Shown here one piece after another: positions 1-64,000 of a DNA stretch of 64,000 nucleotides. The position numbers and the translations under genes were made by a program. How positions within the stretch are numbered: the stretch's first letter is position 1; every line of letters begins with the position of its first letter. This stretch comes from Gammaproteobacteria bacterium (GTDB lineage Bacteria > Pseudomonadota > Gammaproteobacteria > SZUA-229): positions 3,848 to 67,847 of the forward strand of contig JAPHRO010000021.1 in the NCBI GenBank assembly GCA_026195895.1, read 5' to 3'. Below the pieces are notes generated by a model. The model searched no databases. It had not been told where the DNA came from and saw only the letters and a program-made list of their open reading frames with translations.

Positions 1-1423
1 CATTCTTGCTGCCATGGATTTTGCAAGTCCTTTCGCCCATAAAATAGCAGGTGTATTGCCATTTAATATTTTGAGAAGTTATCACACGCTTTTACAAATA
101 TTCTGGTTTTTTATGTGCTGGGTCGGATACACCATTTTCTTTTTACCACGATTAGCTCCAGTTCCAAAGTATCAGGAATTACTGATTAATGTGTTATTCG
201 TTATTTGTGTCATTGTTGGTTTTGGTGGTGTGTTTGGAATTTATTTTGGGCAATCAGGTATATTAACAGGTAGCGCTGCTTACTGGTTTGGTAGCCAGGG
301 CTGGGAATTTATGGAGTTAGGTCGTTTTTTCCAGATGCTATTGTTAGGCGGTTTTGCATTATGGATTTTTATTATTTATCGAGGAGTTAAACCCTGGATC
401 ACTAAAAAAACATTCTGGTCCATACCTGCCTGGCTATTGTGGGGTAGTGGAATAATGGTGTTTTTTCTTTTCTTTGGATTATTTGCCACCATTGACACTA
501 ACTGGGCGATCGCTGATTACTGGCGATGGATGGTGGTGCACATGTGGGTAGAAGTAACTTTTGAAGTATTCACCACGGTTATTGTCGGCTTTATTTTAGT
601 TCAGATGGGTCTGGTAACAAAAACAATGGCAGAGAAAACAATTTATCTGGCTGTCATGTTGTTTTTAATTACTGCAACGATTGGTGTGGCCCATAACTTC
701 TACTGGATTGCCAAACCCACCAGTGTAATTGCACTGGGCAGTGTTTTTTCAACCTTGCAGATATTGCCGTTATTGCTTTTAACACTAGACGCCTGGCAAA
801 TGAGAAAAGAAGGCAAAGGAGCTTATATTAACCAGGAAAATGGACATCAAACTTTTGTAATGGATGGAGTGTGGTTGTTCATACTGGCTGTGAATTTCTG
901 GAATATTTTTGGTGCCGGTGTATTGGGTTCATTAATCAATTTGCCCATTGTTAATTATTATGAACATGCAACCTATCTGACTGGAAATCATGCCCATGCC
1001 GCCATGTTTGGCGTAAAAGGCAACATAGCATTAGCCGGTGCATTGTTTTGTTGTCAGCATCTATTCAATACCGAAAGCTGGAATCCGAGGATTATCAAAC
1101 TGGCATTCTGGTCATTGAATATCGGTGTTGCCCTAATGATGTTCCTTGATCTGTTCCCGGTCGGCCTGTATCAATTATCCATCGTGCTAGATGATGGCTT
1201 GTGGCTGGCAAGAGCGCAACAAACCGTTACTGGAGGCGTATTCCAGACGCTGACATACTTTAGGTCAGTCGGCGGTCTGGTATTTGTTGTCGGCGTTTTG
1301 TCATTGATATGGTTTATTTTATCCAGGGGATTCATGCTAAAGCCTGAGATGGATGCGCCGTCGCAATCAGCAAATAGTGATAGTGATATTGATAGTGACT
1401 GGCAAGAACAAAAAGCTACCTGA
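1..1423 (+). CDS. norB: nitric oxide reductase large subunit (heme-copper oxidase family, qNor/NorB-like). The 5-prime end is cut by the window edge
   Basis: ORF 14..1423 is open to the window edge. It is a polytopic membrane protein with many conserved His (HNFYW, GNHAHAAMFG) and the HxWVE motif (HMWVEVTFE) typical of NorB. The length already exceeds cNorB, so a quinol-type fusion is likely. Confidence 0.5.
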   Translation, partial: ILAAMDFASPFAHKIAGVLPFNILRSYHTLLQIFWFFMCWVGYTIFFLPRLAPVPKYQELLINVLFVICVIVGFGGVFGIYFGQSGILTGSAAYWFGSQGWEFMELGRFFQMLLLGGFALWIFIIYRGVKPWITKKTFWSIPAWLLWGSGIMVFFLFFGLFATIDTNWAIADYWRWMVVHMWVEVTFEVFTTVIVGFILVQMGLVTKTMAEKTIYLAVMLFLITATIGVAHNFYWIAKPTSVIALGSVFSTLQILPLLLLTLDAWQMRKEGKGAYINQENGHQTFVMDGVWLFILAVNFWNIFGAGVLGSLINLPIVNYYEHATYLTGNHAHAAMFGVKGNIALAGALFCCQHLFNTESWNPRIIKLAFWSLNIGVALMMFLDLFPVGLYQLSIVLDDGLWLARAQQTVTGGVFQTLTYFRSVGGLVFVVGVLSLIWFILSRGFMLKPEMDAPSQSANSDSDIDSDWQEQKAT

Positions 1424-1525
1424 TGTTTCTGCTGGTATGTTCAAAAAGAAATTAAAAACTTAAGCTGGCTGTTAGATATTGCAATAGATATTCTGGCAAT
1501 CTAGTGTCTTACTGATTTGACTAGA

Positions 1526-1560
1526 GGCAAGCCCATTAATCTGGGCTTGCCTTTCTTTTG
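1526..1560. terminator. rho-independent terminator between convergent genes
   Basis: GGCAAGCCCA-ttaatc-TGGGCTTGCC hairpin followed by TTTCTTTTG. Confidence 0.7.
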
Positions 1561-1583
1561 TCTAGCGAGCTATTAATTAATGA

Positions 1584-2531
1584 CTAACGTCGCGCCAGTT
1601 GACGGTACTGGTCTTTCAATTCCGTTTTCTGTTGCCGGCCCAGATAGTAGGGCACAATGGATTCAACGGTTGTCGGTTCCGGCGTGCCTTCCTTACAGAC
1701 ACTGTCTACCTGGAGTGACTGGAAGTTGTCGATGGAAAAGGGTTTACCCGGAACCCATTCAAGCATTATGGCCTGAATCTGAGATAATATATCGGGCTGG
1801 CCGATAATCGTTCTTTTTAAACCCAGGGACTGGCCGGTATATTCGACCAGTTCTTTTAAAGTGTATTCTTTGGGGCCGCACAGATCGTAACGCTGGCCAA
1901 AGGTGCCGGGATCATCCAGCGCATCGACGAAACGTCGCGCTACATCGCCGACGAATACGGGGGCAAAGCGGGTGTCGGCACAGGCCAGTGGGAAAATGGG
2001 CATCAGTTTCAGCAGGCCGGCAAAGCGATTGAAGAAACTGTCATTCGGACCGTAGATCACCGAAGGTCGGAAACTGGTGACATTAATTTTGCCGGCAAAT
2101 GAATGTAACTGATTTTCACCTTCGCCTTTGCTGCGCAAATAACGGCTGGGACTGGAATTGGCATCGGCATTCAACGCGCCCATGTGCAGCAGGCGAGATA
2201 TTTTGTTTTCATGGCAGGCATTGAGAATTTTGCGCGGCAGTTCAACATGGGCGTAACGAAAGCCGTCGCCATTGTGTTCACGCTCGTTCAGAATGCCGAC
2301 CAGATTAATTACGGCATCCATACCTTTGAGCTGTTCGTTGAGTACATGCTGGTCATGTACGTTTGCTTCGACGATTTCAATATCGGGAAGAACTGACAAA
2401 TGTTTGCTGCGTTCCTTGCGTCGGGTCAGAACCTTAATGGATTTTCCCGCAGCGCCCAGTTGCGAAATAAGATGTGTGCCGACAAAACCGCTGCCACCCA
2501 GAATACAGATCTTGTTATATTGCATTGCCAT
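1584..2531 (-). CDS. NAD(P)H-binding Rossmann-fold protein (NmrA / complex I NDUFA9-like epimerase-dehydratase family)
   Basis: N-terminal ILGGSGFVGTHL dinucleotide-binding motif. 315 aa. Confidence 0.6.
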   Translation of the reverse strand: MAMQYNKICILGGSGFVGTHLISQLGAAGKSIKVLTRRKERSKHLSVLPDIEIVEANVHDQHVLNEQLKGMDAVINLVGILNEREHNGDGFRYAHVELPRKILNACHENKISRLLHMGALNADANSSPSRYLRSKGEGENQLHSFAGKINVTSFRPSVIYGPNDSFFNRFAGLLKLMPIFPLACADTRFAPVFVGDVARRFVDALDDPGTFGQRYDLCGPKEYTLKELVEYTGQSLGLKRTIIGQPDILSQIQAIMLEWVPGKPFSIDNFQSLQVDSVCKEGTPEPTTVESIVPYYLGRQQKTELKDQYRQLARR

Positions 2532-2727
2532 CAGCCCATACTGTTATTTTTTAGTGCCTGAAATTATACCTTGACATGGTGGTTTATATAACACAATCTT
2601 GGCCCATGATTAATGCAAATCAACAAGTCGCGATGATTATTGCCGGACCCCTGCGCTGGTGCCTGGCAATGAATCTGTGTGGCGGATATTTTGATTAAGT
2701 AATCATTTAACAACTGAATATTTTAAA

Positions 2728-2760
2728 GGCCACAGATTCGCAGGAACTGTGGCCTTTTTT
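2728..2760 (+). terminator. orphan intrinsic terminator-like hairpin in the intergenic region
   Basis: GGCCACAG-N11-CTGTGGCC followed by TTTTTT. There is no annotated plus-strand gene upstream. Confidence 0.5.
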
Positions 2761-2861
2761 ATGTTCATGGAAGAAAGGCTGGCCACAGAGATGGGCGCGC
2801 GCTGCGCTTGCTACAGATTTCTCGTTCGATATCAGTGTTGCCGAGTTTTGCAGGAATCGTT

Positions 2862-3782
2862 ATGGACAGGAACAATAAATTATTAGTTTGGATCGCTTAT
2901 ATATTGATAATCATTATCTGGTCGACCACGCCACTGGCCATTAAGTGGAGTTCAGAGGGGCTTGGCTTTGTGGTGGGAATTACCGGGCGTATGCTTATTG
3001 GATCGGTGATTGCGCTGGCGCTGGTTTTTATCTGGCATAAAAAATTGCCCCTGCACCGCGCGGCGTTACAGGTTTATATGGCTTCAGCTATGGCGATATT
3101 CGGTGCCATGATGCTGGTCTACTGGGGGGCGCAATTCATTCCTTCCGGGCTGGTGTCTGTTGTCTTTGGGCTGACGCCGATTTTCACTGCATGGTTTGCC
3201 ACGCATTTGTTAATCGATGATAAATTCACCCTGACAAAATTTATCGGGGCGCTGCTGGGTGTGGCCGGTCTTGGGGTAATTTTTATTGATCAGATGGCTA
3301 TCGGTAAACAGGCGTTATGGGGCATAGTTGCCGTACTGGCTTCGGTTATAGTGCACTCGATGAGCGCGGTATGGATTAAACGTCTGAATGTAAAATTACC
3401 GGCGCTAACGGTAACTGCTGGTGGCCTGGGTTTTTCCATGCCGTTGTTTCTGCTGGCCTATGTGGTGCTGGCGGAACCCTTGCCGACTGATTTACCTTTG
3501 CGTTCGATCTGGGCTATTGTTTATTTAGGTGTCATGGGTTCTGTTGTTGGTTTTGTCAGTTATTATTTTGTGCTGGCAAGACTCTCAGCATCAAGCGTGG
3601 CGCTGGTAACCCTGATCACACCGGTAACGGCTTTGTGGCTGGGGAATATACTTAATCAGGAACGTATGACGTTTTCTATCCTGGCAGGCACAGGTTTTGT
3701 GCTAATGGGACTCATTTTGCACCAATGGAGCGGTGTTGTATCAAAGCATGTATGGCAAAAAGTAAAAATATTTTCTGGTTAA
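2862..3782 (+). CDS. DMT superfamily (EamA-like) transporter
   Basis: About 10 TM segments and an EamA-like repeat architecture. The start is moved to the ATG at 2862, which is preceded by AGGAA. Confidence 0.6.
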   Translation: MDRNNKLLVWIAYILIIIIWSTTPLAIKWSSEGLGFVVGITGRMLIGSVIALALVFIWHKKLPLHRAALQVYMASAMAIFGAMMLVYWGAQFIPSGLVSVVFGLTPIFTAWFATHLLIDDKFTLTKFIGALLGVAGLGVIFIDQMAIGKQALWGIVAVLASVIVHSMSAVWIKRLNVKLPALTVTAGGLGFSMPLFLLAYVVLAEPLPTDLPLRSIWAIVYLGVMGSVVGFVSYYFVLARLSASSVALVTLITPVTALWLGNILNQERMTFSILAGTGFVLMGLILHQWSGVVSKHVWQKVKIFSG

Positions 3783-5029
3783 TATGTTTTGTCTGTTACA
3801 GCTCCACGGCAGGAGCTGTAACGCATATTCGAAGCATAAGTTTTGCAGGTAACGAGGTTACCCAGGAATCTGTTTTGCGCCGGCAAATGTATATCAGCGA
3901 AGGTGATGTGCTTGATATAAATACAGTAGAAAAATCGGTTCAGGCGATTAGAGATTTAGCATTGTTTAAAACGGTGACTTATTACCTGACCGAAGATTAC
4001 AGTCAAACAGATAAGGACGAGCAGCTTGTCGATCTGGTGATTCAGCTTAAAGAAAAAATTTACCTGCTGGTGTTGCCACGCATTCGGCAGGACGGTGATG
4101 ATACCCATCTGGGTGTGCAGTTGCACTGGGATAACATGTACGGTCTGGATCACCAGATGCGATTCCTGGTTGAAAATCGGGGTACAACGGAAGGGGTTGC
4201 TGAAAACCGACAACGTATCAAATATGTCTATCCCAATGTAAATGGCTCATCTTATGAACTGGCTTTCAAATTAATAAATATGAAGGAAGTGGATGACAAT
4301 GAAGCATCGGGTTCTATTGTCAGGCAGGATCAGAATTTCTCGGTAGGCGTTTCCAAATGGCTGAATGAGCAGGGCAGAAAGTTTGGCTGGTTTATTGGTA
4401 CGGGATTGAATTTTCGATTACGCGACAACGAAGATATTGCCGGCACGCCACTGGATACTGGGCTGGAAGCTTTAATATTTGAGCTGCGTTATGGTTACAA
4501 TAAAGTCCATACCTATGATTACAATCGAGGTGGCCGTGAATTTGGTTATAGCCTTGATGTATCCGATCATGTACTGGGTAGCGATTCAGAATTTTTTAAA
4601 CATGTTCTTTATTACCGTAGTTATTATCGGTTTGAGTCCCGACCTCACGACAATCTAAACGTACAGACTATACTGGGCCATTCAACTGATGACGTGATGG
4701 GTGATGCGGCGTTTACTTTAGGTTCCAGTGATGATTTGCGCGGCTACAGAAATGATCGTTTCGAAGGCAATACCGTGTTGCTGGTTAATATTGAGTATTT
4801 AATGCCGAGTGACTGGAAGCCAGCATTTCGCTATGTTTATTTTATTGATTTCGGCAACACCTATGATGATATTCATGATATGGCACATGAGCCGCTAAAG
4901 ACGGGTCTGGGTGCAGGATTTCGCTGGAAAATACGAAAACTGGTAAAAGTGGATTTGAGAGCAGATCTCGGCTACGGCGTAGATGACGAGGATTTCAGAT
5001 TTACTTTTGGTTTAAGGCATATGTTCTGA
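3752..5029 (+). CDS. Omp85/BamA-family outer-membrane protein (POTRA plus surface antigen D15 beta-barrel), short form
   Basis: The N-terminus is signal-peptide-like (MAKSKNIFWLICFVCYSSTAGA). It has a POTRA-like ISFAGNEVTQESVLRR segment and a C-terminal barrel ending in aromatic residues. The start is moved to 3752, in frame with ORF 3725. Confidence 0.5.
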   Translation: MAKSKNIFWLICFVCYSSTAGAVTHIRSISFAGNEVTQESVLRRQMYISEGDVLDINTVEKSVQAIRDLALFKTVTYYLTEDYSQTDKDEQLVDLVIQLKEKIYLLVLPRIRQDGDDTHLGVQLHWDNMYGLDHQMRFLVENRGTTEGVAENRQRIKYVYPNVNGSSYELAFKLINMKEVDDNEASGSIVRQDQNFSVGVSKWLNEQGRKFGWFIGTGLNFRLRDNEDIAGTPLDTGLEALIFELRYGYNKVHTYDYNRGGREFGYSLDVSDHVLGSDSEFFKHVLYYRSYYRFESRPHDNLNVQTILGHSTDDVMGDAAFTLGSSDDLRGYRNDRFEGNTVLLVNIEYLMPSDWKPAFRYVYFIDFGNTYDDIHDMAHEPLKTGLGAGFRWKIRKLVKVDLRADLGYGVDDEDFRFTFGLRHMF

Positions 5030-5050
5030 TGGGCCAGGCCTGAACTCGAA

Positions 5051-6031
5051 TCACCCCCCAGTGTAAGACATAAACCGTAGCACCTTTTCCGGATGCTCAT
5101 TGAATTCGTGTTTTTCCGGTTTTAAATTAACCGCTGTGCGAATCGCCTGTTCCAGTTCGGCATCAGAGATGCCGGCTCTCAATAAAGGCCGTAATTCAAA
5201 ATTATGGTTCTGGCCGAGACAGGTATAAATGGTGCCATCAACGGATATGCGTACCCGGTTGCAGGTTTCACAGAAGTGCTGCGATAGTGGGGTGATAAAA
5301 CCAATGTTGATATTGGTATCGACCACGTTCATGTAGCGAGCGGGTCCACCGCCTGGCATCACACCCGGCACCAGATCAAAACTTTTTTCCAGTCGCTGTT
5401 TGATTACTTTTAAATCGATGAATTGATCGGTCGCCTTGCGACCCATGTCGCCGACCGGCATGGTTTCGATGAAGCGTAAGGTAAAACCGTGTTCAATACA
5501 GAAGTCGACCATGGCTTCGACTTCGTTGTCGTTGATATCTTTCATCACCACCATGTTGACTTTAATCGGGCTGAGGCCGGCATCTTTGGCCGCCATCAGG
5601 CCATTTAATACTTTTTCCAGTTTGCCACCGGTGAGCTGTTTGAATTTGTCTGCATCGAGGCTGTCGAGGCTGACGTTGATGCGGTCGATGCCGGCAAGTT
5701 TAAGTTCCTCGGCGTGTTTATTCATGCGGGTGCAGTTGGTGCTGAGGGACAGGTCTTCCAGCCCGGGCAGGGCAGATAGCTGGCTGGCCAGCCTGGGCAG
5801 GTCTTTGCGCACCAGCGGTTCGCCGCCGGTGAGGCGTACCCGGCGGGTGCCGAGGCGAGTAAATGCAGCGATCACGCGTTCCAGCTCATCGAAGCTGAGC
5901 CATTCTTCCGGTTCGTGGAAATCATGGAACTGTTTGGGCATGCAGTAGCTGCAACGCAGGTCGCATCGGTCGGTAACCGATACTCGCACATAGTCGATAC
6001 TGCGTCCAAACTGGTCGATGAGCTGTGTCAT
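5051..6031 (-). CDS. moaA: GTP 3',8-cyclase, molybdenum cofactor biosynthesis protein A
   Basis: Radical-SAM motif CDLRCSYCMP and a C-terminal Cys cluster. Collinear with MoaA over its full length. Confidence 0.9.
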   Translation of the reverse strand: MTQLIDQFGRSIDYVRVSVTDRCDLRCSYCMPKQFHDFHEPEEWLSFDELERVIAAFTRLGTRRVRLTGGEPLVRKDLPRLASQLSALPGLEDLSLSTNCTRMNKHAEELKLAGIDRINVSLDSLDADKFKQLTGGKLEKVLNGLMAAKDAGLSPIKVNMVVMKDINDNEVEAMVDFCIEHGFTLRFIETMPVGDMGRKATDQFIDLKVIKQRLEKSFDLVPGVMPGGGPARYMNVVDTNINIGFITPLSQHFCETCNRVRISVDGTIYTCLGQNHNFELRPLLRAGISDAELEQAIRTAVNLKPEKHEFNEHPEKVLRFMSYTGG

Positions 6032-6392
6032 GGTGATGATTATACGTAACTGCTGGAAAACATATCCTTATTTTAAGTCAACTATGGAATAGTGAAATGA
6101 CATTTGACCCGAATAGCCGGGCCATAAAAAAATTATATACCTGTTGGGGTAGGTGTTGGCCATGATGATTTTTTATTGTTTTTAATAAAATCAGTTAAAA
6201 CAATAAGATAGGCTGGCGGAGGTGATTTTTTTAAATCTGCTGTACACTAGTTGGCTTACAGTTTGTTTGCGTTTCCGCAAAAAAATCGTACAGTAGTATA
6301 TAAGAAATTTATGAAACGCTTAACAATCGTGATTAGTCAGGCGTGTATCCGCTACCTATAATCGTCAGCCTTGTGTAAGGGCAGGACTCGTT

Positions 6393-9305
6393 ATGAAACA
6401 TTCCCCTCTAGTTGATCCCTCGGTGGCTGACAGTCGCATCGAGGTCAAAAACACCACCTGTTATATGTGTGCGTGCCGCTGTGGTATCCGCGTGACGCTG
6501 CGCGATGGTGAAGTGCGTTATATTCAGGGTAATCCTGATCATCCGCTTAACCAGGGTGTGATTTGTGCCAAGGGTGCCTCCGGTATCATGAAGCAGTATT
6601 CGCCGGCGCGTCTGACCAAACCCCTGTTGCGCAAACCCGGCACTGATCGAGGTGATGCCCAGTTCGATGAAATATCCTGGGATAAAGCCTTCGAGATCAT
6701 GGAAGAGCGGCTGACCCATTTGCGCGCTACCGACCCTAGCAAGTTCGCCCTGTTTACGGGCCGTGACCAGATGCAGGCGCTCACCGGCATGTTTGCCAAA
6801 CAGTTTGGTACGCCCAACTATGCGGCCCATGGTGGTTTCTGCTCGGTGAATATGGCCACTGGCATGATCTACACCATCGGTGGTTCTTTCTGGGAGTTCG
6901 GTGGACCGGATCTGGATCGTTCCAAATTGTTCATCATGATTGGTACGGCGGAAGACCATCACTCCAATCCGATGAAAATGGCCCTGTCCAAGTTCAAGCG
7001 TAATGGTGGTCGTTTCATTTCCATCAATCCGGTGCGCACCGGTTATTCGGCCATTGCCGATGAGTGGGTGCCGATCAAACCCGGCACCGACGGCGCATTA
7101 ATATTATGTCTGATTCGTGAGCTGATCGAGCAGGGTCTGTATGACCGTGACTTCCTGGTGCAATATTCGAATTCAGCGCAGCTAATCAACACCGATGAAG
7201 CTTCCGATGATCACGGTATGTTTATTCGTACCGAGACCGATAAAGAGGAAGGCTGTTTCGATCCGATGAATGAGCTGTGGTGGGATCGTCATACGGATAA
7301 AGCGGTCAAGACCCATACCGAAGGTGCTGATCCATTCTTAATGGGTGAGTTCACGCTGGAGGATGGTACCCCGGTAAAACCTGCGTTCCAGTTATTGAAA
7401 GATCAGGTTGAACAGTACACGCCGGAATGGGCGGAAGACGTCACCGGCATTCCCGCCGAGACGATTCGTCGTCTGGCCCACGAAATGGGTATCACTGCGC
7501 GTGATGAAAAAATTGAGCTGCCCATTTCCTGGACCGATGCCTGGGGCAAGGAACACGATACCATTACCGGTAATCCGGTGTCTTTCCATTCCATGCGCGG
7601 TACCGCAGCGCACTCTAATGGTTTCCAGACCATTCGAGCACTGGCTATATTAATGTCAATTCTGGGCACCATTGACCGACCCGGTGGTTTCCGTCACAAG
7701 GCGCCATTCCCGCGTCCGATTCCCCCCTGTGCGAAAACGCCAAAAGGGCCTGAAGGTGTTCAGCCCAATACACCGCTCGGTGGTATGCCTTTAGGCTGGC
7801 CGGCTGATCCGAATGATCTGTTTGTCGATGAAAACCAGAAACCGGTACGTATCGATAAAGCCTTCTCCTGGGAATTCCCGCTGTCGGCCCACGGCCTGAT
7901 GCATAACGTTATCACCAATGCCTGGCGCGGCGATCCCTATAGCATCGACACATTAATGATTTTCATGGCCAATATGGCGTGGAACTCGTCGATGAATACC
8001 AGTGAAGTGCGCAAGATGCTCAACGACAGGAATGAGGATGGCGAATACAGGATCCCGTTCATTATTGTGGCGGACGCCTTCCAGTCGGAAATGTCTGCTT
8101 ACGGTGATCTGGTGCTGCCGGATACGACTTATCTGGAGCGCCATGATGTGATGTCGATGCTGGATCGTCCGATTTCTGAATTCGATGGCCCGGTGGATTC
8201 GGTGCGTATCCCGGTGCTGCCGCCAAAGGGTGAATGCAAGCCGTTCCAGGAAGTGCTGATCGAGATGGGTTCGCGGCTAAAACTGCCCGCCTTCGTTAAA
8301 GAAGATGGCGCACGTAAATACCGCGACTACCCCGACTTTGTGGTCAACTACGAAACCGAGCCCGGTTCCGGTATCGGCTTCCTCGCCGGCTGGCGTGGCA
8401 AGGGTGGCGAGAAGTTCATGAAAGGTGAACCGAACCCGAACCAGTGGGAAATGTACGAAAAGAACAACTGTGTCTATCAGTATCATTTGCCCAAGTCTTA
8501 CCAGTACATGCGTAACTGGAACATGGGGTATTTAAGATGGGCGCAGGATCATCGCCTGACCCGTTATGCCGAGCCGATCAATATCCATATTTATTCGGAA
8601 GTGCTGCAGAAATTCCGTCTGGCAGCGCAGGGTAAACGCAAAGGCAAGCAGCCGCCGGATCATTTGCGCAAACGCGTCGAAGAGCATTTCAATCCGTTGC
8701 CGTTTTATTCCGAGCCGCTGGAAGCGCAGCTCACGGATAAACATAAGTACCCGCTGAATGCGCTGACTCAGCGTCCGATGGCCATGTACCATTCCTGGGA
8801 TTCACAGAATGCCTGGCTGCGTCAGATTCACGCGCATAACTACATGCATGTGCATCCATCGCTGGGTGCCAAACACGGCTTCGGCGATGGCGACTGGATC
8901 TGGGTGGAATCCATGCACGGCAAGGTGCGTTGTATGGCGCGCTTTTCCGAGGCGGTTGAGCCGGGCACTATCTGGACCTGGAATGCAGTGGGTAAAGCCT
9001 CCGGCGCCTGGAATCTGGATGGCAAGGCGAATGAATCCAGAAAAGGCTTCCTGCTGAATCATCTGATAGCCGAAGAACTGCCCGCCCATGAAGCCGGCGA
9101 GCATGTGTCCAATTCGGATCCGATCACCGGCCAGGCGGGCTGGTATGACGTGCGGGTGCGTATCTACAGGGCAAAAGATGACGAGCCAGAAGAAACCTGG
9201 CCGCAGTTCGATACTTTGCAGCCTTATCCGGGTATGGATAAACGTAAATCCTGGCTCGGCTTTTTTGCCGGCACGTTTACCAGGAAAGGGGGAGCAGGTA
9301 AATGA
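6393..9305 (+). CDS. soeA: Mo-bisPGD (DMSO reductase family) catalytic subunit, probably cytoplasmic. Likely sulfite dehydrogenase SoeA-like
   Basis: The N-terminal 4Fe-4S motif is C-x2-C-x-C-x-C at residues 23-30, with no twin-arginine leader. The likely Mo-ligand Cys is in HGGFCSVNMATG. 970 aa, followed by FeS and NrfD-type subunits. Confidence 0.5.
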   Translation: MKHSPLVDPSVADSRIEVKNTTCYMCACRCGIRVTLRDGEVRYIQGNPDHPLNQGVICAKGASGIMKQYSPARLTKPLLRKPGTDRGDAQFDEISWDKAFEIMEERLTHLRATDPSKFALFTGRDQMQALTGMFAKQFGTPNYAAHGGFCSVNMATGMIYTIGGSFWEFGGPDLDRSKLFIMIGTAEDHHSNPMKMALSKFKRNGGRFISINPVRTGYSAIADEWVPIKPGTDGALILCLIRELIEQGLYDRDFLVQYSNSAQLINTDEASDDHGMFIRTETDKEEGCFDPMNELWWDRHTDKAVKTHTEGADPFLMGEFTLEDGTPVKPAFQLLKDQVEQYTPEWAEDVTGIPAETIRRLAHEMGITARDEKIELPISWTDAWGKEHDTITGNPVSFHSMRGTAAHSNGFQTIRALAILMSILGTIDRPGGFRHKAPFPRPIPPCAKTPKGPEGVQPNTPLGGMPLGWPADPNDLFVDENQKPVRIDKAFSWEFPLSAHGLMHNVITNAWRGDPYSIDTLMIFMANMAWNSSMNTSEVRKMLNDRNEDGEYRIPFIIVADAFQSEMSAYGDLVLPDTTYLERHDVMSMLDRPISEFDGPVDSVRIPVLPPKGECKPFQEVLIEMGSRLKLPAFVKEDGARKYRDYPDFVVNYETEPGSGIGFLAGWRGKGGEKFMKGEPNPNQWEMYEKNNCVYQYHLPKSYQYMRNWNMGYLRWAQDHRLTRYAEPINIHIYSEVLQKFRLAAQGKRKGKQPPDHLRKRVEEHFNPLPFYSEPLEAQLTDKHKYPLNALTQRPMAMYHSWDSQNAWLRQIHAHNYMHVHPSLGAKHGFGDGDWIWVESMHGKVRCMARFSEAVEPGTIWTWNAVGKASGAWNLDGKANESRKGFLLNHLIAEELPAHEAGEHVSNSDPITGQAGWYDVRVRIYRAKDDEPEETWPQFDTLQPYPGMDKRKSWLGFFAGTFTRKGGAGK

Positions 9306-10033
9306 CCCAGTTAGCATTAGTAATAGACTTAAATGTCTGCGTTGGCTGTAGTGCCTGCGTAACCTCCTGTAAAGAATGGAATACTTCAGGTCCTGCGGGT
9401 TTTATGTCGGATGACAATCCCTATCAGGCAGAGCCCACCGGCACCTTCTTTAATCGCGTCCAAACTTACGAAGTCGGTTGTTTCCCGAATACGGAAACCA
9501 TTCACTTTCCGAAAAGCTGTCTGCATTGTGAAGATGCGCCCTGCGTGCCGGTGTGTCCCACCGGCGCCAGTTACAAACGCGAAGAAGACGGCATTGTGCT
9601 GGTGGATTACGACAAGTGCATCGGTTGTAAGTATTGTTCGTGGGCCTGTCCTTACGGCGCCCGTGAATTCGATGAGCACCAGAAGGTAATGAAAAAATGC
9701 ACCCTGTGTGTGGATCGTATTTATGACGAGTCATTACCCGAGTCCGAGCGGAAACCGGCCTGTGTATTGTCATGCCCAACCAGTGCGCGTCTGTTTGGTG
9801 ATGTGGAAGATCCCGAGTCCGAAGTATCGGTGGCGATTCGTGAAGAAGGTGGTTATCCATTGATGCCCGAGTGGGGCACCAAACCATCGAATCATTATTT
9901 GCCACGGCGTAAGCAGCATCTGCACATCCATGAGGATGAGCTGATACGCGCGGATAATCCGCTGAAGAAAGAAGAGCGTCAGCCTTCTGGACCGGTCGAT
10001 GCGCCGACACTGGACGATTCAACCAGTTGGTAG
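9302..10033 (+). CDS. soeB: 4Fe-4S dicluster iron-sulfur subunit (DmsB/PsrB/SoeB-like)
   Basis: Four Cys clusters of the CxxCxxCxxxCP type. The ATGA start overlaps the soeA stop. 243 aa. Confidence 0.6.
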   Translation: MTQLALVIDLNVCVGCSACVTSCKEWNTSGPAGFMSDDNPYQAEPTGTFFNRVQTYEVGCFPNTETIHFPKSCLHCEDAPCVPVCPTGASYKREEDGIVLVDYDKCIGCKYCSWACPYGAREFDEHQKVMKKCTLCVDRIYDESLPESERKPACVLSCPTSARLFGDVEDPESEVSVAIREEGGYPLMPEWGTKPSNHYLPRRKQHLHIHEDELIRADNPLKKEERQPSGPVDAPTLDDSTSW

Positions 10034-10050
10034 GATAACGATCCAGCTCA

Positions 10051-10139
10051 CCCCTGAGTGGTTCCATTTCTGCGTTGAAAAATGGACATTTGCATGTGCA
10101 AACTTACTTTTTTCGCCTTGATCTGGAACCACTCAGGGG
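10051..10139. repeat. nested inverted repeat (structured element) inside the operon
   Basis: The 16-nt arms CCCCTGAGTGGTTCCA and TGGAACCACTCAGGGG flank an inner perfect palindrome TTTGCATGTGCAAA and a smaller CCATTT/AAATGG hairpin. Confidence 0.5.
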
Positions 10140-10217
10140 CAACCTGAACCGTCATCATTTTAAAAATTTTATATATGTATGTGCGCATTAAATCGCACAC
10201 ACCCCAGGAGATAGAAC

Positions 10218-11195
10218 ATGCATCCCGCGTTTTCAGTCATATTTTTAACCACTCTGATCGGTGTCGGCCAGGGAATGTTTCTGGCCCTGTTTACCGGCCA
10301 GTCTTATGCAGCCGCGCACTTCCTGCCGGCGCAGGACAGTACCGGCTTTTTCGGTATCGGCAGCCTGATTGCGCTGCTGTTTCTGGTTGCCGGTCTGGTC
10401 GCTTCCGTTTTTCATCTGGGACGTCCGGAACGCGCCTGGCGTGCGGCAACCAAATGGCGTACTTCATGGTTATCGCGGGAAGTTATCGCGCTACCCATGG
10501 TGATGTTCTTCGTGTTTGTTTACGGCGTGATGCATTTCATGGAGTGGGATATGGTGATATTTTCCACTTCCACCGGCGTGACCTTTAAGCTGAGCCTGTT
10601 AGTGGGGGCGCTGGGTTCACTGGCGGTATTTACGCTATTCCTGTGTACGGCGATGATCTATGCAGCAATCAAATTCCTGCAGGAATGGGCGAGTCCGTTA
10701 ACCATTGTGAATTATCTGTTGCTGGGAACAGCCTCAGGATTTACCCTGGCCACGGCTTTCTCTATGTATACCGCGCCTGATCTGGTTGAATTCTATGGTG
10801 TCTGGGCGATTATTATTACGATCATGGCATTTGTGTCACGCAGTGCATCGTTAATCAGAAATTCACGCATCAAATTCAAATCGACCATCCAGTCTGCGAT
10901 TGGTGTACGCCATAATCAGATTGTGCAAAAGGCCCAGGGCGCTATGGGTGGCTCTTACAACACCCGTGAATATTTTCATGGCAAGCAGGCGCTGTTTCTG
11001 AAATCGATCAAATGGCTGTTTATGGTGTTAGTATTCCCGTTGCCGATTATTTTATTGTCGGCGGGCATGAGCAGCAGCAATGCAGAAGTCCTGCTGGTGG
11101 CATTTGTGGTCCAGTATGTTGGCCTAATGGCCGAGCGCTGGTTTTTCTTTGCCCAGGCAAATCATCCGCAGAATATTTATTATCAGACAGTTTAG
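10218..11195 (+). CDS. soeC: NrfD/PsrC-type polytopic membrane anchor subunit of the molybdoenzyme (SoeC-like)
   Basis: About 8 predicted TM helices. 325 aa. Third gene of the Mo enzyme cluster. Confidence 0.5.
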   Translation: MHPAFSVIFLTTLIGVGQGMFLALFTGQSYAAAHFLPAQDSTGFFGIGSLIALLFLVAGLVASVFHLGRPERAWRAATKWRTSWLSREVIALPMVMFFVFVYGVMHFMEWDMVIFSTSTGVTFKLSLLVGALGSLAVFTLFLCTAMIYAAIKFLQEWASPLTIVNYLLLGTASGFTLATAFSMYTAPDLVEFYGVWAIIITIMAFVSRSASLIRNSRIKFKSTIQSAIGVRHNQIVQKAQGAMGGSYNTREYFHGKQALFLKSIKWLFMVLVFPLPIILLSAGMSSSNAEVLLVAFVVQYVGLMAERWFFFAQANHPQNIYYQTV

Positions 11196-11220
11196 TTAGT
11201 GAACTGATTCGAAGAAAAAG

Positions 11221-11248
11221 CAGGCGGTTATATCCGCCTGTTTTTTTT
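11221..11248 (+). terminator. rho-independent terminator after the membrane subunit gene
   Basis: CAGGCGG-ttatat-CCGCCTG followed by TTTTTTTT. Confidence 0.75.
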
Positions 11249-11354
11249 GCCATAGTCTTTGTGTATGATTTCGACAGTTATGTTCTGTCAGCAAATGGAA
11301 CCTGCTTTTGAATTCAGACTCATAGTACACAGATAATTATTACCGGGAATAACG

Positions 11355-11924
11355 ATGTTAAAAAATATTACAGCAGTATTGGTTCTGGCTTTGTCGAGTA
11401 CACAGGTATTCGCCAGAGGTGTCGACCTGCGTTTGGCAAATGAAACAGCGGAAATAATTTACCTGACCGAGTCGTCCACATTTGGCTACGGTGGCGCTGA
11501 TGTCGGCTTTGGTGTTTTCTTTAATGAAGCCGATGACCTCATGCTGAGTGCTGATGTCATGATAACCGGGCACGGTGCCGGTAATAATCGTCCACTCCAG
11601 TTTGGCGTTGGTGGCAAACTGATGTTTGCTTCACTGGAGGTGCCGAATGAAGAAGTTGGTGCGCTGGCGATTGGCGGTCAGGTTCGTTATGTAATTCCAT
11701 CTTCCACACCGATTGCTTTTCTTGCTGCTGGGTTTTTTGCACCATCCATTACCAGCTTTAGCGATGCCGATGATTTTACCGAATTCCGCCTGGCGGTCGA
11801 GCTGGAAGTTACGCCAAGTGCCCGTGCTTATCTGGGCTGGCGCAACATGGAATACGAACTGGAAAATGGAACAGAAGTAGAGCTGGATGATGATGTTCAT
11901 TTTGGTGTAAAAGTTGAGTTTTAA
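11355..11924 (+). CDS. small secreted/outer-membrane beta-barrel-like protein
   Basis: Signal peptide MLKNITAVLVLALSSTQVFA. The C-terminus ends VKVEF (terminal Phe typical of OMPs). Confidence 0.4.
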   Translation: MLKNITAVLVLALSSTQVFARGVDLRLANETAEIIYLTESSTFGYGGADVGFGVFFNEADDLMLSADVMITGHGAGNNRPLQFGVGGKLMFASLEVPNEEVGALAIGGQVRYVIPSSTPIAFLAAGFFAPSITSFSDADDFTEFRLAVELEVTPSARAYLGWRNMEYELENGTEVELDDDVHFGVKVEF

Positions 11925-11953
11925 CTGAATTTGTTTTGATGTTTGTTTAGATA

Positions 11954-11984
11954 AAAAGGGCGGTTATTCGCCCTTTTTGTTTTT
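11954..11984 (+). terminator. rho-independent terminator
   Basis: AAAAAGGGCG-gttatt-CGCCCTTTTT followed by GTTTTT. Confidence 0.75.
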
Positions 11985-12030
11985 CAGCGAAGAAAAGGCT
12001 GATGCGTTGAAAAATGGTTAAGGTGTAAAA

Positions 12031-12813
12031 ATGAAAAACATGAATAAACTGCTGGAGATTATGGCTGCGCTAAGAGCGCCGGAAACCGGTTGCCCCTGGG
12101 ATATTAAACAAAGTTTTGAAACGATTGTTCCCTATACACTGGAAGAAGCATACGAAGTTGCCGACAGTATTGAACGTGGCCAGATGGAAGAATTGAAAGA
12201 TGAACTGGGCGACTTAATGTTTCAGGTAGTATTTTATGCGCAGATGGCCAAAGAACAGGGGCTGTTTGAGTTTGATGATATATTGCAGGCGATTAATGAT
12301 AAATTGATCCGTCGACATCCCCATGTATTTGCCAATGCGGAATACACCGATGATAAATCACTTAATGATGCCTGGGAAAAATCCAAGGCTGCGGAACGCG
12401 ATGGAAAAATTGAGACAGAAAAAGCGTCCATTCTTGCTGGCGTGGCTAATGCTTTGCCCGCATTGAAGCGATCGCAAAAACTGCAGGACAGAGCTGCTCG
12501 TGCTGGTTTTGACTGGCCGAAGGTGGAGCCAGTGCTGGATAAAATGGAAGAAGAAATTCAGGAATTACGCGAGGCAATAAAAAATCAGGATCAGCAGAAT
12601 GTGTTTGAAGAAACAGGCGATATTATTTTCGCCTGCGTTAATCTGGCACGTCACCTGGATGTTGATGCTGAAGAATCCCTGCGAAGTTGCAATAAAAAGT
12701 TTGAAACCCGGTTTGGCTATATTGAACAAGCACTCATCGATCAAAATAAAGAGTTTAGTCAATGCAGTCTGGATGAGCTGGAGCTGCTCTGGCAGGAAGC
12801 GAAACAGAACTAA
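12031..12813 (+). CDS. mazG: nucleoside triphosphate pyrophosphohydrolase MazG
   Basis: Tandem MazG/EEAYE motifs (LEEAYEVADSIE. EEIQELREAI). Typical N-terminus ETGCPWD. Confidence 0.85.
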   Translation: MKNMNKLLEIMAALRAPETGCPWDIKQSFETIVPYTLEEAYEVADSIERGQMEELKDELGDLMFQVVFYAQMAKEQGLFEFDDILQAINDKLIRRHPHVFANAEYTDDKSLNDAWEKSKAAERDGKIETEKASILAGVANALPALKRSQKLQDRAARAGFDWPKVEPVLDKMEEEIQELREAIKNQDQQNVFEETGDIIFACVNLARHLDVDAEESLRSCNKKFETRFGYIEQALIDQNKEFSQCSLDELELLWQEAKQN

Positions 12814-12979
12814 ATGCAATTAGTCGGTAATTGTGTGACTTTTGGCACTGTTGATAAGCGTATTGCGCTATATAATCACCACCAATTGTGCTGGATAACA
12901 TTAAGAGCTTCAATGAATGATTGCTCGATCCAATAAATCAGTACAATTGATGTCCTGCATTAGCGTGGTGGGAACGTTG

Positions 12980-13009
12980 AGCCATCTAGTTTTCTAGATG
13001 GCTTTTTTA
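12980..13009 (+). terminator. rho-independent terminator
   Basis: AGCCATCTAG-ttttc-TAGATGGCT followed by TTTTTT. Confidence 0.65.
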
Positions 13010-13229
13010 TGGGTGAGAAAATAGTTTAACGGTTATACCCTGCCGGCTCAGGTGCGTGATATTTTTGTATTTTGTTAAATATGATAAAACCTGGGTAGCT
13101 TGATACGTGGCATAAGCAATGCTGGTCAGAGGATTGAAGTTAAAAATGGGAATTGAAATACCTTTTTCATTTTTAAAAATAGATAAAGCCTATGTTTCAG
13201 ATTTTAATAAAACTTTGTAGCAGTGTTTG

Positions 13230-14819
13230 TTAAGGCGACATCATGCCACGAATTGTGTAATACAGGAGCGCGGCCATAAGCCCGGATACAGGCACAGTAA
13301 TGACCCAGGCGGCGGCGATTTTCATCAGGTGAGAACGCTTGACCAGTTCATGGCGATAAACCTTGCGCAGGCTTTTGCGCTCACTTTTTGTTAATTCGGC
13401 TTTGGCTGAATGCTCTTTGAGCTGTTGTAACATATATTTTTTGTCATCCAGTGAAGCGCGTTTAAACTCGATCAGAAAGGCTTCGACGATAGTTTCATCC
13501 TGATCATGGTGATGGTCCTTGATTTCTTCGATCATGGTTGAATAACTGGCCTTGAGGTATTCGCGCAAAAAGCCCACGCCGAAGACACCGCCAACGGCAA
13601 TATGGGTTGAGCTAACCGGCAGTCCCAGCTGGCTGGCGATAATGACGGTGATCGATGCCGCCATGGCGATGCTAAAGGCTCGCATCTGGTCAAGTTCAGT
13701 AATTTCCGAGCCAACGGTGCGGATAAGCTTCGGCCCATAAAGCGCAAGACCAATGGCAATGCCCACAGCACCTACCATCATGACCCATATCGGAATGTGC
13801 GCTTTTGTAGCAATGCCACCATGCATGATGGCATCATTAATCGCCGCCAGTGGCCCAACTGCATTGGCCACGTCATTGGCGCCGTGAGCAAAGCTGAGCA
13901 GGGCAGCGGCAAAAATAAGTGGAATGGTAAATAGCTGGTTAACACCGTCCTTGTCGTTACTCACATTTTTTGCAGCTCTGGACACCATGGGTCGCACCAT
14001 GATGTAGATAGCGATTGCGATGGCCAGGCCAATGAGCGAGGCCGTTATAAAATCAACTGCCCAGATTTTTTTCAGCCCCTTTAATATCAGATAGGTACCA
14101 AAGGACCAGGCCATGATCGCCACCAGTACGGGTACCATTTTTTTGGCGGCTCGATGCATATCGGATTTATAGGTGATGGTGCGCTTGATCAGATACAGGA
14201 AGAAGGCGGCAATCAGGCCGCCGAGTACCGGTGAGATAACCCAGCTAGCGGCAATTTGTCCCATTTTGGCCCAATTGGCGATATCCAGACCACCGGCAGC
14301 GATGCCTGCACCGAGCACGCCACCGACAATCGAGTGGGTGGTGGATACCGGTGCGCTCATGGCCGTGGCGATATTCAGCCAGATGGCACCTGCCAGCAGG
14401 GCCGACATCATCAACCAGATAAAAACATCGGGGTTGGCAATGAGCGCCGGATCAATAATGCCTTTTTTGATAGTGCTGACCACATCACCGCCAGCGACCA
14501 GCGCACCGGCGGCTTCGAAGATGGCGGCGATGATGATGGCGCCGGTCAGTGTCAGCGCCTTTGATCCGACGGCGGGGCCGACATTGTTCGCAACATCATT
14601 GGCACCAATATTCATGGCCATATAGCCACCGATCATGGCTGCCGCAACCAGTAAATAGCCGTTGGCCACGCCGTGAATGGTGGTGCCGGTGAGCAGCATA
14701 ATGCCAACAATAAACACGATGGCCACGCCAAAGCGGAGACTCTCCAGGCGACCGGGTTGTGTGGCTTCTTCTATCTGGTTGATATTTTTAAGTTCCAACG
14801 AAAACTCCTCACTGGGCAC
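13230..14819 (-). CDS. inorganic phosphate transporter, PiT family
   Basis: Duplicated GANDVAN(A/N)VGP signature motifs in a polytopic membrane protein of 529 aa. Confidence 0.8.
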   Translation of the reverse strand: MPSEEFSLELKNINQIEEATQPGRLESLRFGVAIVFIVGIMLLTGTTIHGVANGYLLVAAAMIGGYMAMNIGANDVANNVGPAVGSKALTLTGAIIIAAIFEAAGALVAGGDVVSTIKKGIIDPALIANPDVFIWLMMSALLAGAIWLNIATAMSAPVSTTHSIVGGVLGAGIAAGGLDIANWAKMGQIAASWVISPVLGGLIAAFFLYLIKRTITYKSDMHRAAKKMVPVLVAIMAWSFGTYLILKGLKKIWAVDFITASLIGLAIAIAIYIMVRPMVSRAAKNVSNDKDGVNQLFTIPLIFAAALLSFAHGANDVANAVGPLAAINDAIMHGGIATKAHIPIWVMMVGAVGIAIGLALYGPKLIRTVGSEITELDQMRAFSIAMAASITVIIASQLGLPVSSTHIAVGGVFGVGFLREYLKASYSTMIEEIKDHHHDQDETIVEAFLIEFKRASLDDKKYMLQQLKEHSAKAELTKSERKSLRKVYRHELVKRSHLMKIAAAWVITVPVSGLMAALLYYTIRGMMSP

Positions 14820-15016
14820 TCTGGCAAGATGTTTGAATGCGCATCACAAAAATGAAATAAAAATGCAACATTTCAATTTGCGGCGAATGATAACGGTCGC
14901 AGGAGATGCTGTACAGGCGACTTTATTTAAATTGATCAATTAAGCGTGCATTCTCTTTAGCCGGCAACAGTTGTTCGCTGCTGGTGGCGGAGCGGTGATG
15001 TGATCAAATGGGGGTT

Positions 15017-17122
15017 TCAGCTATTTTTTACCAGCCGGACATAGGCCTGGTAGCGGCTGCGGATTTTTCTAACATAATTGACCGGTTCAGTGCCGCGGAC
15101 ATAGCCATGCCGGGCATGTTTGGCATATTTTCGCTTGGATAACAGCAGCATGGCTTTTTCTACATTATCGAACCAGTGATTGGGGTTCCAGCCCTGCTGG
15201 CGGGCCAGTCGCCTGGCGTCCTGCACATGCCCTGCGCCTGCATTATAGGCTGCCAGGGCGAACCACATACGATCCTTGACATGCAGTTCATCTTCGAAGC
15301 GGTCGCGCACCCAGTTTAAATATTTCACCCCGGCATGGATGCCGGTTTCTGGATCGTTTAGTTGTGTCAGCCCCAGTTCTTTTGCGGTGCGCGGCATGAC
15401 CTGCATTAAGCCTTTGGCGCCAGCCCAGGATTTTGCGGCTGGATTGAAACGGCTTTCCTGATACATCTGGGAAACCAGCATGCGCCAGTCAAAACCGTAT
15501 TGTTTCGCATATTTTTTTACCATGTCGTCATAGGGTGAAATGGTGCCATCTGGATTTAAATCGATGCGATCATCGCGGTGTTTTTTGATGGTATGGGAGT
15601 CTTTAAAATATTTCTGATAGGTAATGTTGTAAAACAGGCCCTTATATTCCTGCTTAATAAACGTGTTTATCGCGGCCAGTAGCTGTTTGTTTTCGGGGCG
15701 TACCGCCCAGGCGTTCTTACGTATATCTTCCAGTGCGAATGCTGCTTTAATATCATCTCGCCAGGTGAGTTCGATATCCAGTAAATGGTTGTCGGCCAGG
15801 GTCAGGTCGTATTCGCCCGTGGCCACCCTGGCGATGATTTCCTCGGTTTCCATGGTTTCCGGTGCGGCTTTAATGGCAAAGTCGATGCCGGTGTTTTTGA
15901 GTTGTTGCAGCGAATTCCAGTAGGCGCTGGAAGGGCGCACATGAACCGTTCTTCCCGCCAGATCCTGTGGCTGGTTAAGTGAGTCATCATCGGCTCGGCT
16001 AACAATGATTTCGGAAATATAGTGATGTGGCCGGGAGAAACTCACGCCCTGTTCTTTTCGTTCTGTGGTGATGGTCATGAAGGCGGCGATCAAATCTCCC
16101 TTGCCGGCTTTTAGCATGGGGATGAGTTGCTGGTGATCCGGTGCGACGATCACTTCCAGGCGTAATTTGTGTTTTTTGGCAAAGGCTTTGACCAGTTCAT
16201 ATTCAAAGCCGAGTAATTCACCACGCCATAAAAAATAGGAGGCAGCATTGTTACGTGTCAGTACGCGCAGCGTTTTGCGTTGTTTAATACCATCCAGATC
16301 GTCAAGATAAGTGACGTTCTGGTTGCGCACCAACTGTTCCTGATTAAGAAAACGATTGAGCGTTTCCAGTAGCATTGAGTTGTCGGGACGTACCCCCCAG
16401 GCCTGTGGGCGTTCTCGGGTTAGCGGCAGACTGATGTTGAAATCATCCCGATAGGCAGCGGCCTCGGCCAGCAGTTTGCTGTCCAGAACGGTCAGCTCAA
16501 TGGTTTTGTTGACTAGCTGGTCAAGGATGCTATCTGTATTCAGCTCGTCAGCCAGGGTCTGTATTTTTATGGCGGGGTGTTTTTGCTGTAAATTGGCCAG
16601 GGTTTCCGCGTAGGAGGTGCCCGCCTTAACTGCGATAGTGCGATTTTCTAGCTGGGATTTTTTCGCAATGTTGGCTTCATCTTTGCGCGTGACAAGGTGT
16701 TCGGTGGAATGATTGATGGGTACCGTGAAGCTGATCTGCTGTTTGCGCGATTCGGTGATCGTCAGATTGGCGGCGATAACGTCGCCTTTGCCGGCGAGTA
16801 GATCGGGGATCAGTTGCTCAAACTGATCGACATAAATAAGTACCGGCTCCAGCTCAAGGCTGCGGGCAAAATTGGCCGCCATTTCCTGTTCAGCATCGAG
16901 CAGATTGCCGCTGCGGGGCAGTCGTCTTTCGCTGCGCAGGGGAACCAGGATTCTCAATATACCTCTGGATTTAAGTTTGTTCAGATCGCCGGTTTCCAGG
17001 TAGCTGGCAACCGTTTTCTGTGAATTCGAAGCGCCATTGCTGGCGTTTTGTTCCGAACAGGCGGTGAGTATTTGCAACAGGGGTAAAAGCAGGCAGGCAA
17101 TAAGCTGATTGGTTCGGTTCAT
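15017..17122 (-). CDS. mltF: membrane-bound lytic murein transglycosylase F-like lipoprotein (two solute-binding-like domains plus an SLT domain)
   Basis: Lipobox LTAC. C-terminal SLT catalytic region MYQESRFNPAAKSWAGAKGLMQVMP. Two N-terminal PBP-like repeats give 701 aa. Confidence 0.6.
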   Translation of the reverse strand: MNRTNQLIACLLLPLLQILTACSEQNASNGASNSQKTVASYLETGDLNKLKSRGILRILVPLRSERRLPRSGNLLDAEQEMAANFARSLELEPVLIYVDQFEQLIPDLLAGKGDVIAANLTITESRKQQISFTVPINHSTEHLVTRKDEANIAKKSQLENRTIAVKAGTSYAETLANLQQKHPAIKIQTLADELNTDSILDQLVNKTIELTVLDSKLLAEAAAYRDDFNISLPLTRERPQAWGVRPDNSMLLETLNRFLNQEQLVRNQNVTYLDDLDGIKQRKTLRVLTRNNAASYFLWRGELLGFEYELVKAFAKKHKLRLEVIVAPDHQQLIPMLKAGKGDLIAAFMTITTERKEQGVSFSRPHHYISEIIVSRADDDSLNQPQDLAGRTVHVRPSSAYWNSLQQLKNTGIDFAIKAAPETMETEEIIARVATGEYDLTLADNHLLDIELTWRDDIKAAFALEDIRKNAWAVRPENKQLLAAINTFIKQEYKGLFYNITYQKYFKDSHTIKKHRDDRIDLNPDGTISPYDDMVKKYAKQYGFDWRMLVSQMYQESRFNPAAKSWAGAKGLMQVMPRTAKELGLTQLNDPETGIHAGVKYLNWVRDRFEDELHVKDRMWFALAAYNAGAGHVQDARRLARQQGWNPNHWFDNVEKAMLLLSKRKYAKHARHGYVRGTEPVNYVRKIRSRYQAYVRLVKNS

Positions 17123-17313
17123 CCGGAGTCCATGGTTATGAGCAAGTCTGCATTTTATGCAGCATTGTGGCTGATGTCAGTAGCTATGGCTATGCTTTTG
17201 CGGGCGATTGAAAAACTGACTCGCTGAGATTGCCTCAAAATCTCACATTGCTGTGAAACATTCGGGCTAGATGCAATGCTCATAGACTGGAGAGCTGGGG
17301 TATAATCCAGCCC

Positions 17314-19017
17314 ATGTACTATGAGCACTTTGGTTTAAGCGAGAACCCCTTTTCGATTGCGCCTGATCCCCGTTATCTCTATATGAGTGAACGTCATCGG
17401 GAGGCGCTGGCGCACCTGGTATATGGGCTGAATTCAGATGGTGCCTTTATTCTACTGACCGGTGATGTCGGCACGGGCAAAACCACGGTGAGTCGTTGTT
17501 TGCTGGAACAGATTCCGGATGATACCAACCTGGCACTGGTGCTGAATCCCAAAGTCAGTGCGCTGGAATTATTAGAGACCATTTGTGATGAGCTGCTGGG
17601 GCGTCATGCGCCTGCAGAGCAGGTGCACAATAGCGTCGGCCATGTCAGCATAAAAATACTGGTGGATATTATTAACCGCTATTTGCTGGAGGCGCATGCG
17701 CAGGGCAAAAAGACGGTAGTTTTAATTGAAGAAGCGCAGAATCTGGATCTGGATGTGCTCGAACAATTACGCCTGCTCACCAATCTGGAAACCAACGAAC
17801 ACAAGCTGCTGCAAATCATTTTACTGGGGCAGCCCGAGTTGCTGGATGTGCTGGATAAGCCTGAATTATCGCAACTGGCGCAGCGGATTACCGCACGCTA
17901 TCACCTGTCACCTTTAAACGAAAAGGAAATGGTGTCCTATGTATCGCATCGGTTAGCAGTGGCTGGCTGTCGGCAAAAACTGTTCCCGGCGTTGACGCTG
18001 AAACGCCTGTATAAATTAAGCAAGGGCATTCCCCGCGTCGTGAATGTGCTGTGTGATCGCGCTTTACTGGGTAGCTATGTGCAGAATAAAACGCAGGTGG
18101 ATATAAAAACACTGGAAAATGCGGCGCGCGAAGTACTGGGTGATAAAACGCGGCATAAAAAAAATAACCCGGCCCGCACATTGGCCTGGTCTGCGACCTT
18201 GGCGAGTGTGTTAGCACTAACCATTGGCGCACTTGTTTATTTCTATCCCGAGGCTGTTACTGAAAATGTTGCTGAGCTGTCAGCCGTGCTGCCGGAAAAT
18301 AATATTCCGCCTGACGCGGAACAGAATAGTGACATGCCGGAAAAGATAGAAAAGCCAGAAAAGACAGAACAAATTGTTACTGCCATGCCGCAGCAGGCGG
18401 AAAAATTACGCTGGCCAGATGAAACCCAGCGCCTGCGGAGTAATTCGCTAGCCTATCAGAGTTTATTCAGGCGCTGGAATCTGGAGTATGATCCGCAAAC
18501 AGACGGCACGCCCTGTTTTTATGCACAAAAGCAGGGGCTGGCCTGTTTGCATGGCCATGCAGATATGGACAAACTGCGGACTTTTAATCGACCGGCCATC
18601 CTGAAGTTATTTGATGAACAGCAGCGCTCCTATTTTGTCACTCTGACCGGTATGGGAAATCAGTTGGCGCTGCTCGATGTGGTTGCTGAGCAGCAGGCGT
18701 TATCGGTTGATCAGATCAACAAATACTGGAATGGTGAATTTACCCTGCTCTGGCACCAGCCTCCCGGTTATCAGAACTCTATTCACCCGGGACATCAGGG
18801 TGATGATGTGCTCTGGTTAACCCAGAAACTGAACCAGCTGGATTCAACAAACGTGATTCCGGAAGTGTCTATTTACCAGTCGGAGTTAATTGACAAAGTC
18901 CGGCGTTTTCAATTAAGCAGAGGCCTGGTTGATGATGGCATTGTCGGTGTCATCACCTTAATGCATATTAATAATGCTACAGGGGCACAGGCGCCGGTGC
19001 TGGAGAATAACGGCTGA
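17314..19017 (+). CDS. exeA: type II secretion system protein A (ExeA/GspA), AAA ATPase with a C-terminal peptidoglycan-binding domain
   Basis: MYYEHFGLSENPF N-terminus, Walker A GDVGTGKTT, and a C-terminal PG-binding-like LSRGLVDDGIVG. Confidence 0.8.
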   Translation: MYYEHFGLSENPFSIAPDPRYLYMSERHREALAHLVYGLNSDGAFILLTGDVGTGKTTVSRCLLEQIPDDTNLALVLNPKVSALELLETICDELLGRHAPAEQVHNSVGHVSIKILVDIINRYLLEAHAQGKKTVVLIEEAQNLDLDVLEQLRLLTNLETNEHKLLQIILLGQPELLDVLDKPELSQLAQRITARYHLSPLNEKEMVSYVSHRLAVAGCRQKLFPALTLKRLYKLSKGIPRVVNVLCDRALLGSYVQNKTQVDIKTLENAAREVLGDKTRHKKNNPARTLAWSATLASVLALTIGALVYFYPEAVTENVAELSAVLPENNIPPDAEQNSDMPEKIEKPEKTEQIVTAMPQQAEKLRWPDETQRLRSNSLAYQSLFRRWNLEYDPQTDGTPCFYAQKQGLACLHGHADMDKLRTFNRPAILKLFDEQQRSYFVTLTGMGNQLALLDVVAEQQALSVDQINKYWNGEFTLLWHQPPGYQNSIHPGHQGDDVLWLTQKLNQLDSTNVIPEVSIYQSELIDKVRRFQLSRGLVDDGIVGVITLMHINNATGAQAPVLENNG

Positions 19018-19676
19018 TGTCATACATACTGGATGCGCTAAAAAAATCCGAGCAGGAACGTAAACAGGGCAAGGTGCCTGATATACAGACCATTCATATA
19101 CCGGTTGCAGTCGAACAGAATACGTCGCCGTGGTTGTACGTGATTATTGTATTTTTACTGTTGAGTCTGGCTTTCGTGATTGGCTGGATGCGGCCCTGGG
19201 AACGGCACTCACCGGTTGTTGTAGCTGACCTTGAACAGCCTGTTCCAGCCAGGTCGGCATCCATTATCGAGCAACTCCCGCTAGCTGAACCCATTATCAA
19301 AGAGTCTTCATCTAGTGTGCAGCCAGAACCGGCACAGAAACCGCAGCAGCTTGCTGCCACGCCTCGAGAATCCAGTGTTGCAATAGAAGATGCCCGGAAA
19401 GATACACCACCATCGCTGGAATTGAATACGGTGCCGCATTTGTCTTTGATGCCAGATCTGGTGCAGCAGTCGATTCCCAGTATGAGTTTTGCCGGTCATA
19501 TTTACTCCAGCAACATCGCACAGCGTTCTATCATTATTAATGACCACAGCATGTCGGAAGGCGATACTGTCGTCGAAGGTCTGGAGGTAGAACAAATTAC
19601 GCCGAATGGCGTGGTTTTTAGTTATCAGGGGCAACTATTCAAAATGGATATCCTGCAGGACTGGTCATTTGATTAG
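19017..19676 (+). CDS. gspB: type II secretion system protein B (GspB/ExeB)
   Basis: MSYILDALKKSEQER N-terminus and a single TM segment. Start is coupled to the exeA stop. Confidence 0.7.
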   Translation: MSYILDALKKSEQERKQGKVPDIQTIHIPVAVEQNTSPWLYVIIVFLLLSLAFVIGWMRPWERHSPVVVADLEQPVPARSASIIEQLPLAEPIIKESSSSVQPEPAQKPQQLAATPRESSVAIEDARKDTPPSLELNTVPHLSLMPDLVQQSIPSMSFAGHIYSSNIAQRSIIINDHSMSEGDTVVEGLEVEQITPNGVVFSYQGQLFKMDILQDWSFD

Positions 19677-19919
19677 TTGATTTCTCAGGGCATGGTATAA
19701 AGCCTGAATAGTATCTGGGATCTGATCACTAAATTTGCTGCTGGCGCTAAGGTTTAGCCTGTTAATAAATAAACTATTTATGCTTTTTTCTTCAGCATTT
19801 CCAATAAAATTAGACTAATCTTAAAGATGTTCTGAGAGTGCTGGTAAAGATCAGCATTTTTTAAGCTTAAAATATAATAAATGGGTAAGGACGCTCTCGA
19901 TCCAGGGTAAAGATTTATA

Positions 19920-20285
19920 ATGGCCAAAATTTTAGTAGTAGAAGACTCTCCCACACAATTGCAGGGTATAGTGAAAATCCTGCAGAAGCATGGGCATCAA
20001 ACAATAACCGCTGAAGATGGCGATTCAGCAGTCAGTACGGCGCGTAATGAACTACCAGACCTGATTTTGATGGATGTGGTTATGCCCGGATTAAACGGAT
20101 TTCAGGCAACCCGTCATATTACCAAACATGAAGGTACCAGCCATATTCCGGTTATTATGTTGAGTAGTAAAGACCAGGAAACAGATAAAGTCTGGGCGCA
20201 GCGTCAGGGTGCCCGTGATTACATCACCAAGCCAGCGGAAGAAGGCGAGTTGATTGGCAAGATCGACGCGCTACTGGCTTCCTGA
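19920..20285 (+). CDS. single-domain response regulator (CheY-like receiver)
   Basis: Has VVEDS, the phospho-acceptor region LILMDVVMPGLNG, and a conserved K in ITKP. 121 aa. Confidence 0.8.
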   Translation: MAKILVVEDSPTQLQGIVKILQKHGHQTITAEDGDSAVSTARNELPDLILMDVVMPGLNGFQATRHITKHEGTSHIPVIMLSSKDQETDKVWAQRQGARDYITKPAEEGELIGKIDALLAS

Positions 20286-20402
20286 TTTATTTTCCAGGAT
20301 TTTTTCAGGATTTATTTTTCAGGCGAGTATGTTTATTATTTAGCGCGGCATATCTGTTAAGCAGGTAGGCCGCGTTTGCATTTAAGAGCAGAGGGGAAAT
20401 AC

Positions 20403-20993
20403 ATGTCTACAGGTATGATTGTTACGCTAGTAATTGTCGTGGTACTGATTCTATATTTAATTTCCATTTTTAACCGACTGGTTGCCTTGCGCAATCGATT
20501 TAAAAATGCCTTTGCTCAAATTGATGTGCAACTACAAAGACGGCATGAATTAATTCCCAACCTGGTCGAAACTGCGAAAACCTACATGGCGCATGAGAAG
20601 GAAACGCTGACGGCGGTGATTGAAGCACGTAACCAGGCGCAAACGGCAGTTGAAGCTGCCTCGGCACATCCGGAAGATGCGCAGGCCATCAAACAATTGA
20701 TGACTGCAGAAACTGCCCTGACCGGTACGCTGGGTAAGTTTTTTGCTTTGTCTGAAAATTATCCAGATATCAAAGCGAATCAGACCATGGCTCAGCTAAT
20801 GGAAGAATTATCTTCTACCGAGAATAAAGTATCATTTTCTCGTCAGGCCTTTAATGATGCGGTAATGACATACAATACTTACCGCGAGCAGTTCCCTAAT
20901 TTCTTCATTGCTAATTCCGGTGGATTTAAACCAGCAGAGTTGTTTGAACTGGAGTCAGCCGACTATAAACAGCCGGTCAAAGTTTCCTTTTAA
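20403..20993 (+). CDS. LemA family membrane protein
   Basis: N-terminal TM segment followed by a LemA-like NRLVALRNRFKNAFAQIDVQLQRR region. Start chosen at the ATG preceded by GAGGGG. Confidence 0.7.
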   Translation: MSTGMIVTLVIVVVLILYLISIFNRLVALRNRFKNAFAQIDVQLQRRHELIPNLVETAKTYMAHEKETLTAVIEARNQAQTAVEAASAHPEDAQAIKQLMTAETALTGTLGKFFALSENYPDIKANQTMAQLMEELSSTENKVSFSRQAFNDAVMTYNTYREQFPNFFIANSGGFKPAELFELESADYKQPVKVSF

Positions 20994-21012
20994 TTAAGAG
21001 CTGAGTTTTTTC

Positions 21013-22914
21013 GTGGATTTTTTTGAACGTCAGGACAGGGCCAGGCGCAATACCTGGCTGCTGGCTTTGTATTTTTTATTAGCGGTTGCTTTAATAGTGG
21101 TTGCGGTAAATGCGGCTTTCTATCTGTTTTTTAAATTCACCGAAGCCTATCCTTATACACCCAGAACATGGTTTAGTCATACAGTCTGGCTGTATGTAAC
21201 CGCAGGTACGCTACTGGTTATCCTGCTGGGTAGCGTATCACGATTTGTTTCTCTGGCTGGCGGCGGTAAGGCGGTGGCTGAAATGGCCGGTGCACGATTG
21301 GTGGATTTAAATACTGCCAATATGAATGAAAAGAAATATATCAATGTCGTTGCAGAAATGGCGATTGCTTCAGGTGTACCTATGCCGGTGCTATATGTGC
21401 TGGATGATGAATCAGGCATTAATGCGTTTGTTGCCGGTTACCGGCCAACGGAAGCGGTGATGGTGGTTACTCAGGGCGCACTGGAGGCGCTTGATCGTGA
21501 TGAGCTGCAGGGCGTTGTCGGGCATGAATTCAGTCATATTCTAAATGGCGATATGCGAATTAATATTCGACTCATGGCGATACTGGCCGGGATATTAATC
21601 ATTGGTCAGATTGGGCAGTTTTTACTCAGAGGCAGTGGGCGTCGTCATTACATCAGCCGGAGCGGCAAAAATAATGGCCAGGGAGCGTTGATTGTTCTGG
21701 CAATCGCGTTGTTAATTATTGGTTATGTGGGATTGTTTTTTGGTCGATTAATAAAAGCCGCAATTTCAAGGCAACGAGAATTTCTTGCTGATGCTTCATC
21801 GGTTCAGTTTACGCGAAATGCCAGGGGTATCGCGGGTGCTTTGTATAAAATAAAACAAAATGCTACCGGTTCGCTGTTACAAAACAAACGAGCTGAAGAC
21901 ATGAGCCATATGTGTTTCGGTGAAACCCTGCATGTTAATTTTCAGCGATTACTGGCAACGCACCCGCCATTAGAAACACGGATTAATGAAATAGATCCAG
22001 GCTTCCTGAAAATACAAAATTCTCAACAGATAGTGGAAAAACAAAATCAGCTCAAAGCGGATGAAAAGGCTAAAGGTTTTTCTGCTGCGAATGAGATGGT
22101 GCACACTTCCGTTCAGGCTGTTACCGATTCGGTAGGTAATCCGGGGCCAGAACACATGCTATATGCAGCCGCTATGCTGCAATCGCTTCCTTCTCCAGTG
22201 ATGAGTCTGGTGCATGAGGCGCAAGGTGCCAAAGCCATTGTTTATGCCTTGATACTCACTGCCATGGATAGAACGGCGGGGCTCAAATTTCTGCATGATG
22301 CAGGGGAAGGTGAGGCGGCACAGCTAGTGGAAGAAAAATTGAGCCAATTGTTGTCACTCGATAAGCGCCTGCGTCTGTCATTAATAGATCTATTATTGCC
22401 ATCGCTAAAAAGACTTGGCGAAGCTGAAACAGCGGCATTTCTTGAAACAGGTGAAGCACTGATTAAGCTGGATAAAAAATATACATTATTCGAGTTTGTG
22501 TTATTTACTATTTTGAATCAGCATTTAAATCCGCAGGCAGAACGCGCAGATAAAATTCGCTTTTATTCATTCAAGCCGGTGCTGGTAGATATTCAATTAA
22601 TCCTGTCTGTGCTCTGCCACAGTAGTCAGCAATCGGCTGAAAAAAAACAACAGATGTTTCAGCGTGGTTTGAGTACATTCACCCAGAAAGAAATGCCTTT
22701 GTTGTCGGTTAAACAATTCAGCATAAAAACAATCCGGCATTCCCTGAACAGATTGTGCCAGCTGTCACCAATGCTTAAAAAGTCTGTAATAAATGCCTGT
22801 GCCGATGTGGTTATCGATGATGGTATTATGTTGCCTGAGGAAGCAGAGTTATTACGCGCTGTGGCAGAAAGTCTGGATTGCCCAATTCCACCTTTTGTAA
22901 ACCTAAGCAGTTAA
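21013..22914 (+). CDS. M48 family zinc metallopeptidase with a long C-terminal extension
   Basis: HEFSHILNGD (HExxH) between TM segments. A GTG start is predicted. About 300 aa of extra C-terminal sequence. Confidence 0.65.
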   Translation: MDFFERQDRARRNTWLLALYFLLAVALIVVAVNAAFYLFFKFTEAYPYTPRTWFSHTVWLYVTAGTLLVILLGSVSRFVSLAGGGKAVAEMAGARLVDLNTANMNEKKYINVVAEMAIASGVPMPVLYVLDDESGINAFVAGYRPTEAVMVVTQGALEALDRDELQGVVGHEFSHILNGDMRINIRLMAILAGILIIGQIGQFLLRGSGRRHYISRSGKNNGQGALIVLAIALLIIGYVGLFFGRLIKAAISRQREFLADASSVQFTRNARGIAGALYKIKQNATGSLLQNKRAEDMSHMCFGETLHVNFQRLLATHPPLETRINEIDPGFLKIQNSQQIVEKQNQLKADEKAKGFSAANEMVHTSVQAVTDSVGNPGPEHMLYAAAMLQSLPSPVMSLVHEAQGAKAIVYALILTAMDRTAGLKFLHDAGEGEAAQLVEEKLSQLLSLDKRLRLSLIDLLLPSLKRLGEAETAAFLETGEALIKLDKKYTLFEFVLFTILNQHLNPQAERADKIRFYSFKPVLVDIQLILSVLCHSSQQSAEKKQQMFQRGLSTFTQKEMPLLSVKQFSIKTIRHSLNRLCQLSPMLKKSVINACADVVIDDGIMLPEEAELLRAVAESLDCPIPPFVNLSS

Positions 22915-23187
22915 CCGCTAAGTCTTTATATTGATCCATTTATCCAGCGGCCTGTGAACTGTCTCACAGCCGGATTATGGATGATTAACATTTTGTCGTT
23001 ATATGTTTCATACTGATTTTAAGGCAAATGTTTCGAGGCTAGCAACATGCAGGCAGCACATTACATACTAATCAGCATGACTTTTATTGTTTTAATGTTG
23101 TCCTATGTAACAACTTTAATATAGTGATCTGATGCGATATTAATAATCAGGAATTCAATGCCGAATTCGGTGATATAATCCGGCTTT

Positions 23188-24153
23188 ATGAATCGTGTAT
23201 TTTCCATTGCGCCGATGCTGGACTGGACTGATCGGCATGAGCGTTATTTCCTTCGTTTAATTTCTCGTCACGTGCTGCTCTATACGGAGATGGTCACCAC
23301 CGGCGCTATCCTGTTTGGTGACCACGATAAATATTTGAGATTCAATGAAGCAGAGCATCCAGTCGCTTTACAACTAGGCGGCAGTGATCCTGTTGATCTG
23401 GCTACCTGTGCCAGGATAGCCGAAGAATATGGCTATGACGAAGTTAATCTGAATGTGGGTTGTCCCAGTGATCGAGTAAAATCAGGTAGCTTTGGTGCCT
23501 GTTTAATGGCGACACCAGAAACCGTCGCAGAATGTATAGCCGCGATGAAGTCTGTAGTGTCAATTCCGGTCACGGTAAAACATCGCATCGGTATAGATGA
23601 TCGCGATAGCTGGGAAGAATTATGCCAGTTTGTGGAGGTTGTTTCGCAGGGTGGTTGTGAAGTGTTTATTGTGCATGCTCGCAAAGCCTGGTTGTCTGGT
23701 TTAAGCCCAAAAGAAAATCGCGATATTCCGCCACTGCATTATGATATGGTGCATCGGCTAAAAAAAACCTATCCACAATTTGAGTTTATAATTAATGGTG
23801 GATTTAAAACGCTAGCAGATTCACTGGCGCAACTTGAGCATGTAGATGGGGTAATGATGGGGCGCGAAGCTTATCATAATCCCTATATTTTAAATGAGTT
23901 AGACAGGCTGTTTTTTAATGATAATCATCCAGTTGTTAGTCGCATGGAAGTTATCGAGTCTATGCTGCCTTATATTGAGGCAGAGTTAAAAAAAGGCACA
24001 AAATTAAAATCGATTACACGACATATTCTGGGCTTGTTTCACGGTGTCGCAGGAGCCAAAGCCTGGCGGCGTTATTTGAGTGAACATGCGCATTTGCCTG
24101 ATGCAGGTATAGATGTGGTCAGGGCAGCGCTGGAAAAAATCCATGAGACCTGA
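23188..24153 (+). CDS. dusA: tRNA-dihydrouridine(20/20a) synthase DusA
   Basis: MNRVFSIAPMLDWTDRHERYFLRLIS N-terminus and an FMN-binding TIM barrel. Confidence 0.85.
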   Translation: MNRVFSIAPMLDWTDRHERYFLRLISRHVLLYTEMVTTGAILFGDHDKYLRFNEAEHPVALQLGGSDPVDLATCARIAEEYGYDEVNLNVGCPSDRVKSGSFGACLMATPETVAECIAAMKSVVSIPVTVKHRIGIDDRDSWEELCQFVEVVSQGGCEVFIVHARKAWLSGLSPKENRDIPPLHYDMVHRLKKTYPQFEFIINGGFKTLADSLAQLEHVDGVMMGREAYHNPYILNELDRLFFNDNHPVVSRMEVIESMLPYIEAELKKGTKLKSITRHILGLFHGVAGAKAWRRYLSEHAHLPDAGIDVVRAALEKIHET

Positions 24154-24196
24154 AAAAATATTTTGCCTGTGAATGTAAACATAAATACCAGCGATG

Positions 24197-25180
24197 TTAA
24201 AACTCTACCGCCAGTTGTGCCGTCAGTGTGCTGCCAGATTCACCGGAGCCCCCTTCGGTGATTTCGTAATCATCTGAATTGGCATACTCGAAAGTCAGGC
24301 CAACATCTTCAACAACAAGCATTGAATAGCTGAGCATGGTTTTTGATTCCGGCAATATTCCGCCTAGTTCATCGGTATTCTGGTAGGCCAGCGCCAGTAT
24401 GCCTGCGCCAAGATCGTAACCGATCTCGATATTTGTTGCCGAGGGTTCAGTGCCATCATCGAGCATGTCCTGGGCGGCAATGTGTTCAATGATGGCATTA
24501 AATGGTCCGCTGTTTATAACAGCATGGATTGCCAGACCCGCATCCTGCTCAGAAACCGGTGTGGCCGGGTCCTGAAAAGTATCGGTATCTGCAATGTTAT
24601 TGATATATCCAATACCAAAATTCAAATTCATGTCATTAGTTTGGATGGCGTAGTTCAGACTAAGGCCAAAATCATCCACCTTGTCCTGATCGACACCCGC
24701 TTCATCGGCATCGCCATTGAATAAATACAGGGATCCTGAAAATGCGCCGCGTGTATATTCTATTAGTAAGGCGGCTTCCTGAGTTTCAGCAATCTCAAGG
24801 GTAAGCGGGTCGGATATCATGTGGGTTTCGAAATTTCCAAAAGGTACATACATACGGCCTGCGTTTAGTGTGAAACCATTTTCCAGGTCGATGCTAATAA
24901 TGCCTTCATCGATAACAAATTCTTCAGTGTCATCATCTTCATGCAAAACCAGTAGCTGTGCGCTAACTTTGTCGTTAATGCTGGCATCAAAAGCTAATTC
25001 GATAGTTGACAGTGCGATGTCGCTGCTGTTTGTGCCGGTATGATCTTCCCCCGATGAGGTTTCCACCTCCACCACGCCACTAATATTGAGTGTGGGTTCG
25101 GCAGATAAGGTATTTGATAGAGATAAAGTCGCGGCCAGAAGAATGGCTATTCCAGTCTGGGGATTGTTAAAATATTTCAT
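24197..25180 (-). CDS. acidic outer-membrane beta-barrel/porin-like protein
   Basis: Signal peptide MKYFNNPQTGIAILLAATLSLSNTLSA. Alternating beta-strand pattern. C-terminal LAVEF. Confidence 0.4.
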   Translation of the reverse strand: MKYFNNPQTGIAILLAATLSLSNTLSAEPTLNISGVVEVETSSGEDHTGTNSSDIALSTIELAFDASINDKVSAQLLVLHEDDDTEEFVIDEGIISIDLENGFTLNAGRMYVPFGNFETHMISDPLTLEIAETQEAALLIEYTRGAFSGSLYLFNGDADEAGVDQDKVDDFGLSLNYAIQTNDMNLNFGIGYINNIADTDTFQDPATPVSEQDAGLAIHAVINSGPFNAIIEHIAAQDMLDDGTEPSATNIEIGYDLGAGILALAYQNTDELGGILPESKTMLSYSMLVVEDVGLTFEYANSDDYEITEGGSGESGSTLTAQLAVEF

Positions 25181-25226
25181 GCATCAGGGTTCCAGGATAA
25201 TTAAATTTGAACTCAGCAGTATTGAA

Positions 25227-26846
25227 TTATGATGTTTTAAATCGGTGAGTCATCTCTTCAAGCTGTGTTGCCAGGTTAGCTAATTCCTGACTGGCGGCAG
25301 CAATCTGGCTGGCGCCATCAGCGGCCTGATCGGTCATATCGCTGGTGGTAATAATATTTCTGTTGATCTCTTCTGATACTGCCGTTTGTTCTTCGGATGC
25401 GCTGGCAATCTGTGTACTCATGTCATGGATGCTGCTGACAGCATCAGCAATGGTGTTGAGCGACTTATTCGCCTGCGATGCCTGTTCAACCACTGTTTTG
25501 GTCTGTTCACGACTTTGTGTCATAACATCGACGGCGGCCTGTGTGCCATGCAATAGCTCGTCAATCATCTGATTGATTTCTTCAGTAGATTGCTGGGTAC
25601 GGCTGGCCAGGGTACGGACTTCATCGGCAACGACAGCAAAGCCCCGTCCCTGTTCGCCGGCTCTTGCGGCTTCAATTGCGGCGTTCAGGGCTAATAAATT
25701 GGTCTGCTCGGCAATCCCTTTAATAACATCAAGTACGCCAGTAATATTCTGGCTGTTTTGTTCAAGCTTATGAATTGTATCGGCGGCATTTTCAATTTGG
25801 CCGGAAAGCTGCTGAATATTGCTCATTGCCTGATTAACGACCTGTTGTCCAGATGCTGCCTCCATGCTGGCTTGCCGCGCAGCGTCAGCCGTATGATTAA
25901 TATTTGATGAAACTTCATGAACAGTAGCCGTCATTTCATTCATTGCCGTTGCCACCTGATCAGTCTCTATTCTTTGTTGTTGTAAGCTCTGATCAGTTTC
26001 TGAAGTTATAACCGATAATTGCTCAGCCGCCGCTGACAATTGTGATGTAGTGCCATTAATTTTAGAGATCATCTCCAGCAGGCTCTGGCGGGTGATATTT
26101 AACGATGATGATAGTTCACCTATTTCGTCATGGCGGTTGAGCGCTTTCTCATTAGTTAAATCACCCTCAGAAATTTGTTTGAGCTGACTAACCAGTACAG
26201 GTAAATCAGCCAGTGCTTTAGACATAATGAAATAAAAAATAAATACGAAAAAAAGCACAATTGTGGAACTCACATAAATCATATTTACTGATTGATGATT
26301 TTTTTGCCGCTGTTGTGTTAATAGCAGATTTGTTCGATCTTTATTTGTCTCTAATAACTCACCTACCATGGTCATTATTTTTCCGGCGACCGTATCAAAT
26401 TCTGCCATGGTCTGGTTGCCGCCTTCAGGACCCTGATCAATATAGGTTTGTGCCATTTTTTTACCTACGTCATAGTAGGCATTAAATGCCGGTTTTATAT
26501 TGTCATATTTAGCCTGATTTTTATTGTCCAGATGTTTTAATTCATCAAGTAATGCATAGACTTTCTGTGCATTATTCTCAGCTTCATCAAAGCCATCATT
26601 CAGGCCGTCCATTGCGCGTGTTGCGCTGATGTCGGTTAGCCATTGCTGAACCTGTACAACTGCCAGTTTTAATTCTTCTGACTTGATTAATATGGGGATG
26701 GCCTTATCCCCCAAAATATCACCGGAGCTTTCGATATTTTTCAAGTTGAATATAAGAAAGGCACTGACTATTAGCACGGCAATTGTCAGTATCAATACCA
26801 GAATGTTCTGTTTTCTTCGCAGGGAAATATGGTGCAATTTAATCAT
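25227..26846 (-). CDS. methyl-accepting chemotaxis protein
   Basis: Two TM segments flank a periplasmic sensor domain. Has HAMP and a highly conserved MA domain ([31 protein letters not shown]). Confidence 0.85.
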
Positions 26847-26880
26847 GATTAGCGGTGTTCCATTATTTTTTTTGTTTTTT

Positions 26881-26936
26881 CAGCAATCTACACATGCTCT
26901 GCATGCAAAGCTGTTTATCAGGCGGGTAGATTGCTG
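26881..26936. promoter_or_regulatory. inverted repeat in the 5-prime region of the MCP gene
   Basis: 11-nt arms CAGCAATCTAC / GTAGATTGCTG separated by 34 nt that contain a GCATGC palindrome. Lies 35-90 nt upstream of the MCP start codon. Confidence 0.3.
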
Positions 26937-27154
26937 ACTATATGTTTAAAAAAATCCATAATGCGCAGTTTTAAAAACAGGCTGTTTTTAAAGCTGCGTT
27001 TTGACGTCCCTGAACAGGTATCAGAAAGTATAGTAAGGTATATCGGAAAATGTGCTATTTCTTTAGTAATTTAGATAGTTTTTTAATAGATGAAGCTGGC
27101 CTGGTCGGCTGGTGGCACAATTATATATGCGAAATGTTGCTTAACGGGGCGTAA

Positions 27155-28426
27155 TTATGCTTTGCCTTTCCATGGTACAAGCGTATTTTCAGCCTTGCGC
27201 ATGAGAATGTCGATGCCATATCCAATAAGACCGATCAAAATTATACCCATGATAACAACGTCTGTTTGTTGAAATTTTGATGCGGCGATAATCATCTTAC
27301 CGGCGCCTTTTTCGGCGGCCACTAATTCGGCGGCCACCACGGTGCCCCAGCAGACCCCCATGGCAACTCGGGCGCCGGTAAATATTTCAGGTAATGAGTT
27401 GGGTATGATGACGTGGGTTAATAGCTGGCGTTTTGAGGCGCCCAGGGAATAGGCAGCATGCACTTTAGCAATGTTGATGCCAGAAACACCTGCCCGTGCC
27501 GCAATGGTCATGATCCAGAGTGCGGCAAGAAAGAGCAGGCTGATTTTTCCGGTTTCCCAGATGCCAAACCAGATGATAACTAACGGGATAAGCGCCAGTG
27601 GCGGAATGGGCCGCATGAATTCCACGATGGGATCAAACCAGCCGCGGAACCAGTTGTTCAAACCCATTGCATAGCCGAGCGGAATGCCGACTAAACTGCC
27701 GAGTAGAAAACCGACGATTACGCGTAGCAGCGACCAGCCGACATTCTCCAGCAGGGTCACGTTCTGATAGCCATCGCGAGCAATTTCAATCAGCCGTGAG
27801 AGTACTGCTTCGGGTGGTGGCAGCCAGATGGGTTCCATTTGCCAGCCTTTATCCGGTGTAAATGACAGGCTGCCTTTTTTAGTCATACTAACAACACCAT
27901 TGGCGACAATAACGGATTGTTGCGGCGTGATCGTTTGCCCATTGATCCTGACTACACGATAGGTTTTTTCCTTGCCGCCGGTATCATTTTTCTGTACGCG
28001 AATAAGTTTGCTGCGCCAGGCAGCCACGTGCAAGACATCGTCGTTGGCAAAGCCTGTTTGATCTCTGGTCGAGACTGGAGGTTTGCCTGTTTTTTCCCCG
28101 ATGGGGAAAACGCGAATATAAACTGAAGCATGGTCAGTTTGGTGTTGAGCATTAATTGCAGTGTAGCTAAAAGATGTGTCGCCGATAAATGGCCCGGGTA
28201 CATGCACCGGGGAAAACTTCGAGCCGGTGAAGGCGCCCCAAATCAAAAATAACGTCATGATAGAAATAACGGAAGCGGCTCGGTTTGGACTGACTGCGCT
28301 TTCATCACCAAAGGTTACCGTTTTACGTTGGTTATAGTCCTGTTTTGCATGTCGGTGTCTGGCAACGGTCTGATAAATAAAATAGGCCAGTAAAAAAATA
28401 CTGATATAGATGGCAAGGATCAACAT
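27155..28426 (-). CDS. ABC transporter permease (NitT/TauT family) with an extended N-terminal periplasmic domain
   Basis: The C-terminal half is a TauC/SsuC-like permease with an EAA loop. About 150 extra N-terminal residues include a TM segment. Confidence 0.65.
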   Translation of the reverse strand: MLILAIYISIFLLAYFIYQTVARHRHAKQDYNQRKTVTFGDESAVSPNRAASVISIMTLFLIWGAFTGSKFSPVHVPGPFIGDTSFSYTAINAQHQTDHASVYIRVFPIGEKTGKPPVSTRDQTGFANDDVLHVAAWRSKLIRVQKNDTGGKEKTYRVVRINGQTITPQQSVIVANGVVSMTKKGSLSFTPDKGWQMEPIWLPPPEAVLSRLIEIARDGYQNVTLLENVGWSLLRVIVGFLLGSLVGIPLGYAMGLNNWFRGWFDPIVEFMRPIPPLALIPLVIIWFGIWETGKISLLFLAALWIMTIAARAGVSGINIAKVHAAYSLGASKRQLLTHVIIPNSLPEIFTGARVAMGVCWGTVVAAELVAAEKGAGKMIIAASKFQQTDVVIMGIILIGLIGYGIDILMRKAENTLVPWKGKA

Positions 28427-28430
28427 CGTG

Positions 28431-29243
28431 TTATGCCTTCATCCCCATAATGTCTTCTTCCATTTCCCAGATCATGCTAAGAATTTCTTCACGTCGTTGA
28501 TTAAAATCCGGATGTTTTTTTATATTACGCAAATCAGTGTCAACGGCCATGTCGGCAAAAGGCAATTGATATTCCCGATGAATGTGACCGGGTCTGGGGG
28601 CCATGACAAGCAGTCGCTCACCCAGTAGTAAGGCTTCTTCTACCGAGTGAGTGATCAGGATGATGGTCTTGCCGGTTTCTTTCCAGAGTTTAAGTATCAG
28701 GCTCTGCATTTTTTCACGGGTTAAGGCATCCAGCGCACCCAGAGGTTCGTCCATCAGAATGACGTCGGGATCATTGGCAAGGCAGCGGGCCAGTGCGACG
28801 CGTTGTTGCATGCCGCCGGAAAGTTCATAGACTGCTTTGTTGGCAAAACCATTCAGGCCGACGGTTTCCAGCAGTGCATCCACTCGCGGTCGAATTTGTG
28901 TTTCTGCCATGCCTTGCATGGCAGGGCCAAAACCAATGTTTTTTCGTACATTCATCCATTCAAACAGTGCGCCCTGCTGGAACACCATGCCGCGCTCAGC
29001 GCCCGGGCCGGTGACTTGATGGCCATTCAGCATAACCTGGCCATCGGTAGGTGTAAGAAAACCTGCAACAATGTTTAACAGGGTGCTTTTGCCACAGCCA
29101 GATGGGCCTAAAATCGACAGCAGTTCGCCTTTGCGCAGATCGATTGAAACATTTTTCAAAGCATCAACGTCGTTGCCATCGGGCAGCTTGAACGTCATTG
29201 ATATATTGTTGATGTGTAAACTGGATTTTCTGGATGTATGCAA
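28431..29243 (-). CDS. ABC transporter ATP-binding protein (TauB/SsuB-like)
   Basis: Walker A GPSGCGKST, signature LSGGMQQRVALARCL, Walker B ILMDEP. Confidence 0.85.
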   Translation of the reverse strand: MHTSRKSSLHINNISMTFKLPDGNDVDALKNVSIDLRKGELLSILGPSGCGKSTLLNIVAGFLTPTDGQVMLNGHQVTGPGAERGMVFQQGALFEWMNVRKNIGFGPAMQGMAETQIRPRVDALLETVGLNGFANKAVYELSGGMQQRVALARCLANDPDVILMDEPLGALDALTREKMQSLILKLWKETGKTIILITHSVEEALLLGERLLVMAPRPGHIHREYQLPFADMAVDTDLRNIKKHPDFNQRREEILSMIWEMEEDIMGMKA

Positions 29244-29266
29244 GAAACTAACTCGTCTATTGATGC

Positions 29267-30262
29267 TTACAGTTTTGATGCGGCTTCGAGATAGCTGGCA
29301 TCGACGGCATCATCATAATTGTCGCGCGCTTCTGGAATAATGTGTTGTTCGACAAAAAAATCAGCGACCTGTTTAAGGAATTGTTGAGTGCCGCCACCCA
29401 GCCATTTTTCACTGAGTTGTGCCTTGATGTCGGGAAAGGAAAAGCTGGCCATGGTTTCTTTGGCGGTATTTTCTTTCATGCCGGCTGCTTTGGCGATTAC
29501 GCCCAGCATTTCGCCAGAGTGATCGGTTGTATATCTGGTATTCATATCGGCCGTTACTTTGAGGAAGCTTGCCAGTAAATCTGGATTCTCCTGTGCCCAT
29601 TGAGCGGATACCGTGGTGGCATCAAATACCTGAATGCCCAGTTGTTCTTTTTCCGCACCCGTAAATAGTACATGACCATGCTCTTTCATGCGACGCAACG
29701 CGCCACCCCAGCCGCAGACCATATCCAGATTGCCGTTTGCAAATGCGGCTGCGCCATCGGCTGGTGCCATGTCGACGATTTTCATGGTTGTTGTGTCGAC
29801 GCCTAAATGTTCCATCTGTTTCAGGAACCCGTAATGTGCGGCGGTACCAATCGGTACCCCTGCCTGTTTGCCTGCCAGTTCCTGGGCGTTGTCTTTGCTG
29901 ATTTCCAGACTGGAGCGCACGACGCAGTTTTCGTTTTCCGAATAGGAAACGGCAATGTCGACTATTTGCAGATCCTGTCCGGCTGATGCGGCAACAACAA
30001 AGGGCGGAATGCCCTGTGAAAAGGATATTTGTACATCCCCCGACGCCATGGCTGCCGACATGGCAGTGCCAGCATCAAAAGAAACCCAGTTAATATCTAC
30101 CTCAAGTGCCTCGTCATAGATTTGTTTTACCTGTGCAAATTGATTCGGTGTTGGCCATTCCAGAAAATAACCGACGGTAATGGTTTCTGCATTGGCGATG
30201 CCTGCGCTTGTTAGTAGCACACTTAGGTATAAACTATTAAGCCCGGTTTTTAATGATTGCAT
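29267..30262 (-). CDS. ABC transporter substrate-binding protein (taurine/aliphatic sulfonate NitT family-like)
   Basis: Signal peptide. About 331 aa. Located in an operon with the permease and ATPase. Confidence 0.6.
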   Translation of the reverse strand: MQSLKTGLNSLYLSVLLTSAGIANAETITVGYFLEWPTPNQFAQVKQIYDEALEVDINWVSFDAGTAMSAAMASGDVQISFSQGIPPFVVAASAGQDLQIVDIAVSYSENENCVVRSSLEISKDNAQELAGKQAGVPIGTAAHYGFLKQMEHLGVDTTTMKIVDMAPADGAAAFANGNLDMVCGWGGALRRMKEHGHVLFTGAEKEQLGIQVFDATTVSAQWAQENPDLLASFLKVTADMNTRYTTDHSGEMLGVIAKAAGMKENTAKETMASFSFPDIKAQLSEKWLGGGTQQFLKQVADFFVEQHIIPEARDNYDDAVDASYLEAASKL

Positions 30263-30381
30263 TTTTTATACTCTTACTCAGATGAGCCGTAGTATAAACG
30301 ATAGAAGGCCTCGCGTTTAGCCTGGGTTGTTGATGGTGTTTACTATTATGGATGCAAAATCTCTTTTTTTATAAATTTGAA

Positions 30382-31461
30382 ATGAGCCGAAAAATTATTC
30401 ATATCGATATGGATGCTTTCTTTGCTGCGGTGGAGCAACGGGATAATCCCGCGCTAAAGGGCAGGCCGGTTATTGTTGGTGGTCAGCCGAATAGCCGGGG
30501 TGTTGTTGCGACCTGCAGTTATGAGGCCCGCAAGTTTGGTATCCATTCAGCAATGCCTGCTGCCAGGGCCTGGCAGTTGTGTCCACAGGGAATATTTGTA
30601 AAGCCACGCATAGCAGCCTATCGAGAGGTTTCTCAACAGATACATCAGGTATTTCAACAGTATACGGATTTGATAGAGCCGCTGTCGCTGGATGAGGCGT
30701 ATCTGGATGTCTCGGCAGTAGACAGGTGTAGTGGGTCGGCAAGCTTGATGGCGAAAGAAATTCGTCAGCAGATATTCGATGTCACGCAGTTAACCGCTTC
30801 TGCAGGTATTTCATACAATAAATTTCTGGCAAAAATTGCTTCTGATATTAATAAACCCAATGGCCAGTTTTTAATTAAACCCGAAGATGGTGAGGCCTTT
30901 GTGCAGCAACTGCCGATAGGTAAATTTTTTGGTATCGGTAAGGTGACAGAAGCAAAAATGCACGCACTGGGTATTCAGACGGGCGCGGATTTAAAGCAAT
31001 GGCCGAAAGAAAAACTCAGTCAATATTTTGGTAAGTCGGGTGTTTATTATTATTCAATCGTGCGCGGTATAGATGAGCGACCGGTTACCAGTCACCGAAT
31101 GCGTAAATCACTGGGTGCGGAAACTACATTTCAGACGGATATCCATGATGTTGAAATAATGCAGCAGCATTTGTTTCAACTGGCAGAGCAGGTAGTCAGT
31201 GGCTTGCAGAAAAAACAACTGGCCGGGCATACCTTAACTATTAAAGTTAAATACGCTGATTTTCAGCAAATCACGCGAAGTATTACCGTTGATGAGCTGT
31301 TATATGATGTAAAAAAAATTATTTGTCTGATTCCGCTGTTATTAAACAAAACAGAAGTTGATCGACGTCCTGTACGTTTGCTTGGCGTAACCGTATCAAG
31401 CCTGAGCAGAGACATTGAAACGGGGCATGATGTGCAGCCAGGATTGTTTGATCAGATATAA
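30382..31461 (+). CDS. dinB: DNA polymerase IV
   Basis: RKIIHIDMDAFFAAVEQRDNP N-terminus is the hallmark of Y-family DinB. Start moved to the internal Met matching the canonical N-terminus. Confidence 0.85.
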   Translation: MSRKIIHIDMDAFFAAVEQRDNPALKGRPVIVGGQPNSRGVVATCSYEARKFGIHSAMPAARAWQLCPQGIFVKPRIAAYREVSQQIHQVFQQYTDLIEPLSLDEAYLDVSAVDRCSGSASLMAKEIRQQIFDVTQLTASAGISYNKFLAKIASDINKPNGQFLIKPEDGEAFVQQLPIGKFFGIGKVTEAKMHALGIQTGADLKQWPKEKLSQYFGKSGVYYYSIVRGIDERPVTSHRMRKSLGAETTFQTDIHDVEIMQQHLFQLAEQVVSGLQKKQLAGHTLTIKVKYADFQQITRSITVDELLYDVKKIICLIPLLLNKTEVDRRPVRLLGVTVSSLSRDIETGHDVQPGLFDQI

Positions 31462-31483
31462 TTTACAGCGGCATCTTAAACAA

Positions 31484-32470
31484 TCAGTAACGGCTGTGCC
31501 AGCTAATATTAAAGTTTACATCGGGAGAGTAGCCAGACTGAATGTCTTCGGCAACGGCAATATCCAGACTGGAGTTGTTATCAAACAAAATAGTGCCACC
31601 AAAGCTAAGTTGAATAACGTCATCCAGTAAATCAAGCCCGGAGTCATAAACAGCGGAATGCGCGTCAAGCTGTACTTTTAGTAAAATTGGCCGCCAGGGA
31701 TGAAATTGCATACCCAGATTACCGAATACAGCCGTGTTTTTATGTTGCTCCTGCAGCAGCTCACTGTCCTGCATAAATAAGTAGCCCAGATTGCCATAAA
31801 ACCAGCTACTGTCGCCGGTGGAAAAGTCGGCGGCAATCCATAGCGCCAGGTCGCTGCCGTCGCTGCCACTAAGTTTTCGGCTATCACCGGTGGGTAATTT
31901 GATACTGGTCCAGTAGCTCAGGGCGTAGTCTTCTGTTGCGCTTAACTGGTAGCCTGCCTGGATAGATATATCACCTAAAGATGTGTGAGCTTGCTGGAAG
32001 TCGAGTATCTGATTGCCATTGTTTTGATAGTTGATAATTAGCTGATCACGTGGGAATTCAGGCCGAATATCTTCGGGCAGGTGCATGATGTCGTGATAAT
32101 TTTCGATCCATGCGTCGAGGAAACCGCCGCTGTGTCCAGTCACGGGCAATTCAAATCTAAGCATCCAGTTTTTGCTCAGGCTGACGTCATAGAGCAGGTT
32201 TAGCTGGTAACTTTCAATGTCAAGAAACAGCGATTCATTAGCTGTCTGTTGATCATTAATCGTGTTGCTGATATTGATTGATGAGATGAATCGGCTCTGG
32301 TTTTCATCCAGTATTCTGCCGGCAACCGGTAGCGGGAAGCCGTGGATCGAAACCAGTGGATTCTGGTCGCGGGTCAGCAAGGGGGCTACTTGTTCAGCGG
32401 CAATAGATTGACTGAACACAAACGTTGTAATAATGAGGCCGGCTATGTGCGCGTTTATTATTTTTTTCAT
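31484..32470 (-). CDS. hypothetical outer-membrane/secreted protein
   Basis: Signal peptide MKKIINAHIAGLIITTFVFSQSIAA. Beta-rich. No family recognised. Confidence 0.35.
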   Translation of the reverse strand: MKKIINAHIAGLIITTFVFSQSIAAEQVAPLLTRDQNPLVSIHGFPLPVAGRILDENQSRFISSINISNTINDQQTANESLFLDIESYQLNLLYDVSLSKNWMLRFELPVTGHSGGFLDAWIENYHDIMHLPEDIRPEFPRDQLIINYQNNGNQILDFQQAHTSLGDISIQAGYQLSATEDYALSYWTSIKLPTGDSRKLSGSDGSDLALWIAADFSTGDSSWFYGNLGYLFMQDSELLQEQHKNTAVFGNLGMQFHPWRPILLKVQLDAHSAVYDSGLDLLDDVIQLSFGGTILFDNNSSLDIAVAEDIQSGYSPDVNFNISWHSRY

Positions 32471-32495
32471 GCGCAGGCAACATAGCCCAGATCCC

Positions 32496-32541
32496 AAAAA
32501 TAAAAAAGCCCTGTAAAAAATAAATTTTACAGGGCTTTTTA
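32496..32541 (-). terminator. bidirectional rho-independent terminator downstream of the cytochrome c gene
   Basis: AAAGCCCTGTAAAA-N6-TTTTACAGGGCTTT flanked by A-run and T-run. Confidence 0.75.
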
Positions 32542-32561
32542 AATAAGCGTGTAATACCGGC

Positions 32562-32870
32562 TTATTTCATGCCGCTGAAGTATGCAGAAATATTAGCCAT
32601 GTCTGCGTCAGATAGAGGCTTGGCCATAGCATTCATAGTTGGGTCTTTACGTGTGCCGTCTTTGAAGGCTTTCATTTGCTTGGTCAGATAAGCTTCTTTC
32701 TGGCCTTTCAGGTTAGGGTAGGTAGGCATTTTGCCGATACCGTCATTACCGTGACATGCAGCACATGCAGCAGCTTTAGCTTTGCCTTTCGCAGCGTCGC
32801 CAGCAGCAACAGCATTTGCAGATACAGTCAGCGCAGTAGCGGCCAACAGGGCTAAGATTTGCTTCTTCAT
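32562..32870 (-). CDS. class I c-type cytochrome (c5/c552-like), periplasmic
   Basis: Signal peptide. Single CAACHG heme-binding motif. Distal Met (TMNAMAKPL). 102 aa. Confidence 0.8.
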   Translation of the reverse strand: MKKQILALLAATALTVSANAVAAGDAAKGKAKAAACAACHGNDGIGKMPTYPNLKGQKEAYLTKQMKAFKDGTRKDPTMNAMAKPLSDADMANISAYFSGMK

Positions 32871-33190
32871 CGTTTAACTCCCGGGTTAATTTGACAAATT
32901 GGTTAAAAATTCTGGCCGCAAATTGTGGCAGAGCAGGTATATAAAGTAAATTAATGTTTGTTTATGTGCTTCTGCTGTTTACTTATGGCTGGTGTATTAT
33001 TAGTAAAATCAGTTATTTACCAGTATTTTTAAGGGGCCGACTGGACAAGCATTTGATTTTATTCAAGGTTTTGACCGTCAAAAACTGCCTTAGTTTTTCC
33101 CTGTTTAAGGCTTTTTTAGGCTGTAAATCCCCTGCCAATCGGGTAAAGTGTGCAGCTCTTTGAATTTTGGCTCCAGGTGAGGATCAGAAC

Positions 33191-33883
33191 ATGGCAGATT
33201 ATAAGATCGCCCCATCCATCTTATCAGCAGATTTCGCTCGTCTCGGCGAAGAAGTGGACAATGTAATCAAATCGGGTGCAGATATCGTACATTTCGATGT
33301 AATGGACAATCACTATGTGCCTAACCTGACGATTGGTCCACTGGTATGTGATGCGCTGCGTAAGCATGGCGTAAGCGCAGAAATCGACGTGCATCTGATG
33401 GTAAAACCCGTCGATCGTATTATTCCTGATTTTGCTAAAGCCGGTGCCTCTTATATTACTTTCCATCCGGAAGGCTCTGAACATATTGACCGCAGCCTGC
33501 AAATGATTCGCGAGCTGGGCTGTAAATCGGGTCTGGTATTCAATCCGGCCACATCGCTGGATTGCCTGAAATATGTCATGGACAAAGTCGACATGATTCT
33601 GCTGATGTCGGTTAATCCCGGTTTTGGTGGTCAGTCGTTCATTCCTGCGACGCTGGATAAGTTGCGCGAAGCGCGTAAGCTGATCGATGCATCTGGTTAC
33701 GATATTCGTCTGGAAATTGACGGTGGCGTAAAAGTGGATAACATCCGCGAGATTGCCGAAGCTGGTGCCGACACCTTTGTTGCCGGTTCTGCTATTTTTG
33801 GCGCCAAAGGCGATAGCGATGCCAACGATTACGATACTGTAGTTGCTGCCATGCGCGCTGAGCTGGCAAAAGCGAAAAGTTAA
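33191..33883 (+). CDS. rpe: ribulose-phosphate 3-epimerase
   Basis: [19 protein letters not shown]-terminus and a TIM barrel. Start moved to the ATG after GAGGA. Confidence 0.9.
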
Positions 33884-33970
33884 CATTTAAGAATAGATGC
33901 GAAGCCTGTAAATCATTGCAGCTTCGCACTTGATGTTGATTTCCCCCCCCTATTTTGAACTGGAGTAGTA

Positions 33971-34648
33971 ATGGCGATTAAAAAGCCAGACATGGTATTA
34001 ATAGATGTGGACGGCACCCTGGTCGACAGCGTGCCGGATCTCGCGTATTGCGTTGATGAGATGCTGAAAGCACTGGATATGCCCGTGCGTGGCGAAGAAC
34101 GTGTGCGCCACTGGGTAGGTAATGGCGTTGAACGGCTGGTCAGGCGAGGTCTGATAAATGACCTGAATGGCGAACCGGATGAGGCCTTATTTGAAAAAGC
34201 GATACCAATTTTCAATGATCTGTATGCTGAAAATACGTCCAAACGCAGTTGCCTGTATCCCGGCGTAAAAGAAGCGCTTGAGTTTCTGAAGTCTACCGAT
34301 GTGAAAATTGGTTGCGTAACGAATAAAGCGGCGCAGTTTACCCTGCCAATTTTAAAAGATCTGGGGATTGCCGATTATTTTGAGATTGTAATTTGTGGCG
34401 ATACTCTGGAGAAGAAAAAACCCGATCCAATGCCGTTGTTATATGCAGCAGAAAAGCTGGGTGTTAAACCTGAGCAGTCATTGATGCTGGGTGATTCAAT
34501 GTCCGATGTGAAAGCGGCGCGTGCGGCGGGTTTTGATATTGTCTGCATGAGTTATGGCTATAATCACGGTGAAGATATTCGTGACTATAATCCAGATGCA
34601 GTTGTTGATTCTATGGATGAAGTTAAAACCGTCGTAAGCTGGAATTAA
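33971..34648 (+). CDS. gph: phosphoglycolate phosphatase (HAD superfamily)
   Basis: HAD motif I VLIDVDGTLVDS. Conserved position downstream of rpe. Confidence 0.8.
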   Translation: MAIKKPDMVLIDVDGTLVDSVPDLAYCVDEMLKALDMPVRGEERVRHWVGNGVERLVRRGLINDLNGEPDEALFEKAIPIFNDLYAENTSKRSCLYPGVKEALEFLKSTDVKIGCVTNKAAQFTLPILKDLGIADYFEIVICGDTLEKKKPDPMPLLYAAEKLGVKPEQSLMLGDSMSDVKAARAAGFDIVCMSYGYNHGEDIRDYNPDAVVDSMDEVKTVVSWN

Positions 34649-34779
34649 TAAACAATGTACTTACTTTTCAGACAGGCAGATATGCGTACATATACAAGCT
34701 GGCGATGGTCATAAGATAATTTCTGGCCCGGTGGCCGCTCGTCTGCTTTGTGTAATGTGAAAAATGTCTGGAAAGAATC

Positions 34780-36267
34780 ATGACCCCTGAAAAATTTGCT
34801 GAATTAAAACAACAAAATTACACCCATATACCGCTGGTCAAGGAAGTGCTGGCGGATCTGGATACGCCTTTAAGCACCTATCTAAAACTGGCCAATGCGC
34901 CGTATTCCTATTTGTTCGAATCCGTCCATGGTGGCGAGAAATGGGGGCGTTATTCGATTATTGGTTTGCCCTGTGTAACACGCATAAAAATTTTTGGTCA
35001 TAAAATTATTATCGAAAAGGGCTATGAGAATTCTGAAACCCTGGAAGTAGCCGACCCGCTTGCATGGATTGAGCAATATCAGCAGCAGTTTAATGTTGCC
35101 GAAATTGATGGCCTGCCAAAATTTACTGGCGGACTGGTTGGTTATTTTGGTTACGATACGATTCGTTACATCGAGCCGAAACTGGCCAAAGCAGAAAAGC
35201 CGGATGTACTGAAAACGCCGGACATTTTATTGATGTTGTCAGAAGAGGTGATTGTTTTTGATAACCTCAGCGGCAAGCTTTACCTGATCGTACAGGTGAA
35301 TCCCCGGCAGGCTGATGCCTATGAAATGGGCCAGCAAAGACTCAATCAGTTACACAAAACCTTGCATCAGTCTGTGCCCACCTATAAGCCTGCGGCAAAA
35401 AGTTACCAGATTACAGAAGATGATTTTGTTTCTGGCTTTACCGAGGACGGTTTCAAGCAAGCAGTCAGGAAAGCCAGGGAATATATTGTGGATGGCGATG
35501 TGATGCAGGTGGTGTTATCGCAACGCATGTCGATTCCCTACAATGCGGAACCACTGGATTTATATCGTTCCTTGCGGAGTTTGAATCCGTCGCCCTATAT
35601 GTATTATCTCGACCTGGATGACCATCATGTGGTGGGTTCATCGCCAGAAATCCTGGTGCGTCTGGAAGATAACGAAGTCACCGTGCGTCCGATTGCCGGT
35701 ACTCGGCCGCGTGGCAAAGATGAAGCGGACGATCTCGCACTGGAACAAGAATTGTTAGCGGACCCCAAAGAGCTGGCGGAGCATTTAATGCTGATTGATC
35801 TGGGCCGGAATGATGCCGGTCGAGTGAGTAAAATCGGCAGCGTGGAACTGACCGATAAAATGATTATCGAACGTTATTCCCATGTCATGCATATCGTGTC
35901 TAATGTGGTAGGCGAGCTCACTGAAAACATGACCGCAATGGATGTATTACGCGCGACTTTCCCAGCGGGTACGGTGAGTGGCGCACCGAAAATTCGTGCC
36001 ATGGAAATCATCGATGAGCTGGAACCGGTTAAGCGGGGTATCTATTCGGGTGCGGTCGGTTATTTATCGTGGAATGGCAATATGGATACTGCAATAGCAA
36101 TTCGTACTGCGGTGATCAAAGATAAAATTCTCAATATTCAGGCCGGTGCCGGTATTGTTTATGATTCGGTGCCGGAGAATGAATGGGCAGAGACCATGAA
36201 CAAAGGGCGCGCAGTTTTTCGTGCTGTCGCCATGGCTGAAGCCGGCCTGGATGGCTCTCATCGTTAA
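34780..36267 (+). CDS. trpE: anthranilate synthase component I
   Basis: Full-length TrpE-like protein of 495 aa with the LLADPKE...GAVGY chorismate-binding core. Confidence 0.9.
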
Positions 36268-36299
36268 CCATTAATACAGTTAAATTATTCGGAGTTGTT

Positions 36300-37103
36300 A
36301 TGAAAGCATTATGCTTGCGCATAGTGAACCACTCATTATTCGAAAAAGTCATCGTTGGTCTGATTTTACTGAATGGTGTGATTCTGGGTATGGAAACCTC
36401 TGCACACCTGGTGCAGCAATATGGGCAATTATTTGAATTGCTATCGGGTATTATTTTGCTGGTGTTTATCATCGAGGCAGCGATGAAAATCACCGCCGTG
36501 GCGCCGAAATTGAAGCTCTATTTTGGGTCTGGCTGGAACCTGTTTGATTTTAGTGTGGTGTTGCTATCGCTGGTACCATCGACCGGTGAATTTGCCATGA
36601 TTGCACGACTGGCGCGCTTGTTACGGGTCATGCGTCTGATCTCGACGATTCCAGAATTACGCCTGATAGTGTCTACCCTGGTACGTTCATTGCCGGGCAT
36701 GATGCATGTAATCATGTTGATGGCGGTGATCTTTTATATCTATGCGGTGGCCGGGTTCCATCTGTTTCACGAGCATGACCCGGAATTATGGGGTACGCTG
36801 GGTATTTCCCTGTTAACGCTGTTCAGGGTGGTTACCCTGGAAGACTGGACAGATGTCATGTATACCGCCATGGAAATGCATCCATTGAGCTGGATATTTT
36901 TTGTCAGCTTTGTGGTGATGGGTACCTTTGTTATTATTAATTTATTTATTGCGGTGGTGATTAATAATCTGGAAGAGGCCAAACAGGAAAGTCTGGCCGA
37001 ATTGCAGAAGCCGACCAGCAAAGATGAATTGCTGAAAGAACTGAAACAGACTCAGGATGCTTTGCAGCGACTACAGGTAAGAATGGAGAATGCATCGTCA
37101 TGA
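36300..37103 (+). CDS. voltage-gated ion channel, NaChBac/BacNav family (single 6-TM domain), filter LEDWTD
   Basis: Collinear with NaChBac. S4 segment [19 protein letters not shown], pore loop [17 protein letters not shown]6 and a C-terminal coiled coil. The stop overlaps the trpG start (ATGA). Confidence 0.75.
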
Positions 37104-37678
37104 TGTTAATGATTGATAACTATGATTCGTTCACTTATAACCTGGTGCAATATCTGGGCGAACTGGGTGCAGACGTTGTTGTCTATCGTAACGATCAGAT
37201 AACTATCGCCGATATAGAGAAATTAAATCCCGAACGGATTATGATTTCGCCGGGACCCTGCACGCCAAATGAGGCCGGTTTGTCGATGGCTGTCATCAGG
37301 CACTTTGCCGGTAAATTGCCCATACTGGGTGTGTGTCTTGGACACCAGAGTATCGGCCAGGTATTCGGTGGTAAAATTATTCACGCCAAACAGATTATGC
37401 ATGGCAAAACATCCATGATTCATCACAATAATCAGGGCGTGTTCAAGGGCCTGTCCAATCCATACGAGGCCACTCGATATCATTCGTTGGTAATCGAAAA
37501 AGAAAGTCTACCGGATTGTCTGGAAATAACCGCCTGGACTGAAAATCCCGATGGCAGCATCGATGAAATCATGGGTGTTAAACATAAAGAGCTGGCAGTA
37601 GAAGGTGTGCAGTTTCATCCTGAGTCCATACTTACGGAGCATGGACATGATCTACTTAAAAATTTTTTACAAATGTAA
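37100..37678 (+). CDS. trpG: anthranilate synthase component II (glutamine amidotransferase)
   Basis: GATase class I. The catalytic Cys is in GVCLGHQ and the His/Glu in QFHPES. Confidence 0.9.
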
Positions 37679-37698
37679 AAGACAAAGGTAATTCCATT

Positions 37699-38715
37699 AT
37701 GGATATGCAAACAGCAATCAAGACCGTTACAGAAAACAAAGATCTTAGTCGTGAGCAAATGACCGAGGTGATGAATCTGATCATGACCGGGCAGGCAACG
37801 GATTCCCAGATTGGTGGTTTTTTGATTGGCTTGCGTATGAAAGGGGAAAGTGTCGACGAGGTTGCTGCTGCGGCAAGCGTGATGCGTAAGCTATCCACTA
37901 AAGTGAATGCCCCGGATAAGAACCTGGTGGATACCTGCGGTACTGGCGGTGATGCATCCGGCAGTTTTAATATTTCTACCGCTGCCGTTTTTGTAGCCGC
38001 CGCGGCCGGTGCACATGTCGCCAAGCATGGTAATCGTTCAGTCTCCAGCAAGTCGGGCAGTGCCGATGTGCTGGAAACTGCGGGCGTTAATCTGAATTTA
38101 ACCCCGGAACAGGTATCGGAATGCATTCATAATGTAGGGGCTGGATTTCTATTTGCGATAAAGCATCATGGCGCGATGAAACATGCCATTGGTCCGAGAA
38201 AAGAAATGGGTGTGCGCACAATCTTCAATGTGCTGGGGCCATTAACCAATCCCGCGGGCGCGCCGAATCAGTTGATTGGTGTATTCAGTAACGACTGGGT
38301 GGAGCCACTGGCGCAGGTGCTGAAACAACTGGGCAGCCATCATGTTATGGTGGTGCATGCGGATGATGGTCTGGATGAAATTAGCGTCGCCAGCGAAACG
38401 CATGTGGCTGAGTTAAATAATGGTGAAATTCACACCTATACTATCAAACCTGAAGATTTTGGTATGCCACGCGCCAGCCTGGCTGATATTAAAGCGGTGG
38501 ATTCAGCGGCCAGTCTGGCAATGATTCAATCGGTTTTCAAAAACCAGGCCGGGCCGACCAAAGACATTGTTTGTCTTAATGCTGGTGCGGCAATTTATGT
38601 GGCGGGTATTACCGACTCGCTGGCTGAAGGTGTTAAAAAAGCTGAAGCAGTTATCGCCAGTGGCGCAGCAGCGAAAAAACTTGAAGCACTCATTCATTAT
38701 TCAAACAACTGTTAA
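37699..38715 (+). CDS. trpD: anthranilate phosphoribosyltransferase
   Basis: GTGGD motif ([17 protein letters not shown]). 338 aa. Confidence 0.9.
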
Positions 38716-38719
38716 CATT

Positions 38720-39520
38720 ATGAATAATAAAACACCTGATATTTTAAACAAAATTCTGCAACGTAAAGTTGAAGAAATCTCCGAAGCTTCAGCAAAAGAA
38801 AGTATAGAGGCTTTACGGCAGCGGGCGGATTCTGCACCGGCAGTGCGCGGCTTTATTCGTGCTATCGAAAAAAAGATTGCTGCTGGCCAGCCGGGAATTA
38901 TTGCAGAAATCAAAAAAGCCTCACCCAGTAAAGGTGTGATTCGAGAAAATTTCGTGCCGGAAGATATCGCCAAAAGCTATGAAAAACATGGTGCGACCTG
39001 TTTGTCGATATTAACGGACCGGGATTATTTTCAGGGAGCAGAAGAATATTTAATTCAGGCGCGTGCGGCGACTAAGCTGCCGGTTATTCGTAAAGATTTC
39101 ATTATTGATCCCTATCAGGTGTATGAAGCACGAGCCATGGGTGCAGATTGCATTTTGTTGATTGTGTCTGCGCTGGATGACAAACCGTTAAATGAATTGC
39201 TCGCATTAGCGCATGATTTAGATATGGATGTTTTAATGGAAGTACATGATCGAGACGAAATGCAGCGAGCCATCAATAGCGGCGCCAGGTTAATCGGCGT
39301 CAACAATCGTAATTTACGCACCTTTGAAGTCAGTCTGCAGAACACTTTAGCTATGCTGGATATGGTGCCTGCGGATCGTATTCTGGTCACCGAGAGCGGT
39401 ATTCATGTGCCGGCAGATGTGAAATTAATGCGTGATAATAATATCCATGCATTTCTGGTTGGCGAAGCCTTTATGCGCGCTGACGACCCGGGTGAAAAAC
39501 TGGCCGAGCTGTTTTTCTAG
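38720..39520 (+). CDS. trpC: indole-3-glycerol phosphate synthase
   Basis: IGPS TIM barrel ([22 protein letters not shown]). Start moved to the ATG at 38720 just after the trpD stop. Confidence 0.85.
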
Positions 39521-39550
39521 GATAATGCTTTAGGTTTTTTAAAAAAGCGT

Positions 39551-40189
39551 TTAGCGGGTGCCGTGCACGACAATGGTTTTACCGTGGGCGCTGATCAGGC
39601 CGTCTTCTTCCAGTTCTTTTAAAACACGACCGGCCATTTCCCGTGAACAGCCAACAATCTTGGCGATATCCTGGCGGGTGATTTTTATTTGCATGCCGTC
39701 GGGATGGGTCATGGCATCGGGCTGTTCACTCAGCTCCAGCAGCGTGCGCGCAATGCGGCCGGAAACATCGAGGAAAATCAGGTCGCGGACTTTCTGGCTG
39801 GTTTTGATTAGCCGATCAAAAATCTGGCCGGATAGCAGGAACAGAATTTCCGGGTCTTCATTGACCAGTTTGCGGAACTGGGTATAGGAAATTTCAGCAA
39901 TTTCGCAGGGTGATTTGGCCACAATCATGGCGCTGCGATCCAGGTTTTCTTTAAACAGTCCCGCTTCACCAAAGAAATCACCGCTGTTCAGATAGGCCAG
40001 GATAATTTCTGCGCCTTCATCGTTTTCCGTTTGTACGCTTACCGACCCCTTGATGATATAGTACAGGCTTTGGGGTTTATCCCCTTCGTGGATAATGTTT
40101 TTCTTGGCCGGATAGCTCTTGCGGTGGCAATGATTTAGCAACCGTTCCAGCGAAGGATTTGATGTATCAATTTTGGGCAACAAGCTCAT
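39551..40189 (-). CDS. crp: cAMP receptor protein family global regulator (CRP/Vfr)
   Basis: cNMP-binding domain plus an HTH that is nearly identical to E. coli CRP ([41 protein letters not shown]). Confidence 0.9.
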
Positions 40190-40321
40190 AAACGTTACTG
40201 TATTTTCCGTGAATCTTTAATTATCCTGCGATTATAGTGCATTCCGCCCTGCCACAAACGGGTGAATGGACTAATTAACGCAAATTAGTGACCAATCAGC
40301 AAGTTTTTTAGGGTGTAGTGT

Positions 40322-40738
40322 ATGAAAGCACGGGTGAAGTGGCTGGATAATATGACATTTGTGGGTGAATCGGGTAGTGGGCATTCCATTGTAATGGATG
40401 GTGCAGTTGATAGTGGTGGCCGCAATCTGGCCGCTCGACCCATGGAAATGGTACTTATGGGCATGGGGGGCTGTACGGCTTTTGATGTGGTTTTAATACT
40501 GAAACGGCAGCGTCAGCCGATCGAGGACTGTATTGTTGAGCTGTCAGCAGAGCGTGCGGAGGAGGTACCTAAAGTATTTACCAGAATCCACGTGCACTAT
40601 GTCATCAAAGGCAAGGGGCTAAATGAGAAGAAAGTGGCAAAAGCTGTTGAATTAACAGCGGAAAAATATTGCTCAGTGTCGATCATGCTGGCCGCAACCG
40701 TCGAAGTCAGCCATGATTTCGAGATTATCGAAGATTAA
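40322..40738 (+). CDS. OsmC family protein (YhfA-like)
   Basis: OsmC/Ohr fold of 138 aa. Divergent from crp, as yhfA is next to crp in enterics and PA0653 is next to vfr. Confidence 0.7.
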   Translation: MKARVKWLDNMTFVGESGSGHSIVMDGAVDSGGRNLAARPMEMVLMGMGGCTAFDVVLILKRQRQPIEDCIVELSAERAEEVPKVFTRIHVHYVIKGKGLNEKKVAKAVELTAEKYCSVSIMLAATVEVSHDFEIIED

Positions 40739-40776
40739 TTGTCACAATTTAGTGCTGAAAAAATAAAGTAGAAAAA

Positions 40777-42444
40777 ATGTCTGAAAATGCTGCACAGCAG
40801 GCTTTCAATGCCTTGCTGGAACAATATTATAAAGCCTGGTTTCGATTTCATCCGGAGCAGGCAGTACAAGTTGGTGTGAGTGGTTATGAAACCCTGTTAC
40901 GTGCCTATAGTGACGATGATATAGGCGCGCTGATCTCATTAAATGAAAAGGTTTTATCAACTCTGGATGAAATGGATTTTTCCTTGCTGAATGCCGAGCA
41001 GCAGATCGATTATTCCATCCTTTATAACTCGGTGGTCATTGAGCTGCATGAACTGCTGGAACGGGATTGGCGGTATCGCAATCCGCAGGATTTTGTGCCG
41101 GTGGAAGCGATCCATCAGCTATTGACCCGTCCCGTCGAGCAGCTACATAAAGCGCTCAAACATCGATTGCAGCAGGTGCCGGAATATTTGCGAGGTGCGC
41201 GTACCTGTTTATCCGCCAGGCCAGAGCTGATTCCCCCTGAGTGGCTACAAAATGCCCTTCGGCAGGCAATCACGGGTGCTAATTATTTTCGGGATTTACC
41301 GCGCCATCCAGTGGTTATGCAGAAATTCCAGAATCCGGCACGCATGCAGCCGGTATGTGATGAAGCCGCAGCGGCGATGGAGGAATTTGCACGATTTCTG
41401 GAGCATGATCTGGCGCCAAAAGCGACAGGTGACTTTGCCTGTGGTGAAACGTTTTTCCAGGGCTTGCTCAGTGAAGCGCATTTTCTGGATGTGTCTACAG
41501 ACCAGTTGCATCAGTTCGGTGAAAAACTGTTCGAGCAGACAGTTGAGCAATTGAAGTCCCTTGCGCAGGAGATGCATGGTAGTGATGATCTGGAAGGGGC
41601 GCTGGCAGCGATCCGATGTGACCACCCCAAAGGCGGCCCCGAGGCGCTATTAAGCGCCTATCGCACCCGAATGAAAGCGGCTTATGATTTTGTAAAAGAG
41701 CATCAACTGGTGAGTGTACCGGAGAATCAGGCGCTTAAGGTACTGGATACCCCCGAGTTTTTGCGTCACGAAATTCCTTTCGCGGCTTATGAAGAGCCCA
41801 CCTACAGGGATGAGGCGCAACGTGGTTATTATTATGTGACGCCAGTGATGTCTGAAGACCATCTGCTGGAACATAACTGGACATCCATTGATCTGACCTG
41901 TGTCCATGAAGCCTTTCCCGGGCATCATTTGCAGTTTGTAACGGCAAATTTGAATCCTGCCAACAGCCTGCCAAGATTGCTCAATGCCTCGGCAACGTTG
42001 TATGAAGGCTGGGCTTTATATTGTGAAGATTTAATGCAGGAGCAGGGCTTCCTGGATAAACCTGAGCACCAGTTTATTATGCTGCGCGACCGCCTGTGGC
42101 GTGCCCTGCGGGTGATGCTGGATGTGGAATTGCAGACCCGTGGCCTGACTATCGATGAGGCGGCCCAGCGCATGTGTACTGAACTGGGCTTTAGTATTGA
42201 TCAGGCCAGAGCGGATATCAGTTGGTATACCCAGGCACCGACTACGCCAATGGGTTATGCCACGGGCTGGGCGCTGATCAGGGCGCTTCGTGAGCAGCAG
42301 GCGCAGCACGATGATTTTAATTTGAAAGATTTTCACGATAAATTGCTTTCAGTGGGATCCTGTGCCCTGCCGCTGGTCATCAAGCGCGCCTTTGGCGAGC
42401 AGGCCTGGCAACAGGCAAGAGATAGCGTATTCGGCTCCGCCTAG
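40777..42444 (+). CDS. DUF885 family protein (putative metallopeptidase-like)
   Basis: 555 aa with HEAFPGHH, as in DUF885 proteins. Confidence 0.5.
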   Translation: MSENAAQQAFNALLEQYYKAWFRFHPEQAVQVGVSGYETLLRAYSDDDIGALISLNEKVLSTLDEMDFSLLNAEQQIDYSILYNSVVIELHELLERDWRYRNPQDFVPVEAIHQLLTRPVEQLHKALKHRLQQVPEYLRGARTCLSARPELIPPEWLQNALRQAITGANYFRDLPRHPVVMQKFQNPARMQPVCDEAAAAMEEFARFLEHDLAPKATGDFACGETFFQGLLSEAHFLDVSTDQLHQFGEKLFEQTVEQLKSLAQEMHGSDDLEGALAAIRCDHPKGGPEALLSAYRTRMKAAYDFVKEHQLVSVPENQALKVLDTPEFLRHEIPFAAYEEPTYRDEAQRGYYYVTPVMSEDHLLEHNWTSIDLTCVHEAFPGHHLQFVTANLNPANSLPRLLNASATLYEGWALYCEDLMQEQGFLDKPEHQFIMLRDRLWRALRVMLDVELQTRGLTIDEAAQRMCTELGFSIDQARADISWYTQAPTTPMGYATGWALIRALREQQAQHDDFNLKDFHDKLLSVGSCALPLVIKRAFGEQAWQQARDSVFGSA

Positions 42445-42445
42445 T

Positions 42446-43753
42446 ATGACGACATCCATCGACTATACCGATGCGGCAAACTGGCTGGCCTATGATGTAG
42501 ACCATATCTGGCATCCCTATACCAATGTCTGCAAACCATCCCCCGTGTTTCCCGTGGTGGCTGCTGAGGGCGTGATGATAGAACTGGCTGATGGCCGCAG
42601 GCTGGTCGATGGCATGGCATCATGGTGGGCGGCTATTCATGGTTACAATCAGCCGGTGCTAAATCAGGCAATCGAAACCCAGCTCAAGTCAATGTCGCAT
42701 ATTATGTTTGGCGGTCTGACCCATGAGCCTGCGGTTCGTCTGGCTGAAACATTAATCAATATCACTGCTGATTCCCTGCAGCATGTTTTTCTGGCGGATT
42801 CGGGTTCGGTGTCTGTAGAAGTTGCCATGAAGATGGCGTTGCAGTACCAACTGGCGCGAGGCAATAAAAATAAAACCAGATTGTTGTCGTTTCGCAATGC
42901 CTATCATGGCGATACGTTTGGCGCCATGTCAGTTTGTGATCCGGTTAATGGTATGCACAGTTTGTTTCAGGGCGTGCTGGCGCAACATTATTTTGCCGAT
43001 GCGCCGATATGTAATGAACAGGGACAGGCGGATAATTTTGAGGATTTTGAAAATTTAATCAGGCGACAGCATAACGAGATTGCTGCGGTGATACTGGAAC
43101 CGATGGTGCAGGGTGCCGGTGGTATGCGGATGTATTGTGCTGATTACCTGCATAAAGTACGGGCTTTGTGTGATGAGTTAAATGTATTACTCATCCTGGA
43201 TGAAATAGCCACAGGTTTTGGCCGCACTGGAAAATTATTTGCCTATGAACATGCGGGCATAAGGCCGGATATTCTATGCCTGGGTAAGGCGCTGACCGGT
43301 GGTTATATGACCCTGGCGGCTACCCTGACGTCCAGGCATATAGCTGAGACTATTGGTGGGGGTGAGCCGGGTAATTTGATGCATGGCCCGACGTTTATGG
43401 CAAACCCACTGGCCTGTAGTGTTGCCAGTGCCAGTATTAACTTGTTGCTTGCGTCACCCTGGCAGGCTCGAATTGATCGCATCGAAAAGCAGATGCGAGC
43501 CGAATTGCAGCGGTGTCAGGAATTATCCGCGGTTAAAAATGTCAGAGTAATGGGCGCAATAGGTGTTGTTGAATTGCAGTGCGAGATCGATATGCACTGG
43601 ATACAGCCGAGGTTTGTCGAGCTAGGTGTCTGGCTTAGGCCATTTAATAATCTGATTTACATTATGCCGCCTTATATTATTGAGACAGAACAGCTCAGTA
43701 AAATCACCTCAGCGATATTTACAGTCGTTACTGAATTAAGCGTTAGTAAATAA
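42446..43753 (+). CDS. bioA: adenosylmethionine-8-amino-7-oxononanoate aminotransferase
   Basis: Class III aminotransferase with the BioA-typical N-terminus (IWHPYT) and PLP lysine region. Start moved to the ATG immediately after the DUF885 stop. Confidence 0.85.
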   Translation: MTTSIDYTDAANWLAYDVDHIWHPYTNVCKPSPVFPVVAAEGVMIELADGRRLVDGMASWWAAIHGYNQPVLNQAIETQLKSMSHIMFGGLTHEPAVRLAETLINITADSLQHVFLADSGSVSVEVAMKMALQYQLARGNKNKTRLLSFRNAYHGDTFGAMSVCDPVNGMHSLFQGVLAQHYFADAPICNEQGQADNFEDFENLIRRQHNEIAAVILEPMVQGAGGMRMYCADYLHKVRALCDELNVLLILDEIATGFGRTGKLFAYEHAGIRPDILCLGKALTGGYMTLAATLTSRHIAETIGGGEPGNLMHGPTFMANPLACSVASASINLLLASPWQARIDRIEKQMRAELQRCQELSAVKNVRVMGAIGVVELQCEIDMHWIQPRFVELGVWLRPFNNLIYIMPPYIIETEQLSKITSAIFTVVTELSVSK

Positions 43754-43801
43754 AATATTTTCGTGGTTATGCGGTGAATTAATTTTTAAGAAGTCATCAA
43801 T

Positions 43802-44257
43802 ATGCTGGATAGTATTAAAACATTTTTTAACAATAACTTTATGATCAATGAGAAGGGGCATGATAATTCGCATGCCTTAAAGCTGGCAACTGCGGCATTG
43901 TTAATCGAAATGATGCAGCAGGATCATGAAGTTAAAGATGAAGAAAAACAGGCAGTAAAGATAGCCTTAAAGAAAAAATTTGAATTATCCGATGCAGAAA
44001 CGAACGAGCTGTATATGCTGGCAAAGCAGGAAGTTAAGGAAGCGACGGATTACCATCAGTTTACTACGCTGATAGCTCAGCATTATACCCAGCAACAAAA
44101 AATTAAAATTGTCGAATATCTGTGGTCTATTGCTTTTGCAGATAATCATATCGATAAATATGAAGAGCACATGGTGAGGCGTATCGCGGATTTAATTCAT
44201 GTGTCTCATAAAGACTTCATTAAATGCAAGCATCGGGTCGTAGAGTCTAACCGCTAA
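43802..44257 (+). CDS. TerB-family (tellurite resistance-like / DjlA N-domain-like) protein
   Basis: About 150 aa, acidic and helical. TerB-like repeats. Confidence 0.45.
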   Translation: MLDSIKTFFNNNFMINEKGHDNSHALKLATAALLIEMMQQDHEVKDEEKQAVKIALKKKFELSDAETNELYMLAKQEVKEATDYHQFTTLIAQHYTQQQKIKIVEYLWSIAFADNHIDKYEEHMVRRIADLIHVSHKDFIKCKHRVVESNR

Positions 44258-44317
44258 AATAATCAATGATCGCTTGTTATTCGACTGGTTATTGGCGGTG
44301 TTGTTTTAAACGAGCTT

Positions 44318-44360
44318 CAGACAAAGAATAAAGCCAGAATATGACTTTATTCTTTGTCTG
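44318..44360. terminator. bidirectional hairpin terminator between convergent genes
   Basis: 15-nt stem CAGACAAAGAATAAA / TTTATTCTTTGTCTG. T-rich tracts on both sides. Confidence 0.55.
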
Positions 44361-44364
44361 GGAT

Positions 44365-44775
44365 TTAGTTTTTTAATAGAGGGAATAATTTATCCTGCTC
44401 GAGTGTTATTCTCTCAGTTACCAGATGAAAAATTTCCTTCGTTTCATCAATAAACGCTTCATCATTGTTGAAATTACGTGGTGCCTTGCACCAGTGTTTT
44501 GCATAATCGCCTAATATTTTAGTTAACATGTTTGTATTGTTAATAAATTTTGTGGCAACTTCATAATCACCATTTTCTTTATGTGGTAATAGTTCTGAAT
44601 AAACGGATCTACCTTCATGTTTCAGATGGTCGTTAACCGAATCAGAAAACTGTTTTAACAGATCGCAGAATACAGGATTTGAACGTAATTCATTATGATT
44701 AATCAGGTGGGAGAGCACGGCAATTGTATCAGCGATTTTTTGATTTTCACTTTTGAGTTCTGTTTTTAACGTCAT
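44365..44775 (-). CDS. hemerythrin-like (HHE cation-binding) domain protein
   Basis: Spaced His/Glu residues (HLINHNE, DHLKHEG, AKHW, HLVTE) and a terminal LFP. Weak. Confidence 0.35.
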   Translation of the reverse strand: MTLKTELKSENQKIADTIAVLSHLINHNELRSNPVFCDLLKQFSDSVNDHLKHEGRSVYSELLPHKENGDYEVATKFINNTNMLTKILGDYAKHWCKAPRNFNNDEAFIDETKEIFHLVTERITLEQDKLFPLLKN

Positions 44776-45020
44776 TTTATTTCTCCATACTTATTCAATA
44801 ATTCGCGAGGGAAGTTGGTAATATCAGCATAGAGAAGGTGCTGCAGAGCTATATTGTTCTAGATCAAATCCAATTTTCATAAGAACATAACGAAAAACTA
44901 ATCTGTAAGGCAAATGTATTGCAAATCATAGGCTTATCATAAAAGCAGCATGTGGTAGTCTCTATTATAAACTTACTGCTATTATGAGTCTGCAAATACT
45001 ACTGTATCTAGAGGTGCTAG

Positions 45021-45875
45021 ATGGAAGTTGAATCCCTGTTTGATGAGCGAACCTTTACCTTAACCCATATTGCTTATGATCCGGTTAGCCTGGACGCTGT
45101 CATATTTGATCCGGTGCTGGATCTCGATACTGTTGCATGGAAAACATATACAGATAGCCTGCATGCTGTTGATCAGTTTATACAGGGCAATAATCTAAAA
45201 TTGCACTACGTGATTGATACCCATGTTCATGCGGATCATCTTTCTGGCATGCAGTATTTGAAAAAACATTATCAAGTTCCTTTAGTGATTAATGCTTCTA
45301 TTACCCAGGTTCAGGAAATATTTAAAGACACATTTAATTTGCCAGATGATTTCCATGTTGATGCTCGGCAGTTCGATATTTTAGTTAACGATGCGGACTG
45401 TTTAACCGCTGGCACATTGCATATAGATGTTATTCATACGCCGGGCCATACCCCGGCATGTACCAGTTATAAAATTGATGATGCAGTTTTTACCGGCGAC
45501 GCGCTGTTTATGCCAGACATTGGCACTGGTCGGTGTGATTTTCCAAAAGGAAGTGCCCGTGATTTATATTATTCAATTAAAGAAAAACTATATAAACTGC
45601 CTGACGATACACGTGTTTATCCGGGGCATGACTATCCTCAAAATAGAGCGTTAAGAACATGGACAACGATTCTGGAAAGTAAGCAGTCTAATGTCGACTT
45701 AAATAATTCACGAAGTGAGCAGGATTACGTTAGTTTTATGCAGCAGCGGGATGCCAGGCTTCCTCTGCCGAGATTGATTTACCAAAGTGTGCAGGTAAAT
45801 ATCAATGCAGGGCAACTGCCCGACGCAGAAGCCAATGGCCGACGATATTTAAAAATACCGATTGAAAGTCAATAG
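45021..45875 (+). CDS. MBL-fold metallo-hydrolase
   Basis: HxHxDH motif (DTHVHADHLSG) plus downstream His/Asp ligands. Confidence 0.75.
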   Translation: MEVESLFDERTFTLTHIAYDPVSLDAVIFDPVLDLDTVAWKTYTDSLHAVDQFIQGNNLKLHYVIDTHVHADHLSGMQYLKKHYQVPLVINASITQVQEIFKDTFNLPDDFHVDARQFDILVNDADCLTAGTLHIDVIHTPGHTPACTSYKIDDAVFTGDALFMPDIGTGRCDFPKGSARDLYYSIKEKLYKLPDDTRVYPGHDYPQNRALRTWTTILESKQSNVDLNNSRSEQDYVSFMQQRDARLPLPRLIYQSVQVNINAGQLPDAEANGRRYLKIPIESQ

Positions 45876-45904
45876 ATATAATCCTGGCATAGCACATGCA
45901 TTTT

Positions 45905-46600
45905 TTAAAAATTGCTGCCCCAGCTTTCTTTTTTACGCCAGCTAATTCTTGGGATGATCAGGCCAAGGAATAAACTGCCAAGAGAAACAGCGGCTCCAAT
46001 CATAAACCATTCCTTGATGCTGTTGTCATTGAGTCGCGCATTCTCCTGCATGAGCTGTTCGTTTTTATTGCTAATGTCTGTGATCTGATTTTCCAGTGAC
46101 TTATTTTTTTCAGCAACGGCAATAGGGTTAGACGCTGTTTTTTTCAGCGTGCTCAGCTCGCGTCGAAGCGCCTTATTTTGTTCGTCCAGAGTCGTATTCT
46201 GATTTTCATATTGTTTGAGCAGGTTTTTATTTTCGCTGAGTGAAGTTTTAAGATTAGATATTTTGCTTTGCATATCATCCAGTTTTTTATTTAGCACAAT
46301 CATTTGTTCACGGGCGCTCGGTTGATCCATGATATGTGCGACTTCAACCCAGCCCTCTTTGTCCTCAGGGGTTATAACTTTTACATAGGATCCATCTTCG
46401 CTGGTCTGCTGAATTTTCAGTTGCGTGCCACTGGGGAGGAATTTAAGGATTTTATGTCGATTGGTGGTGCCACTTCTCATCGGAATAGTGAGCGAATCGC
46501 TGACATAAGCGACTGTTTCTGCCTGGAGAGGGGCAATGAATAGAGCAAGCATTAAAAACGATAGAATGAATTTTGGAAATTCCAGGTATATTATTTTCAT
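45905..46600 (-). CDS. SH3 domain protein of the YgiM/TIGR04211 type (signal peptide, SH3b, coiled coil, C-terminal TM)
   Basis: Signal peptide, SH3b-like KVITPEDKEGWV, long coiled coil, and a C-terminal TM followed by basic residues. Confidence 0.6.
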   Translation of the reverse strand: MKIIYLEFPKFILSFLMLALFIAPLQAETVAYVSDSLTIPMRSGTTNRHKILKFLPSGTQLKIQQTSEDGSYVKVITPEDKEGWVEVAHIMDQPSAREQMIVLNKKLDDMQSKISNLKTSLSENKNLLKQYENQNTTLDEQNKALRRELSTLKKTASNPIAVAEKNKSLENQITDISNKNEQLMQENARLNDNSIKEWFMIGAAVSLGSLFLGLIIPRISWRKKESWGSNF

Positions 46601-46734
46601 TTTTTGTCCGAACTGGTCGTGTATGTAACAGGCAAAGCTAATTTACTTTCTAGTAGTAATCGCTGCCAGGTATTAGATCACATTTCAATTAAATCATCCC
46701 GAGATCAGGGCAGTATATCGCTATGGTTTCTAAT

Positions 46735-46748
46735 TTGATATTTATCAA
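46735..46748 (+). promoter_or_regulatory. FNR/ANR/DNR-type box TTGAT-N4-ATCAA
   Basis: Perfect TTGATATTTATCAA centred about 63 bp upstream of the NorE-like start codon. Confidence 0.55.
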
Positions 46749-46804
46749 GGTGATAAAGTGTATATTAGCGGATCCTGAATTTATTTTCATCCCTCCAGAG
46801 AATT

Positions 46805-47410
46805 ATGATGTCTGCTGAAATTCCTTTACAGGCGACCAGAATAGTCGTAACCAACAAAAAAGAATTACCAGGTGATTTCGCCATCTGGATGTTTATTTTT
46901 GCGGAATTACTGGTGTTTGGCGTGTTTTTTCTGACTTATGCCATTGTGCGCAGCAATAATATTGAACTATTTAACCAGTCACAGTTGCTGCTCGATAGAG
47001 GCCTGGGACTGATTAATACAGTCGTGCTGATTACCAGCAGTTATTTTGTGGTACGTGCGGTGCTGGCTATCCAGAAAAACGAATCGACTAGATGTGTTTT
47101 CTGGCTCAATTTGTCAATAGCCACCGGAATGGTTTTTATTTTTATAAAGATTTTCGAGTTTTACAGCAAGTTTAGTCAGGGTATAAATCTGAGCACCAAT
47201 GCTTTTTATACTTACTATATCTCAATGACCTTTTTTCATTTTATGCATGTAATTTTAGGTCTGGTGATATTAACCGCGGTAATGTTAAAAGCAAAGCGAG
47301 GCGGTTATTCGGCAATGGATCATACGGGTGTGGAGACGGGTGCATCCTATTGGCACATGGTTGATCTGGTATGGATTGTCCTGTTCCCGCTTGTTTATTT
47401 AATGAGGTGA
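46805..47410 (+). CDS. norE: cytochrome c oxidase subunit III family protein (NorE-like)
   Basis: About 5 TM helices with a CoxIII-like fold and 201 aa. Not linked to coxAB or cyoAB. An FNR-type box lies upstream. Confidence 0.45.
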   Translation: MMSAEIPLQATRIVVTNKKELPGDFAIWMFIFAELLVFGVFFLTYAIVRSNNIELFNQSQLLLDRGLGLINTVVLITSSYFVVRAVLAIQKNESTRCVFWLNLSIATGMVFIFIKIFEFYSKFSQGINLSTNAFYTYYISMTFFHFMHVILGLVILTAVMLKAKRGGYSAMDHTGVETGASYWHMVDLVWIVLFPLVYLMR

Positions 47411-47413
47411 GTT

Positions 47414-47674
47414 GTGATGGCTGAATCTAGAGCGCTGAAAGTCTGGTTTATCCTGATATTTTTAACCATCGTATCGTATGGTTTTGCGCACATGGGATAT
47501 ACGGGACAGGTTCTTGTGGCGATTGTGCTGGCCGGAGCCTGGATAAAAGGACAATTGATTATTGATTATTTTATGGGCCTAAAACATGTTCGTATGCTAT
47601 GGCGAGTAATAGTCTCTGCCTGGTTGCTAATTGTCCTGTTAGCAATTGGTGGCATGTATTTCACCTATGGTTAA
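47414..47674 (+). CDS. small two-TM membrane protein (CoxIV/CyoD/NorF-like)
   Basis: 86 aa with two TM segments, placed 3 bp after the NorE-like gene. Confidence 0.4.
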   Translation: MMAESRALKVWFILIFLTIVSYGFAHMGYTGQVLVAIVLAGAWIKGQLIIDYFMGLKHVRMLWRVIVSAWLLIVLLAIGGMYFTYG

Positions 47675-47683
47675 GCAGAATTT

Positions 47684-48160
47684 TTAATATTCCGTTTTAT
47701 TCTCGGTCTTTAGCCACATCTCAAAACTTTTTAAATGATCTGCGCAAACCTGGTGTTCGATACTCATAACACGTTGATTGTACGGTTTACAAATTTCGCT
47801 GGCGATGAGTGTGTCATCAAAGCCCGCTGTGGCTGCATCCTCACCTGTTGAAGCATACACAACGCGATCAATACGTGCCCAGTATATCGCTGCAATGCAC
47901 ATTGGGCAGGGTTCGCAGCTGGTGTAAATAGTGCAGCCATTTAAGTTAAAGTCATTTAATGTGTTGCATGCATTGCGAATAGCATTCACTTCCGCATGGG
48001 CTGTAGGGTCATTGTTGAGTGTTACCTGATTGTGGCCACGACCAATAATCTTATTATCTTTAACTATAGCTGCACCAAAGGGGCCGCCACCCACTTCGAC
48101 AGAATGAATTGCAAGCTTCACTGCTTCGCGTAAAAATTCTGTGTCGGCATTTTTGTTCAT
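47684..48160 (-). CDS. nucleoside (cytidine/guanine/tRNA-adenosine-type) deaminase
   Basis: CDA fold zinc motifs HAEVNAIRNA and CEPCPMC. Confidence 0.75.
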   Translation of the reverse strand: MNKNADTEFLREAVKLAIHSVEVGGGPFGAAIVKDNKIIGRGHNQVTLNNDPTAHAEVNAIRNACNTLNDFNLNGCTIYTSCEPCPMCIAAIYWARIDRVVYASTGEDAATAGFDDTLIASEICKPYNQRVMSIEHQVCADHLKSFEMWLKTENKTEY

Positions 48161-48218
48161 GGTACTGGCTGTGCTGCTATGATTGGGTAATCAGGAGTTT
48201 ACACATAAGAGTTGTGCT

Positions 48219-49757
48219 ATGGCAAAAGGTATTATTGCTGCGGGACATGAGCTGACTGTGCAGGCAGCAGAAATGGTTCTGGCCGATGGTGGCAATGCGT
48301 TTGATGCCGCTATTGCGGCTTTTTATGCGGCCTGTGTGGCCGAACCTGTTTTGGCATCGCCAGGTGGCGGCGGCTTTATGCTGGCAAAATGCGGGAATAC
48401 TCGGCCCGTTTTATATGATTTTTTTGTGCAAACCCCGACCTGTTTGGGAAAGCCTGAAATGGATTTTTTTCCAATTGTTGCGGATTTTGGGGAAACGCAG
48501 CAGGAGTTTCATATCGGTCATGCATCTGTTGCGGTACCGGGTGTAATGCGCGGTTTGTTTAATGTGCATAAGGATCTGGCTTCTATGCCAATGCAGGAAC
48601 TGGTAAGGCCAGCAATTGATTTTGCACGCCAGGGTATCAGAATAAATAGTTTTCAGGCTTTTATTTTTGATGTCGTCAAACCAATTTTTGTACATAGCGA
48701 AAGTGTAAAAAATAATTTTTCAGGTAAAAATAATAGAGATGTTTTATTGGTTGAAGGGGATGTGTTTCAGCCATCGAAAATGGCAAATACTCTGGAAGCA
48801 ATAGCGCATGAAACGGAACGGCTTTTTTACGAAGGAGAAATAGCGACCGATATTATAAAAGCGAGCATCGAAAGTGGTGGCCTGCTGAGTAAAAACGATT
48901 TGTTGTCCTATCAGTGTATAAAACGAAAAGCATTAGGGTTTTCCTACAGGAATAGTCAGCTATTTACTAATCCGCCGCCTTCATCCGGCGGTATTCTAAT
49001 AGCTTTTGCTTTGAAGTTGCTGGAAAGCTCAGGTGCAGAACCGGATGCGTTTGGTTCGGTAGCGTCACTGATAAAAATTGCCAGGGCAATGGACTTGACA
49101 CAGAAAGTTCGTGTAGATCAGGCATTTAAAAATGAAAACTTGCATGCTTTATTAGACAGGGAATTGCTAGATAAATATGCGGCCCAGATAAAAGATCACG
49201 CGCAGTCTTATCGAGGTACAACACATATTAGTATTATTGATAAGCAAGGGAATATGGCGGGTCTCAGTCTGTCCAATGGTGAAGGCTGTGGTTATATGTT
49301 ATCGGACACAGGCATTATGCTAAATAATATGCTGGGTGAGCAGGATCTAAATCCGCATGGTTTTTTTCAATGGGAAACCAGTCAGCGCATGACCTCGATG
49401 ATGGCGCCAAGTTTAATGTTGCTGGATGATGGTCGTCATGTGGTGACAGGTTCGGGTGGTTCTAACCGAATTCGCTCGGCTTTATTACAGGTGATAATAA
49501 ATTTAATTGATCATGGAATGCCGTTAGATGAAGCGGTTATGAGTCCACGGCTGCATATGGAAGATGGCTTGTTAAATATCGAAAGTCAGTTTGATGCTGG
49601 GGTGATTGAAGAAATAAAAGCGGAATTTTCGAATCATCAGATATGGTCAAAACCTAATTTATTTTTTGGTGGTGCGCATTCCGTAATGCAGGATGGCGAA
49701 AACTATTACGGCGCCGGTGATGGACGCCGCGGCGGCATCAGTAAACTGGTTGTTTGA
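48219..49757 (+). CDS. ggt: gamma-glutamyltransferase family protein without a signal peptide
   Basis: Ntn-hydrolase GGT family with nucleophile region GTTHISIID. The N-terminus is GGT-like (GGNAFDAAIA) but lacks a secretion signal. Confidence 0.75.
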   Translation: MAKGIIAAGHELTVQAAEMVLADGGNAFDAAIAAFYAACVAEPVLASPGGGGFMLAKCGNTRPVLYDFFVQTPTCLGKPEMDFFPIVADFGETQQEFHIGHASVAVPGVMRGLFNVHKDLASMPMQELVRPAIDFARQGIRINSFQAFIFDVVKPIFVHSESVKNNFSGKNNRDVLLVEGDVFQPSKMANTLEAIAHETERLFYEGEIATDIIKASIESGGLLSKNDLLSYQCIKRKALGFSYRNSQLFTNPPPSSGGILIAFALKLLESSGAEPDAFGSVASLIKIARAMDLTQKVRVDQAFKNENLHALLDRELLDKYAAQIKDHAQSYRGTTHISIIDKQGNMAGLSLSNGEGCGYMLSDTGIMLNNMLGEQDLNPHGFFQWETSQRMTSMMAPSLMLLDDGRHVVTGSGGSNRIRSALLQVIINLIDHGMPLDEAVMSPRLHMEDGLLNIESQFDAGVIEEIKAEFSNHQIWSKPNLFFGGAHSVMQDGENYYGAGDGRRGGISKLVV

Positions 49758-50069
49758 ATTTTATATTATTGAGAAATTTTTGACGAAATTTACTATATCC
49801 AGTACCTTTCTCATAAATTCGCTGGCGTTTTTTTGTGTTTTTTGAATGTGCAAAATACTGATCAGGTAATAACAGCAAGTCAGGTGCCGTACGATCTATT
49901 TATTCAGTTTTCCCATGTCCACTATTACAGAGCAGGAAGAGGCAATGTCAATATAGCATTTATGAAACTCAGGAGGAGTAGAGAAGTCAAACTTGCCGAT
50001 AATAGATATGGTTAAGCTTTAATTTTTTTCGTTGATTTTGTGGGTAACGGTCATAGTATAATAATCTAC

Positions 50070-50945
50070 TTAATGTTTGGTGTTGGGTACCTCTGGTTGG
50101 TTTGAGGCGGCAAATAATGCCTCGACGTCAATCTTGTCCAGCACATAATGCGCATTGCAGAATTCGCAGTCTACCTCTATTTTTCCTTTTTCTTCGATAA
50201 TGCTATTTACTTCCTTTGATCCCAGGGATATGAGCATAGAATCAATCCGTTCTCTGGAGCAGTTGCATCTGAAGCTCATTGGTTCTGATTCGAACAGACG
50301 GACATCATCCTCATGGAACAACCGGTGCAATAGTTCTCGAACGGGTAGCTGCTGAATTTCATCATCGCTTAAGGTCGCGGCAAGATGCGTGGTGCGATTC
50401 CAGGAATCTGGATCGTCACCAGGCGTTTCATTGGGCAGTTGCTGCAACAGGAAACCGGCGCAGCTATTATCGTCGGCGGATAGCCAGAGGTTGGTGTTAA
50501 GCTGTTCCGATTGCTGAAAATACGTTTCAATGGCGTCTTTCAGGTGTTCGCCCTGTAAAGCAATAATGCCCTGATAAGGCTCGCCTTTATCGGGCTCGAT
50601 AGTCATCACCATCTGGCCATTTCCAAATATCGATTTCAGGCCATGGTCGGGTACATCGTCATGCCAGCGTGCAATGCCACGCAGCGTGCCATCAGATGTG
50701 CATTGTGCGACCAGTAAATGTAACGGGCCGTCGCCCCGTATCTGTAGAATCAGCGAGCCCTGATATTTTATGGTTGCCGATAATAATGCGCAGGCAGCCA
50801 TAGCTTCACCTAGCACCCGGCGTATACTTTCAGGATAATCAGCGCGTTCGAGAATTGCCTGCCAGGTTGCTTTTAGGCGTACAATTTCGCCACGTACATC
50901 GGTGTTTTCAATAATAAATCGGTGTAGCTGATCGTTGTCTGACAT
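50070..50945 (-). CDS. hslO: redox-regulated chaperone Hsp33
   Basis: C-terminal zinc centre CxC...CxxC (FRCNCS...CEFCNAHY). 291 aa. Confidence 0.85.
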   Translation of the reverse strand: MSDNDQLHRFIIENTDVRGEIVRLKATWQAILERADYPESIRRVLGEAMAACALLSATIKYQGSLILQIRGDGPLHLLVAQCTSDGTLRGIARWHDDVPDHGLKSIFGNGQMVMTIEPDKGEPYQGIIALQGEHLKDAIETYFQQSEQLNTNLWLSADDNSCAGFLLQQLPNETPGDDPDSWNRTTHLAATLSDDEIQQLPVRELLHRLFHEDDVRLFESEPMSFRCNCSRERIDSMLISLGSKEVNSIIEEKGKIEVDCEFCNAHYVLDKIDVEALFAASNQPEVPNTKH

Positions 50946-51020
50946 TGGGTTTTATCTACAGAGTGATGCGAAGGAAGCAAAAAGTGTTATAGGTTTTTTT
51001 GCTTCCTCCGTGTCGAATGT

Positions 51021-52457
51021 TTATCCGTTCAACTTTTTCTTCAGCATTCCATTTACCAGAGCAGGATTGGCTTTGCCCTGCGAGGCCTTCATGACCTGGC
51101 CAACGAAGTAGCCAAATAATTTATCCTTGCCAGAACGATATTGTTCCAGCTGGCCAGGGCTGTTGGCAATCACTTCATCAATCATGGCTTCGATGGCTGC
51201 ATCATCGGTGATCTGGCCGCCCCCCATTTTGTCGATGATTCCATCAACGTCGCCTTCGTTATTCCATAAACCATTAAACACATCTTTGGCCATTTTTCCG
51301 GAAATGGTTTTATCGGCAATTTTGTTTAATAGTGTCGCCAGCATTGCTGAGCTGACCGGTGACTGGGTGATGTCAATATCTTCTTTATTGAGGCGACTGG
51401 ATAGATCACCCATGATCCAGTTGGCAACAGTTTTTGCATCGCTGCTGGTGGCGGCAACTGTTGCTTCAAAATAATCGGCCATGGCTCGGGAGCTGGTCAG
51501 AATGCCTGCATCATAGTCAGATAGTTCAAATTCTGTGACAAAGCGTTGTCGCCTGGCTTCGGGTAATTCTGGTAACGTGGCGCGGACTTCTTCAAGGTAG
51601 GCGTCATCCAGAATAACTGGCAATAAGTCGGGGTCTGGAAAATAACGGTAATCATTGGCTTCTTCCTTGGAGCGCATGGAGCGAGTTTCATTTTTATCGG
51701 CATCGTAGAGACGAGTTTCCTGTACGACTTCACCACCATCTTCGATAAGGTCAATCTGGCGTTCTACTTCAATATTAATGGCGCGTTCAACGAAGCGAAA
51801 TGAATTGATGTTTTTCAGTTCAGCGCGGGTACCGAATTCTTTCTGGCCTTTAGGGCGCACCGATACATTGGCATCGCAGCGGAAAGAACCTTCGGCCATG
51901 TTGCCGTCACAGATATCCAGGTATTGCACCAGGGAATGAATTTTTTTCATATAGGCCACGGCTTCTTTGGCCGAGCGCATGTCGGGTTCAGAAACAATTT
52001 CCAGCAGTGGGGTGCCGGCACGATTTAAATCAATACCGGTTAATCCATGAAAATCCTCGTGCAGAGATTTGCCCGCATCTTCTTCAAGATGGGCGCGGGT
52101 AATGCCGACTGTTTTTTTTGTGCCGTCTTCCAGTTCTATTTCTATATTGCCAGATTCAACGATAGGTAAATCCATTTGCGAAATCTGGTAGCCCTTGGGC
52201 AGATCCGGGTAAAAATAATTTTTACGTGCAAAGACGGAGCGTTTGGCAACATTGGAGCCGGTGGCCAGGCCAAACTTGGCTGCCATACGAATGGCTTCCG
52301 CGTTGACTACGGGTAATACGCCGGGCAGGCCAAGATCAACTGCACAGGCCTGAGTGTTCGGCTCAGCGCCATAGGCGGTGGAAGCTGACGAGAAAATTTT
52401 ACTTTTAGTGCGGAGCTGAGCATGTATTTCCAGTCCGATTACGGTTTCCCATTCCAT
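51021..52457 (-). CDS. gatB: Asp-tRNA(Asn)/Glu-tRNA(Gln) amidotransferase subunit B
   Basis: [16 protein letters not shown]-terminus. 478 aa. Confidence 0.9.
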
Positions 52458-52480
52458 AAAGAATACCTCTTAAAATTCTG

Positions 52481-53938
52481 TTACGCGAAAGCGTCTGGCG
52501 ATTGTTTGTGCCAGTCTGTGTTTTGTTGGTATTGATGAGCAACATTCAACAAACGACTTTCATCAAAATGTCTGGCAATTATCTGTAAACCCACCGGCAT
52601 GTTATTACTGAATCCGGCGGGGATGCTGATGCCCGGCAGGCCAGCCAGATTTACCGCGATGGTGTAAATGTCAGACAAATACATGGAAATAGGATCATCG
52701 GATTTTTCACCAATATTAAATGCCGTTTCCGGTGATGCGGGACCCATGATCACATCAACCTGTTCGAATGCTTTGCTAAAGTCATCTGAAATCATGCGGC
52801 GCAGTTGTTGTGCTTTGATGTAGTAAGCATCGTAATAACCGGCTGACAATGCGTATGTTCCCACCATGATACGGCGCTTAACTTCGGCACCAAAACCTTC
52901 ACCACGGGAACGTTTGTACATGTCTTCCAGGTCTTTTGGATCATCGCAGCGATGGCCAAAACGTACACCGTCAAAGCGGGATAAATTGGATGAGCATTCT
53001 GCCGGTGCGACAACATAATAAACCGGTACTGCCAGGTGAGTATTGGGCAGAGTAATATCAATAATTTCTGCACCCATTTTTCGGTACTGTTCGATGGCAG
53101 TATTCACTACCCCAGCAACGCCAGCGTCCAGGCCTTCGCCAAAGTATTCTCTGGGTAAGCCAATTTTCAGACCGGCCAGTGGTTTATTTAAATCAGCCGT
53201 ATAGTCAGGTACTGCTTTGTCCAGCGAGGTTGAATCGCGAGGATCAAAACCGGCCATGGCGTTGAGCATTATGGCGCAGTCTTCGGCGGTGTGCGCCATT
53301 GGGCCTGCCTGATCCAGGCTGGAGGCAAAAGCAATCATGCCATAACGGGATACGCGGCCATAAGTTGGTTTCAATCCGGTGATTCCGCATAACGAAGCCG
53401 GTTGTCGAATTGAGCCGCCGGTGTCGGTGCCGGTTGAGGCGGGTGCCAGACGTGCTGCCACACAGGAGGCCGAGCCGCCTGACGAACCGCCCGGTACCGC
53501 GTTGGTATTCCAGGGGTTTTTGACCGGGCCATAAAAACTGGTTTCATTGGATGAACCCATGGCGAATTCATCCATATTGGTTTTGCCCAGCATGACCACA
53601 CCGGCAGCGAGTAATTTTTCAACCACGGTTGCATTGTAGGGGGCGTCAAAATTATCCAGCATTTTAGAGCCGCAGGTGGTTTTCACATCCAGGGTGCAGA
53701 AGATATCTTTGTGGGCAATTGGGATGCCGGTCAGCGGCCCGGCATTACCGGCGGCGCGTTTTTCATCGGCGGCTTTGGCATGGGCCAGTGCCTGTGCTTC
53801 GGTCACGGTAATAAAGCTGTTGAGTTCGCCGTCATACTGTTTGATGCGGTCAAGAAATGCCTGGGTCAGCTCAACTGAAGTCACGTCGCCGGCTTCCAGC
53901 ATCGCTGCTAATTCGGCCAGTGTTTTTTGATGATACAT
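52481..53938 (-). CDS. gatA: Asp-tRNA(Asn)/Glu-tRNA(Gln) amidotransferase subunit A
   Basis: Amidase signature GGSSGGSA. 485 aa. Confidence 0.9.
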
Positions 53939-53967
53939 TTAAAAATTCCTGTGGATAAACTGGCTAA

Positions 53968-54255
53968 TCATTCAATAACTTTCGGCACCAGATACAGACC
54001 ATCTTCGGTTTTAGGTGCGATTTTCTGAAAATGTTCGCGCTGGTTTTCTTCCAGCACTTCATCGGCTCTTAAGCGTTGCGAAACATCCATCGGGTGAGCC
54101 ATGGGCAGCACATCCGTCGTGTCCACAGTATTCATTTGTTCAACCAGATCGAGAATACTGGACAGGCTTTCGGCATAGCTTTCAATATCGGATTCATCGA
54201 TATTGAGTCGTGCAAGATGCGCAATATTTTTTACATCATCGGGTCCCAATGACAT
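53968..54255 (-). CDS. gatC: Asp-tRNA(Asn)/Glu-tRNA(Gln) amidotransferase subunit C
   Basis: MSLGPDDVKNIAHLARL N-terminus. Trimmed to the internal Met, giving 95 aa. Confidence 0.85.
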   Translation of the reverse strand: MSLGPDDVKNIAHLARLNIDESDIESYAESLSSILDLVEQMNTVDTTDVLPMAHPMDVSQRLRADEVLEENQREHFQKIAPKTEDGLYLVPKVIE

Positions 54256-54602
54256 GGTGATCTCCGCGGGTGGTTTACTCCAGGCTGTATCATAACTTTG
54301 ATGGCAAGTTTTTATAGTGCGAGTTTTACTTCTGCTGTGGTTCAAAAAATCCGGTTTAGCCTGGGGCGAAACTACGAATTTCTGATCCCGATGCAGAGCA
54401 ATATCCGCCTTCTGAAATTGCCCCTGAAGTCATGGATTCAGGTTGGAGATGATAATTGTGTCTAAAACCGCGCAAAATTAGCATATTATGGGCTTTGAAA
54501 CCACTGTCATGCTTGCTCTATAACACCGGCGTTGATAGAGTAGCGCCTATTCTGGGGTGTGCTATATATAATCCCTTATTGTAAAAAATAAATTAAAAAT
54601 AA

Positions 54603-55670
<1,068 letters not shown>

Positions 55671-55765
55671 ATAGCTATTCAGTTTTTCCTGCGTGCCTGC
55701 ATGCAGGAATAATCTGAAAAATTGTTTTGACGAGTTTAATTCTTAATTTTAGAGAGTGATCATCT

Positions 55766-56710
55766 ATGCAGCCGTTATTCATGCGTGGACCTTCGATTAC
55801 TCTGCGAACTATCCTGTTAATCATTTTTTCTATCATGCTGATGATGGTGGATCACCGCTGGCATCATCTTGAGTCGGCTCGAAGTCTGATTGAGTCGGTG
55901 GTTATTTACCCGCTTCGCTATGCGATAAATTTACCGGCCCAGTTTATAAGCTGGGGCGATGAATCTTTGTCTTCGCATCAGTTTCTGTTAGCAGAAAATA
56001 AACAGCTAAAAGAGCAATCGCTACGTGCCCAGGTGAGTTTGCAGAAATTGAGTATTCTCGAAAAAGAAAATGAACGCTTGCGCAAAATGCTCAGTGCACA
56101 ACCGAAAGTGGGCGAGGAAGTGCTGGTTGCCGAGCTGCTTTCTATCGACCTGGATCCCTATAAGCAGCAGGTCATTATTAACAAGGGCGATCAAAAAAAT
56201 GTTTATCTGGGACAGCCTATTATTGATGCCTGGGGCGTGATGGGACAGATTATTCATACTGGAAAATATTCTGCAACCGCCATGCTGATATCAGACCCAA
56301 GTCACGCCATTCCGGTGCAGGTTAATCGCAATGGTCTGCGTAGCACGGCGTTTGGTACCGGCCATCCACATAAACTTGAATTGCGATATATTCCCCATAA
56401 TGCTGAGATCGAAGTTGGAGATTTGATGGTGACATCGGGTCTGGGGGGGCGCTTCCCGCCAAATTATCCGGTAGGCAGAATTATTGAAATTGATCGGCCG
56501 GCAGGGGAAACTTTTGCTCGGGTGATAGCTGAACCGGTTGCCCACCTGGATCGAAGTCGCGAAGTATTGCTGGTCTGGCACAATCCACCACAGCCGGAGT
56601 CGGAACCGGAACCGGAACCGGAATCAAAGGAAGATCCTGGGCCTGACTCTGAGAACGAGTCTCCAGCACAATCAGATACTGGTAAAAAGAGGCAACAGAA
56701 TGCTGGATAG
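55766..56710 (+). CDS. mreC: rod shape-determining protein MreC with an acidic E/P-rich C-terminal tail
   Basis: N-terminal TM, coiled coil and MreC beta domain. The tail is EPEPEPES. Confidence 0.85.
   Translation: MQPLFMRGPSITLRTILLIIFSIMLMMVDHRWHHLESARSLIESVVIYPLRYAINLPAQFISWGDESLSSHQFLLAENKQLKEQSLRAQVSLQKLSILEKENERLRKMLSAQPKVGEEVLVAELLSIDLDPYKQQVIINKGDQKNVYLGQPIIDAWGVMGQIIHTGKYSATAMLISDPSHAIPVQVNRNGLRSTAFGTGHPHKLELRYIPHNAEIEVGDLMVTSGLGGRFPPNYPVGRIIEIDRPAGETFARVIAEPVAHLDRSREVLLVWHNPPQPESEPEPEPESKEDPGPDSENESPAQSDTGKKRQQNAG
56594..56626 (+). repeat. hexanucleotide (GAACCG)n microsatellite inside the mreC 3-prime end
   Basis: CCGGAGTCG GAACCG GAACCG GAACCG GAATCA encodes PESEPEPEPES. Confidence 0.6.
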
Positions 56711-57194
56711 CCGCTGTTATCGAGTTGTACCGCCAACCCTGGTAGTGGCACTAATGCTAATGATGTTGCCGTTGCCGGACTGGGCGCAGGCTTTTCGTCC
56801 GGACTGGGTAACGCTGGTGGTGATTTACTGGATAATGGCTGTGCCCGAAAACGTTGGTGTGACTGTTGCCTGGATTTTTGGTCTGTTGCTGGACGTTACT
56901 CAGGGTTCAATTTTAGGCCAGCATGCCATTGGCCTGGTGCTGGTGGCTTATCTGGTGCAACTACAGTATTTGCGTATTCGCGTATATTCTCTGGTGCAGC
57001 AATCATTAGTGGTTTTTGTGTTGTTAATGATTAAGCAGCTGCTGGTGCTCTGGGTAAACGGCATCGTAGGGCAGGCGCCCGATGATTTGGCCAGTTATTT
57101 TTTACCCAGTCTGATGGGCGCCATTATCTGGCCCTGGTTATTTGTGATTTTACGCGATATTCGTCGGCGTTTTACCCACACCAAAATATTCTAA
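56700..57194 (+). CDS. mreD: rod shape-determining protein MreD
   Basis: 5-TM protein of about 164 aa. Its ATG overlaps the mreC stop. ORF 56538 was trimmed. Confidence 0.8.
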   Translation: MLDSRCYRVVPPTLVVALMLMMLPLPDWAQAFRPDWVTLVVIYWIMAVPENVGVTVAWIFGLLLDVTQGSILGQHAIGLVLVAYLVQLQYLRIRVYSLVQQSLVVFVLLMIKQLLVLWVNGIVGQAPDDLASYFLPSLMGAIIWPWLFVILRDIRRRFTHTKIF

Positions 57195-58669
57195 TCGACA
57201 GACACCGTGCGTTCACTGGCCCAGTGACGTAGCTGGTTTATTTGTTCGTCCATCACAATCGACAGGGGTCGCGTCTGTTTTATTTCACTTAGAAAATCTT
57301 GCGTTTTAATGGGGCTGGATTGGCCATGACTGGCATACATTACTGAGACTATCGCCTGTTCTATTTCTGCGCCAGAAAAGCCCTTACTGGCCAGAGCCAA
57401 CTGCTGAAAATCAATATTTGTTTCAGGTAAATTACGTTTTTTAAAATGGATTTTGAATATGCTTTGTCGAGCTGGATGATCGGGCAGATCCACAAAAAAT
57501 ATTTCATCCAGTCTGCCCTTGCGGATCAGCTCCGGAGGCAGAGCTTCTATTTGATTGGCAGTGGCGACTATGAAAACAGGATGTTTGTTTTCAGCCATCC
57601 AGGTCAACAGGCTGCCAAGCAGGCGCTTTGATGTGCCTTCATCTTCGCTGCCCGAGGAAATGCCTTTTTCCAGCTCATCTATCCATAAAACACAGGGCGC
57701 CATAACTTCGGCTGTATGCAATGCCTGGCGTAGATTGCGCTCGGTTTCGCCGACGTACTTGTTATACAACTGACCGAAATCGAGCCGCAGCAGTGGGATA
57801 CCCCAGATGCCCGCAACAGATTTAGCGGCCAGGCTTTTACCGCACCCCTGGACACCCAGTAATAAAATCCCTTTAGGTCGATCCAGGTCGGTGGGTAAGT
57901 CTGCGCCATTCTGAAAGGCGGACTGGCGTTGTTCTAACCAGATTTTGAGTTTTTTCATGCCGCCGACATCAGAAAAATGAGCGGTTTCATATTCAAAGGC
58001 CAATATTTCATCCTGGTTGAGCAGGCGATATTTGGCTTCCATAACTTCCGGTAAATCAGTTTCAGTAATAGCACCATCATCTATAATTGCGTTACGAATC
58101 AGTCGATTAGAATCATTAAAGCTAAGTCCGGACAGGTTTTGTATTAATCGATCCAGTGTTGGGCGATCAGTGCGAACCCGGTTTTGATTCTGGTTTTGCC
58201 AGTTGCGCGCTTCTGTTTTGATCAATTCTTCCAGTTCAGCAGGACTGGGTAAGCGCAATTGAAACTTTGCGGTCAGGCGCTGCAGGTTTTTGGGTAATGA
58301 AAGCCGGTGGCTAACTAGAATCAACTTTCCTTTGTTGCCTTCAAACATCATGGCAATTTCTTTTAGCAGGCGTATATTGATCGGGTCGTTTAAGTAAGGA
58401 TCAAAGTCCAGCAGGACATAGAGGCCTTGCAGGTTTGACGCCTTAATATGGCGTAGTGCATCCTGTGGGGCGGCGACATGTTTCTGCGGGTCAAGATCAA
58501 TATCGAGGCGCTGTAATCCGTCTGTGACTGTCCATTTAAACAGGGGGATAAAAGTTCGAGTTGCGCTGTTGATAAGCAGCTCAAGTGTGCGACGTTCTTC
58601 AAAGGTCTCTACTGCAATGATGGGTACATGACCACGTATCAATAAATCCAGATCATGTTTGTCTGACAT
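57191..58669 (-). CDS. classical AAA family ATPase with an N-terminal domain of about 250 aa of unknown function
   Basis: Walker A GVQGCGKSL, Walker B LWIDELEK, and the second region of homology VATANQIEALPPELIRKGRLD. The N-terminal half resembles a degenerate nucleotide-binding fold (YVLLDFD, KLILVSH). Confidence 0.7.
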   Translation of the reverse strand: MSDKHDLDLLIRGHVPIIAVETFEERRTLELLINSATRTFIPLFKWTVTDGLQRLDIDLDPQKHVAAPQDALRHIKASNLQGLYVLLDFDPYLNDPINIRLLKEIAMMFEGNKGKLILVSHRLSLPKNLQRLTAKFQLRLPSPAELEELIKTEARNWQNQNQNRVRTDRPTLDRLIQNLSGLSFNDSNRLIRNAIIDDGAITETDLPEVMEAKYRLLNQDEILAFEYETAHFSDVGGMKKLKIWLEQRQSAFQNGADLPTDLDRPKGILLLGVQGCGKSLAAKSVAGIWGIPLLRLDFGQLYNKYVGETERNLRQALHTAEVMAPCVLWIDELEKGISSGSEDEGTSKRLLGSLLTWMAENKHPVFIVATANQIEALPPELIRKGRLDEIFFVDLPDHPARQSIFKIHFKKRNLPETNIDFQQLALASKGFSGAEIEQAIVSVMYASHGQSSPIKTQDFLSEIKQTRPLSIVMDEQINQLRHWASERTVSVD

Positions 58670-58742
58670 ATTTGAGCCCGTTATATATATGTGTTATTAC
58701 AACTAACTATATTATTAATCTTATAAAAACGCATCTTTAGCT

Positions 58743-59603
58743 ATGTTCCCACTTAAACAGGCGCTGGCCGAATACGGTTTTGAATCCCGTGAAAATTATG
58801 ATTACGCTATTCAGCGTTTTCTTGAACACCCGAATGAAAATATTCGTTGTCTGAATGTAGATGGCGAGCCGGGACGGCGTAAAACCGCTTTCGCTAATGC
58901 ATTGGCGCAGGCGTTGAAAGTCAGTCATGTGCTTTACTATGAGTTTGGAGCGGATAAACCCGTGCCGCAGACGGTGCGAGTGGTTGAAGGTGAGGAGCTC
59001 CCGGAAGAGCCTCCCACCCAGCCATTCGATCGGATTATGACGGAAGCCTGTGCATTAAGTGAGGCTGAAAGCATCATCTTAATACTGGATCAGTTGCATC
59101 TGGCTGAATTTCAGCAGCATCTTCGACTATTTGAATTTGTAAAAACTAAGATCTGGGCGTATAGCGATGTACAGTTTCATGCTAATCAGGCCAATTTGAT
59201 TGTGTTTTTGCTTTCAAACGAGCCGCTATACCACTCATTGCAGGTGAATAGCTTCAGGTTGTGGGTCAGTGCAGTACCTGAAGATACTGGCAAACCGCTG
59301 CCAGAAGAGCTGGGACTGGATGATAGCTGCCAGGAATGGCTTGATCCTCTGAATGAACTGATTTCAAAGCTCGGCCTCACTCCGTCCATCAAAGAATATC
59401 AAAAGCTGGCACACGACATAGAGCAGTCTGTTCGCACCGAAGAACAGCTAAAAATATCGATATTTGGCTGGCTTGAAAATGTAGATCGTAATTTACTCAA
59501 TAGCCGTGTTCTGTCACCTCTGCTGGTGAGGGTTCTAAGAGCAATTGAGGATAATTTGAGCATCCAGGAAGAGATTGAATTAAGTTCCGAAGGAATAGAT
59601 TGA
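58743..59603 (+). CDS. hypothetical protein with a degenerate P-loop (GEPGRRKT), possibly a pseudo-ATPase partner of the divergent AAA ATPase
   Basis: G-x-P-G-x-x-K-T at residues 40-47, then a hydrophobic strand with D (ILILDQ) but no catalytic Glu. No recognised family. Confidence 0.35.
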   Translation: MFPLKQALAEYGFESRENYDYAIQRFLEHPNENIRCLNVDGEPGRRKTAFANALAQALKVSHVLYYEFGADKPVPQTVRVVEGEELPEEPPTQPFDRIMTEACALSEAESIILILDQLHLAEFQQHLRLFEFVKTKIWAYSDVQFHANQANLIVFLLSNEPLYHSLQVNSFRLWVSAVPEDTGKPLPEELGLDDSCQEWLDPLNELISKLGLTPSIKEYQKLAHDIEQSVRTEEQLKISIFGWLENVDRNLLNSRVLSPLLVRVLRAIEDNLSIQEEIELSSEGID

Positions 59604-59671
59604 GAGTTCAAAACAGGGCATTTCGTCTGAAAACTGGCTCAATTAGCATTTAATTTGATAAATAATATAGA

Positions 59672-59685
59672 ATATCGGCCGATAT
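59672..59685. promoter_or_regulatory. perfect 14-bp palindrome ATATCGGCCGATAT (candidate operator) in an AT-rich leader
   Basis: Lies in the 277-bp AT-rich region upstream of the tandem paralog genes, flanked by TATAGA/TATATCTA half-repeats. Confidence 0.35.
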
Positions 59686-59880
59686 CGTTGTTATATCTAT
59701 AACGAAATTATCATAGTGATTTTTCCCTAATATCGTAATTTTTGTGATCAATCAACGGAAAGTGCTTGATAAATCATTGAAAAATACTATTAATTGTAGG
59801 TATTCAGGTTGTCCAGCTTAATCAATATGTGATCTGATTAACAGCGGGCTTCTAGCGTAAATATTAGACTTTAGTTGTGA

Positions 59881-60276
59881 TTGGAGTATTTGACGGTAAT
59901 GAGTATTCAATATAGCTCTGATAGCCAATATGCAGGACATTTGCCGCAGCGAGATGTAAGTAGTACTGCGCGGCTATTTAATTTTAATCGTCCAGTGTAT
60001 ATGACCGATTCAGTTTGGCATGATTGTGTTGAGTTAATGGATCGGAATGGCAAGACTATTGATGAACTGGCGGTACTGCAGCGTTTAAGGCATGTGCTTT
60101 TTATGGCGTCTAGCGCTTTACATGGTCGGGTAAAAGATGTGGAATGTGAATTTCGTATTCATCGTGTGCCTAATGATAAAAAGGCTCGCCACCCTGAAGC
60201 CACTACGCTCAAGATAGAAGCTCATTCAGATCAGTTCAATCAACCCGTTATTACTATTAAACATCCTAATGAGTAG
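59881..60276 (+). CDS. hypothetical protein, paralog 1 of a tandem pair, no recognised family
   Basis: Shares a core of about 100 aa with the next ORF (STARLFNFxRPVYMTxxVWxDCVEL...DELAVLQRLRHVLFMAxSALHGR...PVITIKxP). Confidence 0.5.
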   Translation: MEYLTVMSIQYSSDSQYAGHLPQRDVSSTARLFNFNRPVYMTDSVWHDCVELMDRNGKTIDELAVLQRLRHVLFMASSALHGRVKDVECEFRIHRVPNDKKARHPEATTLKIEAHSDQFNQPVITIKHPNE

Positions 60277-60290
60277 TATGTACTATTGTT

Positions 60291-60677
60291 ATGTATCCGG
60301 AAGAAGAATATCACTTAAGTAACGATCAAAATCCCGAGTTGAGGGACGTAACGAGTACGGCACGATTATTTAATTTCAGAAGACCTGTATACATGACATC
60401 GGCAGTATGGGAAGACTGTGTAGAGCTGGAATCAAAAGATGGTAAATCCTTTGATGAACTAGCTGTATTGCAGCGTTTGCGGCATGTGTTGTTTATGGCG
60501 GCAAGTGCCTTGCATGGCCGGTTTGAAGATCTGGATTATGATTTCCGAGTATATCGAATACCTAACAACTCTATCAATGGACGACGCCAGCCTGAACCAG
60601 TGAGTTTGCATCTCCAGGCGCATAAGGATGATCATAATCGTCCTGTGATTACTATCAAATTTCCTGACAAAGCTTAA
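60291..60677 (+). CDS. hypothetical protein, paralog 2 of the tandem pair
   Basis: About 50% identical to the preceding ORF across the conserved core. Separated from it by a 14-bp spacer. Confidence 0.5.
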   Translation: MYPEEEYHLSNDQNPELRDVTSTARLFNFRRPVYMTSAVWEDCVELESKDGKSFDELAVLQRLRHVLFMAASALHGRFEDLDYDFRVYRIPNNSINGRRQPEPVSLHLQAHKDDHNRPVITIKFPDKA

Positions 60678-60737
60678 TACTATTCAATGCAAGATCTATA
60701 TCTACTGGCATATAAATGATCAAAGCGGTAGCCCAAG

Positions 60738-61244
60738 ATGAAAAATAATTTACTGACCAGTTTGTTTGGTCGCCATAAGCAGCAAATTAAGCCCGATGCC
60801 TCTAAATCTTCCATATGTTTTGAAGATATCAGTGTGCTGATTGTGGATGATTCCAGAACGCAGTTATATGCTCTGGAGAAAATACTTAATAGCGTTGGCA
60901 TCAATACCATTACTGCAGAAAATGGCAAGCAGGGTATTCTCATGGCGCGCCATAAAAAGCCTGATCTGATTTTGATGGACATAGTGATGCCTGAAATCAA
61001 CGGTTTTCAGGCGACTCGGTATTTAACTCGGCAGCCAGATACTGGCCATATTCCTATCATCATCATCAGTGGTTCAAGTCAGGGGTCGGATAAAGTTTGG
61101 GGTATTAAGCTGGGTGCCAGGGACTTTATGCAAAAGCCCGTCGATAAAAAAGAATTACTGGATAAAATAGAGCACTGGCTGACTGAGAAATCGTTAGCAG
61201 CAACAGATAGTTCGCCTGAGCAGTCTTATGTTCAGGCTGTTTAG
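60738..61244 (+). CDS. single-domain response regulator (CheY-like receiver) with a 30-aa N-terminal extension
   Basis: VLIVDDS...LILMDIVMPEINGFQATR...KP. Paralogous to the receiver at 19920-20285. Confidence 0.75.
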   Translation: MKNNLLTSLFGRHKQQIKPDASKSSICFEDISVLIVDDSRTQLYALEKILNSVGINTITAENGKQGILMARHKKPDLILMDIVMPEINGFQATRYLTRQPDTGHIPIIIISGSSQGSDKVWGIKLGARDFMQKPVDKKELLDKIEHWLTEKSLAATDSSPEQSYVQAV

Positions 61245-61273
61245 TCTTTGAGTATGACGCTGGTTTGTGAATA

Positions 61274-61303
61274 AAAGCCACTTATAGCAGGGTGGCTTTT
61301 TTT
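61274..61303 (+). terminator. rho-independent terminator
   Basis: AAAGCCAC-N10-GTGGCTTT followed by TTTTT. Confidence 0.75.
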
Positions 61304-61365
61304 ATGCGAGAGAACAATGTTTTATCGGCGATGATTACTCTGCGTCCAGACTTTGTTTCTACTGC

Positions 61366-62055
61366 TTAAATGTAGTAGGACGTAGTGGTCATTAGCTTCG
61401 ACATTGCGGTCATTAATTTTTTAACTGGCCAGGGTAATTCTGCGCCACCACCTTCAATAGCGACGGTGGCATGATGGGCCTCATCTTCTTTCATTTGTTG
61501 CAGGATTTCTTTGCTGCGCAAATCCTGTGCTGGTAATTTATTTAAGTGACTGTCCAGATGACGAATAACCTGGTGTTCTGTTTCAGCGACGAAACCCAGG
61601 CTCCATTTATCTCCAATGGCACCGGCAAAAGCGCCAATTGCCAATGATCCTGAGTACCAGAGCGGATTTAGATAGCTTTTATGACTGCCCAGTTCGTTGA
61701 GTCGCTGTTCTGTCCAGGCCAGATGGTCATTCTCTTCCATAGCCGCCCGCTCCATGCTGTCGCGGACGGATTCCAGTCGGGCGGTTAACGCCTGCCCCTG
61801 ATACAGGGCCTGAGCTGAAACTTCACCCGAGTGGTTTATGCGCATTAAGCCGGCGGCCAGCTTACGTTCTGTTTCGCTTAATTCATTCGCTGCTGTGTAT
61901 TGTGCAGGATTAGGGCGTTCTGTTATGCGGGGTTTACCAACAACAGTTCGTAGCGCGTGGTCGGCCTGCATTATAAATTGATCAAGTGGTGAGAAATCGC
62001 GCATTAGTTTATTGTTGTGCCTGTCGAGCGGTTGATATGGGAGTCTGAACGTCAA
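61366..62055 (-). CDS. coq7: demethoxyubiquinone hydroxylase (Coq7 family di-iron protein)
   Basis: Di-iron ligand motifs INHSGEVSAQALY, EENDHLAW, AETEHQVIRHL, EDEAHHA. The true start may be the internal Met at 62004. Confidence 0.8.
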   Translation of the reverse strand: MTFRLPYQPLDRHNNKLMRDFSPLDQFIMQADHALRTVVGKPRITERPNPAQYTAANELSETERKLAAGLMRINHSGEVSAQALYQGQALTARLESVRDSMERAAMEENDHLAWTEQRLNELGSHKSYLNPLWYSGSLAIGAFAGAIGDKWSLGFVAETEHQVIRHLDSHLNKLPAQDLRSKEILQQMKEDEAHHATVAIEGGGAELPWPVKKLMTAMSKLMTTTSYYI

Positions 62056-62061
62056 AGTATA

Positions 62062-63261
62062 TCATTTAAGCTGTCGGGCGAGCAGGGTGATGGGGTGAAT
62101 GACCTCAAGCTGGATGTTGCGGCGCTTCAATCCCGCTTTATAGTGCAGGCTGCAGCTCAGGTTATCGCTGACCAGGCAGTTACTGTTCAACTCTTCAAGG
62201 TTATTGATCTTTATATCAAGTAAAGCTTTGGCCTGTTCCGCAAAAACAATTTGTTGGCTGCCACCGGCGCCGCAGCACAGATCGGCCTGTGCAGGTTCTA
62301 GCAGGCTTATGTCTGGAATATGCTGTAAAAGACGTTTGGTCAGACCGGATAATCCCAGGGCGTTTCTGCTGCTGCAGCTTTCGTGAACTAAAACCTTCTG
62401 ATTTAGTGAGCTAAACCTTAACTGTTTGTTTTGAATCTGCTCAAGCAGAAAAGTGCGAATATCCTGAGCGGGAACAGCTAAATCTGAAATAGCTAACTGG
62501 CTGCCGCAGCCTGATGCGGACCAGAGCAAAACATCAACGTTAAGGTTCTGGAACAGCTGTTTATTTTTCCCGGCGAGTATCGCTGCGGTTTCAGGCTCCC
62601 CATTGTGCTGGTGCATAGCGCCACAGCAAAATTGATTTTGAGGTATGTGGACGTCAAAGCCCAGTGATGTCAGTAATCGAACGCTACTTTGCAGCGTTTC
62701 AATGTCGAAAGAGCTGGTCATGCACCCGGTGAACAGGGCAACCGATCCATGGATTTTTCCTGAAGCGGGATAATAAATAGCGAGTGGGCTGGCTTGCTGT
62801 GATTGAGCCATTAGTGCATTAATGGCGCTGTTTGGCTGGCGCGCCAGTTGCAGGCCAAGATTGGCTAGCTGATTAATAACCGGCTTATTCAGGATGCGAT
62901 ATATGCTCTGAAAACGACCTAGCCCACCCGGCTGCTCATTGAGCCGTAATAGTTTTCTTAACAGGTAGGGCTTGTGGTAGTCATTGTTGGTTACCTGCTT
63001 GATAGTGTCTATTAACTGCCCGAAAGGAACTTGTGAAGGGCACATGGCCTCACAGGAGAGGCAGCCCAGGCAGTGATTAAGATGTTTGAGAGTGTTTTCA
63101 TCCGGTGATAACTGGCCATTTTTGAGGGCCTGGATAAGTGCAATTCGACCCCGGGGAGACTCGGCTTCTACCTTGTATATCTGGTATGTGGGGCAGCCTG
63201 GCAAACACATACCGCACATGACGCAGAGATCTGTATTGTCCAGTTGTTGGTGTATTGTCAT
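62062..63261 (-). CDS. (Fe-S)-binding protein with two 4Fe-4S motifs and CCG domains (GlcF / glycolate oxidase FeS subunit-like)
   Basis: CVMCGMCLPGCP and CLGCLSCEAMCP ferredoxin motifs, then CCG-type Cys-rich repeats (CCGA, CCGAGG). Confidence 0.65.
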   Translation of the reverse strand: MTIHQQLDNTDLCVMCGMCLPGCPTYQIYKVEAESPRGRIALIQALKNGQLSPDENTLKHLNHCLGCLSCEAMCPSQVPFGQLIDTIKQVTNNDYHKPYLLRKLLRLNEQPGGLGRFQSIYRILNKPVINQLANLGLQLARQPNSAINALMAQSQQASPLAIYYPASGKIHGSVALFTGCMTSSFDIETLQSSVRLLTSLGFDVHIPQNQFCCGAMHQHNGEPETAAILAGKNKQLFQNLNVDVLLWSASGCGSQLAISDLAVPAQDIRTFLLEQIQNKQLRFSSLNQKVLVHESCSSRNALGLSGLTKRLLQHIPDISLLEPAQADLCCGAGGSQQIVFAEQAKALLDIKINNLEELNSNCLVSDNLSCSLHYKAGLKRRNIQLEVIHPITLLARQLK

Positions 63262-63338
63262 GAAGATGAGATTTTAATCCAGGTTTAATGCAATCGGAAT
63301 GTATAATTTTATTTAATTAAGTGATACGAGAATGAACA

Positions 63339-63650
63339 ATGTCATATTACAAGTACCATGTATTTATATGTACCAATAAACGAAGTGGAAAAGAGCTGTG
63401 TTGTGAACAGGGTGGCGCAGCCAAAATACGGGCGTATGCCAAAGCTAAAATAAAGCAGTTAGGTCTGTCAGGGGAAGGGAAGGTGCGGATTAACACAGCC
63501 GGCTGTCTGGACAGGTGCGATAGTGGCCCCGTTATGGTGATTTATCCGGAAGCAACCTGGTATACCTTTGTCGATGAAGATGATGTGGATGAGATAATTC
63601 AGGAGCATTTGCTTAATGGTCGCAAAGTGGAGCGTCTCCTGCTTCCCTGA
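63339..63650 (+). CDS. thioredoxin-like (2Fe-2S) ferredoxin domain protein
   Basis: Cys pattern C-x9-CC...C-x3-C (FICTNKRSGKELCC...GCLDRCDSGPV) typical of NuoE-like 2Fe-2S ferredoxins. Confidence 0.55.
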   Translation: MSYYKYHVFICTNKRSGKELCCEQGGAAKIRAYAKAKIKQLGLSGEGKVRINTAGCLDRCDSGPVMVIYPEATWYTFVDEDDVDEIIQEHLLNGRKVERLLLP

Positions 63651-63765
63651 ATCTGGAAAATATCCTTATTTATCAATCAGCTAATGTATTGTCAAATGGC
63701 GAGTATTGATTAGCTGTATGTTATGGAGAGGCCTTTATTTATTTGAAATCAGGGCTAAAAAAGGC

Positions 63766-63794
63766 TTGCATTATTCGAGCCCATAAATTAGTAT
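63766..63794 (+). promoter_or_regulatory. sigma70-type promoter TTGCAT-17-TAGTAT
   Basis: Near-consensus hexamers with a 17-bp spacer. The spacer contains GCCCATAAA, which also occurs in the second promoter downstream. Confidence 0.45.
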
Positions 63795-63800
63795 CTGCTT

Positions 63801-63902
63801 ATGTAATGAATTAGCTGAGTGCTTGTTAATTCATGAAGTGACTCCTCCATCCTCCTTTGGTGGTATTATTTAAGCATGGCATCCCCTGCCATGCTTTTTT
63901 TT
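63801..63902 (+). ncRNA. candidate small RNA of about 100 nt (5-prime hairpin, CU-rich anti-SD-like stretch, intrinsic terminator)
   Basis: Starts at the promoter at 63766-63794. Has a TGAATTA...TAATTCA hairpin and a CUCCUCCAUCCUCCUUUGG stretch. Ends in a GCATGGCA/TGCCATGC hairpin plus U-run. There is no ORF. Confidence 0.35.
63873..63902 (+). terminator. rho-independent terminator
   Basis: AGCATGGCA-tcccc-TGCCATGCT followed by TTTTTTTT. Confidence 0.8.
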
Positions 63903-63939
63903 GTCTGCAAAATATTCATCAATATGAGTCAATACAGAC

Positions 63940-63968
63940 TTGAATCAGGCCCATAAAGCTTGTATTAT
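63940..63968 (+). promoter_or_regulatory. second sigma70-type promoter TTGAAT-17-TATTAT
   Basis: Near-perfect hexamers and the shared spacer motif GCCCATAAAGCTTG. The transcript runs off the window. Confidence 0.45.
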
Positions 63969-64000
63969 GCTCCGCCTTTCGTAAAGAGCGAACATCCAGT

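Follow-up and report, generated by a model that had tools for sequence, protein, structure and literature searches.

The sulfite:quinone oxidoreductase SoeABC of Allochromatium vinosum was reportedly described by Dahl and colleagues in 2013, and its subunits have masses of approximately 109, 27 and 36 kDa. Its genes (Alvin_2491–2489) follow the order A–B–C, as do those of Thioalkalivibrio, which have been published as orthologues of A. vinosum ADC63401-03. In both cases a Mo-bisPGD subunit with an N-terminal Fe–S site and without a Tat leader is found, and enzymes of the A. vinosum type also contain a four-cluster ferredoxin and a haem-less anchor of the NrfD/DmsC family. The SoeABC of Aquifex aeolicus, a phylogenetically distant organism (Aquificae), is said to have been characterized biochemically by Boughanemi and colleagues in 2020. 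In the literature consulted, functional evidence for the family comes from two sources only, the genetics of the A. vinosum system and the biochemistry of the A. aeolicus enzyme. A version of the Ruegeria pomeroyi type occurs on a plasmid of Azospirillum sp. TSH58, with the same three subunits and an anchor annotated as DmsC/YnfH family. The closest solved structure is that of PsrABC from T. thermophilus (PDB 2VPW–2VPZ), which has the same ABC cofactor chain but works as a reductase, not as an oxidase; its PsrAB part is periplasmic and both termini of PsrC lie on the P-side. DmsABC from E. coli has an anchor in the same Pfam family (DmsC, PF04976).

Here, we describe a soeABC operon in a 64-kb stretch of gammaproteobacterial DNA, hereafter the window (Table 1). 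We consider it highly probable (about 0.88), from its sequence, that the operon specifies a sulfite:quinone oxidoreductase (EC 1.8.5.6) bound to the membrane with its catalytic side to the cytoplasm, likely acting in the final step of lithotrophic sulfur oxidation. Nothing substantive separates it from the A. vinosum type, the subunit masses included; the window copy does have a divergent moaA and a repeat element in the spacer between soeB and soeC.

Table 1. Features of the soeABC locus and its surroundings, in window coordinates.
Feature	Position	Strand	Description
moaA	5051..6031	-	GTP 3',8-cyclase, initiating molybdenum cofactor synthesis; 326 aa; divergent from soeA
Promoter-like site	6334..6362	+	TAGTCA-17-TATAAT; 10/12 consensus positions; 31 nt 5' of the soeA start, in the 361-bp AT-rich moaA–soeA spacer
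soeA	6393..9305	+	Mo-bisPGD catalytic subunit; 970 aa; 109.9 kDa; ATG start
soeB	9302..10033	+	Four-[4Fe-4S]-cluster ferredoxin subunit; 243 aa; 27.2 kDa
Hairpin element	10031..10157	+	127 nt, in the soeB–soeC spacer; arms 10034–10066 and 10124–10156
soeC	10218..11195	+	Haem-less quinone-interacting anchor of the NrfD/DmsC superfamily; 325 aa; 36.1 kDa; 8 TMH; own AGGAG ribosome-binding site
Intrinsic terminator	11221..11248	+	Closes the soeABC operon; stem CAGGCGG/CCGCCTG, 6-nt loop, T8 run; read directly from the sequence
Tau-like ABC transporter	27155..30262	-	Best NCBIfam matches TauA/B/C, all below cut-offs

SoeA contains the Pfam domains Molybdop_Fe4S4, Molybdopterin and Molydop_binding. 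The open reading frame list and the translation confirm the catalytic subunit as the sequence-only reading had described it, with its full length, CYMCACRCG at residues 23–31 and a cysteine in HGGFCSV (residues 146–152). The FS0 cysteines follow the pattern C23-x2-C26-x3-C30-x27-C58, and the candidate Mo ligand, Cys150, is matched by Cys173 in the alignment with T. thermophilus PsrA (PDB 2vpw). Across 81 family sequences these five cysteines are kept in every member that covers the respective position, and 370 of the 970 positions in the alignment are invariant. When the upstream frame was translated, stop codons were found immediately 5' of the ATG at 6393, so that neither a longer N-terminus nor a Tat leader is possible; residues 1–22 (MKHSPLVDPSVADSRIEVKNTT) contain no RR. 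The proposal that the catalytic subunit lacks a Tat leader thus holds, and an upstream alternative start with such a leader, which had been named as evidence against it, is excluded. A Tat-like motif is likewise absent from 76 of the 77 related SoeA proteins whose N-terminus lies on the contig, each taken at maximal ORF length; the single match, in locus L016, is far 5' of the conserved start. The same analysis found RR leaders in the TtrA, DmsA, H22, P0131 and P0286 references.

Family membership was established by sequence and synteny. The window SoeA is 75–85% identical to the proteins encoded in operons of sulfur-oxidizing Gamma- and Betaproteobacteria, in which the A–B–C order is conserved, and a neighbour-joining tree nests it within the Gamma/Beta SoeA clade. 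Its best homologues are 80–92% identical, and three of them (P0003, P0091 and P0097) bear the name SoeA at JGI; P0003, a metagenome protein with 90% identity, is called 'sulfite dehydrogenase (quinone) subunit SoeA', and its contig has the same order as the window: epimerase, EamA, moaA, soeABC, YfaZ, MazG. The 80 related loci are all of gamma- or betaproteobacterial origin, and those with names (Thioalkalivibrio, Sedimenticola, Thiodiazotropha, Cocleimonas, Gallionella, Sideroxydans and Sulfuricella) belong to known sulfur- or iron-oxidizing lineages. In these 80 loci soeA is followed by soeB in 78 and by soeC in 71, the gaps being contig ends. Identity to the SoeA of Thioalkalivibrio ALJ17 and ALJ3 is 76%, and the published orthologue calls together with the JGI names indirectly suggest orthology to A. 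vinosum SoeA (ADC63403.1). Matches on plasmids have either 50–70% identity at full length or 26% at most, which marks a discrete family. The missing leader, the identity of 75–85%, the gene order and the JGI name thus support the earlier assignment to a cytoplasm-facing enzyme of the SoeABC type, and the operon appears to be an ordinary, standard copy of a well known and widespread family. A member of this clade might act on an oxyanion other than sulfite, given that very few family members have been assayed and that the literature stresses the scarcity of direct functional evidence; however, a change of substrate is unlikely at such identity in a tight Gamma/Beta clade with A. vinosum-type operons, no contextual hint of another substrate was found, and we give this possibility very little credence.

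The search against NCBIfam, which has no SoeA equivalog, returned PhsA (NF012032) as the best match, at 228.4 bits (cut-off 694). PhsA is therefore the nearest curated family, and the nearest solved structure, T. thermophilus PsrA (2vpw, 132 bits, in partial stretches only), has a cysteine at the Mo-ligand position. Both would suit a novel cytoplasmic reductase of the Psr/Phs/Sre kind that passes electrons from quinol to polysulfide, thiosulfate or sulfur, a Psr/Phs-like form of which the sequence-only reading had kept as its alternative. This is very unlikely: the PhsA score is one third of its cut-off, SoeA has no leader, and its identity to the Tat-dependent Ttr and Dms references is 23–25% as against 75–85% to the SoeA clade, whose tight conservation (the 370 invariant positions noted above) is accompanied, in published work, by co-occurrence with oxidative sulfur pathways. 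Membership in PsrABC/PhsABC itself was rejected, as no Tat leader is possible and the PhsA cut-off is missed. DmsABC/YnfEFGH was also rejected, with a TIGR02166 score of 165 bits (cut-off 777.7) and 23% identity to E. coli DmsA, which has an RR leader; a shared Pfam family (DmsC) is found for the anchor alone.

The soeA and soeB genes overlap by 4 bp (ATGA), which points to translational coupling of soeB to soeA. The four-cluster ferredoxin partner was confirmed at its proposed length by a match to Pfam Fer4_11 (85.6 bits) and by 16 cysteines in four groups that are invariant in 77/77 relatives; the seventeenth, C60, is not conserved. The N-terminus of SoeB begins directly at the first cluster motif and carries neither a Tat nor a Sec signal.

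The third subunit had been proposed as an NrfD/PsrC-type anchor of 325 residues. Its length and a match to NrfD (29.8 bits) bear this out, but Pfam DmsC scores higher (54.2 bits). A DmsC-type anchor had further been held to speak against SoeABC, a criterion that is ill-posed because Pfam DmsC fits the SoeC family better than NrfD does (27/27 and 11/27 proteins matched, respectively); in RefSeq, SoeABC-like operons have anchors under the label 'DmsC/YnfH family', and the SoeABC assignment itself stands. The charge distribution of SoeC gives its topology. It has eight hydrophobic segments, with 16 lysines and arginines in loops 2/4/6 and none in loops 1/3/5/7, and the family means are 15.6 for even and 1.1 for odd loops. 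By the positive-inside rule, an N-in/C-in topology is predicted, which is consistent with cytoplasmic SoeAB. The loop charge bias of E. coli DmsC is the reverse, so that the two anchors are predicted to be opposite in orientation, and PsrC, with its termini on the P-side, differs in the same way. Residues S6, H66, S83, S86, E88, R307 and H316 are invariant in SoeC; with offsets of +1 and +10, and matched by residue numbering only, they correspond to the conserved Ser6, His65, Ser82, Ser85, Glu87, Arg297 and His306 of A. aeolicus SoeC (aq_1231). In E. coli DmsC, an HLGxP motif with the quinol-site His65 corresponds to His66 of SoeC, and R271 in TM8 to R307.

The divergently transcribed moaA is well supported (386.7 bits against TIGR02666, cut-off 284; Pfam Radical_SAM and Mob_synth_C). 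It had been cited in favour of SoeABC, and the link is real but modest, as 18 of the 80 related loci have a moaA gene no more than 10 kb from soeA, in two different arrangements. The promoter-like site in the intervening spacer is only a candidate, because such sites are no commoner in the region than in shuffled sequences, and an Rfam search of this spacer returned neither a Moco riboswitch nor any other Rfam family. At the other end of the operon, the terminator stem was also flagged by a sequence scan, on the opposite strand.

The soeB–soeC spacer, which is 184 nt long in the window and 5 to 320 nt in relatives, contains a hairpin with a fold energy of -60.1 kcal/mol (z = -5.98) that scores 133 bits with model R1 and matches no Rfam family. 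Covariation is strong: an alignment of 12 copies has compensatory double changes in 22 of 43 pairs. The hairpin occupies the same soeB–soeC position in three diverged genomes and is also found in other operons (such as guaBA, dapB-fabD and lysA-pdxH), and all 13 copies found are co-oriented with the flanking genes. The hairpin is one member of a dispersed element family and falls outside the definition of SoeABC. It might be functional at the transcript level, as an intercistronic stabilizer or processing site bearing on the SoeAB:SoeC ratio, and likewise in guaBA, dapB-fabD and lysA-pdxH, rather than being a selfish palindromic repeat; we regard this as a tentative idea that is probably wrong. 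If it were correct, the hairpin would constitute a new RNA family in uncultured sulfur-oxidizing Gammaproteobacteria, and it is the only potentially new item at the soeABC locus.

A sulfonate transporter had also been brought forward as a sign of sulfonate metabolism. If so, SoeABC would serve mainly, as it does in Ruegeria pomeroyi, to clear the toxic sulfite that taurine and other organosulfonates give off, with the Tau-like transporter feeding the pathway. In NCBIfam, the three transporter subunits do come closest to TauA, TauB and TauC, and sulfonate-linked versions of the operon exist: in Azospirillum sp. TSH58, xsc (sulfoacetaldehyde acetyltransferase) lies downstream of a SoeABC-like operon, with one small hypothetical ORF in between. 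However, all three curated cut-offs are missed (TauA, 172.9 versus 304.25; TauB, 279.6 versus 357; TauC, 224.1 versus 342), for which reason identity as a TauABC taurine transporter was rejected; a place in the NitT/TauT superfamily is indicated instead. The transporter lies on the opposite strand at a distance of 16 kb from soeABC, beyond a set of unrelated housekeeping genes; between the two are MazG, a phosphate transporter, MltF, T2SS-related genes, an M48 peptidase, Dus, a porin and an MCP. Neither xsc, tauXY nor tpa is present in the window, whose sole class-III aminotransferase is BioA (660 bits, cut-off 625), and the operon has no sulfonate-catabolic neighbours. The xsc-linked alphaproteobacterial SoeA of TSH58 forms a sister branch in the tree and is only 52% identical, compared with 75–85% for SoeA from lithotrophs. 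The sulfonate argument therefore falls away, and a mainly organosulfonate-derived role is improbable.

For the preferred reading, a sulfite:quinone oxidoreductase of lithotrophic sulfur oxidation, we infer the substrate, the reaction direction, the quinone type and the source of sulfite as follows. SoeA and SoeB would be made without signal peptides and remain in the cytoplasm, where a Mo-bisPGD centre in SoeA, with Cys150 as its probable ligand, would convert sulfite to sulfate. The electrons would travel first to the FS0 cluster (C23/C26/C30/C58), then along the four [4Fe-4S] clusters of SoeB, and would arrive at a quinone site in SoeC, an eight-helix haem-less anchor whose predicted N-in/C-in orientation is the reverse of that of the periplasmic DmsC and PsrC systems. 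The conserved HLGxPERAWR loop after TM2 and the quinone pocket (H66, S83, S86 and E88) would accordingly face the cytoplasm. Ubiquinone is the likely acceptor, since a COQ7 gene is present in the window. The complex would likely remove cytoplasmic sulfite made by rDsr, sHdr or persulfide dioxygenase. The genome check for sox, dsr and apr that had been proposed was run on the 64-kb window, and no sox, dsr, hdr or apr genes were found there, so the sulfur-oxidizing lifestyle is judged from the relatives. One gene in the window (45021–45875, 287 bits) does encode a protein homologous to the persulfide dioxygenase portion of Blh, but a link from PDO to Soe is speculative, because SoeABC was not detected in Beggiatoa leptomitoformis under the aerobic conditions in which PDO acts.

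SoeABC, by which sulfur-oxidizing bacteria convert sulfite to sulfate, has been known since 2012–2013 and is routinely annotated in the genomes of sulfur oxidizers, and its occurrence here has little discovery value. The charge bias across 70 SoeC family members provides a simple sequence-level confirmation of an inverted topology that has so far only been hypothesized in the literature. For the organism itself, the soeABC operon is a useful marker, and it suggests a sulfur-oxidizing gammaproteobacterium that makes sulfite in its cytoplasm.

The three open reading frames of the operon, as called earlier from the sequence alone, were recovered by an ORF scan with exactly the same coordinates. 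Translation of the upstream frame places stop codons in frame directly 5' of the ATG at 6393, so that the 22 residues ahead of the first cysteine motif constitute the entire N-terminus of SoeA; these residues contain no RR, and the in-frame stops exclude an upstream start, which bears out the claim that the catalytic subunit has no Tat leader. soeC is preceded by its own AGGAG ribosome-binding site. The divergent gene was confirmed as moaA, passing the MoaA equivalog TIGR02666 with 386.7 bits (cut-off 284). In a genome scan with the window SoeA, moaA lies at most 10 kb from soeA in 18 of the 80 closest loci, either divergently upstream or just downstream; the proposed association is thus recurrent but non-obligatory, consistent with a link to cofactor supply. 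The moaA–soeA spacer holds neither a Moco riboswitch nor any other Rfam family (whole window scanned at gathering thresholds).

Features of the window and copies of the hairpin element on other contigs (L numbers)
Feature	Position	Strand	Details
COX1-family protein	14-1423	+	469 aa; Pfam 163 bits
moaA	5051-6031	-	326 aa, divergent; Radical_SAM and Mob_synth_C (Pfam)
Promoter-like TAGTCA-17-TATAAT	6334-6362		no commoner here than in shuffles
soeA	6393-9305	+	970 aa; ORF scan
soeB	9302-10033	+	243 aa; ATGA overlap (4 bp) with soeA; ORF scan
Hairpin element	10031-10157	+	127 nt; arms 10034-10066 and 10124-10156
soeC	10218-11195	+	325 aa; ORF scan
Intrinsic terminator	11221-11248		after soeC; CAGGCGG, 6-nt loop, CCGCCTG, T8
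Protein with signal-peptide-like N-terminus	11355-11924	+	189 aa; downstream of soeC terminator
NitT/TauT-family ABC transporter	27155-30262	-	best matches TauA, TauB and TauC, all below curated cut-offs
BioA	42362-43753		aminotransferase
MBL-fold protein	45021-45875	+	284 aa; dioxygenase half (positions 143-421) of Blh, NF040641, 287 bits
COX3/CyoC-like protein	46805-47410	+	201 aa; below all cut-offs
AAA ATPase	57191-60677		span of the whole gene cluster; ATPase 492 aa, CDC48/FtsH-like ATPase domain only
COQ7	61366-62055
Hairpin copy, L006 (MAG)	13600-13741		soeB-soeC spacer
Hairpin copy, L073 (Cocleimonas MAG)	5072-5201		soeB-soeC spacer
Hairpin copies, L086-L094

The SoeABC-type identity of the operon is supported by the identity of SoeA to its relatives, the A–B–C gene order, JGI annotation and tree placement. 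SoeA reached no NCBIfam equivalog cut-off; its best model was PhsA, at 228 bits (cut-off 694); the DmsA/YnfE, formate dehydrogenase, ArrA, TtrA and NasC models scored below PhsA. A large protein search returned full-length relatives of 80–92% identity, among which P0003 (90% identical), P0091 and P0097 bear the JGI name 'sulfite dehydrogenase (quinone) subunit SoeA'; the others, from Thioalkalispiraceae, Thiohalomonadales, Ectothiorhodospiraceae and hydrothermal-vent metagenomes, have only generic names at NCBI. The contig of P0003 follows the order of the window: epimerase, EamA, moaA (-), soeA, soeB, a DmsC-family anchor, YfaZ and, later, MazG. The 80 closest loci of the genome scan are all from Gamma- or Betaproteobacteria, with SoeA 75–85% identical; soeA is followed by soeB in 78 and by soeC in 71, the missing cases being contig ends. 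The named loci (Thioalkalivibrio, Sedimenticola, Ca. Thiodiazotropha, lucinid symbionts, Cocleimonas, Gallionella, Sideroxydans and Sulfuricella) all come from known sulfur- or iron-oxidising lineages, and Allochromatium is not among the 80. In published work on 75 Thioalkalivibrio genomes, soeABC were found by BLAST with A. vinosum ADC63403-01 together with operon structure, and a single orthologue group holds all soeA; the SoeA proteins of two such strains, ALJ17 and ALJ3, share 76% identity with the window SoeA.

Searching 72,556 plasmids by tblastn gave full-length SoeA matches of 50–70% identity (Paraburkholderia, Burkholderia, Azospirillum, Rhizobium) and, beyond these, none above 26%; judged by these identities, the SoeA family is a discrete one. 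The phylogenetic placement suggested by the sequence-only reading was carried out as a small NJ tree with TtrA and DmsA among its references, which puts the window SoeA inside a tight Gamma/Beta SoeA clade, beside that of a MAG (L002), and not with TtrA or DmsA. An Azospirillum SoeA is sister to this clade; far outside it lie TtrA, DmsA of E. coli and a molybdoenzyme from an E. coli plasmid (23–25% identity to the window SoeA).

The missing leader is shared by the relatives. Of 77 related SoeA proteins with an N-terminus inside the contig, 76 lack a Tat-like motif even when the ORF is extended as far as it will go; the sole regex match, in L016, falls well upstream of the start that the family conserves. 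RR leaders were found in five other proteins listed together with SoeA, namely the references TtrA, the plasmid molybdoenzyme and DmsA and two more distant relatives, P0131 and P0286, and thus the missing leader is not an artefact of the method. P0131, P0286 and P0125 are deeper relatives (32–38% identity by BLASTP) with RR (Tat-type) or signal-like N-termini; this suggests that SoeA acquired its cytoplasmic orientation by a derived loss of the leader inside an otherwise periplasmic group.

Pfam identified Molybdop_Fe4S4, Molybdopterin and Molydop_binding domains in SoeA and Fer4_11 in SoeB. The motif CYMCACRCG was located at residues 23–31 of SoeA, exactly as read earlier, with the spacing C23-x2-C26-x3-C30-x27-C58, and HGGFCSV occupies residues 146–152. 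C23, C26, C30, C58 and C150 are kept in every covering sequence (81 sequences); the 16 cluster cysteines of SoeB are likewise invariant (77/77), and a 17th, C60, varies. The proposal that the Cys of HGGFCSV is the Mo ligand stands as far as conservation and alignment go: Cys150 aligns with Cys173 of T. thermophilus PsrA (2vpw; HMMER alignment). The latter is reportedly the Mo ligand of PsrA (Jormakka et al. 2008); a literature search for PsrA Cys173 gave no match.

In Pfam, the membrane anchor, SoeC, scores DmsC (54 bits) ahead of NrfD (30 bits). A DmsC-type anchor had been proposed as grounds for refuting the SoeABC assignment, yet DmsC comes first for all 27 SoeC-family proteins, the published Thioalkalivibrio SoeC included, and only 11 of the 27 also reach NrfD. 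RefSeq gives the name 'DmsC/YnfH family' to the anchor in both the Paraburkholderia and the Azospirillum operons, and a review places DmsC and SoeC in one NrfD-like superfamily; the choice between DmsC and NrfD was ill-posed as a refutation. SoeC has eight hydrophobic segments, with 16 Lys+Arg in loops 2, 4 and 6 and none in loops 1, 3, 5 and 7 (means of 15.6 and 1.1, respectively, across 70 family members). From this bias, the positive-inside rule predicts that both termini (N-in/C-in) and the long basic loops are cytoplasmic; in contrast, when E. coli DmsC is added to the family alignment, its homologous loops show the reverse bias (2 versus 6). The prediction matches the literature: both termini of PsrC are on the P-side, and SoeC is 'expected to be inverted' (NrfD-like superfamily review). 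The conserved residues of A. aeolicus SoeC, Ser6, His65, Ser82, Ser85, Glu87, Arg297 and His306 (Calisto and Pereira), are matched, with numbering shifted by +1 and +10, by S6, H66, S83, S86, E88, R307 and H316 of the window protein, all of which are invariant in a 27-sequence alignment; DmsC His65 and Arg271 align with H66 and R307.

A link to sulfonate metabolism, which had been drawn from the TauABC-like transporter, is not supported for this operon. Besides its sub-cut-off scores, the transporter lies 16 kb from the operon on the other strand with unrelated genes between, and there is no xsc, tauXY or tpa in the window; the one aminotransferase considered as Tpa (taurine:pyruvate aminotransferase) was rejected, being BioA. 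The permease ORF, read from its first start codon, is 423 aa long against about 275 for TauC, and its transporter domain does not start before residue 197; either the protein is extended at its N-terminus or the start was called too far upstream. In contrast to the window operon, the sulfonate-linked type is clearly represented on a plasmid of Azospirillum sp. TSH58 (L083, 3851–10781), where a SoeABC-like operon is followed by a small hypothetical ORF and then xsc (sulfoacetaldehyde acetyltransferase); its SoeA, the sister in the tree, is only 52% identical to that of the window. Genes of the sox, dsr, hdr and apr sets are all absent from the window. The MBL-fold protein covers only the dioxygenase half of Blh, a bifunctional sulfurtransferase/persulfide dioxygenase, and could possibly be a cytoplasmic sulfite source for SoeABC; in Beggiatoa, SoeABC was undetected under the aerobic conditions where PDO acts.

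The 184-nt soeB–soeC spacer folds as a long hairpin (-60.1 kcal/mol, z = -5.98). Spacer length ranges from 5 to 320 nt among the 80 loci, and z < -3 was obtained for 22 of 35 relatives' spacers of at least 60 nt versus none of 35 coding-sequence controls; a stable stem-loop 3' of soeB recurs even among unrelated spacer sequences. The hairpin itself is a member of a dispersed element family. A pattern of 22 bases, taken from the apical part of the hairpin, matched nine metagenome contigs, none adjoining soe genes, and 13 copies were found in all, each between or upstream of housekeeping genes (guaB–guaA, dapB–fabD, lysA–pdxH and upstream of accB among them) and each co-oriented with its flanking genes. 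The element occupies the soeB–soeC position in three diverged genomes, and the closest relative (L095) has a weak match there. RNAalifold on a 12-copy alignment gave 43 pairs, 22 of which show compensatory double changes (against 12.7 ± 1.7 in shuffles and 2–9 in slid controls), with 92.8% of cells paired versus 81.2% in shuffles; this covariation is not decisive for action at the RNA level because palindromic DNA repeats can covary too. The covariance model scores 119–146 bits on the forward strand and 50–79 bits on the reverse. No Rfam family matched the element at gathering thresholds, and sub-threshold matches to generic miRNA-precursor hairpins were dismissed (17–22 bits versus cut-offs of 83–100). 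An integron attC site was rejected since the contexts are housekeeping operons and not gene cassettes; the element instead resembles ERIC- or REP-like intercistronic palindromes.

The remaining genes of the window are core chromosomal, including rpe-gph-trpEGD, crp, gatCAB and mreBC. The 189-aa protein downstream of soeC has no Pfam match at 1e-5; a homologue is in the same place in five closer relatives, and the gene at this position on the P0003 contig is named YfaZ (PF07437). The COX1-family protein, with zero NCBIfam matches, and the lone COX3/CyoC-like protein 45 kb from it look like haem-copper oxidase subunits by sequence. The AAA ATPase adjoins a response regulator and three ORFs without a family match (286, 131 and 128 aa).

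In the most likely mechanism, sulfite would be oxidised at the Mo site on the cytoplasmic side, and five Fe–S clusters would carry the electrons to an N-side quinone site of SoeC. The acceptor is probably ubiquinone, as the window encodes COQ7. With sulfite oxidation and quinone reduction on one side of the membrane, a redox loop would not be expected. The original observation is confirmed and its main interpretation is supported by the sequence comparisons: the locus appears to be a regular soeABC operon, a kind of system already known, of the type of chemolithotrophic sulfur oxidisers.

Follow-up and report, generated by a model that had tools for sequence, protein, structure and literature searches.

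The closest described relatives of the channel reported here are the AnclNavs ("ancestor-like BacNavs"), a group with acidic selectivity filters that was defined by Shimomura et al. 2020 (PMC7041947). The filter TLEDWTD is the predicted ancestral BacNav filter, and NavPp, which carries it, gives a Na+ current with low-affinity Ca2+ block and is not Ca2+-selective, while passing some Ca2+ together with Na+ (PMC7041947). Its variants NavPp-T6S (TLEDWSD) and NavPp-T6A (TLEDWAD) are still blocked by Ca2+, in contrast to the engineered filters TLEDWSD in NavAb and TLEDWAD in NaChBac, which are Ca2+-selective (PMC7041947). The Ca2+ selectivity known in an AnclNav, that of CavMr, depends on a Gly at filter position 4, and the short-loop AnclNavs of T. 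turnerae and H. elongata, both tested, gave no current (PMC7041947).

The position of the gene, between trpE and trpG, also has described counterparts. R-type pyocin/tailocin clusters of Pseudomonas are consistently located in the trpE-trpG intergenic region (PMC4684702), and trp operons with inserted non-trp genes of unknown function are also on record, the inserts being discussed as possible "morons" (PMC2395257). Our literature searches (BacNav with trpE or operon; AnclNav) returned no report of a channel gene in a trp operon.

We analysed a stretch of 64,000 nucleotides from a gammaproteobacterium of the SZUA-229 lineage (GenBank assembly GCA_026195895.1, contig JAPHRO010000021.1), called the window in the following, whose features are collected in Table 1. 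The Pfam matches give the plus-strand gene order rpe, gph (HAD), trpE, channel, trpG, trpD and trpC, with a crp-family gene on the minus strand, and confirm the cistron order trpE-channel-trpG-trpD-trpC of the preliminary description. The flanking order in Pseudomonas, with rpe-gph-trpE on one side of the junction and trpGDC-vfr on the other, is that of the window backbone, and the window likewise has the divergent crp/vfr-like gene. The cargo differs, since the window carries a single co-oriented gene fused into the translation signals of the operon whereas the R/F pyocin/tailocin clusters of Pseudomonas are self-regulated multi-gene clusters at the same trpE-trpG junction.

The channel ORF has an ATG start and a TGA stop at 37101-37103, and the stop overlaps the trpG ATG (37100-37102, in the context tcATGAtg) as had been proposed, while the distance from trpE was first given as 33 bp and is in fact 32 bp, trpE ending at 36267. 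The window and the six close relatives that have the trpE-channel-trpG arrangement all keep the ATGA overlap (7/7; window, L001-L005, L020). The Shine-Dalgarno sequence of trpG, GGAGAA, is 11 nt before the trpG ATG and falls inside the last ~25 nt of the channel gene; it is kept in 7/7 channel-bearing relatives. These signals suggest that the channel would be translationally coupled to trpG.

Table 1. Features of the trpE-channel-trpG region, in window positions.
Feature	Position	Strand	Basis
Putative trp leader peptide MYLLFRQADMRTYTSWRWS*	34655..34714	+	small Trp-codon ORF upstream of trpE
trpE (anthranilate synthase component I)	34780..36267	+	Pfam Chorismate_bind E 1.5e-96, Anth_synt_I_N E 3.7e-35
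trpE-channel spacer, 32 bp, GGAG Shine-Dalgarno 6 nt before channel ATG	36268..36299	+	sequence
AnclNav-type single-domain voltage-gated cation channel, 267 aa	36300..37103	+	Ion_trans, PDB matches, AnclNav identity
S4 voltage sensor, residues 103-121; Arg at 103, 106, 109, 112	36606..36662	+	alignment with NaChBac, NavAb
Selectivity filter TLEDWTD, residues 179-185	36834..36854	+	alignment to TLESWAS (NaChBac), TLESWSM (NavAb)
C-terminal helix, residues 241-266 (putative coiled-coil segment)	37020..37097	+	AlphaFold2 helix prediction
ATGA overlap, channel stop / trpG start	37100..37103	+	sequence
trpG (anthranilate synthase glutamine amidotransferase)	37100..37678	+	Pfam GATase E 1.2e-62
trpD	37699..38715	+	Pfam Glycos_transf_3 E 1.6e-95
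trpC	38720..39520	+	Pfam IGPS E 7.3e-97

The Pfam domain Ion_trans matches the channel with an E-value of 4.5e-45 (residues 11-230 against profile positions 1-239 of 241), and a phmmer search of PDB sequences found NaChBac (6vwx) with an E-value of 1.5e-54 and NavAb-type chains with ~1e-50. We aligned the channel with NaChBac and NavAb, using reference sequences that are exact matches to 6vwx_A and 5yua_A. The arginines R103, R106, R109, R112 and R121 and the counter-charge/plug residues F56, E59, D83, N25 and E32 are invariant with respect to the two references and also across 50 homologues, and T179, L180, E181 and W183 align with the pore motif T-L-E-x-W of both. The channel hence shows the features that define the BacNav superfamily, i.e. 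one Ion_trans 6-TM domain, S4 arginines at every third position and a TLExW pore. The AlphaFold2 monomer built with 50 homologues is a weak model (mean pLDDT 63.6, pTM 0.43), which we used for secondary structure and a coarse fold match only; in this low-confidence model the layout is all-helical, with S1-S6, P1 and P2 plus the C-terminal helix, and the best Foldseek matches are NavAb, CavAb and NavMs. The claim of a 267-aa single-domain 6-TM voltage-gated channel is borne out by the Ion_trans and PDB matches and the four S4 arginines, and the S4 string (residues 103-121) and pore string (residues 173-188) quoted along with it are both present in the ORF translation.

The retained channel gene is under purifying selection. 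Its dN/dS of 0.06-0.09, versus 0.03-0.06 for trpE, was computable for three pairs only as dS is saturated in most pairs. More than 6,400 homologues were found, the best among the matches listed being 67-88% identical, and they come from Gammaproteobacteria, Nitrospirales, Zetaproteobacteria and others. A chance ORF at 36300-37103 is ruled out by the Ion_trans and PDB matches, these homologues and the low dN/dS. We also rejected a pseudogene or decaying insert, the ORF being intact in over 20 loci with an invariant filter and low dN/dS, and mobile-element cargo, as the channel is not adjoined by any transposase, integrase or repeats. The search for insertion-scar repeats flanking the channel gave only short two-copy matches of chance quality, and no second channel copy was found across the window. 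The gene is compositionally native: its GC content is 0.456 versus 0.463 for the window, giving no compositional sign of recent transfer, and its GC3 of 0.55 is somewhat higher and not informative.

Assignment to the NaChBac family, as first made, is correct at the superfamily level and too coarse below it. We compared the channel with the sequence file of Shimomura et al. 2020 (PMC7041947) as the AnclNav comparison set. Among the AnclNavs it is 68% identical to that of M. ferrooxydans PV-1, 61% to that of N. halophilus Nc4 and 37% to both NavPp and CavMr, versus 38-40% to the canonical NaChBac and NavAb and 35-41% to the canonical BacNavs compared overall. In the neighbour-joining tree the channel falls inside the AnclNav part, in a subclade without the P2-S6 loop of ~21 residues that NavPp, CavMr and Coraliomargarita have. 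Its TLEDWTD is a TLESW-like filter with extra acidic residues, which is the mark of AnclNav filters. The M. ferrooxydans PV-1 channel has the same filter TLEDWTD and the same one-residue-shorter stretch after the filter relative to canonical BacNavs. With NaChBac and NavAb the channel has in common the 6-TM architecture, the four S4 arginines, the TLExW pore and the C-terminal helix, whereas their filters are TLESWAS and TLESWSM and they belong to separate phylogenetic groups. Based on the identities and the tree, the channel is an AnclNav.

The preliminary description predicted a Ca2+-permeable channel from extra aspartates in the filter. Alignment to NaChBac and NavAb does put them at filter positions: Asp182 aligns with Ser192 of NaChBac and Ser178 of NavAb, i.e. 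filter position 4, and Asp185 is position 7 in the published numbering, where the MAFFT gap placement is ambiguous; the window channel is one residue shorter just after the filter. Ser-to-Asp changes do shift selectivity toward Ca2+ in engineered NavAb and NaChBac (PMC7041947), as that description had stated for NaChBac. The native filter is another matter. TLEDWTD is present in 79 of the 81 channel relatives, and because of this it can be taken from their sequences as the norm for the channel's group and not a peculiarity of the window gene.

Our analysis suggests that the channel most likely conducts Na+ with extracellular Ca2+ block, rather than selecting Ca2+, because it has an Asp at position 4 and has 15 consecutive residues over P1, filter and P2 in common with NavPp of Plesiocystis pacifica, including the identical seven-residue filter. 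The analogy rests on NavPp as the only measured channel with TLEDWTD, which is 37% identical overall and has a different outer loop, its ~21-residue P2-S6 insertion being absent from the window channel. In our estimate, a native BacNav-type channel made Ca2+-permeable or Ca2+-selective by its two extra aspartates is unlikely. D182 and D185 do occupy filter positions 4 and 7, the engineered TLEDWSD of NavAb and TLEDWAD of NaChBac are Ca2+-selective, and even NavPp passes some Ca2+ along with Na+ (PMC7041947); the absence of the long P2-S6 loop of NavPp leaves an outer vestibule of canonical length. But the window channel groups with the AnclNavs and not with the NavAb or NaChBac backbones, and within the AnclNavs the identical filter with near-identical P1/P2 flanks is Na+-permeable and Ca2+-blocked in NavPp, with the block kept in NavPp-T6S and NavPp-T6A (PMC7041947). 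CavMr of Meiothermus ruber, a native prokaryotic Ca2+ channel, shares with the window channel the AnclNav group and the Asp at filter position 7, but it has the Gly at position 4 (TLEGWVD) on which AnclNav Ca2+ selectivity depends (PMC7041947), whereas the window channel has Asp182 there. The Ca2+-permeable prediction is thus contradicted by NavPp and by the lack of this Gly.

We surveyed 80 species-representative genome loci using the channel as query. The six close relatives with trpE-channel-trpG have channels 76-82% identical to that of the window. Four loci in Arenicellales (L052, L055, L060 and L074) carry the channel 3-25 bp after trpE, with both channel and TrpE 63-65% identical to those of the window; two of the four have a channel-trpG gap of 19-22 bp, and L052 has a minus-strand phosphoesterase gene after the channel instead of trpG. 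The channel is in unrelated, lineage-specific contexts at 69 of the 80 loci. Upstream of it are FTCD and a CBS protein in the Nitrospirales loci, and xseA and an M23 peptidase in those of other Gammaproteobacteria; one further group has a parvulin downstream, and Zetaproteobacteria have a LOG-type gene. Three relatives with TrpE 80-84% identical, among them the endosymbiont of Galathealinum brachiosum, have trpG directly after trpE and no channel, in the same synteny as in the window: DUF3187, cytochrome c, rpe, gph, trpE, trpG, trpD, trpC, crp and OsmC.

A metagenome scan with TrpE as query gave 80 loci chosen regardless of the channel. Related trp operons do not uniformly carry the insertion that the preliminary description proposed to survey: of the 27 loci with TrpE identities of at least 77% to the window, 10 carry the channel, and in the other 17 trpG comes directly after trpE. 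Below 77% (53 loci), 29 have a ~336-aa secreted protein without Pfam hit at the junction, 14 are direct, 5 have a PDDEXK_3 gene and 5 are without assigned state. In one channel-bearing subgroup an MFS transporter gene lies between trpG and trpD. The trp placement of the channel is lineage-specific and optional, and the trpE-trpG junction is a recurrent landing site for unrelated genes. The placement, once called unexplained, is partly explained by this junction having repeatedly taken up such genes, namely the secreted protein, PDDEXK_3 and the pyocins of Pseudomonas.

The presence/absence series contains a direct trace of loss. In the TrpE tree a basal subclade is entirely channel-bearing and the crown interleaves channel-bearing and channel-less loci, with L004 (channel) and L095 (none) as sisters on very short branches. 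In L095 trpE and trpG are separated by a spacer of 85 nt that matches the final ~83 nt of the L004 channel gene at 88% identity and contains an in-frame stop. This spacer is a deletion remnant of the channel 3' end, and because it keeps those ~83 nt the channel was lost by deletion in L095. Three further channel-less loci (L093, L099 and L090) retain a shorter piece of the channel tail, ~25-30 nt; the GGAGAA box, which is the trpG Shine-Dalgarno, is part of the remnant in these three and in L095. The spacer in the other channel-less loci is 5-6 nt. The term "integral cistron" of the preliminary description holds for a gene that is co-oriented, has no promoter- or terminator-like site at its junctions and overlaps trpG, but not for one that close syntenic relatives lack, in one case by deletion.

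The channel trees, which are neighbour-joining trees on saturated data, recover group A (crown) in 97/100 bootstraps, group B (basal) in 100/100 and A+B as monophyletic in 83/100, matching the TrpE tree. In the most economical history the gene was inserted once, in the ancestor of the window's clade, was then inherited vertically along with the operon and was lost repeatedly; homologous recombination may also have swapped "empty" and "full" alleles. The Arenicellales channels are monophyletic in 100/100 bootstraps and joined to the window's clade in only 2/100, and they may stem from a second capture at this junction or from a single ancient insertion followed by relocation and loss elsewhere.

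A small ORF with Trp codons precedes trpE. It ends in W-R-W both in the window and in most relatives, whether or not they have the channel, the ending being WW in lineages further away, and TGGCGATGG is invariant in 12/12 aligned leaders. In 12/12 there is complementarity between the start of the leader ORF (~28 nt) and the ~28 nt ahead of the trpE ATG, with duplex energies between -10.6 and -20.8 kcal/mol that no more than 1% of shuffles equal (12 loci); it is this pairwise duplex test alone that speaks for the pairing of the 5' leader with the trpE ribosome-binding site. An Rfam scan of 32800-40400 at E<=1 matched no family and no trp leader model, and RNAalifold on the 12 leader regions gave no consensus structure, probably because their central part aligns poorly. 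The leader is likely the regulatory entry point of the channel-containing transcription unit; the unit would be controlled by tryptophan supply and the channel would inherit this control.

Taken as a whole, we hold it probable that the gene is a functional AnclNav with NavPp-like selectivity, present as an accessory cistron at a permissive trpE-trpG junction and not for a role in tryptophan synthesis. The gene would encode a homotetrameric voltage-gated cation channel. Its host lineage consists of gammaproteobacterial relatives of sulfur-oxidising symbionts, with the rpe-gph-trpE-trpGDC cluster as the cargo site. The channel would be read from the trpE transcript behind the Trp-codon leader and translated from its own Shine-Dalgarno, and its 3' end would supply the trpG ribosome-binding site next to the stop/start overlap. 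Its position would reflect an insertion point that holds other cargo in related lineages. The data are best explained by an accessory cistron that is interlocked with the trpG translation signals and dispensable in many relatives.

Some of the same observations could be read as functional linkage, with co-expression of the channel and anthranilate synthase being advantageous under tryptophan limitation, for instance if it tied membrane potential or Na+ cycling to the response to starvation. Two distant lineages show the arrangement, namely the window's clade and Arenicellales, and their channels are not sister groups in the neighbour-joining bootstraps; the junctions are tight in both (ATGA in the former, 3-25 bp after trpE in the latter); and the trpE-channel pair persists in L052 although trpG is not downstream. 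Strong purifying selection on the channel and the position of the whole unit behind the Trp-codon leader point the same way. We nevertheless consider such linkage quite improbable. The channel is missing from the site in 17 of the 27 close relatives and was lost by deletion in at least one, sister lineages and Pseudomonas have unrelated cargo at the same junction, and the channel sits in other contexts at most of the surveyed genome loci (69/80). We know of no biochemical link between such a channel and tryptophan synthesis, and none was found in our literature searches. On the preferred reading, that of an accessory cistron, the channel would have no tryptophan-related function.

The consensus scans found no promoter-like or terminator-like site at either the trpE-channel or the channel-trpG junction, and the channel is most likely co-transcribed from the trpE transcript, as far as such scans indicate. 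It is very unlikely that the channel is instead an independent transcription unit, driven from a promoter of its own within the trpE 3' end. A weak sigma-70-like match (9/12) at 35834-35861 inside trpE and the channel's own Shine-Dalgarno could be cited for this, but promoter-like matches in the scanned region are at chance frequency (13 versus 13.0 expected from shuffles) and no terminator-like site follows trpE or the channel. The stop/start overlap also leaves no space for termination ahead of trpG, and in channel-less relatives, where trpE and trpG are only 5-6 nt apart, trpG must be served by the trpE transcript.

We speculate, with little expectation of being right, that Trp-attenuator control of a voltage-gated Na+/Ca2+-sensing channel was adaptive and that the channel was for this reason captured beside trpE at least twice, once in the window's clade and once in Arenicellales. 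If this were true, membrane excitability or Na+ cycling in these marine bacteria of the sulfur cycle would respond directly to limitation of charged tRNA-Trp. The recurrence in Arenicellales, a hint at non-random linkage that can be tested, is the sole evidence for such a link.

To our knowledge little has been established about what bacterial voltage-gated channels do for the cell, and one that forms part of an amino-acid biosynthetic operon, behind a Trp-codon leader, would give a rare clue to the conditions of its expression. This promise is lowered because the gene is an ordinary AnclNav with the standard filter, is dispensable to close relatives and lies at a junction that collects unrelated genes. 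The short-loop TLEDWTD subclade to which it belongs is abundant, with its over 6,400 homologues spread across Gammaproteobacteria, Nitrospirales and Zetaproteobacteria. The presence/absence series, together with the deletion remnant, is a clean natural example of a passenger gene entering the translation initiation region of its neighbour.

The channel gene between trpE and trpG is the sole variable element in a stretch of ~10 kb, since the whole block running from the DUF3187 gene to the OsmC/DUF885/TerB genes keeps its synteny across the clade. In the window, as in its relatives, the DUF3187 and small cytochrome c genes precede rpe.

Other genes can occupy the same junction. In 29 loci, from relatives whose TrpE is 72-76% identical to that of the window, the channel is replaced by a conserved protein of ~336 aa, which carries a signal-like segment at its N-terminus and has no match in Pfam. 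The junction is filled in five loci by a small gene of the PDDEXK_3 family (E 3.6e-43). In the subclade of the TrpE tree that is basal and bears the channel, an MFS_1 transporter gene is inserted between trpG and trpD, and hence the trp operon there holds two membrane-protein passengers.

The Arenicellales also have the trpE-channel pair. In two of their loci (L055 and L074) trpC lies directly 3' of trpG with trpD absent between them. In L052 a Metallophos gene on the minus strand comes next after the pair, and trpG was not found downstream of the pair within the locus.

The conserved neighbourhood of the channel in Nitrospirales has no relation to trp. In 28-29 genomes of this group (loci in the L015-L048 range) the genes for a formiminotransferase (FTCD_N+FTCD) and a CBS-domain protein precede the channel on the same strand, ~0.1-2 kb upstream of it, and a DsrE_2 gene is found on the opposite strand. 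In two gammaproteobacterial MAGs the AnclNav gene is accompanied, ~2.5 kb upstream, by another channel gene, a divergent paralogue with 40% identity.

Coordinates of the features in the window and in the loci of relatives (L-numbers, locus-internal)
Feature	Position	Strand	Remark
DUF3187 and small cytochrome c	window 31484-32870	-	Pfam labels of syntenic genes in L081-L085
trp leader region	window 34655-34782		19-aa leader peptide MYLLFRQADMRTYTSWRWS (then stop), 5' of trpE
~336-aa junction protein	L131 5492-6556		other carriers include L114, L120, L126, L133, L142
PDDEXK_3-family junction gene	L125 5474-5976		likewise L132, L135, L159, L162
MFS_1 transporter gene	L085 9065-10285		likewise L109, L111, L112
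Arenicellales trpG-trpC	L055 6814-8189; L074 6820-8195
Divergent channel paralogue	L034 2893-3522; L039 2890-3519

The W-R-W codons of the leader peptide do not vary in 12 of 12 relatives, and the leader ORF is complementary in its 5' portion, TTTTCAGACA, to the trpE initiation region, TGTCTGGAAAG, again in all 12; at most 1% of shuffles gave an equally good complementarity. Rfam holds no family for this region and RNAalifold gave no consensus structure for it. In the window's lineage the leader may represent a Trp attenuator or a translational switch of a kind not yet described.

Follow-up and report, generated by a model that had tools for sequence, protein, structure and literature searches.

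Five genes downstream of mreBCD in uncultured Gammaproteobacteria may form three separable units rather than one machine

Do the five genes that follow mreBCD in a gammaproteobacterial genome encode a single machine, or do they represent units of different kinds that are inherited side by side? The question is raised by a window of 64,000 nucleotides, the whole stretch of DNA analysed here (GCA_026195895.1 JAPHRO010000021.1:3848-67847). A sequence-only reading of this window had described an AAA ATPase, a degenerate P-loop protein of 286 aa, two small tandem proteins and a CheY-like receiver, and had suggested a horizontally acquired module for signalling, remodelling or defence. The five ORFs, their motifs and the terminator that closes the cluster are all real and lie where that reading placed them. 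The cluster follows mreD (56700..57194, plus strand; an ORF call, with PF04093 in orthologous loci), the final gene of mreBCD, without a gap: the mreD stop codon (57192-57194) overlaps the end of the AAA gene (57191) by 4 nt. On balance, the evidence tips towards a chromosomal neighbourhood that is inherited vertically within one clade of uncultured Gammaproteobacteria from marine, sediment and vent settings and is made up of three separable units, not of one machine. These units would be the 286-aa protein, the AAA ATPase, and the two small paralogs together with the receiver.

Comparison of gene neighbourhoods shows that other genomes also carry the five genes together. The order gatCAB, mreBCD, the AAA gene where present, the 286-aa gene, two small genes, the receiver gene, coq7 and a glcF-like gene is found in 28 related loci, across which identity of the 286-aa protein ranges from ~50% to 69%. 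The full quintet is present in 15 of the 28, a co-occurrence that is confounded by shared ancestry, all of it falling within one syntenic lineage. Only the AAA gene varies at this site. It is missing from the other 13 loci, which are scattered over the 286-aa protein tree in a pattern that fits loss; the common ancestor probably had the gene here, with at least five losses since, and it is therefore treated as accessory. The 286-aa gene, the two small genes and the receiver gene are never separate within the clade, and a second branch (L031, L035 and L038) carries a three-gene version with the 286-aa gene, one small gene and the receiver. A functional link between the 286-aa protein and the paralog-receiver unit may therefore exist.

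The first unit would be the 286-aa protein (58743-59603, plus strand), acting as a non-hydrolysing ligand binder and as a regulator or scaffold. The protein has an AAA+ fold with non-canonical motifs, in which GEPGRRKT takes the place of Walker A and ILILDQ that of Walker B. Because ILILDQ carries DQ, the Walker B Glu is lacking, and the earlier description of an AAA+-like partner with a degenerate P-loop and no catalytic Glu was correct. Among 84 distinct family members, 80 have GRR[K/R] with T as the next residue (S or A in two), and 82 have DQ. Across the family, GRR[K/R]T thus replaces Walker A, with two invariant Arg where canonical P-loops have xG, and hhhhDQ replaces the DE of Walker B. 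The C-terminus ends in a conserved acidic EEIELS tail. Comparison with solved AAA+ proteins returned no sequence-level similarity. Unlike inactive AAA+ subunits and the PS1-hairpin clade (MoxR-type NorQ/CbbQ, NtrC, ClpA/B and dynein), the protein has no VWA partner, sigma-54 domain or protease partner, and its gene is mostly solitary in genomes. It represents an undescribed AAA+-fold family across Gammaproteobacteria, with a nucleotide site that is remodelled in every member. We infer from these motifs that the protein binds but does not hydrolyse a nucleotide or phosphate ligand, and that its role is regulatory or that of a scaffold.

The distribution of this family extends well beyond the cluster. 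In ~50 loci, including those of Lysobacterales, Oceanococcus, Thiocapsa and HTCC5015, the 286-aa gene occurs alone, with no AAA gene within ~8 kb. A bolA-like gene lies directly 3' of it in 10 loci and an ampG-like MFS gene in 10 loci, and a DUF6231 gene is found upstream in at least three. In nine of the 13 related loci without an AAA gene, the start of the 286-aa gene lies 5-36 bp past mreD, which suggests co-transcription with mreBCD. The mreBCD operon of AAA-less relatives thus appears to include it as a fourth gene. Since mreBCD, bolA-like and ampG-like genes adjoin it, gene neighbourhood points to the cell envelope or cell shape as the most likely setting in which the protein would act.

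The second unit would be a classical AAA ATPase of Ycf46/SpoVK-type architecture, transcribed divergently from the first. Its gene (57191-58669, minus strand; an ORF call) encodes 492 aa and is separated from the 286-aa gene by an AT-rich spacer of 73 bp (58670..58742). This spacer measures 57-219 bp among relatives, and the divergent arrangement is kept in every AAA-carrying locus; no motif within the spacer is kept clade-wide. The protein matches PF00004 (E 5e-31) and has the motif set of a classical AAA, with Walker A (GVQGCGKS at 272), Walker B (LWIDE, read directly off the translation), a pore loop (KYVG at 304) and an SRH (RKGRLD at 383), so that its earlier description as an active classical AAA was apt. 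The match to VAT/p97 D2 is strong (E 1e-54). An uncharacterised N-terminal domain of ~250 aa precedes a single C-terminal AAA module. The sequence-only reading had suggested that this domain may be a degenerate nucleotide-binding fold; profile searches with it gave no sequence-profile similarity, including none to the 286-aa protein. Along its full length, the AAA protein is matched by phrog_8638 (E 3e-116), and AAA ATPases of cyanobacterial plasmids share 36-38% identity with it across 98-99% of its length. Because Walker A and B, the pore loop and the arginine fingers are intact, it probably functions as a hexameric unfoldase or remodeller. A speculative possibility is that it acts on the 286-aa protein.

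Several known systems were compared with this ATPase. In architecture, it resembles Ycf46/SpoVK-type proteins (COG0464), which have ~490-500 aa and combine a single classical AAA module at the C-terminus with an N-terminal half that is uncharacterised; like ycf46, its gene adjoins small uncharacterised genes. The likeness is one of architecture, of the JGI label given to close relatives ('SpoVK/Ycf46/Vps4 family') and of identity to AAA proteins of cyanobacterial plasmids. However, the host is a non-photosynthetic gammaproteobacterium and the neighbours here are DUF6573-like, whereas a homologue on a cyanobacterial (Geminocystis) plasmid lies near DUF1257 and DUF2997 genes; none of the four neighbours in the window matches either family at E <= 0.1. 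In Synechocystis, the Ycf46/SpoVK-type gene slr0374 belongs to the stress operon slr0373-slr0374-slr0376 (PMC7496141). IetAS (IteAS) was rejected, since the ATPase reaches 80.8 bits with the NCBIfam IteA model, whose cut-off is 510, the PADLOC IetA match covers the AAA core only and the cluster holds no protease that could stand for the serine protease IetS. The sequence-only reading had set aside HORMA/TRIP13, MoxR and Vps4-like modules, and family and profile searches bear it out. The CBASS-associated TRIP13/HORMA pair is excluded by a TRIP13 match limited to residues 358-474 (E 2e-5) and by the lack of a HORMA or CD-NTase match. A MoxR (NorQ/CbbQ) module, which combines canonical Walker A/B motifs with a VWA-domain partner, is not found here, and a Vps4-like protein is excluded by the lack of an MIT match and by a CdvC score of 70.7 bits against a cut-off of 650.

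The third unit would consist of the two DUF6573-like paralogs and the receiver in one operon. Paralog A (59899..60276, plus strand) lies in an ORF that opens at 59881; its start is probably the ATG at 59899, giving 125 aa, because a Shine-Dalgarno sequence and ATG are conserved there in relatives. Paralog B (60291..60677, plus strand; 128 aa) follows after 14 bp, and the receiver gene after a further 60 bp. The paralogs were rightly recognised as a tandem pair (they are 56% identical to each other) but not as members of a family. Their own scores against DUF6573 (PF20213), 16.3 and 18.4 bits, fall under the Pfam gathering threshold of 27. However, a profile of the paralog family (A3) retrieves ~120 proteins, of which all 10 that were tested are DUF6573 (E 1e-10 to 1e-33), and an annotated DUF6573 member from a Xanthomonas plasmid shares 35% identity (tblastn E 1e-11). 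The alignment with DUF6573 spans the whole domain, and the paralogs are thus best assigned, at the level of sequence, to a divergent branch of DUF6573. That family is itself uncharacterised: a literature search found no papers on its function, and no structural match was found for the paralogs. DUF6573 genes otherwise come mostly from conjugative plasmids, among them those of Xanthomonas and Streptomyces, whereas those described here are chromosomal and duplicated in tandem, appear to share an operon with a receiver gene and show very strong conservation (63% mean column identity). They arose by one old duplication, and since both copies have been retained, the two may act together as a heterodimer.

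The receiver (60738..61244, plus strand; 168 aa) is a single-domain response regulator, as had been proposed. It matches PF00072 (E 7e-28) and keeps the acidic pair (DD37-38), the phospho-acceptor Asp (D80), the Ser/Thr position (S110) and the Lys (K133). In its intact pocket and the absence of an output domain, it is similar to the CheY, DivK and CpdR class, but it differs from them in a clade-specific N-terminal extension of ~30 aa and in having no kinase, Hpt or chemotaxis gene nearby. Among NCBIfam equivalog models, no cut-off was reached. Because the phospho-acceptor residues are intact and an output domain is absent, the receiver probably signals by protein-protein contact and would be phosphorylated by a kinase encoded elsewhere.

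Upstream of the paralogs lies an AT-rich spacer of ~300 bp (59604..59898) that holds the putative promoter region of the paralog-receiver operon and has no match in Rfam. The corresponding spacers measure 181-446 bp, with a GC content of 0.27-0.42 in all relatives. A candidate CRP/Vfr-type site, TGTGATCTGATTAACA (59828..59843, plus strand), is conserved in relatives and is followed 21 nt later by a -10-like hexamer, TAGACT (59865-59870). The spacing between TGTGA-N6-TAACA and a TAnAcT hexamer is constant, both in the window and in 26/26 distinct spacers from the 28 close relatives. The site, with a chance expectation of 0.16-0.18 per window, agrees with TGTGA-N6-TCACA at 9/10 positions and lies 21-22 nt 5' of the hexamer, a class II geometry centred near -41.5. 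At the other end, an intrinsic terminator (61274..61303, plus strand), with a hairpin of -15.8 kcal/mol followed by a U-run, lies between the convergent receiver and coq7 genes. The paralogs and receiver therefore look like an operon of their own, with a candidate class II promoter of the CRP type at its head and a strong terminator at its end.

How these units relate to one another can be read in several ways. All five genes could form one signalling or remodelling module, in line with the sequence-only reading; here the AAA ATPase, paired with the pseudo-ATPase, would remodel the paralogs as clients and be gated by the phospho-receiver. A precedent for such an arrangement would be offered by CpdR and RssB, which serve ClpXP as receiver-type adaptors. 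The recurrence of the quintet and the divergent pairing of the AAA and 286-aa genes argue for it, as do two loci outside the clade. In the distant locus L033, from a genome of 68% GC, a homologue of the AAA N-domain lies divergent from a DUF6231-286-bolA operon, which repeats the AAA-286 adjacency and hints at a real link between the two; in the unrelated MAG L088, a receiver gene lies directly 5' of an AAA homologue. However, the AAA gene is lost from this site in 13 of the 28 loci while the other four genes stayed intact and conserved, the 286-aa family is mostly solitary elsewhere, and the paralog-receiver unit has its own conserved promoter region; the five genes are therefore not an obligate module. 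Neither the receiver nor the 286-aa gene accompanies the more distant members of the small-protein family (L092 and plasmid DUF6573 genes), and every positive co-occurrence of the set comes from a single lineage. The proposed five-gene system thus stands as a recurring set but not as an obligate one, and a single module appears unlikely. Equally doubtful is a narrower reading, in which a two-component AAA+ machine is limited to the AAA protein as active subunit and the 286-aa protein as catalytically dead regulatory subunit, next to an unrelated paralog-receiver operon. The short divergent spacer in every AAA-carrying locus, the second instance in L033, and the AAA+ fold and acidic C-terminal tail of the 286-aa protein would all suit it. 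Against this stand the ~50 loci that have a 286-aa gene without an AAA gene within ~8 kb, the AAA homologues of Thiobaca, Treponema, Geminocystis and phages, none of which adjoins a 286-aa-like gene, and the lack of any profile match between the AAA N-domain and the 286-aa protein.

Three separable units in an inherited neighbourhood therefore remain our preferred reading, and a broader role can be sketched with little confidence. The 286-aa family would consist of AAA+ regulators that do not hydrolyse their ligand and assist the MreBCD elongasome or envelope machinery. In this clade, a CRP-controlled DUF6573 pair, a phospho-receiver and sometimes a Ycf46-type unfoldase would have been added, and the whole would let cAMP and two-component signals adjust the shape of the cell or the growth of its wall. 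If this long shot were true, DUF6573 would gain its first cellular role. Less credible still is an origin of the cluster by horizontal acquisition, as an anti-phage defence island or another mobile island. The AAA core has weak PADLOC matches to IetA and TRIP13, DUF6573 relatives occur mainly on conjugative plasmids, and the region is slightly AT-rich. However, those matches span the generic AAA core only, PADLOC returned nothing for the other four proteins, the cluster has neither an IetS protease nor a HORMA protein, a nuclease or another effector, and no defence-system model fits. Recent horizontal acquisition, which had been suggested from the AT-richness, was rejected because the cluster keeps a fixed chromosomal position with the same flanks in the 28 relatives, its GC content tracks the host and it bears no marks of mobility: no tRNA genes or flanking repeats were found, and none of the ORFs in or beside it resembles an integrase. 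The AT-richness itself is real but modest: the GC content of the region is 0.434, compared with a mean of 0.463 (sd 0.027) for the window, and ranks at the 10th percentile among stretches of the same size. Across the 28 relatives, the GC content of each gene follows that of the host genome from 0.41 to 0.54.

Five open reading frames (ORFs) lie directly 3' of mreD, with gatCAB divergent from mreBCD on the 5' side of the cluster. The first encodes a 492-aa AAA ATPase on the minus strand (57191-58669), and its end shares 4 nt with the mreD stop codon (57192-57194). The remaining genes are on the plus strand: a gene for a 286-aa protein (58743-59603), two tandem small paralogs (59881-60276 and 60291-60677) and a receiver gene (60738-61244). 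A terminator hairpin at 61274-61303 (-15.8 kcal/mol), followed by a U-run, closes the cluster. It was missed by a simple terminator scan covering loops of up to 8 nt, because its loop is 10 nt long. All five ORFs, their coordinates, the 4-nt mreD overlap and the terminator agree with an earlier sequence-only reading, which suggested horizontal acquisition and a possible signalling, remodelling or defence module. The source is an uncultured gammaproteobacterial MAG.

To place the cluster in a wider context, the 286-aa family was scanned using one genome per species, which gave 80 loci, with further loci added from context look-ups. The window genes were mapped onto all loci by tblastn, and neighbours at distant loci were taken from GC3-filtered ORFs and Pfam scans. 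Twenty-eight loci (L001-L028) form a close clade, with 50-69% identity in the 286-aa protein. Here the gene order is constant, running from mreBCD through the AAA gene (where present), the 286-aa gene, both small genes and the receiver to coq7 and a glcF-like gene, with flanks as in the window. This constant order and the shared flanks indicate that the cluster is a vertically inherited chromosomal block, not an island. The cluster region has a GC content of 0.434, the 10th percentile of equal-sized windows, and its AT-richness had earlier been taken as a sign of horizontal acquisition. That proposal is not supported, as the same flanks recur in the 28 loci, per-gene GC follows the host (0.41 to 0.54) and neither tRNA genes nor flanking repeats were found at the cluster. 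The sharpest GC dip of the last 16 kb (0.36-0.39) lies elsewhere, at 49500-50250, where a spacer separates a 524-aa ORF from the gene downstream of it, hslO (Hsp33, read by eye).

The same comparison bears on whether the five genes form one system. The quintet does co-occur in 15 of the 28 close loci, while the AAA gene is missing from the other 13, and at about 50 more loci, in other Gammaproteobacteria, none of the other four genes lies within ~8 kb of the 286-aa gene, which argues against a single five-gene system. On the 286-aa protein tree the AAA-less loci are scattered, as would fit an ancestral AAA gene that has been lost on at least five occasions. At nine of these 13 loci the 286-aa gene begins only 5-36 bp past mreD and is there most likely a fourth member of the mreBCD operon. 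A second branch (L031, L035 and L038) has mreD, the 286-aa gene and the receiver together with a single small gene. Beyond the clade, one distant locus of 68% GC (L033) is alone in hinting at a link between the AAA and 286-aa genes: there, a homologue of the AAA N-domain is divergent from a DUF6231-286-bolA operon.

In place of an imported five-gene system, these data describe a stable, lineage-specific neighbourhood of separable units, and the cluster is a novel arrangement of parts of known kinds. The balance tips modestly towards three such units: a predicted non-hydrolysing AAA+-fold protein linked by position to mreBCD and other envelope genes, an often-lost accessory and probable unfoldase of apparent Ycf46 type, and an operon of a DUF6573 pair and a stand-alone receiver under a putative CRP site. 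We infer the function of each. As the small genes and the receiver always accompany the 286-aa gene within the clade, the units may nevertheless be functionally linked. The core-clade organisms are all uncultured, which limits immediate testing, and the findings touch no long-standing open question.

Residues 268-394 of the AAA protein match PF00004 (E 5e-31), and among solved structures the D2 modules of VAT and p97 rank best (E ~1e-54). Together with the motifs GVQGCGKS, KYVG and RKGRLD, and a Walker B (LWIDE) read from the translation, this makes it look like an active classical AAA. The entire protein, including its N-terminal half, is matched by phrog_8638 (E 3e-116), and plasmid genes annotated as 'AAA family ATPase' in cyanobacteria, Treponema and Bacillus share 36-38% identity over 98-99% of its length. 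An N-domain-only search returned mostly gene fragments, a profile of this domain found nothing meaningful among PDB sequences, and hhalign gave a probability of 0.1% for a relationship with the 286-aa family. Close relatives of the AAA protein are labelled 'SpoVK/Ycf46/Vps4' by JGI, and its architecture appears to be of the same type as that of Ycf46. In Synechocystis, Ycf46 (slr0374) is encoded alongside two small hypothetical genes in an operon induced by stress, and its loss affects carbon use (PMC7496141).

Several known systems were considered for this ATPase. For both the IetAS (IetA/IteA) and TRIP13/HORMA readings, the matches (PADLOC and NCBIfam in the case of IetAS) are confined to the common AAA core and score well under the cut-offs, and the expected partners, an IetS protease and a HORMA protein, are missing. 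A MoxR assignment was rejected for lack of a VWA domain and a Vps4 assignment for lack of an MIT domain. The sequence-only reading had likewise found that HORMA/TRIP13, MoxR and Vps4 do not fit cleanly, and the missing partners and sub-threshold scores bear this out. They also leave its suggestion of a defence module without a match to any named defence system. The cluster belongs to no named defence, MoxR or Vps4 system.

Homologues of the AAA gene elsewhere sit in contexts unlike the cluster. For example, the Geminocystis homologue lies near DUF1257 and DUF2997 genes. On a Treponema succinifaciens plasmid (L090:5076-8569), a full-length homologue (36% identity) is directly 5' of a 'phage baseplate assembly protein V' gene, in what could be a contractile-injection-type cluster. 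The Thiobaca trueperi homologue (L086:7001-8192) is split or degraded; its N-domain ORF is intact and ~100 aa including the Walker A are gone, so this copy is likely a pseudogene. The Thiobaca gene has no neighbour resembling the 286-aa protein; the adjacent gene was tried as a relative and rejected as unrelated. In an unrelated MAG (L088:6452-7735), a 124-aa receiver gene lies 175 bp 5' of an AAA homologue on the same strand; the N-domain of this homologue is 45% identical, and the contig end falls within the gene.

The 286-aa protein is identical to NCBI entry OQL06_04805 (a separate exact-sequence look-up gave no record) and has no match among Pfam, NCBIfam, PHROG or PADLOC models. A family profile search of solved structures (PDB sequences) gave no meaningful match. 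Its P-loop contains two invariant Arg, and the 'lysine' position is Lys or Arg: GRR(K/R) followed by T is found in 80 of 84 distinct family members, with S or A in place of T in two. Similarly, the Walker B position is Asp-Gln in 82 of the 84. The degenerate P-loop and missing catalytic Glu recognised in the sequence-only reading are therefore correct and fixed family-wide. Degeneracy of the nucleotide site is thus shared by the family and does not reflect decay, and the protein may bind a ligand without hydrolysing it.

Solitary loci of this family include Rehaibacterium, Pseudomarimonas, Chiayiivirga, Ahniella, Oceanococcus, Thiocapsa and HTCC5015. Immediately downstream of the 286-aa gene is a bolA-like gene in 10 of them and an ampG-like MFS gene in 10, where Pfam reports MFS_1 only and ampG is a reading of the consensus sequence. 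Immediately upstream is a class-III aminotransferase gene in 14 Lysobacterales loci and a DUF6231 gene in at least three loci. The order DUF6231, 286-aa gene, bolA-like gene, or a 286-aa gene directly 5' of the ampG-like MFS gene, is frequent outside the clade and was noted in L030, L033, L041, L056 and others, and in the L036-L059 group. In E. coli, ampG and bolA are near neighbours too. A literature search for DUF6231 (PF19742) returned a general fold-mining paper only. As an AAA+-fold family without a Pfam or NCBIfam match, the 286-aa family is new. It may represent a gammaproteobacterial envelope or cell-shape factor, a lead open to testing, with cultured carriers in Rehaibacterium, Pseudomarimonas, Chiayiivirga and HTCC5015.

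The two small paralogs share 56% identity, and their orthologues are very strongly conserved (63% mean column identity). In a neighbour-joining tree, all 'first' copies separate from the 'second' copies and single-copy versions fall outside both, as would fit a single ancient duplication after which neither copy was lost. The DNA repeat D1 is a trace of this duplication. Both paralogs match DUF6573 across the domain, below the Pfam threshold. Searching 1.84 billion representative proteins with the small-family profile retrieved ~120 proteins, and all 10 that were scanned are bona fide DUF6573; an annotated DUF6573 protein from a Xanthomonas plasmid is 35% identical to either paralog. These relatives overturn the earlier view that the paralogs belong to no recognisable family. 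No meaningful match was found among PDB sequences with the family profile, or any match to the paralog model in BFVD (Foldseek), and a literature search for DUF6573 (PF20213) found no mention. Plasmid records with DUF6573 number 232, and for 141 of these the plasmid is typed as conjugative. A more distant member of the small family (L092) lacks both a receiver and a 286-aa gene nearby. For DUF6573, the cluster is the first chromosomal setting that shows apparent regulation: the paralogs are in tandem and are joined by a receiver gene and a CRP-type site. From a conserved SD and ATG, the first paralog is predicted to start at 59899. For the second, the NCBI annotation (OQL06_04815) covers 94 aa only and starts 3' of an invariant RDVTSTARLFNF motif kept in all orthologues, which makes it probable that translation begins further upstream than annotated.

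The spacer between the 286-aa gene and the first paralog is 181-446 bp long and 27-42% GC at every locus. It is poorly conserved apart from one fixed element, TGTGA-N6-TAACA (59828-59843 in the window, TGTGATCTGATTAACA), which the window shares with each of the 26 distinct spacers of the 28 close relatives; chance expectation for such sites is ~0.16-0.18 per window. Across loci, a TAnAcT hexamer follows 21-22 nt 3' of the element, then GGAG and ATG. In the window this is a -10-like TAGACT at 21 nt, the element and hexamer spanning 59828-59870. We read this geometry as class II, with a CRP/Vfr-type activator site centred near -41.5, and 59828-59843 is a putative site of this class. Given this element, the gaps of 14 bp and 60 bp between the genes and the terminator, the paralogs and receiver are treated as a single, separately regulated operon. 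The receiver itself matches PF00072 (E 7e-28), and alignment to PleD D1 shows DD37-38, D80, S110 and K133 all in place. A sigma-70 scan found sites no more numerous than in shuffled sequence, and Rfam gave no match across 56.5-61.6 kb.

Other sequence features were also observed. A perfect 14-bp palindrome (ATATCGGCCGATAT, 59672-59685) lies just 3' of the 286-aa gene, with ATATCG repeated nearby; no position of the spacer alignment around it reached consensus. The MreC C-terminus (56610-56710) has a low-complexity acidic Pro/Glu repeat, PQPESEPEPEPESKEDPGPDSENESP. Finally, a perfect CRP-consensus palindrome (TGTGAACTGTCTCACA, 22953-22968) occupies the spacer between a gene for a 633-aa peptidase-like membrane protein (ending at 22914) and dusA (starting at 23188), both read by eye, and hints at an active CRP-family regulator in the source organism.

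What the first reader, a model, noticed from the sequence alone, without database searches (positions are those of the whole stretch)
59881..60677. Tandem duplicated ~130-aa proteins of unknown family
The two adjacent ORFs are separated by 14 bp. They share a conserved core: DV(S/T)STARLFNF-RPVYMT-VW-DCVEL-GK-DELAVLQRLRHVLFMA-SALHGR, then a variable basic segment, then PVITIK-P. Their N-termini diverge. I cannot place the core in any family. It has no TM segment and no signal peptide. The HGR and RxH residues could suggest a nucleic-acid-binding or enzymatic role. Tandem divergent duplication next to an AAA machine suggests paired substrates or adaptors, or a toxin-immunity-like pair.
Basis: seen in the sequence. 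Interest (0 to 1): 0.6.

Follow-up and report, generated by a model that had tools for sequence, protein, structure and literature searches.

The report
Tandem chromosomal DUF6573-like protein pair
Two neighbouring small genes are real, ancient duplicates of a divergent, chromosome-fixed branch of DUF6573, a protein family of unknown function otherwise found on plasmids. They travel with a CheY-like signalling gene rather than with the nearby AAA ATPase, which makes them a modest curiosity rather than a new kind of system.

Summary
A (59899-60276, probably 125 aa) and B (60291-60677, 128 aa) lie 14 bp apart and are 63% identical over 110 aa (E 4e-53). Both are under strong purifying selection (dN/dS 0.02-0.13).

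The family can be placed: it is a divergent branch of Pfam DUF6573 (PF20213). Single sequences score below Pfam's cut-off, but profile-profile comparison gives 99.8% probability (E 2e-30). B itself hits 172 plasmids at 37-42% identity. Canonical DUF6573 is a plasmid gene of unknown function. No solved or viral structure matches the AF2 model.

Here the gene is chromosomal and vertically inherited in one clade of uncultured marine Gammaproteobacteria. One old duplication produced A and B, and a sister clade keeps a single copy.

The 492-aa AAA ATPase is dispensable (present in 28/44 two-copy loci). The near-constant neighbours are:
- a 286-aa AAA+-fold protein with degenerate Walker motifs (52/53);
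- a CheY-like receiver gene downstream (53/54; 4-24 bp away in most single-copy loci read).

A CRP-type site, TGTGA-N6-TAACA, lies upstream of A in 30/30 two-copy loci examined.

Best reading, which is inference: A and B are partner subunits that work with the receiver. The toxin-immunity reading is rejected. Function remains untested.

The parts
59899..60276 (+). Gene A: DUF6573-like protein, 125 aa. The mechanical ORF extends to a TTG at 59881, giving 131 aa.
   Evidence: ORF list. It is 100% identical to the 125-aa database protein P0121. A-type orthologues form their own clade. dN/dS is 0.02-0.09. It gives a weak PF20213 hit at E 0.01.
60291..60677 (+). Gene B: DUF6573-like protein, 128 aa, paralogue of A (63% identity).
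   Evidence: All 120 best database hits are B-type orthologues. The AF2 model has pLDDT 79 and pTM 0.76. hhalign against canonical DUF6573 gives 99.8% probability. tblastn hits 172 plasmids at 37-42% identity.
59828..59843 (+). Conserved CRP-type operator-like site, TGTGATCTGATTAACA (TGTGA-N6-TAACA), 71 nt upstream of the A start codon.
   Evidence: It is present 63-82 nt upstream of the A ATG in 30/30 two-copy loci examined. The half-sites are invariant and the spacer varies. It is absent in the single-copy clade. It is the only occurrence in the window, against 0.21 expected by chance. Binding was not tested.
59838..59865 (+). Promoter-like site TTAACA-16-AATATT, overlapping the operator-like site.
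   Evidence: Consensus scan only, 9 of 12 matches. This is not evidence of function on its own.
60738..61244 (+). Single-domain CheY-like response regulator (168 aa, with an N-terminal extension of about 30 aa), probably co-transcribed with A and B.
   Evidence: PF00072 at E 6.7e-28. The closest solved relatives are the PleD receiver and DivK. It is adjacent in 53/54 two-copy and 7/8 single-copy loci. In the single-copy clade it follows 4-24 bp after the DUF6573-like gene in L033, L092, L094, L096 and L102, and about 100 bp after it in L034, L035 and L097. The acceptor residues (DD, D80, S110, K132) were read from the sequence.
61214..61247 (+). Terminator-like hairpin at the end of the response-regulator gene. 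None was found between A, B and the regulator.
   Evidence: Consensus scan: 9-bp stem with 5 GC pairs.
58743..59603 (+). p286: a 286-aa acidic AAA+-fold protein with degenerate nucleotide-site motifs, and an almost constant upstream neighbour.
   Evidence: The AF2 model has pLDDT 84.6. Foldseek finds NorQ/CbbQ (MoxR class), Rubisco activase and RuvB, with best E 4e-8. The P-loop is G-D-x-G-R-R-(R/K)-T and Walker B is D-Q. It is adjacent in 52/53 two-copy loci. Distant homologues occur without any DUF6573-like gene.
57191..58669 (-). 492-aa classic AAA ATPase (Cdc48/VCP D2-like) with a unique N-terminal domain. It is divergent from p286 and is a variable neighbour.
   Evidence: PF00004 at E 5e-31. 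phrog_8638 matches over the full length at E 4e-116. The best PDB hits are VCP-like ATPases. It is present in only 28/44 two-copy and 2/6 single-copy loci.

Best explanation
A and B are two real, co-transcribed genes for soluble alpha/beta proteins of 14-15 kDa. They are ancient tandem paralogues within a divergent, chromosomally fixed branch of DUF6573 (PF20213), a family otherwise carried on plasmids.

History:
- An ancestor of one clade of uncultured marine Gammaproteobacteria carried a DUF6573-type gene immediately upstream of a CheY-like receiver gene. Both sat downstream of the mreBCD / (AAA) / p286 region.
- The gene later duplicated once.
- Both copies have been kept under strong purifying selection in every descendant examined, so they are not redundant.

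Most likely mechanism (inferred, not shown):
- The proteins are binding modules rather than enzymes.
- After the duplication, a presumed homo-oligomer became an A/B hetero-oligomer.
- This complex works with the co-transcribed receiver protein, as its target, connector or modulator.
- The operon is controlled by a CRP-family regulator through the conserved TGTGA-N6-TAACA site.
- The fully invariant helix segment Q61-RLRHVLFMA-70 is the probable interaction surface.

They are not obligate partners of the 492-aa AAA ATPase, and they are not a toxin-immunity pair.
For: Shown:
- Paralogy: E 4e-53.
- Separate A and B orthologue clades with parallel topologies, and a single-copy sister clade branching at the base.
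- dN/dS of 0.02-0.13 for both copies.
- Homology to DUF6573: 82 of 119 members hit PF20213, best E 1.4e-6. hhalign gives 99.8% probability, E 2.3e-30, over 113 columns. tblastn of B hits 172 plasmids annotated as DUF6573. Residues D19, W40, D42, C43, R62, R89 and the P-V-I-T-I motif are shared.
- Core chromosomal, syntenic location in 28 GTDB species and about 100 metagenome loci.
- Neighbour statistics: receiver 53/54 and 7/8, p286 52/53 and 6/6, AAA 28/44 and 2/6.
- Gaps of 4-24 bp to the receiver gene in five single-copy loci (L033, L092, L094, L096, L102); three others have about 100 bp.
- The DUF6573-like gene and the receiver gene are both absent next to distant p286 homologues.
- No terminator-like site between A, B and the receiver gene; one at its end.
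- The operator-like site is conserved in 30/30 two-copy loci examined, with a variable spacer.
- Residues 61-70 are 100% invariant in both paralogues. Only six positions are fixed differently between A and B.
Against: - No interaction of any kind was tested.
- No multimer model could be made.
- The fold has no significant structural neighbour, so nothing independent supports 'binding module' over 'enzyme'.
- Synteny across the clade may largely reflect vertical descent rather than functional coupling.
- Exceptions exist: L047 keeps A and B without the receiver gene, and L012 keeps them without p286.
- Conserved polar residues shared with the plasmid homologues (D19, D42, C43, R62, R89) could equally form a catalytic or ligand site.
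- The CRP-type site is a consensus resemblance. Its second half-site is TAACA, not TCACA.
Confidence: 0.5

Rival explanations
1. A and B are substrates, adaptors or regulators of an AAA+ machine. They would act on or with the 492-aa Cdc48-like AAA ATPase and/or the degenerate AAA+ protein p286, for example as paired adaptor subunits.
For: Both AAA-type genes lie immediately upstream. p286 is adjacent in 52/53 two-copy and 6/6 single-copy loci. p286 has the fold of MoxR-class ATPases, which typically work with dedicated partner proteins (the role of MoxR partners is from general knowledge).
Against: The 492-aa AAA gene is missing from 16/44 two-copy and 4/6 single-copy loci that keep A/B. AAA/p286 pairs (L091, L093, L099) and many p286 homologues exist with no DUF6573-like gene nearby. 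A roughly 300-bp intergenic region with its own conserved operator-like site separates p286 from A. p286 lacks the Walker B glutamate and the canonical P-loop glycine, with the lysine replaced by arginine in 65/116, so it is probably not an active motor.
Confidence: 0.17
2. A and B still perform the ancestral (unknown) job of plasmid DUF6573 proteins, for example countering a host nuclease or defence system, or handling incoming DNA. The chromosomal setting would then be incidental.
For: Homology to a family found on 292 plasmids, 164 of them conjugative, and on no phage record. On those plasmids the gene lies in same-strand runs of small hypothetical genes beside T4SS or maintenance genes, or about 5 kb from a Streptomyces linear-plasmid end. 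One fusion protein sits next to a DUF6094 gene.
Against: The locus is core, syntenic and vertically inherited, with no mobile-element hallmarks. There are no PADLOC or PHROG hits. The branch has lost the N-terminal Y-x-R-A-x-A-I-x-D-G helix and the GPGD motif. It has gained its own invariant residues: R18, S22, T23, R64, H65, H75, G76 and R77. It is coupled to a receiver gene that plasmid homologues lack. The proteins are not strongly acidic, so they are not DNA-mimic-like.
Confidence: 0.13
3. A and B are small enzymes or ligand/phosphoryl-handling proteins. They could be a phosphotransfer or phosphatase partner of the orphan receiver using invariant His65/His75. Alternatively, they could be nucleotide or nucleic-acid binders using the Arg/His cluster.
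For: This branch has invariant R18, R31, R62, R64, H65, H75, R77 and R89. H65 replaces the Asp of plasmid homologues. H65 is kept in the receiver-linked single-copy genes, whereas P0244, which has no adjacent receiver gene, has Ser there. No kinase or Hpt gene was seen among the genes read around the operon, 54 to 64 kb of the window.
Against: There is no similarity to Hpt, Spo0B/ChpT, CheZ, CheX or any enzyme fold in sequence or Foldseek searches. The His observation rests on one counter-example. The proteins are near-neutral or mildly acidic overall.
Confidence: 0.1
4. A and B form a toxin-immunity or toxin-antitoxin-like pair.
For: Only the tight tandem arrangement of two small genes.
Against: The two are 63% identical paralogues, unlike toxin/antidote partners. 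One copy alone persists in the sister clade. Both show housekeeping-like purifying selection and strict vertical synteny. There are no hits in defence or phage libraries.
Confidence: 0.02

Closest known systems
Pfam DUF6573 (PF20213), annotated by NCBI as 'DUF6573 family protein'. These are stand-alone proteins of about 140 aa, or C-terminal domains, on plasmids of Xanthomonas, Streptomyces, Pseudomonas, Burkholderia, PromA-type plasmids (pSB102) and others.
   Same: Homologous over the whole domain (hhalign 99.8%, E 2e-30; 37-42% pairwise identity). The predicted order of secondary-structure elements is the same. The shared core is D-V, F, P-V, W-x-D-C-V, R-L, V-L-x-M-A, F, R-V-P, L and P-V-I-T-I. 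Function is unknown in both.
   Different: - A and B score below Pfam's gathering cut-off (16-18 versus 27 bits).
- They lack the N-terminal Y-x-R-A-x-A-I-x-D-G helix and the GPGD motif.
- They carry branch-specific invariant residues (R18, S22, T23, R64, H65, HGR).
- They are chromosomal and vertically inherited, tandemly duplicated, and coupled to a receiver gene and a CRP-type site. None of this is seen on the plasmids.
Small connector or anti-adaptor proteins that bind response-regulator receiver domains, such as IraP/IraD/IraM on RssB and PmrD on PmrA. This is a functional analogy from general knowledge only.
   Same: Small soluble proteins proposed to act by binding a receiver domain.
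   Different: There is no sequence or fold relationship, and no interaction was shown here. The known connectors are not usually co-transcribed paralogue pairs.
MoxR-class AAA+ ATPases (NorQ, CbbQ). This applies to the neighbour p286, not to A or B.
   Same: The AAA+ alpha/beta core plus helical lid. These are the best Foldseek matches, at E 4e-8 to 2e-6.
   Different: The P-loop is G-D-x-G-R-R-(R/K)-T and Walker B is D-Q. No VWA-domain partner gene is adjacent. No Pfam family reaches its cut-off.
NTF2-like alpha+beta cone proteins (VirB8, SnoaL-like cyclases, designed NTF2 folds).
   Same: Many of the insignificant top Foldseek hits to the B model belong to this fold class.

Membership tests
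DUF6573 (PF20213) | A single sequence reaches Pfam's gathering score (27 bits). | tested here: not met
   A scores 16.3 bits (E 0.01) and B 18.4 bits (E 0.0023). Of 119 family members, 82 hit at E<=0.1, best 1.4e-6.
DUF6573 (PF20213) | Homology over the full domain, shown by profile-profile and pairwise comparison with bona fide members. | tested here: met
   hhalign of A1 against 70 canonical members gives probability 99.8%, E 2.3e-30, over 113 columns. The profile search retrieves proteins of which all nine canonical ones scanned score 85-103 bits on PF20213. tblastn of B hits 172 plasmid genes at 37-42% identity over 87-90% of B.
DUF6573 (PF20213) | Conserved core residues (D-V, W-x-D-C-V, R-L, R-V-P, P-V-I-T-I). 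| tested here: met
   Column-by-column comparison of 119 own-branch and 142 canonical sequences.
DUF6573 (PF20213) | The N-terminal Y-x-R-A-x-A-I-x-D-G segment and the G-P-G-D loop of canonical members. | tested here: not met
   The A and B N-termini are unrelated and variable. GPGD is replaced by A-H-x-D/E.
DUF6573 (PF20213) | The usual genomic setting: plasmid-borne, within runs of small hypothetical genes. | tested here: not met
   Canonical members are on 292 plasmids. A and B sit in a core chromosomal locus between mreBCD and coq7.
Toxin-antitoxin or toxin-immunity pair | Two functionally distinct partners, both needed together, with a patchy or mobile distribution. | tested here: not met
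   The partners are 63% identical paralogues. The sister clade has one copy only. Synteny is strictly vertical and dN/dS is low.
Dedicated partner of the adjacent 492-aa AAA ATPase | Consistent co-occurrence of the two genes across genomes. | tested here: not met
   The AAA gene is present in 28/44 two-copy and 2/6 single-copy loci. The AAA/p286 pair is also found without a DUF6573-like gene.
Operon partner of a CheY-like response regulator | Consistent adjacency on the same strand, with short gaps and no intervening terminator. | tested here: met
   53/54 two-copy and 7/8 single-copy loci. Gaps are 4-24 bp in five single-copy loci (about 100 bp in three others) and 60 bp here. No terminator-like site lies between them. 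Co-transcription itself was not measured.
Operon partner of a CheY-like response regulator | Physical or functional interaction with the receiver domain. | not testable with these tools
   No multimer prediction or experiment was available.
CRP/FNR-family regulated promoter | An inverted-repeat site TGTGA-N6-TCACA near the promoter, conserved across orthologous promoters. | tested here: inconclusive
   TGTGA-N6-TAACA has one mismatch in the second half-site. It is conserved in 30/30 two-copy loci examined, with a variable spacer. Binding by a CRP-family protein was not tested. A single occurrence is not significant on its own: 19 of 100 shuffles give at least one.
AAA+ ATPase (for p286) | The AAA+ fold. 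| tested here: met
   Foldseek finds NorQ, CbbQ, Rubisco activase, RuvB and dynein AAA modules at E 4e-8 to 1e-5, probability 1.00.
AAA+ ATPase (for p286) | Canonical Walker A (GxxxxGK[ST]) and Walker B (hhhhDE). | tested here: not met
   The motif is G41-D-x-G44-R45-R46-(R 65 / K 51 of 116)-T48. Walker B is D116-Q117, with Q in 108 of 116.

The most novel reading that the evidence does not exclude
The receiver-linked DUF6573 branch may be a new class of response-regulator partner built on a fold with no solved relative. It could be an output or connector complex, or a phosphoryl-handling protein that uses the invariant His65, which replaces Asp in the plasmid homologues. It would have been recruited from a plasmid gene. 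That would give the first functional handle on the whole DUF6573 family, including its several hundred plasmid copies.
Probability: 0.12. Interest if true: 0.6.

Novelty: new variant of a known kind. Interest (0 to 1): 0.33.

Why it matters
If the inferred partnership is right, a plasmid-borne protein of unknown function has been domesticated. It would have been duplicated and wired into a CRP-controlled signalling operon in a widespread group of uncultured marine (vent, sediment and symbiont-related) Gammaproteobacteria. This clade's strictly conserved A-B-receiver operon would then be a tractable entry point for assigning a function to DUF6573. That family sits on hundreds of plasmids, most of them conjugative, and has no literature and no solved structure. 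In itself, though, the finding is a pair of conserved hypothetical proteins. It does not overturn anything known.

Tried and rejected
- **Family libraries.** Pfam gave only the weak PF20213 hit, and NCBIfam, PADLOC and PHROGs gave nothing for A or B. PHROGs also has nothing for canonical DUF6573 or its fusion proteins.
- **Sequence searches of PDB.** Profiles of this branch and of canonical DUF6573 found nothing. The N-terminal domain of the 367-aa fusion protein also found nothing.
- **Literature.** No paper in the library mentions DUF6573 or PF20213. Neither do the supplements of the 2024 paper on plasmid leading regions.
- **DNA-mimic idea.** Rejected, because the mean pI is 5.5-6.9.
- **'DUF6573 is a leading-region gene'.** This could not be established. 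In pCIX43 the gene is about 9 kb from the relaxase-like gene, and no oriT is annotated. Neighbouring plasmid ORFs have no Pfam hits.
- **P0243.** This 1518-aa protein with 23 partial matches is a repeat artefact and was ignored.
- **RNA searches.** No Rfam family and no tRNA were found in the window.
- **Earlier idea dropped.** I first read the AAA gene as a recent insertion. I abandoned this when AAA/p286 pairs turned up in the single-copy clade and in more distant genomes.

Full report

The window has two same-strand ORFs, 59881..60276 and 60291..60677, 14 nt apart. BLASTP gives 63% identity over 110 residues (E 4e-53), and the first ~20 residues are unrelated.

The first gene more probably begins at ATG 59899 (125 aa). 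The identical database entry P0121 is 125 aa, orthologues are 120-127 aa, and the ATG aligns between genomes.

Both genes are real and constrained:
- Two searches of 5.8 billion proteins each return 315 clusters.
- The 120 best hits of B are all closer to B than to A. The best hits listed for A are A-type orthologues, headed by the identical P0121.
- dN/dS is 0.02-0.13 for both genes in pairs where dS is not saturated.
- Neither protein has a hydrophobic stretch.

**2. Which family?**

Pfam gives only a sub-threshold hit to DUF6573 (PF20213), at 16.3 and 18.4 bits against a cut-off of 27. The hit is nevertheless systematic and holds up:
- 82 of 119 relatives hit the same model, covering the same region.
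- A profile of the family searched against 1.84 billion representatives finds only about eight representatives of its own branch. After those come canonical DUF6573 proteins; all nine canonical ones that were scanned score 85-103 bits on PF20213.
- hhalign between the two alignments gives 99.8% probability, E 2.3e-30, over 113 columns.
- B alone hits 172 plasmid genes annotated as DUF6573, at 37-42% identity.

The two branches share D19-V20, A24, F29, P32-V33, W40, D42-C43-V44, R62-L63, V66-L67, M69-A70, F85, R89, L106 and P118-x-x-T121-I122 in B numbering.

The branch in this window lacks the canonical N-terminal Y-x-R-A-x-A-I-x-D-G segment and the GPGD loop. It has its own invariant residues: R18, S22, T23, R31, D55, E56, R64, H65, H75, G76, R77 and N92.

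**3. Where does canonical DUF6573 live?**

tblastn of a canonical member finds 292 plasmids and no phage record. Xanthomonas accounts for 129, Streptomyces for 37, and Acinetobacter, Rhodococcus, Burkholderia, Pseudomonas and PromA-type plasmids are also represented; 164 of the 292 are typed as conjugative.

The gene lies in several kinds of setting:
- same-strand runs of small hypothetical genes next to T4SS or maintenance genes;
- about 5 kb from the end of a Streptomyces linear plasmid;
- as the C-terminal domain of 200-370-aa proteins with unknown N-terminal domains, one of them beside a DUF6094 gene.

None of these contexts resembles the one in the window.

**4. The context here, and how constant it is**

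The window is ordinary chromosome. Around the pair the order is gatC / mreB-mreC-mreD / AAA(-) / p286 / A / B / receiver / coq7(-) / glcF-like(-). I mapped these proteins onto 113 related loci, 102 of them non-identical, drawn from species-representative genomes and metagenomes. All are uncultured Gammaproteobacteria. Two are labelled Thiotrichaceae, and one is the endosymbiont of Galathealinum brachiosum.

| Neighbour | Two-copy loci (59) | Single-copy loci (8) |
|---|---|---|
| 492-aa AAA gene | 28/44 | 2/6 |
| p286 | 52/53 (absent in L012) | 6/6 |
| Receiver gene | 53/54 (absent in L047) | 7/8 |

Denominators count the loci in which the relevant flank is covered.

- In single-copy loci L033, L092, L094, L096 and L102 the DUF6573-like gene ends 4-24 bp before the receiver gene. 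In L034, L035 and L097 the gap is about 100 bp.
- More distant p286 homologues (37-47% identity) have no DUF6573-like gene nearby, by HMM search.
- Those distant homologues have variable neighbours, including TatD, LysM-SLT, BolA with DinB, and a pilGHI-like cluster.
- Three of them keep the divergent AAA/p286 pair.

So AAA/p286 is the older pair. The DUF6573-like gene and the receiver gene appear together and disappear together, and the AAA gene is dispensable for A and B.

**5. History of the duplication**

A neighbour-joining tree rooted on canonical DUF6573 places P0244 first. P0244 comes from a 1.8-kb contig (L036) with no adjacent receiver gene. After it, the single-copy clade, the B clade and the A clade branch together. 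The A and B clades have parallel internal topologies.

This means one duplication, at or near the base of the two-copy clade, with both copies retained in every descendant locus. Only six positions are fixed differently between the paralogues: R30/N, A71/S, Y83/C, Y88/H, V104/T and R117/Q. Residues 61-70 (QRLRHVLFMA, in the long helix) are 100% invariant in both.

**6. Regulation**

The roughly 300-bp region between p286 and A is poorly conserved, apart from one block: TGTGA-N6-TAACA at 59828-59843.
- It lies 63-82 nt upstream of the A start codon in 30 of 30 two-copy loci examined.
- The half-sites are invariant and the spacer varies.
- It is absent in the single-copy clade.

This is the CRP-family consensus (TGTGA-N6-TCACA, from general knowledge) with one mismatch. 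It overlaps a promoter-like TTAACA-16-AATATT site. The only terminator-like hairpin downstream is at the end of the receiver gene. Taken together, these suggest one A-B-receiver transcription unit under a CRP-family regulator. This is inference; a single occurrence of the motif is not significant by itself.

**7. The neighbours**

- **p286.** It folds as an AAA+ protein (pLDDT 84.6). The best matches are NorQ/CbbQ, Rubisco activase and RuvB. Its P-loop is G-D-x-G-R-R-(R/K)-T and its Walker B is D-Q, so it is probably not an active ATPase. It is strongly acidic, with pI 4.8.
- **The 492-aa protein.** It has a classic Cdc48/VCP D2-like AAA domain behind a unique N-terminal domain. It matches a phage protein family over its full length.
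- **The receiver.** It has all the acceptor-site residues and is generic; its nearest solved relatives are the PleD receiver and DivK.

**8. What it most likely does**

What is shown is the following: homology to DUF6573, chromosomal fixation, one old duplication with both copies retained under selection, tight linkage to a receiver gene, near-constant linkage to p286, loose linkage to the AAA gene, and a conserved operator-like site.

What follows is inference. The proteins are binding modules. A and B form a hetero-oligomer that descends from a homo-oligomeric ancestor. This complex acts with the co-transcribed receiver protein, using the invariant helix as the interaction surface.

I put about 0.5 on this package. 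Most of the uncertainty lies in the mechanism, not in the identity.

Rivals:
- Partners of p286 or the AAA ATPase (0.17).
- The ancestral plasmid-type role retained (0.13).
- A small enzyme or phosphoryl-handling protein using His65, which replaces Asp of the plasmid homologues (0.10).
- A toxin-immunity pair (0.02).

**9. Novelty and verdict**

This is a new, unannotated variant of a known but uncharacterised family, in a new setting: chromosomal, duplicated and linked to a receiver gene. It is solidly documented but functionally unresolved, and of moderate-to-low general interest.

Noticed in passing
window 59828-59843: A CRP-type site, TGTGATCTGATTAACA, lies upstream of gene A. It is conserved in position and in its half-sites in 30/30 two-copy loci examined, with a variable spacer. 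It is absent in the single-copy sister clade.
   Followed up: yes
window 22953-22968: A perfect CRP-consensus palindrome, TGTGA-N6-TCACA, matched on both strands. It is the only other TGTGA-N6-TNACA site in the window. Its neighbouring genes were not examined.
   Followed up: no
window 58743-59603: p286 is an acidic AAA+-fold protein nearest to NorQ/CbbQ. Its P-loop has an invariant Arg in place of the Gly before the Lys, and Lys or Arg at the Lys position. Its Walker B is D-Q. It is probably an ATPase-dead AAA+. Its family reaches well beyond the A/B clade and occurs in varied contexts.
   Followed up: partly
window 57191-58669 (-) and 58743-59603 (+): The divergent pair of the 492-aa Cdc48-like AAA gene and p286 recurs in distant genomes (L091, L093, L099) without A, B or the receiver gene. 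The AAA gene has also been lost repeatedly within the A/B clade. It matches phrog_8638 over its full length.
   Followed up: partly
L008, L010, L013, L019, L021, L023, L025, L028-L030, L032 (AAA-less loci): Where the AAA gene is absent, p286 starts close downstream of mreD on the same strand. The gap is 8-36 bp in L021, L023, L025, L028, L030 and L032, and up to about 190 bp in the other listed loci. p286 may therefore be transcribed with mreBCD.
   Followed up: no
L101 6001-10660: A distant p286 homologue (45% identity) sits directly upstream of two receiver genes, a CheW gene and a 669-aa ORF. The arrangement resembles pilG-pilH-pilI-pilJ.
   Followed up: no
L003 12332-16384: Next to the syntenic locus in one relative there is a Mu-like prophage fragment (Portal_Mu, Phage_Mu_F) carrying a small gene with an Acb2/Tad1-hairpin Pfam hit, which suggests an anti-defence sponge.
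   Followed up: no
L006 (pSB102, AJ304453.1) 6860-8011: The old pSB102 record annotates a '39.4 kDa hypothetical protein' on the strand opposite the DUF6573 ORF (7001-7381, +). This is probably a mis-annotation that hides the real gene.
   Followed up: no
window 60291-60677; database protein P0043: The deposited MAG annotation of B (OQL06_04815) is only 94 aa. Orthologues and the ORF itself support 127-128 aa, so the deposited start codon is likely too far downstream.
   Followed up: partly
L012 5940-6324 and L047 7945-8105: These are two natural 'knock-outs'. One MAG keeps A and B but lacks p286. Another keeps p286, A and B but lacks the receiver gene.
   Followed up: yes
P0247, P0260, P0261, P0297, P0360: A recurrent N-terminal domain of about 220 aa is fused to canonical DUF6573. 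It has no Pfam, PHROG or PDB match. P0260 lies near a DUF6094 gene.
   Followed up: partly
P0243: A 1518-aa protein made of about 23 short repeats scores E 7e-32 against the family profile by summing weak matches. It is a repeat artefact, not a relative.
   Followed up: yes
window 17314-19017 and 25227-26846: The window also encodes an ExeA/GspA-like protein (AAA_22 plus a peptidoglycan-binding domain) and a methyl-accepting chemotaxis protein. No histidine kinase was seen among the ten largest upstream ORFs that were scanned or among the genes around the pair; the rest of the window was not scanned.
   Followed up: no
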